Assembly (NCBI GenBank): GCA_951406725.2
Contig: OX597820.1
Location: 115,816,001 to 115,880,000, forward strand
Length of the DNA stretch: 64,000 bases
Direction of reading: 5' to 3'
Source of the DNA: Octopus vulgaris
Taxonomy: Eukaryota
The position numbers were made by a program, and so were the translations under genes. Position 1 is the stretch's first letter. Every line of letters starts with the position of its first letter. Positions 1 to 64,000 of this stretch are shown here, piece after piece. The notes beneath the pieces are model-generated. The model was not told the DNA's origin. It did not search any database and saw nothing but the letters and a program-made list of their open reading frames with translations.

Positions 1-432
1 AAGGTAACTGAGAAAACCAGGGAGTGTAGTATGTACCTATTCTGTTCTCAGGTGATTAAGGAAGTGATGAGTTAAGGGATGAAATGTGGGTGGTGGCAGA
101 AGAAGGTTGATGTTGATCTGTTAGAGATCTGTTTATTATTAGGCAGCATGGGTACTTCAGCTGTAGTTTGCAGGCAGGGGACATGCCAGTATCCGCAACA
201 GAAGTTTTGGCTCTCAAACATGCTACAAGGCAAGGCCTGTGTTTAGCAGTCTTTTACTAAGACATACTCTCAACCTAGAAATAGGTGCCATCTTTGGTAA
301 GGGGCATCGTATCTATATAGGGGTTAAGCAGTCTGATGGTAAATAACATGTCCAGAGAAAAATATTACTTTCATTCATTTATTTAAGATAATAATACTAT
401 TATTATTATTATTAATTTCAATATTATTGTAG

Positions 433-468
433 AACTTACTAAAAAGAAAACGCAAAAGCAACAGAAAG
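433..468 (+). CDS. Microexon type A1 (36 nt, phase 1-1; ELTKKKTQKQQK)
   Basis: ttgtag|AACTTACT...CAGAAAG|gtaaga; homologous to exons at 4014, 7016, 9943. Confidence 0.75.
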
Positions 469-3400
469 GTAAGAATTTTTAATGCTTTCTTTTATGAGTC
501 TCTCATTTTGACCCTCTGGCATTTAAACTGGCCAGATCCAGCCTCTCACTTCTATCCTACAATGTCAGTCTAAAAACAAACAATCACGTCGTTGAAATCT
601 TGAAGCTACGAGACAGTGCAAAGCATTACACTTGACAGAATCACCTGAATGGGTAGCTTCTCCCTTCCATAACTGCTTTTGGAAATTGGTCTCAAGAAAA
701 ATCTATTAAGATAATATAGAGTTTGGAGTTGCTGAAAGAAAGCAGGAGAAATGAACCATTCAAAAGAAGTCTTGTCACGATTGTCAGAAATAAGCCTATC
801 AAGTTTCTGCAAGTGTGTTTTAGATTCTGGTATCAATGTCAGATTATCCTATCAGAATAGGATAATCTGTAGCCACAGAGAGGAGGATATGCACATTCAC
901 CAAATCGTGACCCTTTAGTATTTAAACCAGCCATAATCGGTCAAAATATTTAACTTGTTTTATGTTCAGACCAGCCAGATCTGGCCTCTTGCACCTCCTC
1001 TACAATGTCATTTCAAAAATAAACACTGACATCATTGAAGTCTCAAAGCTATGGAGATAATGCGTGATGTAAAACAATGTGAATAAATAAACATTACATT
1101 TAACAGCATAATCAAATGCTAAAAGGTTAAAGCTATAATGCTACAGAGCTGATGCTTAATAAGGTCAGTAGGCCTTTGTAGTCCCATGTCTTTTGGAATG
1201 TAATAGAAAGTTGGAACCAGTTTGGCTTTATTATTTTGTAATTTACGTCAGATATTTGTCAGTCTCATTCATAACCAATTGAAGCCATTGTGTCATAGTA
1301 ACAATTGTGTTAATTGGTTTTATGCTATGAATATGTTTTTTTTTCTTTCTTTCAGAAGCAACAACTCCTACACCAAAGACTGGGCAAACCAATGCTTTAA
1401 AAGGTAAACAATTTTGTTGTTGTTGTTAGATAATTTTAAATGTTAATGTTGCTTCTACATGTTGTGCCTAATTAGCACAAACGTCTTCGATGCAACGGCT
1501 TCCACACTTTAGTGTTTTCTTTGTTGTTTTTCCTTTATAGAAAGTGGGAAAAATAAGAAACATAATACCAGTGGAGGAAATGTGACAGATGGATCTACTG
1601 GAGAAGGTAGAATAATATTTAGCTACTGAAATATATATTGCTGCTTTAGAATTTTAATTTAATTTGCATTAAAAGAAAGCAAAACAAAAGTTCTAAGAAA
1701 TTGATGGCATCAGTAAACTACTTCTAATTCAAGCCCCGTTAATCAGGTTATCATCTCATTTGGTGCCTTAACCAGTTTGTTCTTATCTCATTTATGTTGG
1801 CTGTGTGGTAAGTAGCTTGCTTACCAACCATTTGGTTCCGGGTTCAGTCCCACTGCGTGGCACCTTGGGTCGACCAAAGCCTTGAGAGCGGATTTGGTAG
1901 ACGGAAACTGAAAGAAGCCTGTCGTATATATACATATATGTGTGTGTGTATATGTTTGTATGGCTGTTTGTCACCCCAACATTGCTTGTCAGCCAATGCT
2001 GGTGATTATGTCCCTGTAACTTAGCGGTTCAGCCTAAGAGACCGACTGAATAAGTACTAGGCTTACAAAGAATAAGTCCTGAGGTCTAAAGGTGGTGCTC
2101 CAGCATGGCCACAGTCAAATGACTGGAACAAGTAAAAGAATAAAAATCCACCCTCACTCCAGAACCAATTCTATTCCTCCTCATCTTCCTCCAGCCCTCT
2201 GCTCTTTCCCCTCTCCTATACTCAATCCTTAACACCTCCAGTCCTCTGTATCACTTCACCTATATTCCCTCCTGCTCTGTACCTTGAGGGTGTGTCCTAA
2301 TACACATCCATCACTCTCTCTATCTTTCTCTTAGCCTTTCTCTCTCTCCCTGCTTCTCCAACTGGGCTGTCCTTGTAGATATGTGCCTTGTAACAAGGCA
2401 CCTATTTCTGTTTCCCTCTGTTATTCTTTTAACTTCTCATCAACTGGCACAAAGCTACCTCCCTCAATATTGCTCCCACCCCCCACCCACAGTCGAGGGA
2501 ACTTTGTTTTGTCTTGCAAGATTTTTTGGTGACCTTGCTGGGTACCACATAAAAAACATCTAGAACTCTTTGTAAAATGTTTGGTATTAGGAAGGGCATC
2601 CAACCATAGAAACCATGTCTAAACAGACAATTGGAGCTTGATGCAGGCTTTTGACTTGCCAGCCTTTGTCAAACTGTCTGACCTGTGCCAGCAAGGAAAA
2701 TGGTGTTGATGACGATGTCCTGAGAAATATCAGACCAAGAACGGTTGGTTAAATTCTGTTATGACATCTTAAGGTACAAATAAAATTGAGGATTGATGAG
2801 AAAACTCACTAAAGACACCTTAGATATTCACTTGGGGCTAAACTGTATAACGTGTTTATTTTGTATAAAGAATACAACATATTAACCCTTTTGTTACCAA
2901 CCCAGCTGAAACCACCTCTGGCTCTGTTGTACAAATGTCTTGTTTTCATAAGTTTTGAATTAAAATCTTCCACCAAACTTTAGTCACAATTTATATTCCT
3001 AACACTAGCTGAATGATAACTAAGTTATTTCACTAAATTCTTTGTTATATTTAGAATTAATTGAAAGAAACACAGAACATTTCAACAGAAATACAGTAAC
3101 AAAAGGGTTAAGATCCACTGAAATTCTTAGCCATGCGATCTCCTTTCTGCTGCTCTGGGAATATTTATCAACAAACTGTATAGTGTGGGAAAAAAGCATT
3201 CATCGTCATCATCATGTCACTTCTACATGTGTGTCTGATTAGCACAAGCATCTTTGTTTTCTTTTGTTGTTTTTGCTTTATAGAAAATGGGAAAAATAAG
3301 AAACATAATAGCAGTGGAGGAAATGTGACACACACGGCAGTTTCATGTTTTTTTTTGTGTGTGCAAATTTGTGTATGTGGTGCTCCCTAGCAGATTACTA

Positions 3401-6400
3401 ACGCAAGGGAGGATAATCATTCCTTCAACGTCTTTGGCGGAATTAGAAGATGGAATCAGAAAGTTAGCATTAAGGAAAATGATGCTTTGGATCTGCATAT
3501 TTATTTGATTTGTTGGTTTCTTGATGTGAAATAATGTTCATATGAGTTGTTAGAATGTTTCTGAATTGCTTGTTGTCATTGTTCCATTCAGCAGAAATAC
3601 ACTTGTTGCTAACAATCATTGTAGACTCAGTCAGTCAACAAATAAACTTCACGAGGTTTTGCAATGTTGTGAGAGAACATCCCTGTTATTATTTTTTATT
3701 TTTTTATTAGCGTTCAACTCAATCACTTTGCCTGCATCAAATGGAATTTGGCAAGATCTGCTACCAAGATCCCATTCCATTATTTCTTTTGTTTGAGCCT
3801 GGTGCAGCCTACTGGCTTGCCAGTCCCCAATCAAACTGTCCAACCCATGCCAACATGGAAAACGGACGTTAAACAATGATGACGATAATGATTTTCTTAT
3901 GCAATCCCATACTGTGTCATCCTGTACCTTCCTAGAACTTTTTTGTCAGTCATTGTGATTATTATTGTTATCATTATTGTTGTTATTATGATTTAATTTC
4001 AATATCATTGTAGAACCTGTTAAAAAGAAGACAAAACACAAGCAACCGAAAGGTAAGCTTTTCTTCTCCGTCGAATTTCTTATCCTTTCATATTCATAAT
4101 TGCTTTTGAAAATTAACTTCATCTGATATTTGGGTCTCGGAATATATCTAACGAGTTCACAAATGGAGTTTGCTGCAGTTGCAGTGGAACAAGTGACTGA
4201 ATACATTAAAAGAATCAATTTTTATTAGTTAACTATTTGTCAGAAATGTGTTTGTGGAGGCACATGGCCTAGTGGTTAGAGCAGTGGACTCGCAGTCGAG
4301 GGATCGCGGGTTCGAATCTCAGACCGGGCGATGTGTGTGTTTATGAGCGAAACACCTAAGCTCCACGCGGCTCCGGCAGAAGGTAATGGCGAAACTTCTG
4401 CTGACTCTTTCGCCACAACTTTCTCTCACTCTTTCCTCCTGCATCTTGCAGCTCACCTGCGACGGACCAGCGTCCCATCCAGGTGGGGAACCTATATGCC
4501 CAGAAACCGGGAAACTGGCCCTTATGAGCCAGGCATGGTTCGAGAAGGAACAAACAACAAACAGAAATGTGTTTGCTTGCTTGCAGGTCGAGAGTGCCAG
4601 TATTTCTGGATCCAGTTGGCAATTAGTTTGCTGAAAGCTGCATATAATAAGTAGACAACACCAAACAAACATGTAAACAGGATTTGTTATACCACACTTG
4701 GCATAAAAAAGATGTTCACACGTCATCATATATATATTTAGAATCAGCAAGATGAAAATAGTTTAATACATGCTAAAAACTGCCTATCCAAAATTTAACA
4801 CTGGGACTGGTTCTGGGTTTAACATAATGAATGTGTGTGTGTGTGGTGTCATGTCTGAAAGGAGTGTGTTCATAATGTACTCAAGAACATGCTGAATTTG
4901 GTGCTGAAAAGGGCTATTTATAAGTTATGTTTGACCCTTTCGTTACCAACCCGGCTGAAACTGGCTCTGGCTCTGAGTATAAATGTCTTGTTTTCATAAG
5001 TGTTGAATTAAAATCTCCCACCAAACCTTAGTCACAATTTATGTTCCTAACACTAGCTTAATGATAACTAAGTTATTTTACTAAATTCTTTGTTATATTT
5101 AAAATTAATTGAAAGAAACAGAGAATCTCAAAATAAATACATTAACGAAAGGGATAAGGAAACTTCTAGAGCAATCTGGAGAAGCCGTCTTGTGGACACT
5201 GGCCACCGGTAGGGCAATAGCTTGGCTGCACACCTGATCAAGCCATTGCTGTGTCGTGACATGAAAGTCATAATATGGCAATGCAAGTTCACATCCTGCT
5301 ACCAGTTCATCTACAATTTGTGAGAGATTGTTTTAGATTTTGTTAGCTGAATGTTTTAGGATTCCATGTAAAAGAAGAATATTTATGTGCTCAAAGGTGC
5401 TGGCCACAGCAGCATCTTTAAAGCTCCATTGCAACAGCATTGAGGCTTAGTAAGCAGTGATTGGTGAGCATTTTGTAAAATATTTATTTCTTTACTACCC
5501 ACAAGGGGCTAAACACAGAGGGGACAAACAAGGACAGACAAAGGGATTAAGTCGATTACATCAACCCAGTGTGAAACTGGTACTTTATTTATCGACCCTG
5601 AGATAATGAAAGGCAAAGTCGACCTCGGTGGAATTTGAACTCAGAATGTAACGACAGATGAAATACTGCTAAGCATTTCTGCCAGCTCGCTGCCTTTATA
5701 AAATATTGTCATCTCGTGTGCTGTGGATTGTAATGCAGTGTAGGAACAGATCCGACATATTTAGTTTGTAGGTGACCAAATTAGATATTTGTCTGGCTCT
5801 AGTTCTACTTGCTTGCTTGCAGATGGCTGAATCTAGTATTCCATGGCAATAATTGTGATAATTGGTGGTTTTTATGCTATAAATAAGTTTCTTTTCTGTT
5901 TCAGAAGAAACAACAACTACAGCAAAAGCTGGGCAAAACAATACCTCGTCAGCTTCAAAAGGTAAACAGTTTTATTTCTGTTAAATAACTTTAGATATTA
6001 ACATTTGAAGCATTTGTGTCTAAATAGCAGAAACATCTTTGGTATGACAATTTTCCATCTTTTATTTTTTCTTTGTAGAAAATGGTAAAAGAAGAAATCC
6101 AATAACAGCGGAGAAACTTTGCAAAACGGATCTGCTGGAGAAGGTAGAAAACTTATTGAAATATTTTGTTGCTGTTTTAGAATTTTGATTTAGAATACAA
6201 TTGCAGCATGTAAGGTGTTTGTACGCCATTTAAGAAACACACAAAAACCGTTCGATTCACTTCAACATTTAAGTTTAATTTGTCAAAATATTTTCGGCGC
6301 TTTAAGACCGCGACCTGTTCACTGTGCTATGCAAGTACATCTCCGATTTAGAATACATGAAAAGAAAAATATCAAATCAAAAACTCTAGATAAATTGTAG

Positions 6401-8672
6401 TTTTCTTTAAGATGGCCTTCAATTTGTATATCATTAAGTAAGAGCCAGCTCTGTCTGCAACATTTGACCTCTTGTTACTCTTTCTATATAAGGCAGTCCT
6501 CAATTTCTAGGACAAAGAACACTCCTCTTACGTGAGATTGATGGAATTATGTCACTTTCTGATGATATATTTGTAAGAGGCAGCTCGAAGGCAATATGTG
6601 AAGTATTAGATGGTATAGTTAGATAACTTGTCCAGTGAAATATGTTTTCCTTTAAAACAACAAAATAGCAAAGGCAGAGAGCTTCTTGCAAAAAGGAAAA
6701 GTTTAAAAAGTATTTCAGGTGAATGGAGTAAAGAAGTGTGAATATTTGCAGAACCATTCATGTTGATTGTTGAGTGCAGACTGGTTGGTACTGTATTGAC
6801 TCACATTTCTTGACTATGTTCACTACTGACAATGGGCCTTTACACCTGAAATATATGAAGTTTAATGAAGTTGTCCCTTTTAGCATTGTAAGAAGCTCTC
6901 TGCCTTCGTTATTTTGTTATTCTACTTCTTTATCATATTGCTCCAAGCTGGCCGTCCTACTCTTCTTTTTTAGTTTTGCTTATTTATAATATTCTTCATT
7001 TCAATATCATTGTAGAACCTGTTAAAAAGAAGAAAAAACACAAGCAACAGAAAGGTGAGATTGCTCTTCCATTTCTAATTTGATGTCTGGTACCTTAAAA
7101 GTTTGCATGTTTTTTCACACCTGTTGTGAGTTGGTATGGTTTGCTGCAGTTGATGGGAAAGATTTAAAAAGAAACAAAAAAACTCAAATTTTTGTTTGGT
7201 TACGATTATCAGAAGTGAGTTCATCATTTAACGTCCGCTTTCCATGCTAGCATGGGTTGGACGATTTGACTGAGGACTGGTGAACCAAATGGCTGCACCA
7301 GGCTCCAATCTGATCTGGCAGAGTTTCTACAGCTGGATGCTCTTCCTAACACCAACTATTCTGAGAGTGTAGTGGGTGCTTTTACGTGCCACTGGCATGA
7401 GGGCCAGTCAGGCGGTACTGGCAATGGCCATGCTCAAATGGTGTCTTTTACGTGCCACCTGCATAGGAGTCAGTCCAGTGGCACTGGCAACGACCTTGTT
7501 CGAATGTTATGTTCACATGCCACAGGCACAAGTGCCAGTAAGGTGACGCTGGTAACGATCACGCTCAAATGGTGCTTTTTACGTGCCATCAGCACGGAAG
7601 CCAAACAGCTGCTCTGGCAGTGATCCCGCTCGGATGGAGCTGTTTGCGCTCCACTGGCACGGGTGCCAGTCATTGAATTTGGTTCAATTTCAATTTCCCC
7701 ACATCTATAATTTCTGAGAAATAGTTTTAGATTTTCTTATCTAACTGTAATAGGATTTCATCTGAATATGGATCTTGCTCACAGCATATAAGAGAAGGAC
7801 CTGCACACTCCGCAAAATGCTAGCCCCGACATCTCTCAAACATTGCTGAGAATTAATAAGCAACAACTGATGAACATTCTGTAAATCATTATAGTCTTGT
7901 ATTTTGCACAAAATAATAGAAAGTTACAACAAATTTGTTTTACATATTTCATTTGTTGGTTACCGATGAAATACTGTCAGGTTATAATTCTACTCATTCA
8001 TAACAAACTGATGCCATTGTGCCATTGTGTTAATTGGTTTTATGCTATAAATATGTTTTTTTTCCCTTTCTTTCAGAAGAAACAACTCCTACACCAAAGA
8101 CTGGGCAAAACAATGCTTTAAAAGGTAAACAATTTTGTTGTTGTTGTTAGATAATTTTAAATGTTAATGTTGCTTCTACATGTTGTGCCTAATTAGCACA
8201 AACGTCTTCGATGCAACGGCTTCCACACTTTAGTATTTTCTTTGTTGTTTTTCCTTTATAGAAAGTGGGAAAAATAAGAAACATAATACCAGTGGAGGAA
8301 ATGTGACAGATGGATCTACTGAAATGTATATTGCTGCTTTAGAATTTTAATTAAGAGAAAAAATGCAGCAAAATGAAAGCTCTAAAAAGTTGCTAAAAGT
8401 TATCATTAAGCTAGTGTAGAATTTGAATACCTTCAAGTAAATTGTATTTGATCCATCTGTGGACTTTGTGTCAGCTATCAAATAGTCTTTGATTCATTAT
8501 GAAATGGTCCAAAGCATTCTCTTATTTGATTTAATCATTTGCCTCTCCGCCAAATTTTCATTTTAATCCTTCTTTCACTTTTCTGTGCTAATGTGTGTGT
8601 GTGTGTGTGTGTGTGCATCACAATATTGTCGCAAGATTTAGTTTTTTTCTCATCTCATCTTTACACAAGGTA

Positions 8673-8711
<39 letters not shown>

Positions 8712-11700
8712 GTTCTAGAGGGAGCTTTTTGGGAATATTTATAAACAAATTTTTTAATGTGTAAAACTGTTAACCTTCAGTCTTCGTTTTACATATTACA
8801 AACATATTTCTAATGTAATTTTCACATATGTATTATAAGCTGGTGGTGAGGGACACAAAAACTAAGGAAGCGTGATGACTAGATCTGATGGCTTCTTCTC
8901 TGTCACCTCTTCAGCTCCCTGTGGAACTTTTGACCCATCAACATGTCTTTGATTTCTTTCTTTTTGTCCTCCACAATCTTCAGGTACACTTCCCATTTTG
9001 TTTCAAAGGTTGCTGAGAGCGTTCTCAGCTTTACCCGTTCCTAGAAGATTAGGATCTTTAAGGATCATTAAACACTGAGTTCTAATCCTGTACCCTGATA
9101 CGAGAAGGTGCTCCAGCCTCTCCAGTAGTGCTTTAATCTGTGAATGTCCTCACTCTTCCTTTACTCTAAATAAATGGACATCTTTTGCTTTCTGTGGTTT
9201 TCTTAGCAAGAAATGTTTCTCTGCTGTAGATCTGCTAATTCTATGAAGAAACCCCAACCTAAAGGATTTGGCTTGTGTTTAGCAGTCTTTTAATATTATG
9301 CCCACAAACAAGTTGTTGGTGTTATTTTTTTAAATGTCTGAGAGAGCAGCATACCCAGATGTGGAGATTCTGATGGCATTGGTTCTAAACTTGTTCAGTG
9401 AATGTCCATTTTCCCTCCTGACATGTGTTGGTCTGACAGGAGCCAACAAGCCAGAGGACTGCACCAAGCTCCAATGTCTGTTTTTGCATCGTTTCTACAG
9501 CTGGATCCCTTCCTAACGCCAACCACTTCCCAGAATGTACTGAGTGCGATCACCAAGTACTGAGTGAGATCACCAAGTAATTTCCAGGACAAGATCCTCC
9601 TTCAACTGAGGGAGGAGTAAATTTGAGGGATATGGCTTTATGCCAGAAGGTGAGAGGTGTGCCTGAAATGCCATCATTTACAGGACATTAACCACCAGTG
9701 TTGTTTCTTTCTTTAAACCTTTCCATTGCAATTAATGGTTTTTGTTACAGTTAATTTTGAAAATAGGAAAAATTTGTCACGGGATTGTCAATGGAGTTCC
9801 AACCAACCATAGGTTGGTCAAAGGATCATGACAATGAGAGATTAAAGTCTGAGAGAGGGACAGGAAGCTGGTGTTTTGCTATAGGGAAGTGTATTGTTTT
9901 ATAATTGTTTATTATTATATTTGAATTTCAATATCATTGTAGAGCCTGCCAACAAGAAGAAAAAACACCAAAAAGGTAGGGTTTTATTCTTCTTAAATTC
10001 TATCCTCTTTCATGATTCTGTCATTCAATTAGCATATTAAAGTTATATGTGGGTTTTTTTGTTTTCATGTTTACTTTTTTGTTCTTTTGGATATTAGCTC
10101 AACCGATATTTTGGTCTCAAAAAACAAATCTAATGAATTCAATATTGGTTTGCTACAGCTGAAGGGAAAAAATGAGATTCAACATTTGTTTGGTTACCAT
10201 TGTCAGAAATGAGTTCATCTTCAGTTTCTGAAAAGTTGTTTCAGATTTTGATTTCTGAATGTAAGAGAAATTCCATCTGAATATGGTAACAGGCACTGAG
10301 AGAAGGAGATGCACACTCACCAAGATATTGGCCTCAGCAGCATCTTTAAAGCTCCATTGCAACAGCACCGATGCTTAGTAAGCAGTGATTGGTGAGCATT
10401 TTGTAAAATATTGTCATCTCGTGTGCTGTGGATTGTAATGCAGTGTAGGAACAGATCCGACATATTTAGTTTGTAGGTGACCAAATTAGATATTTGTCTG
10501 GCTCTAGTTCTACTTGCTTGCTTACAGATGGCTGAATCTAGTATTCCATGGCAATAATTGTGATAATTGGTGGTTTTTATGCTATAAATAAGTTTCTTTT
10601 CTGTTTCAGAAGAAACAACAACTACAGCAAAAGCTGGGCAAAACAATACTTCGTCAGCTTCAAAAGGTAAACAGTTTTATTTCTGTTAAATAACTTTAGA
10701 TATTAACATTTGAAGCATTTGTGTCTAAATAGCAGAAACATCTTTGGTATGACAATTTTCCATCTTTTATTTTTTCTTTGTAGAAAATGGTAAAAAGAAG
10801 AAATCCAATAACAGCGGAGAAACTTTGCAAAACGGATCTGCTGGAGAAGGTAGAAAACTTATTGAAATATTTTGTTGCTGTTTTAGAATTTTGATTTAGA
10901 ATACAATTGCAGCATGGAAGGTGTTTGTAAGTCATTTAAGAAACGCACAAAAACCGTTCGATTCACTTTAACATTTAAGTTTAATTTGTCAAAATATTTT
11001 CGGCGCTTTAAGACCGCGACCTGTTCACTGTGCTATGCAAGTACATCTCCGATTTAGAATACATTAAAAGAAAAATATCAAATCAAAAGCTTTAATAAAT
11101 GAATGAAGTTATTGTTAAGGTAGCCTTTAATTAGTGTCAAATAATCACTGATCTGTCACCAAACACTACAAGTTATCATCTCATTTGATGTGTCCTTGAA
11201 TAGTTTCTGTATCTACAAAATTTAATGTTCATCCTGGGTCGTCAAGTTGCATGGAATTGATTGCCTTAGAAACAGCAAAGTATTTTATTGGGACTTTTGC
11301 CACTTATCGCTTTGTATGCGGTTGAGTATACCTCATACTGCTTCTGTGTTTAGTGAAGCTACTAATGGGTAGGTCAGATTTTCTAACTCTTCCACTGCTA
11401 AAAACAAAGAAACATTAATTATGCAGGGTTCTTAATTTCCGTTCCCAAAGATTTCTTAAATAGTTTGAAGGATAATTCTTCTTCCTCTATTTAGTGTCAG
11501 ACAAAAGTTACTAATCTGTTTTCCGTTAGTAAAAAAGCTAGATTTATTTAGATAACTTATTTTACAACTAAGTATGCGGCCCTTGTTATATTTTCCTTTC
11601 ATTCAGAGGAAACAATGAATCAAAAAAACCAAGAAATATTTCAGACCATTTTCAATGTTATCAACCTGATGAGATTTGTGCCTAACGATCCTAAGCATCT

Positions 11701-14700
11701 TTGATCTGCTTCAATATTTTACTATTTTCTATGATTTGTACAGAGAGTGCAAAAAAGAGGAAACGCAAGATCAGTGAAGAAAGTGTGAAAAGTGGTGATG
11801 GTAGGTTGCTTGTTCATTGGAATATATTGCTGGCATTGTTTTACTTTACTATTGTGTGATTTAATATACGGAAACACTGGACGTGGTCAATGAAATTGAC
11901 TGGGAGAAAGCTATTTTAGCCCTGGATTGCCGTACCTAACCTGCCACATTCTCACATTAAATAAGCAAAGTGTAAAAAATAAAAAGAAATAGGATATATA
12001 TATATATATATATGTGATGTATGGTTAAAGAATTTCTATAACATTCCCCACCCCACCCTAATATCATTTGATTCATTTGCAATCTAATTGATTATATTGA
12101 AGATGAGCATTAATTACAGTGTAAAGTTAACTAGTTATGCTTCCGTAAAGTTGAGGGTTTTAATTCAGTTTTTTTTTTTTTTTTTTTGTAATTTTGTGGT
12201 GAGTTGATTAATGTCCAAAATTCATTTTTATCCATTTATTAGTCACAGTACAATGGCAAGCGAGAGCATTTCTGTTTAGTTTTGTTTCATGGAAGTTTAG
12301 GAGTTTCACTTGAAGCTGGTGCTTTATATTTCTGCTTTAATGATGGAACATTAGCTTCAAATAAGATTGTTTTCTCCAAAGTTATGGCTTGTGCTTGTTG
12401 TTAGTAAAATAAAATAGACATTAGAATTTGGTATTAAAAGTGACTCAGATACTAAGAGAGTAGCTAAACCCTTTCGTTACCAACCCGGCTGAAACCATCT
12501 CTGGCTCTGTAGTACAAATGTCTTGTTTTCATAAGTTTTGAATTAAAATCTTCCACCAAACCTTAGTCACAATTTATGTTCCTAACACTAAGCTTAATGA
12601 TAACTAAAGTACTTAAAGTAATTGAAAGAAATACAGAGCATCTCAAAATACATAGAGTAACGAAAGGGTTCAAGCAAAAATCAGTCTTTTCTATAGATTC
12701 TTTATTTTCAGGTGTTTTTGTTTTCTTTTTCTTTGCTTTTGCTAGTTTTATTTGGCCAAAGTTGATTTATATTCACCATTATTGTAGTATTGTTAGAGAT
12801 TATCCTTGTTTACCCCAGCTGAACAAGAGTTGAGGATGCTTATGATCAAAAGCATTTTCTCATGACCATCCAGTCTTTATAGGGGGGTGGGGTGTCTCAG
12901 ATTACCATATTTGATGGCATAAAAGATGTACAGGCATGAGATGCATCTCAATTTCTAAAGCAGATATGCAGGAAAAACGGTTTTAGTAGATTAAAGCATA
13001 TAATCATCCTTATCATCATTTAACGTCCGTTGCCCATGCTGGCATGGGTTGGACAGTTTGACCAGGGCTACTAAGCTGAGAGACTGCACCAGCCTCCAGT
13101 CTGATTTAGCATGATTTCTATGGATGGATGCCCTTCTTAATACCAGAGAGTCTCAATTTTACATATAGGGCCCAGGGGATTTTCTTCAGCAAGAAAGTAT
13201 GCCTTATATGCCATCAATTACGGGACATTGTTTCTTTCTTTAAACCTTTTTGTCACCATATTTGAGTTAATCTTTGTTTATCCCAGCTGAAATCACAATC
13301 AAAATCAAATTCGCTGATGTGGCTGATGACAGCACCACCTGAATGGCATGGGTGCCAGTGGAACGTTAAAGCACCATCCGAGTGCGATCGTTGCCAGGGC
13401 CGCTGACTCAGTCATGTGTTGGTGGCACATAAAAGGCAACATTTGAGCGTGATTGTTGCCAGTATTGCCACTGCAGCTGGACTGGCTCCTGTGCAGGTGA
13501 CACTTAAAAGACACCATTTGAGCATGGCTGTTGCCAGTACCGCCTGACTGGCCCTTGTGCCAGTGGCACGTAAAAAGCACCCACTACACTCTTGGAGTGG
13601 TTGGCATTAGGAAGGGCATCTAACTGTAGAAACTAACTCTGTCCGATCAGATTAGAGCCTGGTGCAACCATCTGGTTCGCCAGTACTCAGTCAAACCATC
13701 CAACCCATACCAGCATGGAAAGCGGACGTTAAACGATGATGATGATTTCTGTTGCAATAAACTGCTTTTGTTACAGTTAATTTTGAAAATATGAAGAATT
13801 TAATAAAATTACTTTGTTGTAATAAAACTGGCGTTTGGAACATGGAATTTTGGTGGAAGAAGGTTTTAATTCCGAACACTTTTAAAACGGAGTTTGGGTC
13901 ATAAAATCAGAAAGTGTTTCAGGTGAGTTGGTATGAAAAGGGTCAAAGATGGTTGGGTGTGGGTCGAGGATCAAACAACCATCCAGAGACTTCTTTATTA
14001 ACTCATTTGTGAGGGTGTAGTGTGTTGGTGTAACAGACCTAAAATCTTCAGTGAGTGTTTGCTGGGAGTCAGTTGTAAGCTAAGATGTAGAGTGATGATG
14101 ATGATGATGTAGATTGATGATGATATGTGGTTAAAGTTTGTAATTTAGTGGAAAATGTCAGGAAAAACTGGTTCATATTTCATTATATAGGTTTATTGAT
14201 CATTGGGAAATATTTGATCAGTTAGGTCTGTTAATTGAGACTTGAACCTGGACACCAACTGGACGGTTGATTGCTTTCTACAGCAAAGCTTTTTGTTGGT
14301 TCTTTCAGACAAGAATAAAACCACCAAACCAAAAGGTGCACAAAGTGACAACTCACCTGCAGCAAAAGGTAATCGGTGTTGGTGCTTGATTGACCATTTT
14401 CCTGTTCACAACTATTTCCACAGTAATTCTTACTCTGGAACTGTCTCCATTCTATGTAAATTCTTTCAGAAAACAATACAGTTGTTCTAAAAATGAAGGA
14501 GCCATTATGTGAATTTCTTCATGTTGTTTCTGTATCAAAGTGTTTGTAGGACTCCACCGCTAGGAAAATAGGTTCTTCCAATTCATAACAGAAAATCCGT
14601 TTGTCTATTTCTGAAAACTCTTGGCATTCTTTGGTATTTTTGCATAAATTTCTCCCTCTTCAATATTGATGCTTTTATTTATCTTCAATAAAACTGAAAC

Positions 14701-17700
14701 AGCGTCTTGCAATATTTTTAATATTCTGATATCCTGAGAAGATATCCTTCAAATTATTATTGGACATTTAGTGTGAAAGTGTGTGTGTGTAGTTAGCAAA
14801 AATAATAATGATGGAAAAACAAAGGCATGGCGTGGGGTGCGATGCACACCCTGTGCACAGAGAGAGATCTTGCTTTTTAATTGAACTGAATTTTTTTTTA
14901 AGCATCACCATTATAGGTATTTGGTATATACCTATAGGTATATAAATACCTATATAGGTATTTATACTTTGGTGAAATTAAGGAATCAACTCGTAAATAA
15001 ATGAAACCCTCAAATCCATCAGTGTACACACACGCAGTCACATATCTATGCATGCATGTATATGCACACGACTACATGCATAGGTACACCATGATCTATA
15101 CACATGCAGATGAAGGTCAGTTCATATGAAAAAGAAAGTGAACAAAATATGACCACTTGCTTATTGGGAAAATTGTAAGTCCGATTTTTTTTTTTGTTTT
15201 TGTTAAATAATCAAAGCAAATGTTCATCATTTCGAACCACTCACCCAATGAGTATTTCTGTCAAATCTGGTGAAAATCCGTTCAGCCGTTTCCCAGTAAT
15301 TTTGCAAACACACAGACTAAGACGAGTGATTATAACCCCCTGCTTTCACTTGCGCTCACTGGGGTGAGGGGGGGTAGTCAATTTCATCAACCCCGGTGCT
15401 CAATTGTTACTTAATTTATTGACCCTGTGAAGATGAAGGGCAAAGTCAACCTCAGTGGAATTTGAACTTAGAAGATAAAACCTGAGGAAGTGTTGCTAAG
15501 CATTTGGTCTGCCATGCTAGCAATTCTGTGCTGCCTTAAAAATAATAAGGGAGAGAAGGAAATCAGTTGGTTTTATTTTAAATGTAAATCGCATGCCAAA
15601 AGTTTATAGCAATTATAAAATCTTTTGTAATTAGTTAATAAACGAAATATATAATGTGATGAAATAGATGTTTTAAAAGAATTAAGATCAAAGCACAATT
15701 TTAGTTGTCATGAACTATTTCATGAGAGGAACTTATGAATATGAGATGAACATCAACCACTTAAGTCTTTGTAACTTAGAACTTTTTTTCTATTTTTAAC
15801 ATTTTTCATTGAAAAACTAGAATAGGTATTGTACTGCAAACCAAACTGGGAGTTCAATACTTCAAAGTTGAAAGTGAACTTGAAACCTTTATTTCTTACA
15901 AAGGATTTTGTATTTTTTTTCTTAGATCCTTTTGAGAAGTATAAACTTTTGGTTATGGAATTCTCCTCACAACTATGTAATTCTTGGCTTGGTTCCATTG
16001 TGGTGCATCTTGAGTAAGAATTTTCTAGTTTAGTCTTTGATTGATGAATACTTTGTGAGGGAGGTTTGGTTGGTGGAAGCCTGCCACACATAATACACGC
16101 ATTCAGTGTGTGTATTGATGGTTGATCAAGCCACACCCAATGACTGGTGTAGCAATATAATTGTCAACTGCTACAAGAGCAAAGAAGATGTCTAAGAGAG
16201 AAATGGTTATAGGGGAACCAGACTACTGAATCAGGTTATGAAGGGGTCACAGCACAATTGACCCTTGATAATGTAGACCTGGATGAGATGCCTGAAAGAG
16301 GTACCACAGATATAGTCTACCTGGTGAGGCAACTACAGCAGAAATAGTTGGCTAAATATATACTACTCCTGGCTTTCATTGGTATGGAGAAGGTGTTTGA
16401 CAGGGTGCTATGTTCAGTAATGTAGCAAGGTGTAGATGAAATGGCTCATGACGGCTGAGGTAGCAAGGTGTAGATGAAATGGCTCATGACTGCTGAGGTA
16501 GCAAGGTGTAGATGAAATGGCTCATGACGGCTGTGCAAGCTATGTTCAAAGTTGTATTAAGTGTGGGTGAGAGTCAGCAATGATTTCAGAGAGGGTGGGA
16601 GTCCAAACTCAGTCTTTAATCCTTTCCTATTCATCATAGTCTAGTGGCCATGCTGTTCATGGACACTGATATGCTGATATTCTAGTTCCCACAGCTGAAT
16701 CTCTGAGACAAGGCAAAATAATCAAAACCTAGAACTGAGAGGTTTCAATGTAAACTTAGCAAAGATGAAGGTTTCAGTAAATAGAAAAAAAAGACAGTTA
16801 TTCTTGGGGAAATGGCTTTGCTTGGTATGCAAAAATGGAATAGGTATAAATTCTGTATATTGTACATACTGTAAGGCAAGGACACAGAAGACATGTAGTG
16901 GAATCACAGACAGACTAACAGATAACGAATATTTAAAATATTTTCAAATTATGGATGAAGTGAGGACCCAAATATTGTTTCATAATTTTTGTGTGAAGAA
17001 GAAAGAATTTCATAACACTATCTTCATCTCTTTGAGAAATTACTTAATGGAGAAATTCTTTCAGTATATTTTTTCACTGTAGGAACAATCTAGATGTTTC
17101 TGATTTTATTTTTTGATATTTTAACTGTTCACATTATGAAATTTTAAAAAAATTTTTATTTAATGTTATAGATAATAACATTATCTACATATATGATGGA
17201 TGCTCTGGCGCAGTACATACTGTGAGCACCCCAGAAATAGATTGTCTTAAGATAGCTTTTGTTAGCAAGATGTAATAGGAGGGAAGGTGATTGCTCTGAA
17301 AGTATAGCAACCAGGAGAAGAACAAGTCAGAAAGTTCAGGGAGTGTTTGCAGCAAAGGCGTTTTTTCTTGGAGAGAGGGCAGATTGTATGATGCATGTGT
17401 TAGGAGTGTAGTGTGACATGGGCTTTAAATGCATAGGACTTGAGAAAACTGGAAAGAAATGAAGTGTTGTTGGATGTGAATGTGCATGAATGACATGGTA
17501 CAAGTGTGGTGAGAGAAAATCTGGGCAGAAGAGGAATCAGATGTAGTGTGCAAGAAAGAAGACTGCACTGGTATGGACATGCGATGCATATAGATAAGGA
17601 CATCTCTCTTTATTTAGAAGTGCCGATCACTGAATGTGGATGGAGTTTGCAAAAGGGGACCCAGGAAGATTCAGTACAAAGTAATGAAGATTGATTTCAG

Positions 17701-18331
17701 GACCCTGTGGAGGAGATAAGAAGTGACTGGGATGGCTGGTGATATGTGGCCCTTGAAGAAACACATCCAAATTGGCACCCATCAGCTGTCTGCAGCTTTC
17801 CTTTGATTACACCACTTCTCCTCGCCATCCAGAGCCACATCCTTCTACTCTCCTCTCCAAGCTGTATTTGCTTTAGTTTCAACACACAGTCTCAGATGAA
17901 ATCCCTTGACAGCTTCATGCATTTTCAAAATATAATTTCTGTTTTAGAGAAAAAGAAGAAGAGATCTAAGAGAAGGAAGGGTTCGAAGGCTGATGATAAA
18001 CCCAAAGAGATGATTTTGGGTGAAGATGAAGCAACTACAGAAAAAAAGGCGAAGCAATTCTTAAATGTTTGGTACACAAATAAGACTGAATGGAATTTTG
18101 TAAAAGCCCGTCAGAACTGGTTGGTTCATCATATGTATGATCCTGAAAAGGTCAGTTTTCATGACATTTTAACTTCCTTGCTTTAACCATTATAAAATGG
18201 TCACAGTTAGTGATTTATTAATTACCATTGAATATTTAATATGTACAGGTGTAGCCATGTGGTGTAGGAATTTGCTTCCCAACCACATGGTTTCAGGTTC
18301 AGGCCCAGTGTGTGACACTTTGAGCAAGTGT

Positions 18332-18366
<35 letters not shown>

Positions 18367-21300
18367 ACCATGCCCGCCACAACAGAATCGAGATCCTAAA
18401 ACGAAGGTGCCACATAAAAAGCGTTGGTGTGGATGCTGGTACCATGTCAAAATCACCCAGTATACATTGGAAAGTGATTGAGATTAGGAAGGGCCTCCAG
18501 CCATAGAAACCACACCAAACAGACTATGGAACCTAGTATGTCCCCTGGCCTTGCCAGTTCCTGTTGATCTGTCCAAACCATGGCAGTATGGAAAACGGAT
18601 GTTATATGTTGATGATGTTCTAAACCTAATCCTAATCTTCCAGCTTTTTTCCCTATAAATTCAAATTCTATTGAAATTATCGTTAATGTCCTGCTTATAT
18701 TTTCAGATCCCTGACACAACATTTCAGACTTTACTCAAGTACCTTGCTGGCATGAAAGGTCGTAGCCGAGAGGAAACTAAGAAGCAAGCACAGAGCTTGT
18801 TGGATGCCGTTACCAAAGACAAAAACGCACTTCATAAAAAAATCAAGTTGTCTGGTAAGTTAAGGATTCCTGTATAATTTACAGATTTTTAATTAAAGAT
18901 ATTTTTCACCTGAAAGTTTTGTAGTCTGCTGGAGGTTGAGTTTTCATGTTAAACCATTGAGAGATTCTACAAAATGTTGTGAATGTTTATACGATTCATC
19001 CAAGTCGTTGGACGTTAAAAAACATGGGTCTATGACATTTTGGCACACAGCCATTCAGGCATTGCCTATTTGGTGGTGCTGATTCAATGCTGACTTATTT
19101 GACATCAGGCATTAATCTTAAACCTTTAGCATTTAAACCAGCCATATCCAGCCAAAATATCCTGTTTTATATTCAAACCTGCCAGATCCAACCTCTCATA
19201 CCTACCCTACAATGTCATTCTAAAAATATGCAATTGTATCATAGAAATCTTGAAGCTCCAAGATAATATATGATTAATCCAAAACAAAGTGGATTAATAA
19301 GCATTAGATTTGACAATAATCTGGATGCTAAAGGATTAATCTTCAATATTTCTCTCGTTCTTTCTCTTCTTCTCTCTTTAGGCATGTGGCCTAGTGTGTC
19401 ATGCTCACGATCTTGCAACCATGGTTTCGATTCCCAGACTGGATGTGCACCGTGTTCTTGAGCCAAAAAAATGTCATTTCGCGTTGCTCCAGTCCACTCA
19501 GCTGTAAATGTGTGACCACCCTGTGACCGATTGGTGTGCTAGGGTGATAGGGTGACTCAGGAGAATCCCCTAAACGGAGGTCTTGTGAGCCCCGTTTTGT
19601 ATTTGGCAATTGAAAGGATGAATTGTACAACCCATTCAGTGAATCCCATTTGGTTGGTACAGGTTCAGCATCTCTCTCTCTCCCTCTCCATATTTCTCTC
19701 TATGTGTATGAGGAGAGGGAGAGTGTTTACATCAGTTGTGCTCAATTAATAATCTCTTACTCTCTCTCTCTCTCTCTCTCTACTTATGACACTTGTGAAG
19801 ACCTGTTGAGGCAAGTGAAAATCAAAATCAAATCAAATCAAATCAAACCAAATCAAAATAGATGAACATCAATGGAATTTGTATCTTTGTGGTACCAGTA
19901 CCGGTGGCACACAAGAAAACCATCCGAACGTGGCCGTAGCCAGTACCGCATCGACTGGCCTCTGTGATGTGGGCACATAACAAACACCATCCGATCGTGG
20001 CCGTCCGCCAGCCTCATCTGGCACCTGTGTCGGTGGCACATAAAAACACCAACCGAAGACCCGGCAAGACTAGTCAGGCCATAACCCATGGCCCCTACTT
20101 GGGACGTAGTCAGTCCACCTGTGCATACCTTCCTTCCTTCTTGTGACACTTGTGAAGACCTGTTGAGGCAAGTGAGAATCAAATCAAATCAAATCAAAAT
20201 AGATGAACATCAATGGAACTTGTATCTTGTGGTACCAGTGCCGGTGGCACACAAGAAAACCATCCGAACGTGGCCGTAGCCAGTACCGCATCGACTGGCC
20301 TCCGTGCAGTGGGCACGCAACAAACACCATCCGATCATGGCCGTTCGCCAGCCTCATCTGGCACCTGTGTCGGTGGCACATAAAAACACCATCCGAAGAC
20401 CCGGCAAGACTAGTCAGGCCATAACCCGTGGCCCCTACCTGGGACGTAGTCAGTCCACCTGTGCATACCTTCCTTCTTGTGACACTTGTGAAGACCTGTT
20501 GAGGCAAGTGAAAATCAAATCAAATCAAAACAAATCAAAATAGATGAGCATCAATGGAATTTGTATCTTTGTGGTACCAGTGCCGGTGGCACACAAGAAA
20601 ATCATCCGAACGTGGCCGTAGCCAGTACCGCATAGACTGGCCTCCATGCTTTGGGGACGTAACAAACACCATCCGATCGTGGCCGTCCGCCAGCCTCATC
20701 TGGCACCTGTGTCGGTGGCACATAAAAACACCATCCGAGCGTGGCCGTCTGCCAGCTTCGTCTGGCACCTGTGTCGGTGGCACATAAAAACACCATCAGA
20801 GCGTGGCCGTTCGCCAGCCTCGTCTGGCACCTGTGTCGGTGGCACATAAAATAAACCACTACACTCTCGGAGTGGTTGGCGTTAGGAAGGGCATCCAGCT
20901 GTAGAAACACTGCCAGATCTGACTGGCCTGGTGCAGCCTTCGGGCTCCCCAGACCCCAGTTGAACCGTCCAACCCATGCTAGCATGGAAAAAGGACGCTA
21001 AATGATGATGATGATGATGATGTGTGTGTGTGTGTTTTTTTTTTTTCTTGTCTCCATTGCAAAACCATACTACTACCAACACAGACTGAATGTCTGGCTG
21101 AAAAAAACAAACCAATGGTGATATTGGAAAGTGACCAATGTAGAATGGGTTTGGAATGAAATAATCCAGACACAAGGGCTGAAATTTTTTTGGGGGGAAG
21201 GGAAGATGATTGCATTGACCCCAGCATGCAACTGGTACTTTATTTTCTCAACCCTGAAAGGAAGAAAGACCAAGTTGACCATGGTGAAATTTGAACACAG

Positions 21301-22447
21301 AACATCAAGACGGATAAAATGCTGCCAAGCAATTTGCCTGGCATTGCTAATGGTTCTGCCAGTTCAGCATCTTGAAATGGATGTGAGGAGTAATGTCTGT
21401 AGGAAGAGACATTAGACTGTGGAGGAGGAGGAGGGAAGTGTAGAAGCTGAAATGTGCCTCTGCTCGAAATGAAAGAGGTGGATGAGATGTTGATTTGTCA
21501 TGGGTGAGAGCCATGGCTGGAGCAAGTAGAAAGTGAGGAAGAGATGGACCAAAGTGGTGAAGGCAGACATCAGGGCTACTGAACCTACGAATGAGGGTCT
21601 GCAACAAGAAGCAGTAAACTGATGGACGGAAGAAGACTTATCCAACTGATGCAAACAGAGAAATGGGCATAAAAATTGCTGATGATGAGCCTTGATAAGA
21701 TTTGTGCCTGAAACACAGGGAAACTGATTGAGTCAGTGACAACTTTTGATGCATAAAGAGTTGGTCTTGAGCTTAGCCAAAACTATTTTCAGCCCTTTAG
21801 CATTTGTATTATTCTGCTCAGATCCAATACATAACTTTTTCGTTTTTGGAATTGGTTTGCAAGATTCTTTATATGAGTTTGTGTGTTGAAGCATATTCTA
21901 TTGTCTGGGGAGAGTCATTTTCTTTTTGTGCCTTATAATGTAACTCACCAGTAAAATTTCCACTTTTTTCTTATTTTTATTTTCCTAAAATTTTCGTTGT
22001 GTCTTGCAACCTTTTCAATAGTTTTGACTCTCAATAGTCAAAACTATTGAAAAGGTTGCAAGACGCAACGAAAATTTTAGGAAAATAAAAATAAGAAAGA
22101 AGTGGGAATTTTACTGGTGAGTTACATTATAAGGCAGAAAAAGAAAATGACTCTCCCAAGACACAACAGAATACATAACTATTCACGTTGTTTTGAATTA
22201 ATCATCCATTATCTTGTAGCTTTGGGATTTTGATGATGTGAATGTTTAATTTTCGAATGACATTGTAGGGTTGGTGCAAAAGGCCAGATCTGACTGGTTA
22301 ACTACTAAAGGATTAAATATATTTATCAAATGACTGAAACAGTGAATGTATTGTTTGCAATTTCTCTTTCTAATTTCCTTTTCTTTTGTAGGGGAACCCG
22401 GACTTATTCAACGAACCAGAGCTGAACAAGTCATCCAAATACTGTAG
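433..22447 (+). CDS. C7orf50: C7orf50-like / WKF-domain (DUF2373) gene, 5'-incomplete, spliced. In-frame exons: 433-468, 1356-1403, 1541-1606, 4014-4052, 5905-5961, (6079-6143, 65 nt, frameshifted), 7016-7054, 8077-8124, 9943-9975, 10610-10666, 10784-10849, 11744-11800, 14309-14368, 17948-18150, 18707-18854, 22392-22447
   Basis: All listed exons have AG/GT boundaries and compatible phases. The last three exons read ...AKQFLNVWYTNKTEWNFVKARQNWLVHHMYDPEK|IPDTTFQTLLKYLAGMKGRSREET...|GEPGLIQRTRAEQVIQIL*, matching the WKFxKxRQxWLLxxxY..IP...YLxGLxGxAR...R..Q(V/I)LQ(L/I)L pattern of the C7orf50/DUF2373 family. Confidence 0.85.
910..1130. mobile_element. piggyBac-type MITE family 1 (CCCTTTAG...CTAAAGGG, TTAA sites); other copies ~510-640 (partial), 19118-19338, 21792-22315 (interrupted)
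   Basis: Short TIRs ccctttagca/tgctaaaggg abutting TTAA; shared internal sequence among copies. Confidence 0.6.
1356..1403 (+). CDS. Microexon type B1 (48 nt; EATTPTPKTGQTNALK)
   Basis: Polypyrimidine tract-ttcag|...TTAAAAG|gtaaac; near-identical to 8077-8124. Confidence 0.75.
1541..1606 (+). CDS. Microexon type C1 (66 nt; ESGKNKKHNTSGGNVTDGSTGE)
   Basis: ttatag|AAAGTGGG...GGAGAAG|gtagaa; open, length a multiple of 3. Confidence 0.75.
1798..2145 (+). mobile_element. tRNA-derived SINE family A; other copies 24941-25322, 36581-36972, 47195-47615, 63563-63730 (+), 63745-64000 (-), partials at 18246, 33190, 44580
   Basis: Head TGGCTGTGTGGTAAG...GGTTCAGTCCC (A/B-box-like), CCTTGGGCAAGT core, internal (TA)n/(TG)n, tail ACTGAAACAAGTAAAAGAG. 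Confidence 0.8.
2882..3111. mobile_element. piggyBac-type MITE family 2; other copies 4934-5156, 12467-12671, 23647-23867
   Basis: TTAA-CCCTTTTGTTAC...GTAACAAAAGGG-TTAA termini; four highly similar ~225-bp copies. Confidence 0.75.
3284..3340 (+). pseudogene. Type C exon copy without an in-frame GT donor (probable pseudo-exon)
   Basis: Acceptor and first 47 nt match exon C1 (ENGKNKKHNSSGGNVT), then diverge to CACACGGCAGTTTC; no GT in phase 1. Confidence 0.5.
4014..4052 (+). CDS. Microexon type A2 (39 nt; EPVKKKTKHKQPK)
   Basis: ttgtag|...CCGAAAG|gtaagc. Confidence 0.75.
4256..4560 (+). mobile_element. tRNA-derived SINE family D; other copies 34927-35292, 38626-38895
   Basis: A box TGGCCTAGTGG, B box GGTTCGAATC, shared body GAAACACCTAAGCTCCACGCGGCTCCGGCAG. 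Confidence 0.75.
5485..5698 (-). mobile_element. SINE family B with 9-bp TSD TAAAATATT; other copies 28300-28533(-), 32371-32605, 42880-43100, 45633-45850, 46558-46770 (+), 15370-15540, 21190-21365 (-)
   Basis: Head GGCGAGCTGGCAGAA...GAGTTCAAATTC and core GGTCGACTTTGCCTTTCATCC; TSD at 5476-5484 and 5699-5707. Confidence 0.8.
5905..5961 (+). CDS. Microexon type B2 (57 nt; EETTTTAKAGQNNTSSASK)
   Basis: tttcag|...TCAAAAG|gtaaac; near-identical to 10610-10666. Confidence 0.75.
6079..6143 (+). CDS. Microexon type C2 (65 nt; one A shorter than paralog 10784-10849, so frameshift or sequencing error)
   Basis: GGTAAAAGAAG here vs GGTAAAAAGAAG in the paralog; splice sites intact. Confidence 0.5.
7016..7054 (+). 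CDS. Microexon type A3 (39 nt; EPVKKKKKHKQQK)
   Basis: ttgtag|...CAGAAAG|gtgaga. Confidence 0.75.
7222..7700 (-). mobile_element. SINE family C with (GAT)n tail, probably RTE-mobilised; many copies, e.g. 13290-13746, 22720-23180 (+), 24467-24685, 29122-29580, 29692-29887, 40587-40825, 49668-49852 (-)
   Basis: Shared GGTTGGCGTTAGGAAGGGCATCCAGCTGTAGAAAC...CCAACCCATGCTAGCATGGAAAGCGGACGTTAAACGATGATG; the RTE fragment at 56340 ends in the same (GAT)n. Confidence 0.8.
8077..8124 (+). CDS. Microexon type B3 (48 nt; EETTPTPKTGQNNALK)
   Basis: tttcag|...TTAAAAG|gtaaac. Confidence 0.75.
8262..8325 (+). pseudogene. Type C3 pseudo-exon; donor removed by a 28-bp deletion
   Basis: Matches exon C1 up to GGATCTACTG, then jumps to the intronic sequence that follows the second CTACTG (1623-1628) in copy 1. 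Confidence 0.7.
9943..9975 (+). CDS. Microexon type A4 (33 nt; EPANKKKKHQK)
   Basis: ttgtag|AGCCTGCC...CAAAAAG|gtaggg. Confidence 0.75.
10610..10666 (+). CDS. Microexon type B4 (57 nt; EETTTTAKAGQNNTSSASK)
   Basis: tttcag|...TCAAAAG|gtaaac. Confidence 0.75.
10784..10849 (+). CDS. Microexon type C4 (66 nt; ENGKKKKSNNSGETLQNGSAGE)
   Basis: ttgtag|...GGAGAAG|gtagaa. Confidence 0.75.
11744..11800 (+). CDS. Diverged C-type microexon (57 nt; ESAKKRKRKISEESVKSGD)
   Basis: gtacag|AGAGTGC...GGTGATG|gtaggt; upstream intron resembles the B-C intron (tgtgcctaa...catctttgat). Confidence 0.7.
14309..14368 (+). CDS. Diverged B-type microexon (60 nt; DKNKTTKPKGAQSDNSPAAK)
   Basis: tttcag|AC...GCAAAAG|gtaatc; phase 1-1. 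Confidence 0.7.
14815..15368 (-). mobile_element. Helentron-associated (HINE/DINE-1-like) element; another at 46190-46541 (+)
   Basis: Subterminal hairpins (tccgcc ttagcaa aggcaga; gcgctctctgagtgc), a GTCTGT-like tract and the GGATTT..ATGAAACTT / CAAATCTGGTGAAAATCCG motif typical of HINEs. Confidence 0.5.
16250..17770 (+). mobile_element. Degenerate RTE-type LINE remnant
   Basis: Fragments resembling RT (AFIGMEKVFDRV), a Cys-rich segment (CLVCKNGIGINSVYCTYCK...CSGI) and a C-terminal RRLHWYGH motif; many stops and frameshifts. Confidence 0.65.
16422..16533 (+). repeat. 38-bp tandem repeat x3 inside the LINE remnant
   Basis: GTAGCAAGGTGTAGATGAAATGGCTCATGACGGCTGAG repeated three times. Confidence 0.9.
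17948..18150 (+). CDS. C7orf50: C7orf50-like exon carrying the WKF motif (here WNF)
   Basis: ttttag|AG AAA AAG...CCT GAA AAG|gtcagt; WNFVKARQNWLVHHMYDPEK. Confidence 0.9.
18707..18854 (+). CDS. C7orf50: C7orf50-like penultimate exon
   Basis: tttcag|ATC CCT GAC...TCT G|gtaagt; IPDTTFQTLLKYLAGMKGRSREET. Confidence 0.9.
19787..21022 (+). repeat. Head-to-tail trimer of a family C SINE 5' region (units start 19787, 20144, 20480) ending in a single (GAT)n tail
   Basis: TGACACTTGTGAAGACCTGTTGAGGCAAGTG recurs at 357- and 336-bp spacing; the third unit continues through ~59-bp subrepeats into the SINE tail. Confidence 0.9.
21837..22169. mobile_element. Foldback insertion (arms ~21894-22030 / 22037-22173) flanked by AATACATAACT direct repeat, nested in a piggyBac MITE
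   Basis: Near-perfect ~135-bp inverted arms around a CTCAAT loop; AATACATAACT at 21826-21836 and 22170-22180. Confidence 0.8.
22392..22447 (+). CDS. C7orf50: C7orf50-like terminal coding exon
   Basis: ttgtag|GG GAA CCC...ATA CTG TAG; RAEQVIQIL*; candidate ATTAAA poly(A) signal at 22514-22519. Confidence 0.85.
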
Positions 22448-23413
22448 CAGTCCTTACAGTCATAGGCATTGTCAAAACATTTGATATTTTTTTGTCATTT
22501 TTGTCTTTTGGCAATTAAAAAGTATGTTTTAAAATACCTATTCAATGCAAACGGTTTCTTTTGTTATCAATCATCAGAGTGTGAATTAAAGACACAAAAG
22601 CAGGCAGCTATAATGGTCTTGTGCTTTACGGCTCACTAAATATCAGAAAACATTATTTTCAGCCATAAATACAAAACTATGTTTGCCAACATAACACGGC
22701 AGTCCTGGTTTAGGACGAATTTCCTTCTTTGGACACTAAACTCTGCTTGCGAAGACCTGTTGAGGCAAGTGAAATCAAAATCAAATTCGATGACTGGCAT
22801 CCGTGCTAGCGGGGTGCAAAGAGCACCATACGAGTATGATCGTTGACAGAGCGGCTAACCAGCTTCCGTGCCAGTGGCACATAAAAGGCACCATTCAAGC
22901 ATGATTGTTACCAGCGTCGCCTTACTGGCACTTGTGCCCGTGCTAGTAGAGTGCCAAGAGCACCATCCGAGCGTGATCGTTGCCAGAGCAGCTAACTGGA
23001 TTCCGTGCCAGTGGCACGTAAAAGGGCACCATTCGAGCGTGATTGTTACCAACGCCGCCTTACTGGCACCTGTGCCAGTGGCATGTGTAAAAAGATTTGA
23101 TCGAGGTCGTTGCCAGTACTGCCTGACTGGCCCCCATGCCAGTGGCATGGAAAGCGGACATTAAACGATGATGATGATGTTGCTGTAATTTAGACCCAGG
23201 GGACATCGTCTGGGGCTAAATTACTGCAACATTCGTCCTAAACCAGGACTGCTATGTTATGTTGGCAAATAATCTTTACTCCAAAGTACTGTTGCTGAAT
23301 ATTTCTCTTTGAGAGATTTACAAATAGTAATTTTATGTGTTTTGTGTCTTACAGGGGTTTGGCGAAACAAAATTACGCCCCCTAAAGCGTACTTGGGGTT
23401 TCAATGGTTAAAG

Positions 23414-23643
23414 CAGCGGCTCTCAACCAGGTTTTACCTATGGATCCCCTTTGCTCTTATTTTATCAGATGCTCCCACTTAACCATTCCATATTTAGAAT
23501 AGCCTCTTATATTTTTATAATTAAATATTAGGAATTGCGTAAAAAATTGCTAAAATATCTTGTGTATTGTTGATGCATAGGCAATTTACTGCAGATAAAT
23601 TTTAACCCCAAAATCTCCAATGGATCCCAGTTGCAGACCACTG
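23414..23643. mobile_element. hAT-type MITE
   Basis: Termini CAGCGGCTCTCAACC ... GTTGCAGACCACTG; near-match 8-bp flanks ggttaaag/ggtttaac. Confidence 0.55.
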
Positions 23644-24822
23644 GGTTTAACCCTTTCGTTACCAACCCGGCTGAAACCGGCTCTGTTGTACAAATGTCTT
23701 GTTTTCATAAGGTTTTAATTAAAATCTTCCACCAAACCTTAGTCACAATTTCTGTTCCTAACACTAGCTGAATGATAACTAAGTTATTTTACTAAATTCT
23801 TTGTGATATTTAAAGTAATTGAAAGAAACACAGAGTATCTGAAGAGAAATACAGTAACGAAAGGGTTGGTTGGAAAAAGTCTCCGTCTCATGTCTGTCCT
23901 CCGAAGGAAGATAATTCTGTTTTTATTTGGTATTTATCTCCTCTCTCTCTCTCTATGAAAGACCATGAAGTTCTTCCACCTGATGACGGGTTTTAATTTT
24001 AATCCTGCAGTTGAATTGTGTGACTGCTGTGCATATGCTTCTAAATGTGTACGGCCTAGGGGTTAGGTTGTTGCACTCGTCATTCCAAGATCATGCTTTC
24101 AATTCCCGGACCACGCAGTGTGTTGTGTTCTTGAATAAGACCCTTCATTCCACGTTACTCCAGTCCACTCAACTGTCAAAAACGAGTCACCTCGTAGCAG
24201 ATTGACGTCATGTTTAGGGGAAAGATTTTGGTCACTTATAAGTCATGGAAACCAAGAAAGGGGTCCTATGAACCCTAGGACTTAGTAATGTTTCAGGGAC
24301 TATTTTTTACTGAACATATAAGGACTACGGATGGCAGCCAAAGTTACTTTACAGCTGTTACACCACAGTCAATTCTGAGTTCAAACACAGCCAGACTCAA
24401 CTTTTCTCTTCATACTTCAGGAAGGAAATAACAATTAAGTACAAGACTTTATTCTTTGCAGTATTTCATCATCATCATCATCATCATTTAGCGTCCGCTT
24501 TCCATGCTAGCATGGGTTGGACAGTCCAACTGGGGTCTGGGAAGCCAGAAGGCTGCACCAGGCCCAGTCTGATCTGGCAATGTTTCTACGGCTGGATGCC
24601 CTTCCTAACGCCAACCACTCCGTGAGTGTAGTGGGTGCTTTTTACGTGCCACCGGCACGGAGGCCAGTCGGGGCGGCGCTGGCAGCTGCATATTTTAGTA
24701 CCTAGTTTTTGAACCCTGTTGAGATCAACCTTACTTTCTGGAATTGGTAAAATATGTCCCAGTCAAATAGAGAGGATAATTTACCCCCCCCCTCAATTTG
24801 TGGCCTTGCGTGCAAGTGTGTA

Positions 24823-25405
24823 CAGTAATCCCTCGCCATTTGCAGTTTATTATTTAAGCTTATGTTGATTCTTCTGTGGTGTTTTGCATTTATAATAAAT
24901 TAAATATATGCAAATTATAAAAATAATTAAAAAAAATATACAGGTGCAGGAGTGTCTGTGTGGTAAGTAGCTTGCATACCAACCACATGGTTCCAGGTTC
25001 AGTCCCACTTCATGGCACCTTGGGCAAGTGTCTTCTGCTATAGTCTCGGGCCAACCAAAGCCTTGTGAGTGGATTTGGTAGAAGGAAACTGAAAGAAGCC
25101 CATTGTACATAAATATATGTGTGTGTCTGTGTTCGTCCCCCCCCACCATCGCTTGACAACCAATGCTGGTGTGTTTACGTCCCTGTAACTTAGCAGTTCA
25201 GCAAAAGAGACCGATAGAATAAGTACTAGGCTTCCAAAGAATAAGTCCTGGGGTCGATTTGCTCAACTAAAGGCAGTGCTCCAGCATGGCCGCTGTCAAT
25301 ATGACTGAAACAAAAGAATAAAATGTACCGTTTCTATTTCGCAGATTTCCACCTATCATGGGGTGGTTTTGCAATGTGACACCCGTGATAGTTGAGGGAT
25401 TATTG
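24823..25405. mobile_element. pogo/Tigger-type MITE interrupted by a family A SINE
   Basis: TA-CAGTAATCCCTC ... GAGGGATTATTG termini. Confidence 0.6.
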
Positions 25406-25876
25406 TTATTGTAATTTTCAAGTTAGCAATTGAATGGTAAAATCAGAAGAGAAGATTCCACACAGTTTCTACAAATGCATTTAAACATAAGAAAGGATAT
25501 AGTTTACATTACGGTATTTAGTTTCATTCGTATTTTAAAATTTAAATCCTGCTGGCATAAACTTTGGCATATTTCTCATTGAGATTGATAAAATTGGTTC
25601 TAATTAATTTGGTGGTGTCAATTAAATCAATTATTTATCCAGCTGATAACAGTTTGTAGGTTTGTATTAATCATCATGGAAGGTTTGCAGAAATGGTAAT
25701 GCAGTAAGAATTCGGTTTTGTTCATTTACATTCTTGAGTTTAACTTCTCTTGGAGTCAATTTTATCTTTCATCTCTCCAGAATCATCATCATCCTCGTTT
25801 AACGTCTGACTTCCTTGCTGCTATGGGTGGGATAGTTTGACAGGAGGCAGAAGCTTGCACCAGGCTTCTGCTACTG

Positions 25877-26128
25877 TTTTGGCAGGATTTTTACAGCTGG
25901 ATGCCCTTCCTAACACCAACAACTCAGCAGAGTGGACTTACTGCTTTTTATGTGGCACAAGCACAGGCGAGGTCAGTTTTGGCAAGGTTTTTACAGCTGG
26001 ATGCCCTTCCGAACACCAACCACTCAGCAGAGTGGACTTACTGCTTTTTATGTGGCACAAGCACAGGCGAGGTCAGTTTTGGCAGGATTTTTACAGCTGG
26101 ATGCCCTTCCTAACACCAACCACTTTAC
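25877..26128 (-). repeat. 100-bp tandem repeat (2.5 copies) inside a family C SINE; similar dimers at ~33860-34010 and ~57538-57690
   Basis: GTTTTGGCAGGATTTTTACAGCTGGATGCCC... recurs at 25877, 25977, 26077. Confidence 0.85.
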
Positions 26129-26887
26129 AGTGTTGACTGGAGGCGTTTTAAGTGGCATCTGCACTCTGATAGGGACACCAAGTACCTTGTTTGGTTCATT
26201 TCTTACATAATCTCTTAAAAATGGTAACCTTAATGTCATAAATATGATTAGATTAGTGTTGAACGTAAATTCCTGGAAAGCAAAGTCTATTTTTTTTGTT
26301 TCAATTCCGAAAAAAAAATATTTCTCTAGTAAAACAGTAGAATCTTTGTTTTGTGTTAGGGAAAAGTTAATTCAAATACTTGAAATAGCGGATTGTGTTT
26401 TATGCCACAAGGAAGCAAAGAAAGAAAAATTAGCGAGAAGGCCTTTCGCTGTGGGAATAGACTCAGGTGAAAATTCTAGGCCAAATGTGTGAACGCAGAA
26501 ATTTGCATTTATTAATATAGATGCACGCGCACACACAAACACAAAACAGGTTGGGGGAGGGGAGATAAAGTTTAATTGCAAAAAGACAGGTGAAGGGAAG
26601 TAACTCTTTAAAATTCGATGAATGGAGGTCGGTGAGTAGCAGACAAAAACAGCTCGTTAGCAATTGATGTATAAATGTTAGAAGGGCAAAAGCGCAGCCC
26701 ACCTACCTCGCAGGTCCTGCTGTGTTGTCGATCTTGTCCAGGTGAGATATATTGGTGAGACCCTTACCTGCTTAATTTCTGGCCAGAACCTGATGCAAAT
26801 TCATCCAACTCATACGACCACCACCGTCTGTCCCAAGCTGCAGCTCTAAACTAAAAAAAGGACCAATCTAGTCGTCCTTCTGCTCAT

Positions 26888-26897
26888 GTGACGTCAC
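26888..26897. promoter_or_regulatory. CRE/ATF palindrome GTGACGTCAC
   Basis: Perfect TGACGTCA inside a non-repetitive, relatively CpG-retaining island (~26240-27020). Confidence 0.3.
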
Positions 26898-27024
26898 TGA
26901 TTCTAAAAGCAGCAAGGCTTCCCCCTTCCTAGCCCCACAAATAATTTACTGAGGCTCTGTGTCTGGAAAAATCACGAACAGGAAGGGATTCTTGGAAAGT
27001 TCTGTTGTTCAATTCCATCAAGTA

Positions 27025-27112
27025 CAGTAACTGATATATATATATATATACATAAAAGTTACTATATATATATATATATATCAGTTACTATTTATAAATA
27101 TATATATATATA

Positions 27113-27152
<40 letters not shown>

Positions 27153-27201
27153 TTACTATATATATATATATATCAGTTACTATATATATATATATATCAG
27201 T

Positions 27202-27289
<88 letters not shown>

Positions 27290-27322
27290 TTACTATATAT
27301 AATATATATATATATATCAGTT

Positions 27323-27356
<34 letters not shown>

Positions 27357-27478
27357 CAGTTACTATATATAAATATATATATATATCAGTTATATATATA
27401 TAATATATATATATATATCAGTTATATATATAAATATATATATATATCAGTTACTGTATATATATATATATATATACA
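27025..27478. repeat. (TA)n microsatellite punctuated by CAGTTA(C)
   Basis: ATATCAGTTACTATAT recurs with variable TA spacers. Confidence 0.9.
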
Positions 27479-27915
27479 AAATATTGGTGTTAGTTCACAG
27501 ATGATCTAAACGATTATGTGTACTAGGTAATTGCTGTAACAGATTACTAGGGCTTCAAGATGGTAGTTAAGGAGCCATTACAGATTTCCAATATAAACAA
27601 TTGTATGTATATATATATCTCCCAGATGGAGACAAGTACCAATGTCCCTATGTTGCAGGCATGAAGCCATTGGTAGCCTTGTTAATGTGAAGACTCAGCA
27701 GAGAAATGATTGAAGAACAATATTGATTATCAAACACGGCCGATGCCAGCATGAAGCCATTGGTAGGCTTGTTGACCCACAAATAAAGTGTACATGTATA
27801 CACACACCCCCATTTATATATTGTTAAAAAAAAAAAAAGGAGACAAAAAACAACAACACTGCAAAGACATGGTACAGGCAAAGTATTATGATACTCAGGG
27901 AAGGAAAGAAAGGGT

Positions 27916-27950
27916 GTTTTGTGTTTCAAGCAAAGCTCTTCTTCAGAAAC
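27916..27950 (-). ncRNA. Degenerate minimal hammerhead ribozyme (Penelope-like pLTR remnant)
   Basis: Minus strand GTTT-CTGAAGA-AGAGC TTT GCTT-GAAA-CACA-AAAC; the UH cleavage site is mutated. Confidence 0.4.
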
Positions 27951-30190
27951 AGAGACAGATGAAAGTCCATATATGCATACATATACACACACATTTATTT
28001 GTGGGTTAACAAGCCTACCATTGGTTTCGGGCTGAGAATACCCAGAAATTATCAAATGTGCCTCATTACTGATAACAAACAGCTACTGAACACCTAGGCT
28101 AAGATTTGAAAGTGAATCCACATTTTTCCACATTGTCAAATAAGTCCTCAGTCTTTCTGCACTAAGAGATTAATGAGAGTGATTTGACCACTTGGACCTT
28201 TTTTGAGACATTCCTGGGGTCAAAACTGATAAAGTGAAGAATTCCATTGTTTTAGCTTGACCTAATTTAATTAGAGAAGTTACGAAGACACAAGCAAATA
28301 TCTATTTCTTTACTACCCACAAGGAGCTAAACACAGAGGAGGACAAACAAGGACAGACAAACGGATTAAGTCGATTACATCGACCCCAGTGCGTAACTGG
28401 TACTTATTTAATTGACTCCGAAAGGATGAAAGGCAAAGTCGACCTCAGCGGAATTTGAACTCAGAACGTAACGGCAGACGAAATACAGCTAAGCATTTCA
28501 CCCGGTGTGCAAACGTTTCTGCCAGCTCACCGCTGTGAAATATCAGTTGATCTCTTTAGGTAATCCAGCACCGAGCTGAGGAGAAAGCTTTTCCTTTCTC
28601 TTTGTGGTCAACCCATCTCCAGTCAAGGGCTAAGTTGATTAATGTTTGCAAAGTTAGACCTTTTATCATTTCTATTTGCATACAATCCTTTTATTCTGTC
28701 TTTCTCTCTAGAAGTCACAGAGATTAACACATAAAGCACGATGAGCCATGATTGTGGGCATGTTAGGCACAGGTCAACTGGCCACAATTGTGGTCCAGAT
28801 AGATGCATTTAATTTATGGACGTTTGTTGGGGTCTAATGTCACTCGAACGCTCCGATACTCCCCAGAATGCAAGAGGACTATTAGTTCAATTAATGAATT
28901 TTCTGATGATGTAAAACTTGCCACCATTATATACTAAGAAGATATTTTAACTATTTTGGGTTTTTGTGCATGGTAGTCTCACTTTCATAAAATTTGCTCG
29001 GCAGTACATGCTATGTAAGAGCAAACCCCAGCGTTTCATGGGTTAAATTAACTACTGTCATGCAGAATGAACTGGAGATTTACAAACAAGCTGTCTACAT
29101 GCAAACAACTTGACAAAGTTGTATCATCATCATCATCATCGTTTAACGTCCATTTTCCACGCTGGCATGGGTTGGACAGTTTGACTGGAGACTGGCGAGC
29201 CAAGAGGTTGCACCAGGCTCTTGTCTGATCCACCAGTGTTTCTACAGCTGGATGCCCTTCATAACACCAACTGTTCCGAGAGTAGTTCTTTTTACGTGCC
29301 ACCGGCACAGGGTTCAGAGGGGACTGGCATCGACCACGATTGGATGGTGCTTTTTACATACCACTGGCACGGGAGCCAGTGAAGGCAGTGCTGGCATCGG
29401 CCATGTTCAAATGGTGCTTTTTACGTGCCACTGGCACAGGGATCACAACTACAATTTCCATTTGATTTTGATGTACTTGACTCAATAGATCTTCTCAAGC
29501 ACAGCATGTTCCCCTACGATCCAAGGTACTTTTTGAGTGGGCTGGTTATGCGACACTGGTGTAGGTTACAGCTGTGAACTAGTGTAATGATTAATATTAT
29601 AATCAACTTAATAAACGACCATCTTGACAATTAATATTGTTCTTCAATCATTTCTCTGCTGCATCTTCACATTAAATTCCATCGTTACATTATCATCATC
29701 ATCATCATCATCGTTTAACGTCCGTTTTCCGCGCTAGCACGGGTTGGACGGTTCGACCGGGGTCTGGGAAGCCAGGAGGCTGAAACCAGGCTCCAGTCTG
29801 ATCTGGCAGTGTTTCTACAGCTGGATGCCCTTCCTAACGCCAACCACTCCGCGAGTGTAGTGGGTGCTTTTTACGTGCCACCGGCACATACTCATTTATG
29901 TCAAACTACAACTAAACAGATGTGGCGGAAGTGAACAGAAGTCACTAAGAATAATAAAATAGGAGAAAAATTAAAAGAAAAAAAAGCAATAACAACATTT
30001 GGTATACATTGGTGCTAACATTCACTGATAATTATTAGAATTACTCTCTTAAACCTTACACATTATGTTTGTTAATTTATTTTTGAATGGGGGAGAGAGT
30101 CTGAAGAAAAGGTTGTGTCCATGGTCTTTATCTGCTCTCCTGAGACCAGAACATGAGATTATCAAAGGAATTCTATCAATAACTCGTTTC

Positions 30191-30955
30191 GGATCTTTTC
30201 CTTTTGAACGGCACTTTGTAACATAATTTCTAGGTAACTAAAAAGTTTTAAACTTCGTATACTGGTAGAATGTGTTTATAAAACATCATTTTCTCTTGGC
30301 TTTATTGAGAAAATTCTATAGGTTGTAAGATATTTCGTCTTTAATTTCGAGCATTTCGGCAATTTTAACCAACTGTGCATAATGAATATGTCCCTCCTTT
30401 AAGAAACAGATTGGGTTTATTTACATTTGTGAAGAAAAAAAGATACCCTTACCCTAATTTCTAACCCTAAATCTAAATTAGATTGAAATGCAATAGATCG
30501 ATACTAGGGCCATAATTATGGGTGACATTTTCATTTGACACTGCTAGAAAAAAATCCCATTTTCTGTAGCGGTGTCGTATGAAATTGTGGCCTATAATTA
30601 TAACCCTAGTATCGATCTATTGCATTTCAGTGTATTTTAGATTTAGGGTTGGTTAGGGATGGGGGAAGGGTATCTTTTTTTCTTCACAAATGTAAATAAA
30701 CCCAATCTGTTTCTTAAAGGAGGGACATATTCATGCGGCACAGAATGTTATTTACCTAAATGGACGTCAGCAATTGGTTAATATTGCCGAAATGCTCGAA
30801 ATTAAAGACGAAATATCTTACAACATATAAAATTTTCTCAATAAAGCCAAGAAAACATGATGTTTTATAAACACATTCTACCAGTATACGAAGTTTAAAA
30901 CTTTTTAGTTACCTAGAAATTATGCAACAAAGTGCCGTTCAAAAGGAAAAGATCC
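30191..30955. mobile_element. Long-TIR foldback MITE, Merlin-like
   Basis: GGATCTTTTCCTTTTGAACGGC...GCCGTTCAAAAGGAAAAGATCC, arms ~360 bp, perfect 8-bp TSD CTCGTTTC (30183-30190 / 30956-30963). Confidence 0.8.
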
Positions 30956-31287
30956 CTCGTTTCTCTTTTTATGTGCTACCCATGTTACTTATTTGGATAA
31001 CATTTATTTCTGTTGTATTTGAGGAAATTTTGTCTGTTCAAACAAGAGAACGTGACATTTTAGTCAATGAAGAATTATTAAAAAATGTTTCCCTACAAAT
31101 ATATTTTAGAAACGAAGTATTGTTATTTTACTCTAACAAATATTATAGTTGGTTACAAACATTGTTGTAAAGATTTATAACGAGAATAATTTTGATTTCT
31201 GTCAACTATGAATATTCGGCCCAATATTCACGGGGGACAGATATGGAAAACCGGTTAGTTTTGGTATGACACCGGTAATCACTAAGA

Positions 31288-31302
31288 GTTGCCAAGTAAA
31301 CA
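31288..31302 (+). promoter_or_regulatory. Candidate overlapping RFX X-box-like / forkhead (GTAAACA) site just before the TMEM237 ATG
   Basis: GTTGCCAAGTAAAC (X-box-like with mismatches) overlapping GTAAACA at 31296-31302. Confidence 0.3.
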
Positions 31303-31310
31303 AAGACAAC

Positions 31311-34300
31311 ATGGAGGATACAAGTGACAACCAGAGTTCTCGAAAGTTACCTCCAATATCACCCCGGTCTCTCCCTTTAACAAAACCACCCCGTTCGACA
31401 TCGAAGGGCAAAGTGAATGAAAGTTTTACAAAATCCCCACCTTTGAAAGAGAAACCAATTCCCTCCCCGCGCAGAAATAGCCGCCAGTTGCCCCCTTTGC
31501 AGGCCTCGAACGAAAGCATCTCTGAAACAGCAACTAAGAAGAAAAAGAAGAAAAAGGTTGTAAGTGTTAATGTATACTTTGTAAGTGTTAATATATTTAT
31601 TGGATTGATGTGTCTCAAATAGTTGCTCGTGGATTTAAGGTAAAAGAAGAAAGGACTCCCTCGTTGTTTCCAAATGTAGGATACAAACACAATTTGGAAA
31701 GATCTCCACAAAAAATGGGAACTCGTAACGTACGCTGGCGTTTCTTTATGACTTGATAAAATTGTTAGAGAAAAAATAATTCTGAAGTTTCAGGCAAATC
31801 TCTTTATTTTCGGAGACCATCAGTAATCTTCTTAAAATGTTAGTTTGTGGATCTGGTCCACTGGCCAAGAATAGGGGTTTTCAGTGAAAGTTTCGTCAGT
31901 TTGCATCTCGTTATTGGCACTGTGTTGTTTTCACCGAAACAAACCATTTCTGGTTCAGTGAATTGGGGCAGAAATGTGGAAGAGACAAAATTCTGAGTTG
32001 GACGACGTTTAATAAATTGCTCACTCTCCCGATAAACTAAACAATCTTAATAGAAAGAAAATTAGGTGAACAATGAAGTTAAGCTTTATGATAATTCAAT
32101 AATTATTAAATTGAAATCATCGTCTTTTAATATCCATTTTTCCCCATCGCTGACATGGTTGGATGGTTTCATAGGAGCTGGCAAGCTGCACCAGGCTCCA
32201 GTTATCTGTTTTGGCAAGGTTTCTATGGCTGGATGCTCTTCCTAATGCCAACCACTTTACAGAGTGTACTGGGTGCTTTTTATGTGGTGCCAGCACGGGA
32301 ATGAAAATTAAAAAAGCTAATCTGAATAAGGAAATGTTCCCTCCCCACAAAATAAATAAATGATAAATATAAGGCTGCGAGCTGGCAGAAACGTTAGCAC
32401 GCCGAATGAAATGCTTAGCGGTATTTCGTCTGCCGCTACGTTCTGAGTTCAAATTCTGCCAAGGTCGACTTTGCCTTTCATCCTTTCGGGCTCGATTAAA
32501 TAAATACCAGTTACACACTGGGGTCGATATAATCGACTTAATCCGTTTGTCTGTCCTTGTTTGTCTCCTCTGTGTTTAGCCCCTTGTGGGTAGTAAAGAA
32601 ATAGATATATATATAAAGAATTCAAACCACACCCTAATAAGTTTTGTGAACAATGCAGCAAATAGCCAAAGGAAATGGTGAGGATAGCAATCTCTACAGA
32701 ACTGAAACAAACGAAGCTGTTTATGTTGTACAAACTTTGGCTGTTGTTGTCTTTGTGGGTCCACCCAAACTTGCTCCAATGGTTCTGTGGTAATTAGGTA
32801 GCTGATTAAATATACCTCCACCTGATTGGGGGTCATACCCCACATTTCAACATGCAGAGAGGAATCATATGATGAGATACAGTGTGACGGTCTGGACATG
32901 TTACAGTCTCTTTACTGCTTAACACACAGACAGAATATTAATAAGAGACATTGTCATCATAAAACGTCCAGTATTCCATGCTTGCATGGGTCAGGCGGAA
33001 TTTTCACTCAGGCAGATTTTCTTCTGACGGATGACCTTATTGTCATCAACTCTCACTTGCTTCCAAGCAAGGTGATGTTTCTCCATGGCCTGACAGAACA
33101 CTGGAAACACTCAGCATCACTTCCATGATGATGATGCTCAGTTCCAACTGTCAGGTGATTTCTAGACAAGGCTGCACTCAAATGCACACACATGATGGGC
33201 TTCTTCCAGTTTCCATCTACCAAATCCACTTACAAGGCTTTGATGGACTTGGGGGTATTACACAGTGGGACCGAAGCCAAGACGGTATGGTTGGGAAGCA
33301 AGCTTCTTAACCTTGTGGCCATGTCTGCAGAGGAAAACAACTGCTGTGCTCCAGGTTCCCTTCAGCTGCTGCTGCTGTGCTCCCCTCCCCCACTTCCCAA
33401 AATCTGGTGGGTACAGAAATGGAATGAAAGGCAGGGAGACTGAAATATGTTCTGAGACTCAGCCTGAAAGAGGCATAGTTTCAGTGGAAAAAAGATTTGT
33501 GGCTCTAGAACTGCTTGATATGAGCTGACTTGGGGACTTCCCCCCACCACCACCACCACTGCCAAACAAAAGCATAAGTAATTCATCACTTTAAGCAGTG
33601 GAAGCACTGTGGTATTGATGAGTGTTTCATTGATTTTCAGTGATGAGTTCAATCCTTACATTTGGCAAAGTATTAGAATTCTGATCTCATTGTAGTTAAC
33701 TTTGCCAAATGTATATCTCTCTTTCTGTCTGTCTGTCTATCTATCTGTCTGCTTGTCTATTTGTCTCATCATCATCATGTGTCTGTCTTCCATGCTGGCA
33801 TGGGTTGGAGGATTTGACAGGAGCCGACCAAGTGGAAGACTTACACGAGGCTATTGTGTCTGTTTTGGCAGGATTTTTACAGTTGGATGCTCTTCCTAAC
33901 ACCAACCTCTCAGCAGAGTGGACTGAGTGCTTTTTATGTGGTACCAGCTGTGGTCAGTTTTTGGCATGGTTTTTATAGCTGGATGTCTTTCCAAATGCCA
34001 ACCACTTGACATTTTATATATATACTTACATATATAAAATTCTTTTTGAGAATGTTAAATCTCAAAGCAGATAAAGCTATAAATAACAGCATGTAAATAT
34101 CATCATCATCATTGGGTTGGACAGTTTGACTGGGCTGGCATGCTGGTAAGCTGCACCAGACTCCAGTCTGATTTAGCAAAGTTTCTATGGCTGGATGCCC
34201 TTCCTAATGCCAACCACTCCAAGAGTGTAATGGGTGCTTTTACATGTCACCAGCATGACACTGGGGTGTGTTTATGTGACACTGCTATCTGCCATGGCTG

Positions 34301-37300
34301 TGATTTTGTTCAGCTTGATGAGTCTTCTTCTCAAGCACAACATAATGCCAAAGGCCTCAGTCATTGCCTCCATGAGGCCCACCACTTGAAAGGACGTTGG
34401 CCACTTTGTCTCCATCAGGCGCAACACCTGAAAGGAACTCAGCCACTTTGCCTCTGTGAAGCCTAAAAAAATTCTTGGGATAGAAAAAAATCAAAGACCT
34501 TTGCTATCCAAAGATAGATATTTACATATTAATTATAGCTTTATCTGCTTCAAGATCCAAAACAAGAATTATTTCACATTCTCAAAGTTTCTGAATTCTC
34601 ATGATATCTTCATCATCATCATTTAGTGTCCGTTTTCCATGCTGGCATGGGTTGGAAGGTTTGATAGGAGCTGGGAAGCCGGAGAGGTGCATCAGGCTCC
34701 ATTTTTCTGTTTTGGCATGGTTTTTACGCCAATCACTTTACAGAGTGCACTGGGTGCTTTTTGCATGGCTTTTTATGAGGCTCCAGCAGGGTCACCAAGT
34801 AGCTTACAAAACAAAGACCTGTTAGTTGAGAGAGGGGATAGAACCAAAGGAAGGGGCTGTGAGCCAGGTGAGAGGTTAGAATACAACAGAGGGACAGAGA
34901 TAGCTGTCTTACTATAGAGGATAGTAGAGGCGCAATGGCCCAGTGGTTAGGGCAGCGGACTCGTGGTCGTAGGATCGCGGTTTCGATTCCCAGACCGGGC
35001 GTTGTGAGTGTTTATTGAGCGAAAACACCTAAAGCTCCTCGAGGCTCCGGTAGGGGTGGTGGCGATCCCTGCTGTACTCTTTCACCACAACTTTCTCTCA
35101 CTCTTACTTCCTGTTTCTGTTGTACCTGTATTTCAAAGGGCTGGCCTTGTCATGCTGAATATCCCCGAGAACTACATTAAGGGTACACGTGTCTGTGGAG
35201 TGCTCAGCCACTTACACGTTAATTTCACGAGCAGGCTGTTCCGTTGATCGGATCAACCGGAACCCTCGTCGTCGTAACCGACGGAGTGCTTCCACTATAG
35301 AGGATATAGCGGAGAAAGCACCGCCTCCTACATGTTATTTTGCATGCACACACACACACACACATACATACAAACGTACAGACGTATTGTATTTATTGTA
35401 AAACTACCATCTTTACAGATTGATTCTCAAAGTTCATCTGGCGAAACATTACAAACCGAACAAGACATCAATAATGGTAGTCAGACGAGTGTTGTTCCCA
35501 AGAAAAGGAAGAAAAAGAAAAAGCAAGAAGAGATGCAGTTGTCGAGTACCCTCTTGAATTACCTGGGTGGCATGGAAGAAGATGTGGTTGAAAATAAAGA
35601 ACCAGCTGATGAAATGGTTCAGCCTGTAAAAAATGCCATCATCACAAGTCAACCTGTTGATAAGCTATTTATTGAAACCAAAAGTATGTTAGCCTTTGAG
35701 TTTTTTCTATCTTTATAGTCAGGTATAGTCATATTTAACATGCTCATGTGCATTTGAACATGGAAAGACAATACACTGCTCAAGTATCTTGACAGAGGAC
35801 ATTCTCCTTATGGGTGTAAACATACCACCAGGCCACGAAGGACATCACTGGACTGTAGGACACATGCATTTCTGTGTCATTGCACTTCATCAGCAATGTA
35901 TGCTGAGCCATCATTCATGGCCACTGAGAGCTGGTCGCTCTGAGAATAGAATATTGTACATTTGGTGTTGTGAGAAAAAACTTTGAGCATTTATTTATTC
36001 ATCGAATCCATTACATCTCCTCCTCCCTCCAAACACACACTTCCTTGGGTAATCTGCTCTGCACGAAAATGAATGTGAAATGATGGGTTCAATCATCATC
36101 ATCATCATCATCTAACATCCATTTTCCATACTGGCATGGGTTGGACGGTTTGACAGGAGCTGGCAAGGCTGGAGAGCTGCACCAGGCACCAGTTGTCTGT
36201 TTTGGAATGGTTTCTACAGCTGGATGCCCTTCCTAATGCCAACACACTTTACAGAGTGTTTTGGGTGCTTTTATGTGGCCCCGGCACCAGTGGACATCAG
36301 TATGAATGCTTTTTTACATGGCACCAGCACGGGTGCTTTTACATGGCACAAGCATGGATGCTGTTATGTGGCACAAGCAGGAGTCCTTTTTATGCGATAC
36401 AAGCATGGATGCTTTTTATGTGGCATCAGCACAGAGATACAGTAACAATAAGCAGAACATCAATATAGGAAGAAAGACATTATGTTAATACTCCATACAA
36501 CTGAGTAATTATCAAGAGAGTTGATGTAGCATTTTGTGTGTTTTAACTGGACAAAATCACACTTGTATGCAGAAATTGTCAGGAGTGGCTGTGTGGTAAG
36601 TAGCTTGCTTACCAACCACATTGGTTCCGGGTTCAGTCCCACTGTGTGGCACCTTGGGCAAGTGTCTTCTGCTATAGCCCCGGGCCGACCAATGCCTTGT
36701 GAGTGGATTTGGTAGACAGAAACTGAAAGAAGCCTGTCGTATATATGTATATATATATATATGTGTATGTGTGTGTTTGTCCCCCTAGCATTGCTTGACA
36801 ACCGATGCTGGTGTGTTTGCGTCCCCGTCACTTAGCGGTTCGGCAAAAGAGACCGATAGAATAAGTACTGGGCTTACAAAGAATAAGTCCCGGGGTCGAT
36901 TTGCTTGTCTAAAGGCGGTGCTCCAGCATGGCCGCAGTCAAATGACTGAAACAAGTAAAAGAGTAAAAGAGTATATTTTAATAAGAACATATTTTTTCAA
37001 ATTAGTTCATCTTTGGATGAGGTCAATTTAATTGTGTAAACCTCTTATAGATATAAATTTAGTGTCTAGTAGATAAATAAACGAATGAAAAATTATTTAG
37101 TAAAACTTGATAAATTTACTTAACATGTCTTCCTCTTCACGTTCTTCTTTTTTCTAACCAGGGAGTTTCAAGACTGAAGTTAAGAGCAAACTTACTGCAG
37201 ATAAAACAAAAGAAAAACTGAAACTGGAACAATATGGTGATGGTTTTGTTACATTGCCACAGACCTCCTTAGAATTTGCTATCAAAACTCATCGTATGTG

Positions 37301-38581
37301 GCAGACTTTCTGTTTGTTCTTCCATGGCCTCACGGCAGGAATTGGTCTGTGGCAGGTTGTCATTGTATATATATTTGAATATAACCATCAACAGGAGTTT
37401 GTAGAGAGTTACAAAATAATGGCCTTACCTGTTCAGAGTTTATTCTATGGCTTGTTAGTTATCTGCTTGGTTTCTGCATGTGACAGGTAAGACAAAATAT
37501 TCTTTCATTGTTTCTCTTTGCTACGTGTGTTAGCTGGCTGCGTGAGGGGGGGGGGGGTAACTGGTGGAGTTGAGGAATGAAAATGTATTTCTTGGGTTGC
37601 ATGAAGAACTAACTGAAACTTGCAAATGTTTAAACTGCCACCAGCACTTTATATGTGACACTAAGGTAGTGGAATTCTTATACTTAGGGTTTGAAAAGGA
37701 ATTCAGATGGGCCCTGTGTCGCCTTTTGAAGTCCACCGTACTATCTTTATATATCTTGTTTTGTCTATTGAGTACGCTAACTATACATTTATACACAACA
37801 TTACATTGAAGACATGATCCTGCAAGTGGACAGGTTTGGGGTGCTCTACAGTTACAAATTTTATTCATTTGCATCCTACTTATTACTGTTCTTATTTATA
37901 TTTCCAGCATTATTAATATCATTAGATTGGGGTATGGTACCTGGTTTTAAATTCATTAAAGTTTGATTATTATTATTTGTTATGTTAGTATTTGGGGTCG
38001 ATACCTTAACTTTACCCTTATTTCTGTTAGTACGTAGTGCTAGTTCTAAAGCATTCTTATTAGTTGCACTTTTGTTGTCCTTGTTTTTAGCTGTATCCTT
38101 AATTTCATTAGCATGTAGTCCTTTCCCTAAATTATTATTATTAGTTACCCCATTGTTGACCTTATTCATTATACATTTTATTTTACCCCTATTTATAGGA
38201 GCTGTTATTGTTCCGAAGTTAGACATTGCTGAGTATGAAAATTTTACAGTAGATTTATTACAAATGGCATAATATTTGTGATGCTTTGGGAAGTTAGATT
38301 GTAGAATTTAAAAAAACAATCTGGGTAGATTCTTAACCCTAAGTAAGAAAGGAGGGGCAAACCAAATGACTTCACGTATTCTGGATTTAGACTTTCTAAT
38401 TGTATTAGAAGTCTCGAGAGTAAGAGGTTTATACTTACAATTATTATGCTTATTATAATACCTATAAGATCTTGGTCTAAAGCATTTAAATGCGGCTGAT
38501 TTGTGCTAGTATCATTTAATTGACCTAGTTCACTTATACCTATGCTATTATTAGGATTAATATTTGTGATTTTTCTTTAAT

Positions 38582-38627
<46 letters not shown>

Positions 38628-39770
38628 AGGCGCAATGGCCTAGTGGTTAGGGCAGCGGACTCGCGGTCGCAGGATCGCGGTTTCGATTCCCAGAGTGTTT
38701 ATTGAGTGAAAACACCTAAAAGCTCCACGAGGCTCCGGCAGTGGGTGGTGATCCCTGCTGTACTCTTTCACCACTCTTTCTTCTGTTGGCCTGCTTGCTA
38801 AGCCAGCGGGGTGGCGTCATTCGAAGGCTAAAACAATGCGAACGCATTGTGACCAGCGTGTAACAACATCTGATGGTCTGGTCGGTCACGTGATCATGTG
38901 ATATACAGGGTGTAGTGAATATTTTGTTGTCTAACTTACAAAAAGCTGAAAGTAACACTGACATCTCAGTTTAACAGATATATTTACTAAATTTATATAA
39001 AAATATCTTGAAATAGTAAAGATTAAGTTTATTCAATAAAATTGCCATTGGCTTCAGCCACGGCCTCTGGACAACTTCGGAATCTCCTGTTGCTCTTCTG
39101 GACAGTCTCCTTGTTTAAGTTGGTGAATCCTTGCCCTCAGTTCATCTTTGGTGTTACAGGGTTTTTTGTTGGCCCCTTGCTCAACTGAGCTCCTCACATA
39201 ATGATGAAGGGGGTTGCAGTCTGGGGAGTTAGGTGGCCAGATGTTAGGGGTAATGTGGTTTCAGAAATTGTCTGACAGCCATGACTAGGTTTTCCTGTTG
39301 CCAGACACAGGGTCTCCCGGCAGCCATCCTCTTGACCCAGGGCAGCACTACCTTCTCCAGGCACTTGATGTAGGTCTCTGTGTTAAATGCGAGGCCATGT
39401 GGGAAGATAAATGGAGGCATAACATCGTAATCACTAGTGATCACTGCAAACACCATGAGATTGACTCTGGATGTTTGATTTTCATCACTCTCTGTACATG
39501 TCCTCAGATTCACAATCAAACACTCTGAAATGTTTGTATTGGAGCTTCTGGCTCAAATGCCAAGCAGTACAGCATGTTGTTTCCAAATTTCTGGCAGAGT
39601 GGATTGCATCATGGTGATGTTTTTCTCACAGACAGTGCCCAACTGACCCTACTATAGTTTGTAGTCAGCAAAATCAAAAACAAGCAATGCGCATGCACAA
39701 AATTAAAAATATAAAATGGCAATAATTTACCCATCGCACCCTGTATATATATATGTTCCTTTCCACCCTT

Positions 39771-39812
<42 letters not shown>

Positions 39813-40002
39813 AGAAAAAAATCTTATTTCTTCATTATTATTAGCGCTTTTATTCGTTTCTTAAACTTGACAACTTCAAGAAACGAACGAAAGTGCTAAT
39901 AATAATGAAGAAATAAAAAGATTTTTTTTTCCAAAATTCTGACAACTTTTTTCTCAATATTCAATTTCTGTACACCACACCTAACACTCTATACATCTAT
40001 AT

Positions 40003-40033
<31 letters not shown>

Positions 40034-40245
40034 TATATATACTTATATTTATTTAAAAGCAACAGAAAATTCAACAAAACCTGTTACTCTGTTACTCCCG
40101 TTCATCTGTCTGACGAACGGGAACGTGAAACTCAGAGTAACAGGTTTTGTTGAATTTTCTACTGCTTTTAAATAAAGCATATTACTCTACCACTGGTATT
40201 TGAGTACTCTTTTTCCACCTTGTTTCACATTTATGTGTTTACTCC

Positions 40246-40319
<74 letters not shown>

Positions 40320-42854
40320 TAATATCACTAATTATACACATTGTATAAACCTATTTCTGTCTCGTTTATTAGATATGATATCAGTAACATCAACAAGCAA
40401 TTCATGTTGGATGCTGTGACTCTCAAGTCGGGAGCTCTTTCAGTTGTCATCTACTTCATCTGTATTGTGATGCATGTGAGTGTTGTGCACATCGATGACA
40501 AGATGTTTCTTTACAACATGACTTCTCTCTTCAACAACACACAAGTAAGTTACAACAACATTGTTTTGCATTTCACTATTTTTTCATCATCATCATCATC
40601 GTTTAACGTCTGCTTTCCATGCTAACATGGGTTGGATGATTTGACTGAGGACTGGCGAGCCAGAAGGCTGCACCAGGCTCCAATCTGATCTGGCAGAGTT
40701 TCTACAGCTGGATGCCTTTCCTAACACCAACCACTCTGAGAGTGTAGTGGGTGCTTTTTAGGTGACACTGGCATGGGGGCCAGTTAGGCGGTACTGGCAA
40801 TGACCACGCTCGAATGGTGCTTTTTAAAATGATATTCATGGTTGATTTCACCCTCTGCCCATGGCCACCACTCCTTATGATCTTTAGTTTTGATACAAGT
40901 GAATAGTTATTCAGACTAAATGCTTTCAAGTATCCTGTTTTATTTATTTTTTTTACATTAAGTTCAAATATGTGAAGGTGTGTTGCCCATTGGTTAGGAT
41001 GTTGCACTCATAATTGCTAGAACATGGGTTCAATTCCCAGTCTGAGTGGCACATTATATTCTTGGGCAAAACACTTCATTTAATGTTGCTCCATTCCACT
41101 CAGCTGGGGTCACACTGTGATGGACTGGCTTTCCAATCAGGGGTGGGGGTCAGACATCGGCCTTCTCACTTAGCCAGTGAGGTGGCATCACGCAAAAGCT
41201 TTAAAATGATGCAAAGCACATTGTGACCAGCGATGTATAACAACATCTGATAGTCTGGTCAATTCTGTGTTACCGTGAAGTTAAAATATACCATGGATTT
41301 GTATTCCGGTTTTAGAAAAGATACACCACGTTACTGCATGTTGTAAGCAGTGACTCAAGGGAATGGCAAAAGATAGGGCATCTTGTTGTAAAACACTGAC
41401 TTAGAAAACCTGTCTAACCCATGCCAGCATGGAAAAGTAGATGTAAAATGATGATGATGATGATGATGCTGATGATACCCCAAGTTTGGTTCATAAACAA
41501 ATACCAGTCATATCATAGGGTTGATTCGGTTGACTATAACCCTTCCCCTTCGAATTGTGTCAATGTGAGAGACCAATATATCTTTGGAACATTTATAGTT
41601 TGGGCTGTATTGTCTTTGAGAAGGGCACAAAGTCCATGAAATACCTTCAGTTTCACTGACTTTTTTTTTTTAATCCAGTTCTGAATCTAAATTCTGCTGG
41701 GTTCAATTTTCCCTTTCATTCCTTCAGGGGAAGATTTAGTAGAAGACTCTGAAATGTGTTGTGGGTCAGTTGCTTATCCTGTAAATGCTTGACCTTGTGC
41801 CAATTAGCATTCAATATTTAAGTTGTCAATCATGACTCATTAATCCTGTCCACCCCTCTCGACCCCTTCCCTTATGTTCACCTTTCTGTAACTCGAAGAA
41901 AAGAAAAAATGCAAAAATATTAAATAACCTGAAAATGGGATAACCATGAATGCCCTGTACAGTAACACACTTGTTCCTGTCCCTCTATCATACGTTAACC
42001 TTATGTCAACTGGTATAAAGCCATCTCCCCACCCTTCATTCCTATAAATATTGTTTTAGCTCTATTCATTCATTGAATAACTTCTTCACAGTAACCTTCC
42101 TGATTTTTTATTTGTCCTAAATACTTGAATTTTTTACTACATCATCATCATCAGGATTTAACAACCTCTTCTATACTGGCAGTTTAACAGAAGCTGCTGA
42201 GGCCAAGAACTGCACCAGGACCCATTGTCAGTTTTGGCAGGGTTTCTATGGCTGGATGCCCTTCCTAATGTCAATCACTTTACAGAGTGTACTGGGTGCT
42301 TCTTATGTGGCACCAACACTAGTGCTTTTTACTTTCATGGCACCAACACCAGCACTTTTTACACACTTTTATATTTACTTCTTTGGGTTCTGTCTTGCTA
42401 ATAACAATTGACTTCATCTTTTTTGTAATCATATTTTGACATTTCTTGCCACTCTGCTCTCTTCAACAATTTCTTATAATTTCTCGTTGCTCTCTGCCAG
42501 AAATACTGTTTCAATGGCGTTATTTTATATTCTTACCGTAACATTATAACATAACAGTGCAGTTGTTGTTATTGTTTGTTTTTAATCATACTTTCTTTTG
42601 AAGCAATCAATGTATTTTGCTTTTGTCTTTTGCTACAAATAAAAATATCACTATTCATCTCCTTCCAGGAATTTTCAGAGGACCTTGCGACTTGGAAGAT
42701 CATCAACCTACTCCGAGGTGTGGCAGTCATACTGGGGTGGCTTCTGCTGTCGATTTTCCCCAATACTGACCGTCTGGTCGAGAATCTATCAGAAAGTGTT
42801 GGCGACATTCTTGGTCCACACACAAGAACTCAAAATATTTCTACCATTTCCTAA
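31311..42854 (+). CDS. TMEM237: Transmembrane protein 237 (ciliary transition zone); exons 31311-31559, 35419-35683, 37162-37486, 40373-40544, 42669-42854; 398 aa
   Basis: Canonical GT-AG junctions with phases 0,1,2,0 give a 1197-nt ORF. Motifs SQPVDKLFIETK, LFFHGLTAGIGLWQVVIVY, YKIMALPVQSLFYGLLVICLVSACDR|YD and WKIINLLRGVAVILGWLLLS match the TMEM237 family. The basic, proline-rich N-terminus is followed by 4 hydrophobic segments. Confidence 0.9.
37620..38400 (-). mobile_element. Penelope-like element remnant (Naiad-type linker, CxCx5Cx5C finger and GIY-YIG endonuclease)
   Basis: VIWFAPPF...NFPKHHKYYAICNKSTVKFSYS then CNCRAPQTCPLAGSCL..VVYK...FKRRHRAHLNSF...STTL. Confidence 0.7.
38906..39743 (-). 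mobile_element. Internally deleted Tc1/mariner-superfamily element, DD37D (maT)-like
   Basis: TA-CAGGGTG...CACCCTG-TA termini; remnants VMPPFIFPHGL...YIKCLEKVVLPW...VWQQ and WPPNSPDCNP. Confidence 0.75.
39808..39959. repeat. Foldback with a degenerate hammerhead at its axis
   Basis: Arms TCTTATTTCTTCATTATTATTAGCGCTTT / AAAGTGCTAATAATAATGAAGAAATAAAA; centre TTGACAA-CTTC AAGAAAC GAAC-GAAA-GTGC-TA. Confidence 0.6.
40105..40144 (+). ncRNA. Minimal type I hammerhead ribozyme with intact core
   Basis: Stem I TCTGT/ACAGG, CTGACGA, stem II ACG-GGAA-CGT, GAAA, stem III (A)CTC-A-GAG(T), GUA cleavage triplet ending at 40139. Confidence 0.7.
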
Positions 42855-45800
42855 AAATACATCATCATCATTATCATTGACAAGGTGCGAGTGAGCAGAA
42901 TTGTTGCCATTCTGAACAAAATGCTTCGTGGCATTTCTTCCAGCACTTTATGTTCTGTGTTCAAATTCTGCTGAGGTCAACTTTGCCTTTAAACCTTTTG
43001 GGATCAATACAAATAAATACCAGTTATGCACTGGGGTTGATGAAATCAACTTCCTCCTTCCCTCAAAATTACTAGCCTTGTGCCTATAGTAGAAAGAATT
43101 ATTATTATTATTATTATTATTGATGACTGACTTAATGTCTTTTATCAAAACACCCATATCTTTTTATTTAAAAAATCTATTTATGATGAAATTTGTGGTT
43201 ATAGGGTTATATATTTTTCTAAAAGCCACTGAGTTTATAAATTCACCTTTTGACCAAATGGTTTTTTTATGTTATTTTACCACTGAGGTCAGCTAATCAA
43301 ACACCCAATGTTGGCAAGTCAAAATAGGATATTTATTCATGTATAATATGCAGTGAAGGGCAATCTTGGTGATTTTAGTCACTTATTCACCATGGAAACC
43401 AGGTAACCAGCCTTATGGGTTCCAGGGCTGAAGAGAAATTTATAAAAACAATATTCTACAGGAAAGATATTTTTTCTAGGATTTTATTGATCATAATCAA
43501 GGGTGTGCATTATACACAAGTGCATCATCATCATCATCATTTAACATCTGTTTTCCATGCTGGCATGGGTTGGATGGTTTGACAGGAGCCTCACCAGGTT
43601 CCACTGTCTGCTTTAGCATGGTTTCCACAGTTGGCTGCCCCTCCTAACACCAACCACTTTACAGAGTGTTCTGGGTGCTTTTTATGTGGCACCAGCACCA
43701 ACAAGTGCATATTATACGCAATTATAGTGCCACAAAACATATTTGTTTCTGTTTTAGCATTTATCTTGTGTTATGTGAAGTCTGTTTGTTTCATTGTAGC
43801 CACCAAGATGTTGCATCCTGTTGATGCATCTCTTGGTCTAACATTGGAGGGCCAGTGTTACCATTATCTGGGTTCAGAAAGACTGGTTTTCTGAGATGGA
43901 GAATGGTAATAGGAAGTGGAATAGGAACTCAGAATATAAAGAATCAAAACAGACATCATCTTGAATCATCTTGTCTGCTGCTTTGTTTTGAGATCTGCTC
44001 TTGTCTGATCCATTCACTGTTTCACTTTCCTACTAACTTGGAACGGTACTTTAATTGACCCACAAAAAGAAAGAAAAAAAAATAAAAGGCAAAGTTGACC
44101 TCCTGTGGATTTGAACTCAGATCACAGGTAACCAGAATAAATACTGAACTCGTTCTCTCTCTCTGATGCTCTAACAATTTCTCACAATTTACTACTTTAA
44201 TACAAAAAGAAAAAAAAAAAAAACTGTTTTTACAAACCAATTAAAAAAAGATATGAGACTGATTGTTTTTTCCACTCACACCTGGAATTGGATTAATTAA
44301 ATTTTGTGAGTCATTTTCTTCCGTCCAAATTTGTTAAACTGAAACATTGAAATAATGTTTAATAGGTCTTTGGATTCACTTGTGCCAAATTTTAGTCTTT
44401 TGAAAGTCTAAATACTTTTCCAAAATATAAGCATCCATATAACCAAACCATTTCTCAATTGTATTTTCTGGAACATGAAGTGAATAAGAGACAAATCTCT
44501 TTGAGAACAGCCTCTTGGTCTAGCACAGGCATCTCTCCAACTGGGGAAACTGAACACAGCCTTGCAGTTTGACAGTTAAGGCCTGGCTGGGTAGTTAAGA
44601 AGTTTGCTTTCCAACCACATGCTTTCAGGTTCAATCTCACTGCATAGCACCTTGGGCAAGTCTCTTATACTATAACCCCAGGCTTTGTGAGTTGATTTGG
44701 TAGATGGAAACTGAAGGAAGTGTGTATGTGTATATATGTATTTATGCATGTGTGAGAGAGAGAGAGAGAGAGATAGTACATTTGTGTCTCCTTGTCTTGA
44801 GATCACATAATGTTGTAAATGATTGTCATTCATTTTCATTCTTCTGGGAAAGTGTTACCATGGAAACAGGTGAGGGTTGGTGACAGGAAGGGTATCCAGC
44901 CATAGAAAATCTGCCTCAATAAGCTCCGTCCAACCCATGCTGTCATGGAAAAGTGAATGTTGAAATGATAATGATGTTTGCCTCAGTGTTACTGCTGATG
45001 ATAGTGAGATGTAATTTTCATGGTACTCTGTTGAGAGTGAAGTACCTTGCTCACAGACAAGCTGCAGTGCTATAGATTTGAACAGAATCTTCAACCTGTC
45101 ACCTATTCCTTTAATTTCCATTTAATCAAGCCATCTGTCCACTAATTAAACAGACAATTATCATTTAGCAATACTTTCAGACTTTTCCTCTAACCAGAAT
45201 TAGCTATTGTAAGGTAAGAAATACATGGTTTGATTTTCTGATAGAATATAAAGAAACGGTTACCAGTGGGAGCTGTCAGCCTTCTGAAGAAATGCATTTG
45301 ATGCTTAGAAGTATTTCAGAATGTAAACAGAAAGAAAAGTGAAACAATATTATAGTTAAAATTAAAAGTGAAAGAATAAAAGTATAACAACAATATATCA
45401 CATTACAATATAGATGTTATTGTTTCACTTTTGACATGTAAAACAGAACCAGTCTAAGAGATTGCTTTGGACTCAGATTAGGCAAGAAGTTGAAAATTTT
45501 TTTGGCGTATGACACTCCATGGATCCGAAGTAATGCATGTGTAAAATTTGAATGAAATTGGTTGGGTGGTTCTCGAGTTTTAGGGCTTCACATATTCTCA
45601 GTTTTATATATATAGATAGATTACTATTAAAAAGGTGGTGAGCTGGCAGAATCGTTAGCACACCAGACAAAATGCTTAGCAGTATTTCACCCTTCCTTAC
45701 ATTCTGAGTTCAATTCCTCCAAGGTCGACTTTGCCTTTCATCCTCTCAGGGTTGATAAATCAAGTACCAGTGAAACACTGGGGTTGATGTAATCAACTAG

Positions 45801-46803
45801 TCCCCCTCCCCCAAAATTTCAGGCCTTGTGCCTTTAATAGAAAATATTATTATTCATTTATTCACTTAACTTCTTCCAATTTACCAATATCATCTCTCAG
45901 CGCCATTTCACAGCTTTCCTCAATGCATGATCTGCTCCAAGTATGGCTACCAATTGAATACTTTGTATGAAGTTTGGTTTTTGCAGCTTTCAATACCTAT
46001 TTATTTACTACCCACACGGGGCTAAACACAGAGGGGACAAACAAGGACAGACAAACGGATTAAGTCGATTATATTGACCCCGAAAGGATGAAAGGCGAAG
46101 TCGACCTCAATACCAGAATATTGCTGTCTTTGAGATGGTCCCAAGTGCACCAATCACAATAGGTACCACAATCACTTTTGAGGCTACATTATTACTTCCG
46201 CCTTAGCAAAGGCAGAGGTATTATTTTCAGTTGTGTTTGTCCATGGACAAGATATCTCAAGAACCACTCTGATGGATTTGGATGAAACTTTCAGGGATGT
46301 TTGACCTCACAACTAGCACGAGCTGAATAGATTTATCAATCCGGTACTGGACAAGGATTCTGGATTATTTTTCCTGTTTTTTACTTAATTTTTGAGAGCA
46401 GTTGGGTTCATTTTTAGTATTCTTGTTTGTGAGAGCAGTTGAGTTTATTTCAGATATTCTCATTTTAAAAATCATCTCTGGCTAATCGTTGAAAGGACGA
46501 TGGTGTTGTCTTGGTGGAGATTTGCGCTCTCTGAGTGCTTTTGTTATTATTATTATTAAGGTGGCGAGCTGGCAGAATCATTAGCATGCCTGACAAAATG
46601 CTTAGCAGCATTTCGCCCATCACTACGTTCTGAGTTCAAATTCTGCTGAGGTCAACTTTGCTTTTCATCCTTTCAGGATCAATAAAATAAATACCAGTTG
46701 AACACTGGGGTAATTCACTCGTCCCTTCTCCTAAAATTGCTGCCATTGTGGCAAAATTTGAAACCTTTATTATTACTATTATTATTATTATTATTATTAT
46801 TAC

Positions 46804-46836
<33 letters not shown>

Positions 46837-47359
46837 CATTATTATTATTATTATCATTATTATTATTAAATAGCAAATGTTATTTACATGGAAAATTAAT
46901 TGATAATATCTCAGTTGATTTATTAATTGTTCCTCTTTACGGCAAAGGAGAATAATTGTACATTATAAAAGCAATATATATATTTTATACCAAAGACCTG
47001 AAGACATTGATTTATTTCTGGAAATTTCTTCGTTAATAAAAACCAAAAAAAAACCTGTTCAACTATTTATCAGTTTTCTTGTCGTTCATTTAGAGACCAA
47101 ACAGTTTTATTTTTTTTCTCTGTCGAACAAATAAAGGTTTATGTTCTTACATTCCTCCATGCCATGTGAACCAATTTGTAAAGGAAAAACAATAGGCGTA
47201 GGAGTGGCTGTGTGGTAAGTAGCTTGCCTACCAACCACATGGTTCTGGGTTCAGTCCCACTGCATGGCACCTTGGGCAAGTGTCTTCTGCTATAGCTTCG
47301 GGCCAACCAAAGCCTTGTGAGTGGATTTGGTAGACGGAAACTGAAAGAAGCCCGTCGTA

Positions 47360-47396
<37 letters not shown>

Positions 47397-48029
47397 GTTT
47401 GTGTGTCTATGCTTGTCTCCCCAACATCGCTTGACAACCGATGCTGGTGTGTTTACGGCCCCGTAACTTAGCGGTTCGGCAAAAGAGACCAATAGAATAA
47501 GTACTAGGCTTACAAAGAATAAGTCCTGGGGTCGATTTGCTCTTACTAAAGGCGGTGCTCCAGCATGGCCACAGTCAAAATGACTGAAACAAGTAAAAGA
47601 GTAAAAGAAAAAGAGTCTGTATATCTATCATGATCATCATCAGCAGCAGCAGCAGTGTCATTTAATGTCCGTTTCTATGGTGATATTGTTTGGATATTTC
47701 AACAGGATCTGATGAGCTTGGGGGCTGCAATGGTCTCTGATGTCTGCTTTGGCAAAGTTTATACAGCTGGATAACCTTCCTAATGTCCACCATTTTTACA
47801 GAGTGTACTGGGTGCTTTTTTATGTAGCACCAACACCGGCGACCCCTTGACAGGGTTAGGTACAGTATTGAGGGAGGAGGCTTTGTGGCAAGTATTGAGA
47901 GACAAAAGTATGAGTAAAGGGTCAGGAACCAGCATTAAGAAAAGCATCCAGCCATAGAAACAAGACTTTCGAGCAAGATTTGTAGGATTTATCACAACAT
48001 AAAGTCCATACCAGCCTGGAGATTAGATG

Positions 48030-48043
48030 TTAAATGATGATGA

Positions 48044-48134
<91 letters not shown>

Positions 48135-48141
48135 GTATATA

Positions 48142-48191
<50 letters not shown>

Positions 48192-49212
48192 TACATGTAT
48201 ACATGTATATATATATGTATATATATATGTATATACATATATATAGACCGGAGTAAGCACATAAATGTGAAACAAGGTGGAAAAAAGAGTACTCAAATAC
48301 CAGAGGTAGAGTAATTTAAAAGCAGCAGAAATATAACACAAGAGTTTCACGTTTCCATTCATGGGAACATGAAACTCTGAGTAACAGCTTGTGTTATATT
48401 TCTGCTGCTTTTAAATAAAGTGTATACATACATACATACATATATATATATATGTTTTTGTCTCATTTGGTCTAAAGTCGTATGACAACCACCGTTATAT
48501 ATATTTTGTTTCTTCATTACTGTTTTCAATTTCGTTTTCGTCTCTTGTATTCACATCCGTCTTGTGCGTTCACATTCCTGTCTTCTACCAAGAAATCTAA
48601 TGCTTACAGCTTAGTTTTTTTTCTTGGGGCTGGCCGAGTTGGAGCAAATATCAGAATTGAACAGCCGAAATTTGCCATGATGATTCGGTGTCTGACTGAA
48701 GATTGAAGGCTTCGAATGATTTGTCTGTGTTCCGTGTTCGTCCCTTCCTGTATTTCACGTTCATTATATATAAAAACATTCATTCATTTATATATATATA
48801 TATATTGATAAAAACGGTAAGACAACAAAAGAAAAAAAGAGACCTCAATATTATGTAAATAGAGGAATTTATCTGTAAATGTAACATGTGCCAATTATTC
48901 GATGATAAAATAATTGCCGTATATAACATTTACAGATATATATGTGTGTGTGTGGTGACTACAAGATTGTGGGTTCAATTCCTAGACCAGGCATCGCACT
49001 GTGTTCTTGAGCAAAGCACTTCATTTCACGTTGCTCTGCGATCATTTCAACATCTGATTTGTGGCACCCATTGCACCTGTGCAGGTAATGTCCACATAGA
49101 GTGAGCTTATGTCCACATAAACATTTGATCTCTATAAACAAATCATATGTGTGGTTGTCCGATAAGAAATTGTCAAACACTTAAACGTTGTCTAACAACA
49201 GGAGAGTCCACC

Positions 49213-49245
<33 letters not shown>

Positions 49246-49263
49246 TATATATATGTACATAAG

Positions 49264-49296
<33 letters not shown>

Positions 49297-49489
49297 GCAT
49301 ATATGTATATATATATATGCATATATATATATATGTATATATATATATGTGCATATATATATATATACATATATATATGTACATAAGTATATATATATAT
49401 GTATGTATATTATATATATATTATATATATATAAACATATATATATGTACATAAGTATATATATATATATACATATATATATGTACATA

Positions 49490-49522
<33 letters not shown>

Positions 49523-49527
49523 TATAT

Positions 49528-49601
<74 letters not shown>

Positions 49602-49950
49602 TATATATATATTATATACATATTATATATATATAATATATATATATAAATATTATATATATATATATCATCATCATCATCATCGTTTAACGTCCTTTTT
49701 CCGCGCTAGCACGGGTTGGACGGTTCGACTGGGGTCTGGGAAGCCAGGGGCTGCACCAGGCTCCAGTCTGATCTGGCAGTGTTTCTACAGTTGGATGCCC
49801 TTCCTAACGCCAACCACTCCGCGAGTGTAGTGGGTGCTTTTTACGTGCCACCTATATATATATATATATGTATATGTATATATATATATGTATATGTATA
49901 TATATATATGTATATGTATATATATATATACATATATACATATATATATA
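48030..49950. repeat. Long (TA)n/(TG)n microsatellite fields (48045-48245, 49213-49668, 49853-49950)
   Basis: Direct inspection; these give the YI-repeat ORFs in the track. Confidence 0.95.
48247..48420. mobile_element. Second copy of the 40050-40248 foldback/pLTR-like element; hammerhead CTGACGA lost
   Basis: Shares GGGAAC(G/A)TGAAACTC(A/T)GAGTAACAG and TTTAAAAGCAGCAGAAA arms; the flank CCGGAGTAAGCACATAAATGTGAAACAAGG is the reverse complement of ~40219-40248. Confidence 0.7.
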
Positions 49951-50218
49951 GTTGAATAAGAAATAGAAAATATTTGCTACAGTATTATATATTTGAAAAA
50001 ATTAATAGAAATGGCTTTTCTGATAATTCAATAACTGGATGTTTGTAAGTTTACAAAATGGTGACTGATCAGAATTTCTCGCTTAAAAACAGTCTTCAAA
50101 CTGGTATTTTATAATTTCTTATTCACTGTTAAAATAGGAGTGTTTAATTACAAACATACACTCACACAAACAAACACTAACACACACCTTTTTCTGATAA
50201 TTTTTCCCACTTTAATAA

Positions 50219-52522
50219 CACTGGTAAACAATATTAAATGCATTATACTCATTATGAATGCAAACCAACATTTTTAGACTAATTTTTCACTCCATTTGTA
50301 TGCAGCATGTATCAGGTTTTCAGTAGATATATGCAAATATTTACATAATTGTATATATGAAATCATTAGCATAATAAATAAGGACATGTTATTTTCAGAA
50401 TGTAAATGAGTTTATTGAGTTTAAAATCCTCACTATCGTTCTACAAAGAGTGAATGCACAGAAAATGGGTCAGACAAAAGAGACAAAGTTAGAACAACAG
50501 AGTTAGAAACATTGTGATTTGGATTTTCTGCAGTGTACCTGATCTGTTTGATCATGGTAAAGTGTCCAGCAGTAGTCAGCCAGCATACTGTTATTCCAAG
50601 AAGCCTTGGAGCTGTTTCTCCACAGCACTAATGTCCTGGTGAAATCTTTCACTATGTTCATCAGACACTGCTCCAAGGTTATTTGTGAAGAAATCCGAAT
50701 GGGAGTCCAAAAAGTGAACTTTCAGTGACATGCGACAACATATTGCTGAGTGACATTTCAGAAGATTCTTGATGCCATCCTTGGAGTCCATTGCCTTCTT
50801 GTTGCCCAAGAAATTCTCACAGATCCAATTGGATACATTCCAGGCAGGCAGTTCCAGTTCCTCAAGTGTTATCTTGAAGTTGGCATCTTTGAGTACTTCT
50901 CTAATTTGGGGTCCGACAAAGATACCCTCTTTCAACTTTGCCTGTGTGATTTTGGGTAACCTTTCTACAATATACTCAAACCCTCTGGCATTTCTCTTCC
51001 CTTCTGTCTTTACAAACTGTTTCATCAGTCCAAGCTTTATGTTCAAAGGAGGCAATAGGACATTACATGCATCTACAAGAGGTGTATTCTTGATGCTAGA
51101 CAGTCCTTATCTGTCAGTTTGACAATTCTGCTGTTGATGCACTTGTTCTTGTCTGCCAATTTGATTCCGAATAATGTCTGTCAGTTTCCCGACTGCATTC
51201 TCATTAACATTTCAATGACTTTTAAATCTCCACATATTTTCCATGAGTGTCTTTCATAGTCAATGGCATGAAGTAAAAGTTGCATACTCTCATATAATTC
51301 ATGAAGATCAACACCATGTACAATAGGAATTGAGGGCTTCTAATTACCATTATGGAGACGTACAGCTTTTAAACTTCATTTTGAAGAGTCAATAAACAAA
51401 CGCCACTCTGTAGGATCATGATTTTGTGATAAACAATCGAAAAGTCCATCAATGTTACTGCAAAAGCAAAACAGGCCTTCAACATAAAAACACATTTGTA
51501 GAACCACATTTCTCTGCTGGAAATAAGTTTTATGAACACCGTGCTCTAGCAGATAATTCTCCTTCAGTCTTGATGCCAACAGTTCTGCTTTATCTTTTGA
51601 GAGGGATAGTTCTCTGACAAAGTCATTCAGTTCAGCTTGGGAAAATTTCTGAGGTTTAAAGCTATTGTCATCAGCCATGTAATCTTCCTTGGTAGCACTA
51701 TCGTGACAGTCAGCATCATCATCTGATGTTTCAATGCCATCATCTGGTGGAACTGGAATTGGCAGACTTCCATTGTGAGGCACAGGTCTCATTGCAGAAT
51801 CCAAATTGGGATACACAATTTTGTGTTTATTCTTCATAGAAACTCCTGTGATACTTACTTTGCAAAAATAATGGCCTTTTGGCTCCCTCCATACCATTGG
51901 AATGGCAAAAGGCATGGACTTCTTATTGAACTAGTCACATAAGCCATTTAAGCTAGCTGAGCAGATAAAAAGTGGTGTCCAAGAGGACAGTCAAAGTATA
52001 GATTGTAAATCTTCTTGATCTCTGGTGCTATTGTACGTTTTTGAGGTTTCACAATAAATTGTCCACAGACACAATAAAACACATCAGGATGATTTCTACA
52101 CTGTCTTGGCATTGTTAACACTGTAAAACAAGTAAGGAAACAGATACAAACGGTTATACTTATATTGAATTTGAGATGATGAAATATTTCATCAGACCAA
52201 TTATGACTGGACAATTTGAGATGTTGAGATACCTATTTCATCAGACAAAACTTGATTAGTTAATTTAAGATGATGAAATATTGCATCTGAACTATGCAGC
52301 AATGAATAATGTGGTTTATTTTAAAAGTATGTTTCCTTGATGTAAATGAAATACATACATACACGTCATTAATTGGAATTTCTATATAATGCATGAGCTA
52401 TAACCAAAAAACTTTCTCATCTTGAAAACTATACATGATGTCAAAAAACTAATTGTATATTTGAAATCAGAATAAAAAACTACACTAAGCACACCTTGAT
52501 GAAAAATACCTGTTGACTAGTG
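50219..52522 (-). mobile_element. Chapaev3-type (CMC) DNA transposon, full-length but with a broken transposase
   Basis: TIR CACTGGTAAACA / CACTAGTCAACA, TAA TSD on both sides; fragments CRNHPDVFYCVCG, MPFAIPMVWREP, EWRLFIDSSK, PPLNIKLGLMKQFVK, LKEGIFVGPQIR, MSLKVHFLDSH...SDEHSERFHQDI. Confidence 0.8.
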
Positions 52523-52919
52523 TAATCAGTTGTTTATGAGTTTACAAAAGGTGAATCTGATGGGAGTTTCTCACGTGAAACTGGTCTTCAAACGGACATT
52601 TCACTGTTTAAATGAAGAGTGTTGAATTACAAACATGCACACACACACATACATACATACAAACACTAACACATACCAACACACACATATGTCCATACAT
52701 AAACATATAGAGAAATATACACATACATAAACATGTACACACACACACACACACACAGAAGCACAAATACACACATCCATGTATTTATTCACATATATTC
52801 ATATATATATGTGTGTGTGTGTATGTATATATATATATATATATATATCTAAATGTTAAATCCTCCTTCTTTCTTTCCTTTCCTGAGCGTCCAATAACAC
52901 TATACTTGTGTTTTCTCTT

Positions 52920-52964
<45 letters not shown>

Positions 52965-53139
52965 CCAAACAAAAAAAAGAGAATTAAGTGGATCAAGAAT
53001 AAAGAAAAGGATCTACTTAATTCTCCGTCTCCCCTCCCCTTTTTTTGGTGTATATGTATGTATGTATGTATATATATATATGTTAGACAGAATAAGATAA
53101 CAAATCCAAGGCTGTGAGGAGATTTCAGGACATTTATAA

Positions 53140-53340
53140 TGAAATAGTCTAGAGGCTGCTATGATAGATTCAAAGTTGGGTGGGGTGGAATAGGATAGCT
53201 TCAGGGTGGATCTATTAAAGATAGAGTAATATTGATGTTGATGAGGGAAGTTGAAGTCCAGTATTTTAAAAAAGGATTTAGCTAAGTTCTTAACATTAAG
53301 TGAGAAGTGGGGTGTATACCATAGAATAGAGCATCCACCA
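53140..53340 (-). mobile_element. Second Naiad-type Penelope-like fragment
   Basis: Minus strand reads ILWYTPHFSLNVKNLAKSF...LDFNFPHQHQYYSIFNRSTLKLSYST, homologous to the 38200-38380 segment. Confidence 0.6.
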
Positions 53341-54849
53341 CTTTTTTTGTTTTTTTGGTGTTTAGGGGTAGTGCTATCTATATTTTTGGAGACTGGAGTG
53401 GGGTAGCATGGCCTGTTGTTGTTAGCTGTTTTAGAATGTGTGTGTGAATATATGTGAATGAATACAAAGATATGTGTGTTTGTGTTTCTCTGTGTGCATG
53501 TATGTGTAAGGTCCTATGTTTTATGTGTGTATACATTTTTATAAACTCACACACACAAATGCAAGAACAACTTTGGTTCACTTCTCAGCAGCACAGTCTC
53601 AGGTTCCAGCCTCCTGCACAGCATCTTCAGCAAAGCTTCAGGTTGACCAATATTTCATGAATTTATTGCATATTTGACAAGATTGAGTACAGAAATATAT
53701 GAATTTAGCTGAAAACCAAGAGAATCTGGTGGGAGAAAGTTCAGAGTGATTTGGTGTAAAATCACTCAGTAATGCTGTTGATGAGATGGAAGAGAATTCA
53801 AATAGACCTTCATATTGGTTCAGCCTAGATAGATAAGTAAAATCCATGAGATCTCTAGTGAAACCCTCACAAGTAATGAGTTGGAAAGTGAAGGTAGTTC
53901 TTTACAGCTGTTTCTGGGGTGAGGTGTTCATTAGAAGCAGTTACATGGATTGTGTTAACATATACATAAAGTAGATCAGTGCAATTTACACTAGATGAAC
54001 CAGCACAGGTGTAAATTATGCAAACAACCGAACCTGTTGTTAGAAGAGAAATAAACTTATGCTGTGAGATTGCAATATATATAAAGAGATATAAATAGAT
54101 AGGTAGTCTAATCAGATAAAGGCAAGGATATTAATGTAATAGACATTATATTGTTGGAAAAGAATAAAAGACAAACAAGAAATGATGGACGAAGATAATA
54201 GAAAAATGTTGAAAAGAAAGAGAAAGAATCTGAATTGTTGAATGCACGAATGCAAGAGCATGTTTAGATGGATCTGAATCCAACAGAACAGAACACCATG
54301 AAAGACTGTCAGAACAAAAACCAAACATTGGCTGCAAGTGGGTCAGCAGGTTATGAATGGTGAGATATAGTTAAAGATGTTGCAAGTTTTAATCAACCTG
54401 AGTTTGCAGGGTGAAAATTTATTTCAACAAAATGAAATGCTGTATTCAGCTGTTGTTTAATCTTTGAGTGTTTGTGTATGAAATGTGCAGACGAAATGCA
54501 GAGAAGAGAGAGCATATATAATAAAAAAGCAGAGAAAAGAAATTTTTTTTTCTGTATTTGTGCATGCATAAAAAGCAACATGTCTCCATTTAAAAAATAA
54601 AGGTGTGTCCATGTATGAACAATGGAAATGCAGAATAAAAAGGTACGCAATACGAAAAAATATGTAACCAAGATGGAGATGACAAACCCATTCATATACA
54701 GAAATAATCAGTTGCCAGGAATTTGAGGGAGATGCAAAAAATATAGAGAATTCATTCAGTTTGTGTCATCTCCTGTTGTTTTTTAAATGATTGTTAACTG
54801 CAATTCTGTGTGGAACGTGGTGTGGAGATACCTGCAGAAAAATGTAATG

Positions 54850-57800
54850 ATACAGGCGGGTCGGCTTGACGAGGTGATAAAGTGGCCTCTCACTCAATGT
54901 GAGTCTTCTTCAGGTGATTGATGCTGAATTTCTGCTAGCATCCAGAGTGAAGTACTTGGGTGTTCTGGTTAGAACTATGAAAGGACTTCATGAAGTGGTT
55001 GATGTTCTATGAACAAGAAACAACAAATGGCAGATAGGACATGTAGCGCCACAGATGGTGGATGGAGTTCAATGGATTCAGGAAATTTTGAGGTGAGGCA
55101 AGGCCGATCATTTGACCAGATAGCACCAATGTTGTGCCTTGTACAAAATTGACTGATGTAGAACCAATTCCTTCTGTGAGAGTGGAATGAATTCCAAGGA
55201 TAAGAGGAGAGTATTTCAGCCAAATGCTCAGTTGTTGGTGGAATCACTTGAACATGCCATTAACATCAAGAGAAATGTCTGTTTCCAGCCAACAAGTATC
55301 AGTTCTGTTGACAGTTTGATTCAAACTGGTGACCTCTCTCTGTTGTGAACTAGCACTTTAGCAATAGTTTCTGGCCATAGTACCTGACAGAGGGATGGCT
55401 TCAGATGGTCAATGAGAAAACCAATCTATGCAAGTCAAAAGGTATGTAAAGTTTTGAGAAGTGGGCAGTGGTGCTACACAACCAATAAGTACATGCTGAA
55501 AGCAAGCATCAGGTGTTGTGTAAGTGTCCAGGGGTGATTTAGCATGGTGATAAGCTTTTGTCTTGTGACAATGGACGTAATTCCTGGCCCATTTCCTGGT
55601 ATGTTTGTCGATTTTTGTGGTGGGTGATTTAGTATTACTCTCCGATCAAATAAGCCAAGCAGAAACCCTTCCCCATAGTCTAAGATTCAGCTAAAGTATT
55701 AGTCCATGCTAACTCAAACAAAACAGAATATACAAGCTTTAATCAAAAGGGAACAATTAAAACAGTATCTGGTACACCTCTCAACTGTGTTGAAGAATTC
55801 ATTTATCAAGGTAGCAAAATCTCCAGCAGCAAAGGGGATGTAAACAAATGCATTGGTAAAGTCCAGGTTCCATTGACAAGTTATCCCTAGAGAGGAAATC
55901 TAAGACTTCCAGACAACACGAAAAGGAACCTCTTCCAAGCAATTGTTACCACTGTTCTGTTGTATGGCTGCTCGGCACAGATCCTTACTTCAAAATTGGA
56001 AAGAAGATTGGCTGGAACATATACTTGTATGCTAAGAGTGGCTTCGAATGTCGCCTGATGAGATTGTCTGACCAATGAGCAATTGTATGGGAACTTTCAT
56101 CCAGTATCAGACATCATCAAAGAGTGTAGATTTACAGATTCACAGGACATTACTGGAGAGCTAAAGAGTAAATTTTTAGCGAAGTGCTTTTGTGGGAGCC
56201 TAAACGAGGAAGAAACAGCAGAGAATGGCAAGCCAAGATCTATATCGAGCAGATTTGTGATGACACAAGCTGCAATTCCTCTGACCTGTCAAATTTGATG
56301 AACAATAGAATTGGATGGCGCCAGAGAGTCACAGAAGTGACCAGATGATGATGATGTTACAAGTCCACACAAACGACAGATATCAACTTCAAGGTGGAGT
56401 TGGAACCAGGGTATGATAGTTTGTGGTGAGCCAAGGAAACCGAATGTCTGTGTTTCTGTGATACACAGGGATGTTTGTGACCGACAGAGATGTCATTCTA
56501 TATATAATCACGAGAAAAAGACAGAAGAAGTTTGAAAGTTAAAAAAGATGAATTTTGAAAATTAGGATGACCAATATAAAAGAGTCAGTTAATAACTTCT
56601 TGAATTTTAAGAAAGGCAGCAAACTCTGCATCATTGAAAGTAATGGGTTGGTTCTTATGTGAACGGTTGCGTGAGAGGTTAAAGGTGTTTCACACAATAT
56701 GAAATAAATCAACGATGGAATTTGATCAAGCTGAGAACCTCTCTTAGTTTACTCAGCTATGTAGGTGCAGGTGTTAAGAGGATGAATGCCTTCTTTATCA
56801 AAATGATGTTTCCAGGAAATCTAGAGAAGAAACCCCAAAAGGGTATTTCCTGGGGTTGGTAATGACGCCGTATTCAGAAATACAATTGTAAAGAAACTGC
56901 AGATGCTTCTCCTGTCTGTCTTCAATTGCAAAGGCTACTGGCAGATCAGTAACAGATGCATAGAAGAATGGTAATCTGTGAACTATATTATTGATGAAAT
57001 GCTGGAAGGTTGATGAAACACTGTGTAAACCAAAAGGCATCCTGAGGAATTCAAAAAGCCTAAAAAGTCAGTTTCATGGGTATTTGAGAATTAGCATGGA
57101 TGAAGTTAATTTTTGAAGACTCTCTAGCACCATGCAGAGTGGAAGAAAAGTCCTGTATATGAGGCACAAGGTACTTGATGGGTCCCATACATATGTTTAA
57201 AATCTGTTAGTCACCACAAGGTCACCAGTAAATTTTTGCGGGTCAACATGAAGGAATGAAGATCAATTGCTGTTAGGTGGATGAATTATGCTTAGTTCTA
57301 ACATGTGTTCAAACTCTGCTTTGGCACTCTTAGCATGATTAGGAGCAAGTTGCTGGAAATGAGAAACCACTGGAGGTCCTTTTGTAATGATTTGGAGAGT
57401 CAAAGAGTGAGTCACAAGATAGTTTTGGAAAATAGGGCAAGAGATATTGGAATCATCATCATCAGCGTTTAACATCCTTCTTCCATGCTGGCGTGGGTGG
57501 ATGGTTTGACAGGAGCCTGCGCCAGACTTCTGTGTCAGTTTTGGCAGGGTTTTTACAGCTAGATGCCCTTCCTGACACCAACCACTCCGTAGAGTGGACT
57601 GAGTGCTTTTTACATGGCACAAGCACAAGCGAGGTCAGTTTTGGCAAGGTTTTTACGGCTGGATGCCCTTCCAAATGCCAACCACTTTACAGTGTGAAGT
57701 GGATGCTTTTTAAGTGGCAAAATGGCATCATACTTTCTTGGACAAAAATGGTTCAAGAACAGGACCTCAAGTGTTAATGCCATGACCATTTAGACCAGCG

Positions 57801-58330
57801 GTGGAATCAACTAGAAGACCATAATGATGCAAAAACTCAGCATGAAGAATCACAGTTGGCACTTAAGTGATGATGAAGACTTTGTGGAACATTCCCCAAA
57901 GATCAATTCCCCAGAGTAAGCAAGTTCTCTCTGAAAGTTGCAATTGGGAAGTAGTTAATGGACTGGAAGAAAACTGTCCTCTTGTCACATTGCCCCATGG
58001 TGGATGGTTGGGTGCCAGTCTCTGCCCCAGAAAATGAGCACCAGTTGATTGGTCAAGAATACAGAAGAGGTGACTAGGAGGAGGTACCAGGTGCAATCAC
58101 TGCTGTTAATTCTTGGTTGCACCATTTCGTGGATGGGAACTTTCTTGGCAGCATCAGGAGGACAAACATTTGTGGTCATTGTTATAGAACCTGCAATGGT
58201 ATCAGCACATTGAGGAAACTGTCTGATCAACAGCTGGATTCCAAGGATACTCACACCATGATTGATGGTTGCAATGGCTTGCTTGAATCTGTATCTGAGC
58301 ACATTTAACTGCTTGTGCTTGGCTACCAGC
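54850..58330 (-). mobile_element. Highly degenerate Ty3/Gypsy pol remnant interrupted by an RTE fragment and a SINE
   Basis: RT MPFGL...FQHFIN...KYPFGVSSLDFL, IITKGPPV...AKAEFEHMLELSII, integrase-like KWARNYVHCHKTK. Confidence 0.6.
55690..56356 (+). mobile_element. 3' fragment of an RTE-type LINE
   Basis: VEEFIYQGS..I..., LFQAIVTTVLLYG motifs; ends in GATGATGATG. Confidence 0.6.
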
Positions 58331-58801
58331 TGAGCTTGAAGGACAACTAACTCAGAGCAAGAAGGGGAAAGAGGAGGAGAGGGAGGAGGAGAAGGAGAAG
58401 GAGGAGAAGGAGAAGGGGAGGAGACAAAAGAAGAAAATGAAGAAGAGTTTACCTAATTGGTTGATGTGACATGGGCCATAGATGATAATGGTGTGGTAAC
58501 CATTGAAATACTGCCAGCCAGATCTGTCAACAGTTCTGAGGATATGAAGCTCTTTGGGAGGAGCATAATGCAGTCCTTGGATCATCAAACCCCCATCATA
58601 TTGTCCAACCCATGCCAGCATGGAATATGAACATTAAGTGGCAATGACGATGATGATGATAATGATAATGATGATGACGATGATGATGATGAAGATATAT
58701 ATATATATATATATATGTATTTGTATTTATACATAGACATATTTATATACATATTTAAATGTATATTTATATATATGCATACATACATGCATATATACAT
58801 A

Positions 58802-60062
58802 TTAGGTTGTCTCACATGAAATGTCATATTATAAATGGGTTTCTTGTGAGTCATCTATAAATGGATTTTTAATGAGTTTCTATGTATCTGTTTGTGTTTC
58901 CTCTTAACAATTTTTCTTTCTAGACAATACTATTATTCAAAATTGCAATCCACAGCTCTTATGATAATGTTGACAACCAAACAATACCGAGTGATTTTCT
59001 TGTATGAATACAAGTTGGGTCAGTCTGCCACCAAAGCTCTACAAAACATCAAGTGGGATTTTGGTAACAATTCCGTTGACATTAGAGCTGTTCAGAGATA
59101 TGGTTCCAAAGATTTCGTTCAAGAAATGAAAGCCTTAAAAAATGAACCAAAAGGGAGACCAAAATCAGTTATTCGGCATGAACTGAATGCTTTGGTTAAA
59201 CAAAATCTGAGAACAATGGTCTGAAAAATTGGATCAGAGCTCCAGACATCTGCAACTGCTCAACACTTGAAGAAAATTCGAAAAGTCAAAAAGATGGATA
59301 AGTTTATTCTCCATCAGCTTAAAGAGATTCAAAGAAACAGACACCTTATAGTGTGTTCCATGTTGATTTCTTGGTTGGAAAGAGAACCATTTTTATATCG
59401 ACTCATTACGTGTGATGAGAAATGGATACACTTTGATAATAGCAGGAAGACAGGACAGTGGTTAGATGCAGGAGAGTCACCAAAACACAATCCAAAACCA
59501 CCATTGCACCTTAAAGATTTGATGGTCGCTCTATGGTGGTCAACCAAGGAGGTTATTCATTATTCATTTTTGCAACAAGGAAAAACTGTAACAGCAACAT
59601 CCTATTGTCAGGAAATTGATTTTATGCATGAAAAATTAAAAAAGAAGCGACCCAGATTAGTGAACAGAGATGGCCCAATTTTGCTTCATGATAATGCACA
59701 GCTTCACACTTCTCAGGCTACGGTCCACAAGTTGCAAAGCCTGAATTATGAAATTTTGGTACATCCTCTTTACTCTTCTGATATCACCCCCACTGACTAT
59801 CACATATTTAAACACTTTGAACTTGCTATACGCAATAAAACATTCTTAAATAAATAAAAGGTAATTGAAGCATTCAAACAGTTTATCAGTGTAAAAGATG
59901 ACAAATTCTTTGAAGATGGAATATATGCCTTAAATGAAGGTCATAAATGAAGGTCATAAATGAACAAGGATCATATTTTGATTAAATAAACAAATATTCT
60001 AACACTTAAAAAAACAATTTTAATGTTTCCTTTTACAAATGTGACATTTCATGTGAAACAAC

Positions 60063-60066
<4 letters not shown>
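58802..60066 (+). mobile_element. Full-length defective mariner (D,D34D) transposon, 1265 bp
   Basis: TA-TTAGGTTGTCTCACATGAAATGTCA...TGACATTTCATGTGAAACAACCTAA-TA; HTH N-terminus, TCDEKW, HDNA and SDITPTDY with 34 residues between D2 and D3; frameshifts and stops. Confidence 0.92.
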
Positions 60067-60127
<61 letters not shown>

Positions 60128-61550
60128 GTATATGTATACACTCATGCACACATATACATACACACATTGTCTGCATGTGTGCATATACATATATATGTAT
60201 ATGTATACACACTCTTTATATGTACGCATGCACACAACCATTTTTGTGTTAGTTATTGTCAATGAATATATACATATGTTCTTTTATTCTTTTACCTGTT
60301 TCAGTCATTTGACTGTGGCCATGCTGGAGCACATATATATATTTTATAAGGATATAATGTACTCATTCATCAATTAAAAAAATTACTTGGAAACAGCTGT
60401 AATGAACTGACGCCTATCCATCATTTGTCATATATATATATATACACATATATATACATACACCCACACACAGAGACACACATACAATATACATGATGTG
60501 TGTACACAACATCTTTTTCTTTCTTTAGAATTATTTGTAAATAGCCATGGTAGCTGTGGAGAGCAAAGAAAGAGAAGAGGAGTCGAAAGCCTTTCGTTGG
60601 TGTCGGGGGAAGAAGCGGGGTCGTAATTATTAATGCTGTAGAGTTGATGCAGTACAACAGGTCAAGCTGAATTTAACGAGGAGCATGAGGGAAAAAAATC
60701 AATCAATTTATCCTTGTATGAATAACAAAATATATTATGCTGTTATTGTATTGTATCTGTTCACTAGTAATGAGGCAACATGTTGTTTTCTATACACCGG
60801 AGAATGAATATCTTTTTTTCTTTACAGAAAATCAAGTAAATCTTGAATGAGGAATAACTGTGAAAACAGCTCAGAAGATTGGATAAATACCCTTAGAAGA
60901 TGACTAAAAGTGGGCAGCAAGTCCCACAGAGAATCAAATCCTTTACCTCTTAATTCCAGCATTATAAACGACAGGATCTGTTGTGAGGAGTCTCTCAGCT
61001 TAATGGTACGGAGCTCTCAGCCAGGATTTGAGAATTACAGAATCAGATTCTCTGTACTGACTTGCTGGTCACTCTTTTTCCGTCTTCTAAGAGATTATTT
61101 ACTTAATCTTCTCAGCTGTTTTCACAACCATCCTGCATTTCAGAATTCCTTTATTTTCTGTAAAATACCAAAACCCACATTCATCATCATCATCATCATC
61201 ATCAGTGTTTCTGCAGTGTTTCTACAGCTGGATGCCCTTCCTAACGCCAACCACTCCGTGAATGTAGTGGGTGCCTTTTATGTGCCAGGGGAGGCTGGCA
61301 GCGGCCACAATCGGTTGGTGCTTTTTACGTGCCCTCATATATATATATTTTTTATTTAGAGACTCTTATAATGGGGATAAAGAATAAATATAGAGAAAAA
61401 CAATTTGTTTTAAATCTCTGAGTGAGAGGTATACAGTAACAGTACTGAATAGTAAAGTTTATTTGCCAACAGAATGTGGCAGCCATATACAAGGACATTG
61501 TTACTGTTCATTATTTACATTGTTTACATTTGATGGATATTTGTCCTCAT

Positions 61551-61734
<184 letters not shown>

Positions 61735-61900
61735 CACTATAGGCACTGCACACATCCTACGCAGAACACTTTCCATACAATAACCATCAGAGCATCACAA
61801 CAAATCACAGCACATACCCAAGGCACACAGAGCTGCGCCGGTAGTGGTGAAACACGCTATAAAAATAAAAATAAAACTATGAATAATAATAATAATAATA

Positions 61901-61932
<32 letters not shown>

Positions 61933-61998
61933 AACAACAACAACAACAACATCGAAAAATACCTTAGGAATGAGAACCCAGGTTCGAAATTTCCCCAA

Positions 61999-62044
61999 GA
62001 CACCTGATGAAGGCTGGAGGGTATATCAGCCGAAAAGTTGTGTT
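61999..62044 (+). ncRNA. Minimal hammerhead ribozyme motif in a pLTR-like repeat
   Basis: Stem I GACAC/GTGTT, CTGATGA, A, stem II GGCTG-10nt-CAGCC, GAAA-AG-TT (stem III imperfect). Confidence 0.55.
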
Positions 62045-63478
62045 AACAACAAACATGAGGAGGACAAATATCTGTCAAATGTAAATAATGTAAATAATTC
62101 CTCATCTCTTAAATATAGAATGATGTTAATGTTGTTTTAGCCCCAGGAAAACATCTTTTCAAGCTGGCTATCCTAGGGCTAAAACCAACCACTTTACAGA
62201 GTGTACTGGGTGCTTTTTATTAGGTTCTGGCAATAGTGAGGTCACTGACTAACTCACAAGATAAGATCCCTTAACTGAGATGGGGAGTAGCATTGAGGGG
62301 GACCACTTTATGCCAGGTGATGAGAGGTTAAAGTATGATAAAGGGAAAGAAACAGGTACCTTGCAGTAGAGGAGATATATGGCCACCCCAGCTGGAAAAG
62401 GATAGAAGCTGGTGGGGAAGTGTCAGAATGTATTCTCAGCTTATAGGAAGGTGACCATAAGACAAGTGGACCAAAGGATTGGACAGGATGACTGGATATA
62501 TCCTGTCCACAAGAGTGTGAGTGGCAGATGATGGATAAAGATAGGGATAGAGGTGAGTGCAGAGATTGTTGAAGACAAGTGGAGACATATTTGATGGTGA
62601 ATACCAGATGCTTTGTGGAGGAGAGAAGGTGGAGGCACCAGGAGGTAGAACAGATGATGCGAAGTACTGGTGGTGTGTTTGTGTCAGAAATAATAATAAT
62701 TATTATGAGAGTGATATCTGGTGGAATTGGTGGAGCGACAAACTAAGATGCCTTGTGATATTTTGTTAAATATTTTGTTTTGAGTTCAAAACCTGTTTAG
62801 TTCAAATTTGCCTTTCACCTTTCTAGGATCAATAAAAACAAGTACCAGTCATATATTTAGGTCAAGTTAACTGACTGTAGCCCTCTGAAATCTGAAAAGC
62901 AGTGAATTGGATGATCTTTGATTTTGTCTTTTATCCATGAGATTTATAAATTAAATACCAGTTAAATAATGAAGTTGGTATAATCAACTCTACACCATCA
63001 CAAAACTGATGGTTTTGTGTGTTTATGCTAAAAATTATTATTATTATTGAGTGAGGGTGCAATGCATGCCATCAAATTGACATTGGGGTACAAAAGGGTA
63101 CAACAGGCACATACAGCACAACCATATGTGCGCAACATGGTGATTTCATATCAAGATAAACAGCACATGACCTGGAAGATGGAACCCAGTTAGAATTTTC
63201 TTCAGGTTGAGTAGCCCATCACACTGAAAAGATCTCTGAATAAGGTTTGTTTAAGGATGATGAACGAAACACCCAGGTTTCCAGAGGTGAATTGTTCAAA
63301 CCTACCAAAGAATTCCTCTCAACACATGGTTATGATGTTCCCCCAGTGTTTCTGCTTGTGATCAGAGATACATATATCGTCAGCCACCAAGGGACATGCT
63401 CAACTGGTTAAGGTCAAGCGACTGACAAGCAAATCTGTGGTATTGAGCAGAATATTGGCTGTAGCCCATTTTCCATAC

Positions 63479-63547
<69 letters not shown>

Positions 63548-64000
63548 CATCATTATTATTTAAGGCGCAGGAATGGCCATGTGGTAAAAAGCTTGCTTAC
63601 CAACCACAGTTTTGGGTTCAGTCCCACTGCATGGCACCTTGGGCAAGTGTCTTCTACTATAGCCTAGGGTCAACTAAAGCCTTGTGAGTGGATTTGGTAG
63701 ATGGAAACTGAAAGAAACCCGTCGCATGTACATATATATATATTTTACTTGTTTTAGTCATTTGACTGTGGCCATACTGGAGCACTGCCTTTAGTCGAGC
63801 AAATCGACCCCAGGACTTATTCTTTGTAAGCCTAGTACTTATTCTATCAGTCTTTTTTGCTGAACTGCTAACTTACGGGGACGTAAACACACCAGCCTCG
63901 GTTGTCAAGTGATGTTGGGGGGACAAACACAGACACACAAACATATACACACACACATACACACACACATATATACATATATACGACGGGCTTCTTTCAG

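What the first reader, a model, noticed from the sequence alone, without database searches (positions are those of the whole stretch)
433..14368. Tandemly duplicated A-B-C microexon cassette builds a modular lysine-rich N-terminus on a C7orf50/WKF protein
Seen: 12 in-frame microexons of 33-66 nt, all phase 1-1 and multiples of 3, in three homology classes (A: EPVKKKxKHKQQK; B: EETT..K.GQNN..K; C: E.GKxKK.N.SG.......S.GE). They are ordered A-B-C / A-B'-C' / A-B-psiC / A-B'-C' / C'' / B'', i.e. a higher-order dimer repeat, and the flanking introns are also homologous. Known: C7orf50/DUF2373 proteins have a basic low-complexity N-terminus, and fungal relatives are linked to nucleolar/pre-ribosome function. 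Inference: a lineage-specific, still-expanding array of basic NLS/NoLS-like modules. Every exon can be skipped without frameshift, so splicing could combinatorially tune charge and length of the disordered region.
Basis: partly seen in the sequence, partly recalled or inferred. Interest (0 to 1): 0.72.

Follow-up and report, generated by a model that had tools for sequence, protein, structure and literature searches.

The report
Duplicated short exons lengthen octopus C7orf50
An octopus gene of the C7orf50 family (nucleolar ribosome-assembly proteins in humans and yeast) lengthened its lysine-rich tail by copying a three-exon block four times; most copies are spliced in together, one exon is variably skipped, several are dead or unused, and parts were likely re-homogenised by gene conversion, so this is a tidy but likely ordinary case of exon duplication.

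Summary
The array is real. It is the N-terminal coding part of the genome's only WKF/C7orf50 locus, already annotated in Octopus vulgaris. There are four A-B-C units of 33-66 nt phase-1 exons.

Corrections:
- The second-unit C exon is 65 nt in this assembly but 66 nt in RNA.
- The last two exons (11744, 14309) are off the main transcript.
- Only C1 shows clear skipping: included in 1 of 4 runs.
- A single dimer duplication does not fit. The B-C blocks are 98-99% identical between units 1/3 and 2/4, while the flanks of their A exons are 83-86%, which points to local gene conversion.
- Charge density hardly changes with the array (0.11-0.12 per residue, like the closest relatives); length and basic clusters grow (4 to 10).

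Best reading: birth-and-death exon duplication in a tolerant disordered tail, mostly constitutively spliced, not a combinatorial tuning device. Building disordered regions from duplicated symmetric exons is a published pattern.

The parts
433..468 (+). Exon A1 (36 nt, phase 1-1, basic)
   Evidence: A1-B1 GT..AG junction in 4 of 4 runs
1356..1403 (+). Exon B1 (48 nt)
1541..1606 (+). Exon C1 (66 nt), the one variably included exon; net charge 0
   Evidence: B1-C1 and C1-A2 junctions in 1 of 4 runs, B1-A2 skip in 4 of 4
3284..3330 (+). Dead partial copy of C1 (acceptor kept, 3' end and donor lost)
   Evidence: 45/47 identical to C1; read-through hits a stop; no junction among the rows shown
4014..4052 (+). 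Exon A2 (39 nt, basic)
5905..5961 (+). Exon B'2 (57 nt); differs from B'4 by one letter (C at 5945, T at 10650)
6079..6143 (+). Exon C'2; 65 nt in the assembly, 66 nt in RNA (likely homopolymer error, or a private allele)
7016..7054 (+). Exon A3 (39 nt, basic)
   Evidence: C'-A3 junction in 3 of 4 runs, A3-B3 in 4 of 4
8077..8124 (+). Exon B3 (48 nt)
8262..8321 (+). Pseudo-exon C3: 28-nt deletion between two short direct repeats removes the donor; skipped
   Evidence: alignment; B3-A4 junction in 2 of 4 runs plus a matching loose end in a third
9943..9975 (+). Exon A4 (33 nt, basic)
10610..10666 (+). Exon B'4 (57 nt)
10784..10849 (+). Exon C'4 (66 nt); the C' exon is spliced directly to 17948
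   Evidence: C'-W1 junction in X5, matching loose end in X1; C'2 and C'4 cannot be told apart at this junction
11744..11800 (+). Exon X, diverged C-class copy; off the main path; minor transcripts start at its acceptor and read through its donor
   Evidence: absent from 5 of 5 annotated proteins
14309..14368 (+). Exon-like segment Y, weakly B-like; RNA depth at intron background
   Evidence: absent from 5 of 5 annotated proteins
1329..1574 (.). Homogenised tract shared with 8049-8295 (98.0%)
5695..6190 (.). Homogenised tract shared with 10400-10896 (99.4%, one gap)
17948..18150 (+). Exon W1: last basic cluster and first half of the WKF domain
18707..18854 (+). Exon W2: second half of the WKF domain
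22392..22449 (+). Last coding exon W3 to the stop codon
   Evidence: loose end behind 18855 in X5 matches it; annotated proteins end with it

Best explanation
This is the octopus C7orf50/WKF gene, whose lysine-rich N-terminal tail was lengthened by tandem copies of a three-exon A-B-C block that are mostly spliced in together, were likely homogenised in patches by gene conversion, and likely serve as a longer nucleolar-targeting and RNA-binding tail with unchanged charge density. Shown: four units; the path A1-B1-(C1)-A2-B'-C'-A3-B3-A4-B'-C'-W1-W2 in spliced RNA (403 or 425 aa); two dead C copies; two exons off the main path; near-identical B-C blocks inside diverged flanks. Inferred: old duplications were tolerated because phase 1-1 exons keep the frame and the region is likely disordered; later ectopic conversion paired units 1/3 and 2/4; single exons then decayed (birth and death). 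Inferred from orthologs: the lysine runs of the A exons act as nuclear/nucleolar signals and RNA-binding patches, and the WKF domain works in early 60S ribosome assembly. The length of the array is probably near-neutral rather than a regulated switch.
For: Junctions at the predicted exon ends, all GT..AG, in four studies. Single-copy junction depths are similar and the twice-used B'-C' junction is about their sum (X5: 1630-2370 against 3949; X22: 78-127 against 183). Both B' letters occur 1:1 in a second organism label (2188 of 4398). Tract against A-exon flank: 493/496 vs 106/123, Fisher p=3e-10; 241/246 vs 64/77, p=1e-5; sharp edges in sliding windows. Net charge per residue is 0.109 without the array and 0.115-0.123 with it; the three closest relatives have 0.092-0.111; basic clusters rise from 4 to 10. 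Tail length of 300-322 aa is matched by two named molluscs (311 and 281 aa). Human C7orf50 is nucleolar through lysine-dependent NLS/NoLS motifs (PMC13178565, abstract and passages). The N-terminal 85 aa of yeast Rbp95 bind rRNA (PMC9508819, passages).
Against: All RNA evidence is from assembled contigs, which drop rare variants, give one flat depth and collapse identical exons; the run type is a guess by the tool; only 15 of 523 and 15 of 97 joint rows were shown. The O. vulgaris annotation lists 5 distinct proteins (7 accessions) that skip different units, which taken at face value would mean more alternative splicing. C1 skipping is real in one run. Conversion was not told apart from local re-duplication by an outgroup. 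In X7 only the copy-2 letter of B' is seen (852 of 852). No localisation or disorder prediction was run for the octopus protein, and the tail does not align with those of the relatives (32-33% coverage).
Confidence: 0.7

Rival explanations
1. The array is a regulated combinatorial cassette: tissues choose how many basic modules to include and so tune nucleolar retention.
For: All exons are frame-neutral. C1 is included in about 43% of X1 paths (1785 against 2334) and in none of three other runs. The annotation has five proteins of 320-426 aa. Human nucleolar residence depends on three NoLS lysines (PMC13178565 passages).
Against: Junction depths fit one path. The only variable exon has net charge 0. 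The unit-skipping annotated junctions (B1-A4, A2-B'4, C1-A3) join exons with near-identical twins and bypass the frameshifted C'2, and one model fuses B' and C' across the gap, so mis-mapping could explain them (inference). No UGC within 25 nt of any of 13 array acceptors.
Confidence: 0.12
2. C1 inclusion is genetic, not regulated: some haplotypes have lost the C1 donor, for example by conversion from unit 3, which carries the donor deletion inside a block otherwise 98% identical.
For: Inclusion is about half in one run and zero in three, as for a heterozygote and homozygotes. The deletion lies at the edge of the unit 1/3 tract. C1 has the same donor as the constitutive C' exons.
Against: No DNA was laid over C1. 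The tissues of the runs are unknown. The reference, with an intact donor, has annotated models both with and without C1.
Confidence: 0.3
3. One recent dimer duplication (units 1-2 copied to 3-4) made the array, which is still expanding.
For: B1-C1 pairs with B3-C3 and B'2-C'2 with B'4-C'4. Units 2 and 4 share an inserted repeat after C'.
Against: A1/A3 are 83% and A2/A4 85% identical while A2/A3 are 95%. A-B introns outside the tracts are about 66-87% alike. Runs of two organism labels show no extra unit. An old dimer step followed by conversion remains possible.
Confidence: 0.07
4. The duplicated units are an assembly artefact.
For: A 99.4% identical tract and a one-base homopolymer gap in C'2.
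Against: RNA passes C'-A3-B3-A4. Both B' letters are expressed 1:1. DNA-like runs give higher depth over the tract than beside it (74 vs 51; 8.9 vs 5.2-7.4). Only the missing A looks like an error.
Confidence: 0.01

Closest known systems
C7orf50 / yeast Rbp95 (Ycr016w), WKF domain family PF10180 (DUF2373)
   Same: Full-length WKF match (78-79 bits, cut-off 25), C-terminal domain behind a basic low-complexity tail, single locus. Nucleolar role in human and yeast (PMC13178565, abstract and passages; PMC9508819, passages).
   Different: The tail is about 300-322 aa and carries a strong internal repeat (z 25) that three close unnamed relatives lack (z 0-0.9). Localisation is untested here.
Disordered proteins assembled from tandemly duplicated symmetric exons (calpastatin, MAP2, ameloblastin; PMC3632108, abstract and section 19 read)
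   Same: Class 1-1 symmetric exons, internal tandem duplication, low-complexity product.
   Different: The repeated unit is a three-exon block with dead copies and near-identical intron-spanning tracts; the modules have no known separate function.
Nopp140/NOLC1 and treacle central repeats (bioRxiv 10.1101/513978, abstract read)
   Same: Nucleolar proteins with alternating basic and other low-complexity motifs, encoded by several exons in vertebrates. Repeat-number alleles in Drosophila show no discernible phenotype.
   Different: Unrelated proteins; their spacers are acidic motifs, whereas B and C here are T/N/S/G-rich and near neutral.
Neural (eMIC/SRRM4-type) microexons (PMC8797185, passages read)
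   Same: Short, frame-preserving exons.
   Different: 33-66 nt, mostly constitutive, no UGC near the acceptors, arisen by tandem duplication.

Membership tests
C7orf50/Rbp95 WKF family | WKF domain PF10180 above the curated cut-off | tested here: met
   78.9 bits, profile positions 1-62 of 63
C7orf50/Rbp95 WKF family | Basic low-complexity region N-terminal to the domain | tested here: met
   77-80 K/R in 300-322 aa, net +37
C7orf50/Rbp95 WKF family | Single-copy ortholog | tested here: met
   2 matches among 41 candidates, both exons of this locus; counts from this search are lower bounds
C7orf50/Rbp95 WKF family | Nucleolar localisation, rRNA binding, NoLS acetylation | not testable with these tools
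   Shown only for human and yeast
Tandem duplication of symmetric exons | Same-phase, frame-neutral exons with homologous flanking introns | tested here: met
Tandem duplication of symmetric exons | Copies spliced into mRNA | tested here: met
   11 exons on the spliced path
Simple higher-order (dimer) repeat from one duplication | Uniform identity along units 1/3 and 2/4 | tested here: not met
   98-99% in B-C tracts, 83-86% at A-exon flanks
Intragenic gene conversion | Sharp-edged near-identical tracts inside diverged homologous flanks | tested here: met
Intragenic gene conversion | Paralogous tracts closer within a species than orthologous tracts between species | not testable with these tools
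   No other octopus genome was available; only an N-terminal O. bimaculoides fragment was found
Neural eMIC-type microexons | Very short length (27 nt or less; cut-off recalled) | tested here: not met
   33-66 nt
Neural eMIC-type microexons | UGC close to the 3' splice site | tested here: not met
   0 of 13 array acceptors within 25 nt; feature from PMC8797185 passages
Neural eMIC-type microexons | Neuron-specific inclusion | tested here: inconclusive
   Tissues of the runs are unknown; most exons are included in all runs laid

The most novel reading that the evidence does not exclude
Gene conversion between exon blocks is currently editing the isoform of a ribosome-assembly factor: a donor-killing deletion in unit 3 is being copied onto unit 1, so C1 inclusion segregates as a haplotype. 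Meanwhile selection holds charge density at about +0.11 per residue while ten basic clusters raise the valency that sets nucleolar retention, a natural dial for nucleolar phase behaviour in octopus.
Probability: 0.1. Interest if true: 0.6.

Novelty: new member of a known kind. Interest (0 to 1): 0.3.

Why it matters
It is a compact record of how a disordered nucleolar tail grows: living, variable, dead and unused exon copies lie side by side, charge density stays put while length more than doubles (137 to 300-322 aa), and conversion tracts can be compared within one gene. That makes it a usable test of whether length, valency or charge density of a basic tail sets nucleolar retention. Practically, it shows that the five annotated O. 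vulgaris proteins miss the full four-unit form (403 or 425 aa), likely because of a one-base gap in the assembly. It does not reveal a new mechanism.

Tried and rejected
- Assembly artefact and 'no inclusion': rejected.
- Simple dimer duplication: rejected.
- Y as a clear B-class exon: weak. E3 and E2 as older C- and Y-like copies: z 4.6 and 4.9 among 91 pairs, suggestive only (E3 coordinates were one base off in that script, which the local alignment tolerates).
- Copies of the B'-C' block elsewhere in the genome: none, 4 of 4 matches lie in this gene.
- Other octopus orthologs: three searches and the representative search gave only a 100-aa O. bimaculoides fragment covering the first two exons.
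- No run was on record as RNA; RNA status is inferred from GT..AG joins. No cover or background depth at X and Y in single runs is weak alone; the direct C'-W1 join carries that claim.
- Tandem Repeats Finder does not see the array. ESM Atlas gave only WKF clusters. Two look-ups of earlier scan findings were empty.
- Literature: 'tandem exon duplication'+'octopus' and 'microexon'+'cephalopod' listed nothing on this gene; two searches showed 25 of 222 and 15 of 44 papers, none on cephalopods by title; one search gave nothing relevant by title. Supplements were not read; those of octopus genome papers could list this gene.
- No structure was predicted: the region in question is low-complexity.
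Full report
Setting. The window is G000:C7:115816001-115880000 in a 2.8 Gb genome. The exon at 17948-18150 matches Pfam WKF. Five database proteins identical to it are named Octopus vulgaris hypothetical or WKF-domain proteins, under seven accessions CAI9726312-18. The family profile finds only this locus in the genome. Three coding exons lie upstream of the window (L002:2940-3120, 5544-5627, 6560-6610), and the gene ends at 22449.

Observation. Twelve segments in 433-14368 have AG/GT ends, phase 1-1 and lengths divisible by three. Class homology is far above shuffled controls, and the introns are homologous too. The order is A1-B1-C1-(dead C)-A2-B'2-C'2-A3-B3-(dead C)-A4-B'4-C'4-X-Y. The dead copy at 8262 lost its donor by a 28-nt deletion; the one at 3284 is truncated. 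C'2 is 65 nt, one A short of C'4, and as assembled would stop translation at aa 215 or 237. X is a diverged C copy; Y is at best weakly B-like.

Expression. No run was on record as RNA, but contigs of four runs from four studies join the exons at the predicted GT..AG ends (15 of 523 joint rows shown): A1-B1, B1-A2, A2-B', A3-B3 and W1-W2 in 4 of 4; B'-C' and C'-A3 in 3 of 4; B3-A4 in 2 of 4 plus a loose end; C'-W1 in 1 plus a loose end. B1-C1 and C1-A2 appear only in X1 (1785 and 1709 against 2334 for the skip). In X5 single junctions have depth 1630-2370 and B'-C' has 3949, as expected if both copies collapse; the C'-A3 row in X5 shows only depth 6, so that step is poorly shown there. In one search one X7 contig carries A2, the copy-2 letter of B' and a gap-free C', so C'2 is 66 nt in that animal. 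In X11, a second organism label, both B' letters occur 1:1 and both contigs continue into the five-A form. Two DNA-like runs cross the C' tract without that gap, at raised depth. The bins holding X and Y have depth 0-20 against 430-3000 for B' and C', and none of the five annotated proteins holds X or Y. One X11 contig (depth 45) begins at the X acceptor with 22 unlaid letters and reads through the donor; that frame ends after 19 hydrophobic residues, with AATAAA at 11978. Limits: contigs drop rare forms, have flat depth and cannot tell identical exons apart, so minor unit-skipping isoforms are not excluded. The annotated isoforms skip units, but each such junction has a near-identical twin and bypasses the frameshifted exon, so I do not count them as evidence (inference).

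History. Identity is patchy. Units 2 and 4 are 99.4% identical over 496 nt around B'-C' but 86% at the A-exon flank; units 1 and 3 are 98.0% over 246 nt but 83% at the A flank (Fisher p 3e-10 and 1e-5), with sharp edges. The closest A pair is A2/A3, which crosses the supposed dimer. One recent dimer duplication predicts uniform identity and fails. Older units with later conversion of B-C blocks fit; local re-duplication cannot be excluded without an outgroup. I saw no sign of ongoing expansion.

Protein. The RNA path gives 403 aa, or 425 with C1. The tail grows from 137 to 300-322 aa and from 4 to 10 basic clusters, but net charge per residue stays at 0.109-0.123. Three unnamed relatives at 57-58% identity over the C-terminal third have 0.092-0.111, tails of 207-229 aa and no internal repeat. 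Two named molluscs have tails of 281-311 aa at lower charge (0.045-0.057), one with its own repeat (z 6.6). Long lysine-run tails are thus usual in this family; the exon-block route is what is particular here. Skipping C1 changes length by 22 aa and net charge by zero.

Function, by orthology only. Human C7orf50 is nucleolar, needs an NLS and a NoLS, and leaves the nucleolus when three NoLS lysines are acetylated (PMC13178565; abstract and passages). Yeast Rbp95 is an early pre-60S factor whose N-terminal 85 aa bind rRNA more strongly than the WKF part (PMC9508819; passages). The A-exon lysine runs likely add such patches; this is untested.

Comparison. Disordered proteins built from tandemly duplicated symmetric exons, including class 1-1, are documented (PMC3632108; abstract and section 19). 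Repeat-number alleles of the nucleolar protein Nopp140 have no discernible phenotype in flies (bioRxiv 10.1101/513978; abstract). The exons fail the length and UGC features of neural microexons. Searches listed no paper on this octopus gene.

Verdict. The feature is real and expressed; the family and the mechanism are known. The corrections are one assembly gap, two unused exons, conversion instead of a simple dimer, and largely constitutive splicing. Interest 0.3.

Noticed in passing
window 11744-12130: Minor transcript (depth 45 in X11, about 30 in X5) appears to start at the X acceptor and read through its donor; it would end in a 19-aa hydrophobic tail and lack the WKF domain; AATAAA at 11978.
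   Followed up: partly
window 6079-6143: One-base gap in an A run of the assembly; one annotated protein (P0006) works round it with a fused B'/C' exon, the other four omit C'2.
   Followed up: yes
window 10853: Two DNA-like runs have A for G at donor position +4 of the C' exon, closer to the consensus.
   Followed up: no
window 5474-5694: Interspersed repeat inserted in unit 2 only, with a short target duplication, splitting a 95% tract from a 99% tract shared with unit 4; may mark more than one conversion round.
   Followed up: partly
P0029 (Gigantopelta aegis): A gastropod ortholog has its own internal repeat of lysine-run blocks (z 6.6); exon structure not checked.
   Followed up: no
P0008, P0009, P0011, P0012, P0014: These predicted relatives leave the family sequence at the same place as the W1 donor, suggesting a conserved intron inside the WKF domain.
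   Followed up: no
window 59225-59857: Mariner-type transposase fragment, Pfam Transposase_1, E 2e-24.
   Followed up: partly
window 31212-31622 and 35278-35718: Open frames that look like exons of a neighbouring + strand gene; no Pfam match.
   Followed up: partly
window 50591-51930: Two long minus-strand frames that look like a broken mobile element; no Pfam match.
   Followed up: partly
window 19830-20851: Tandem repeat of period 340 with an internal 62-63 nt repeat in the last intron.
   Followed up: no
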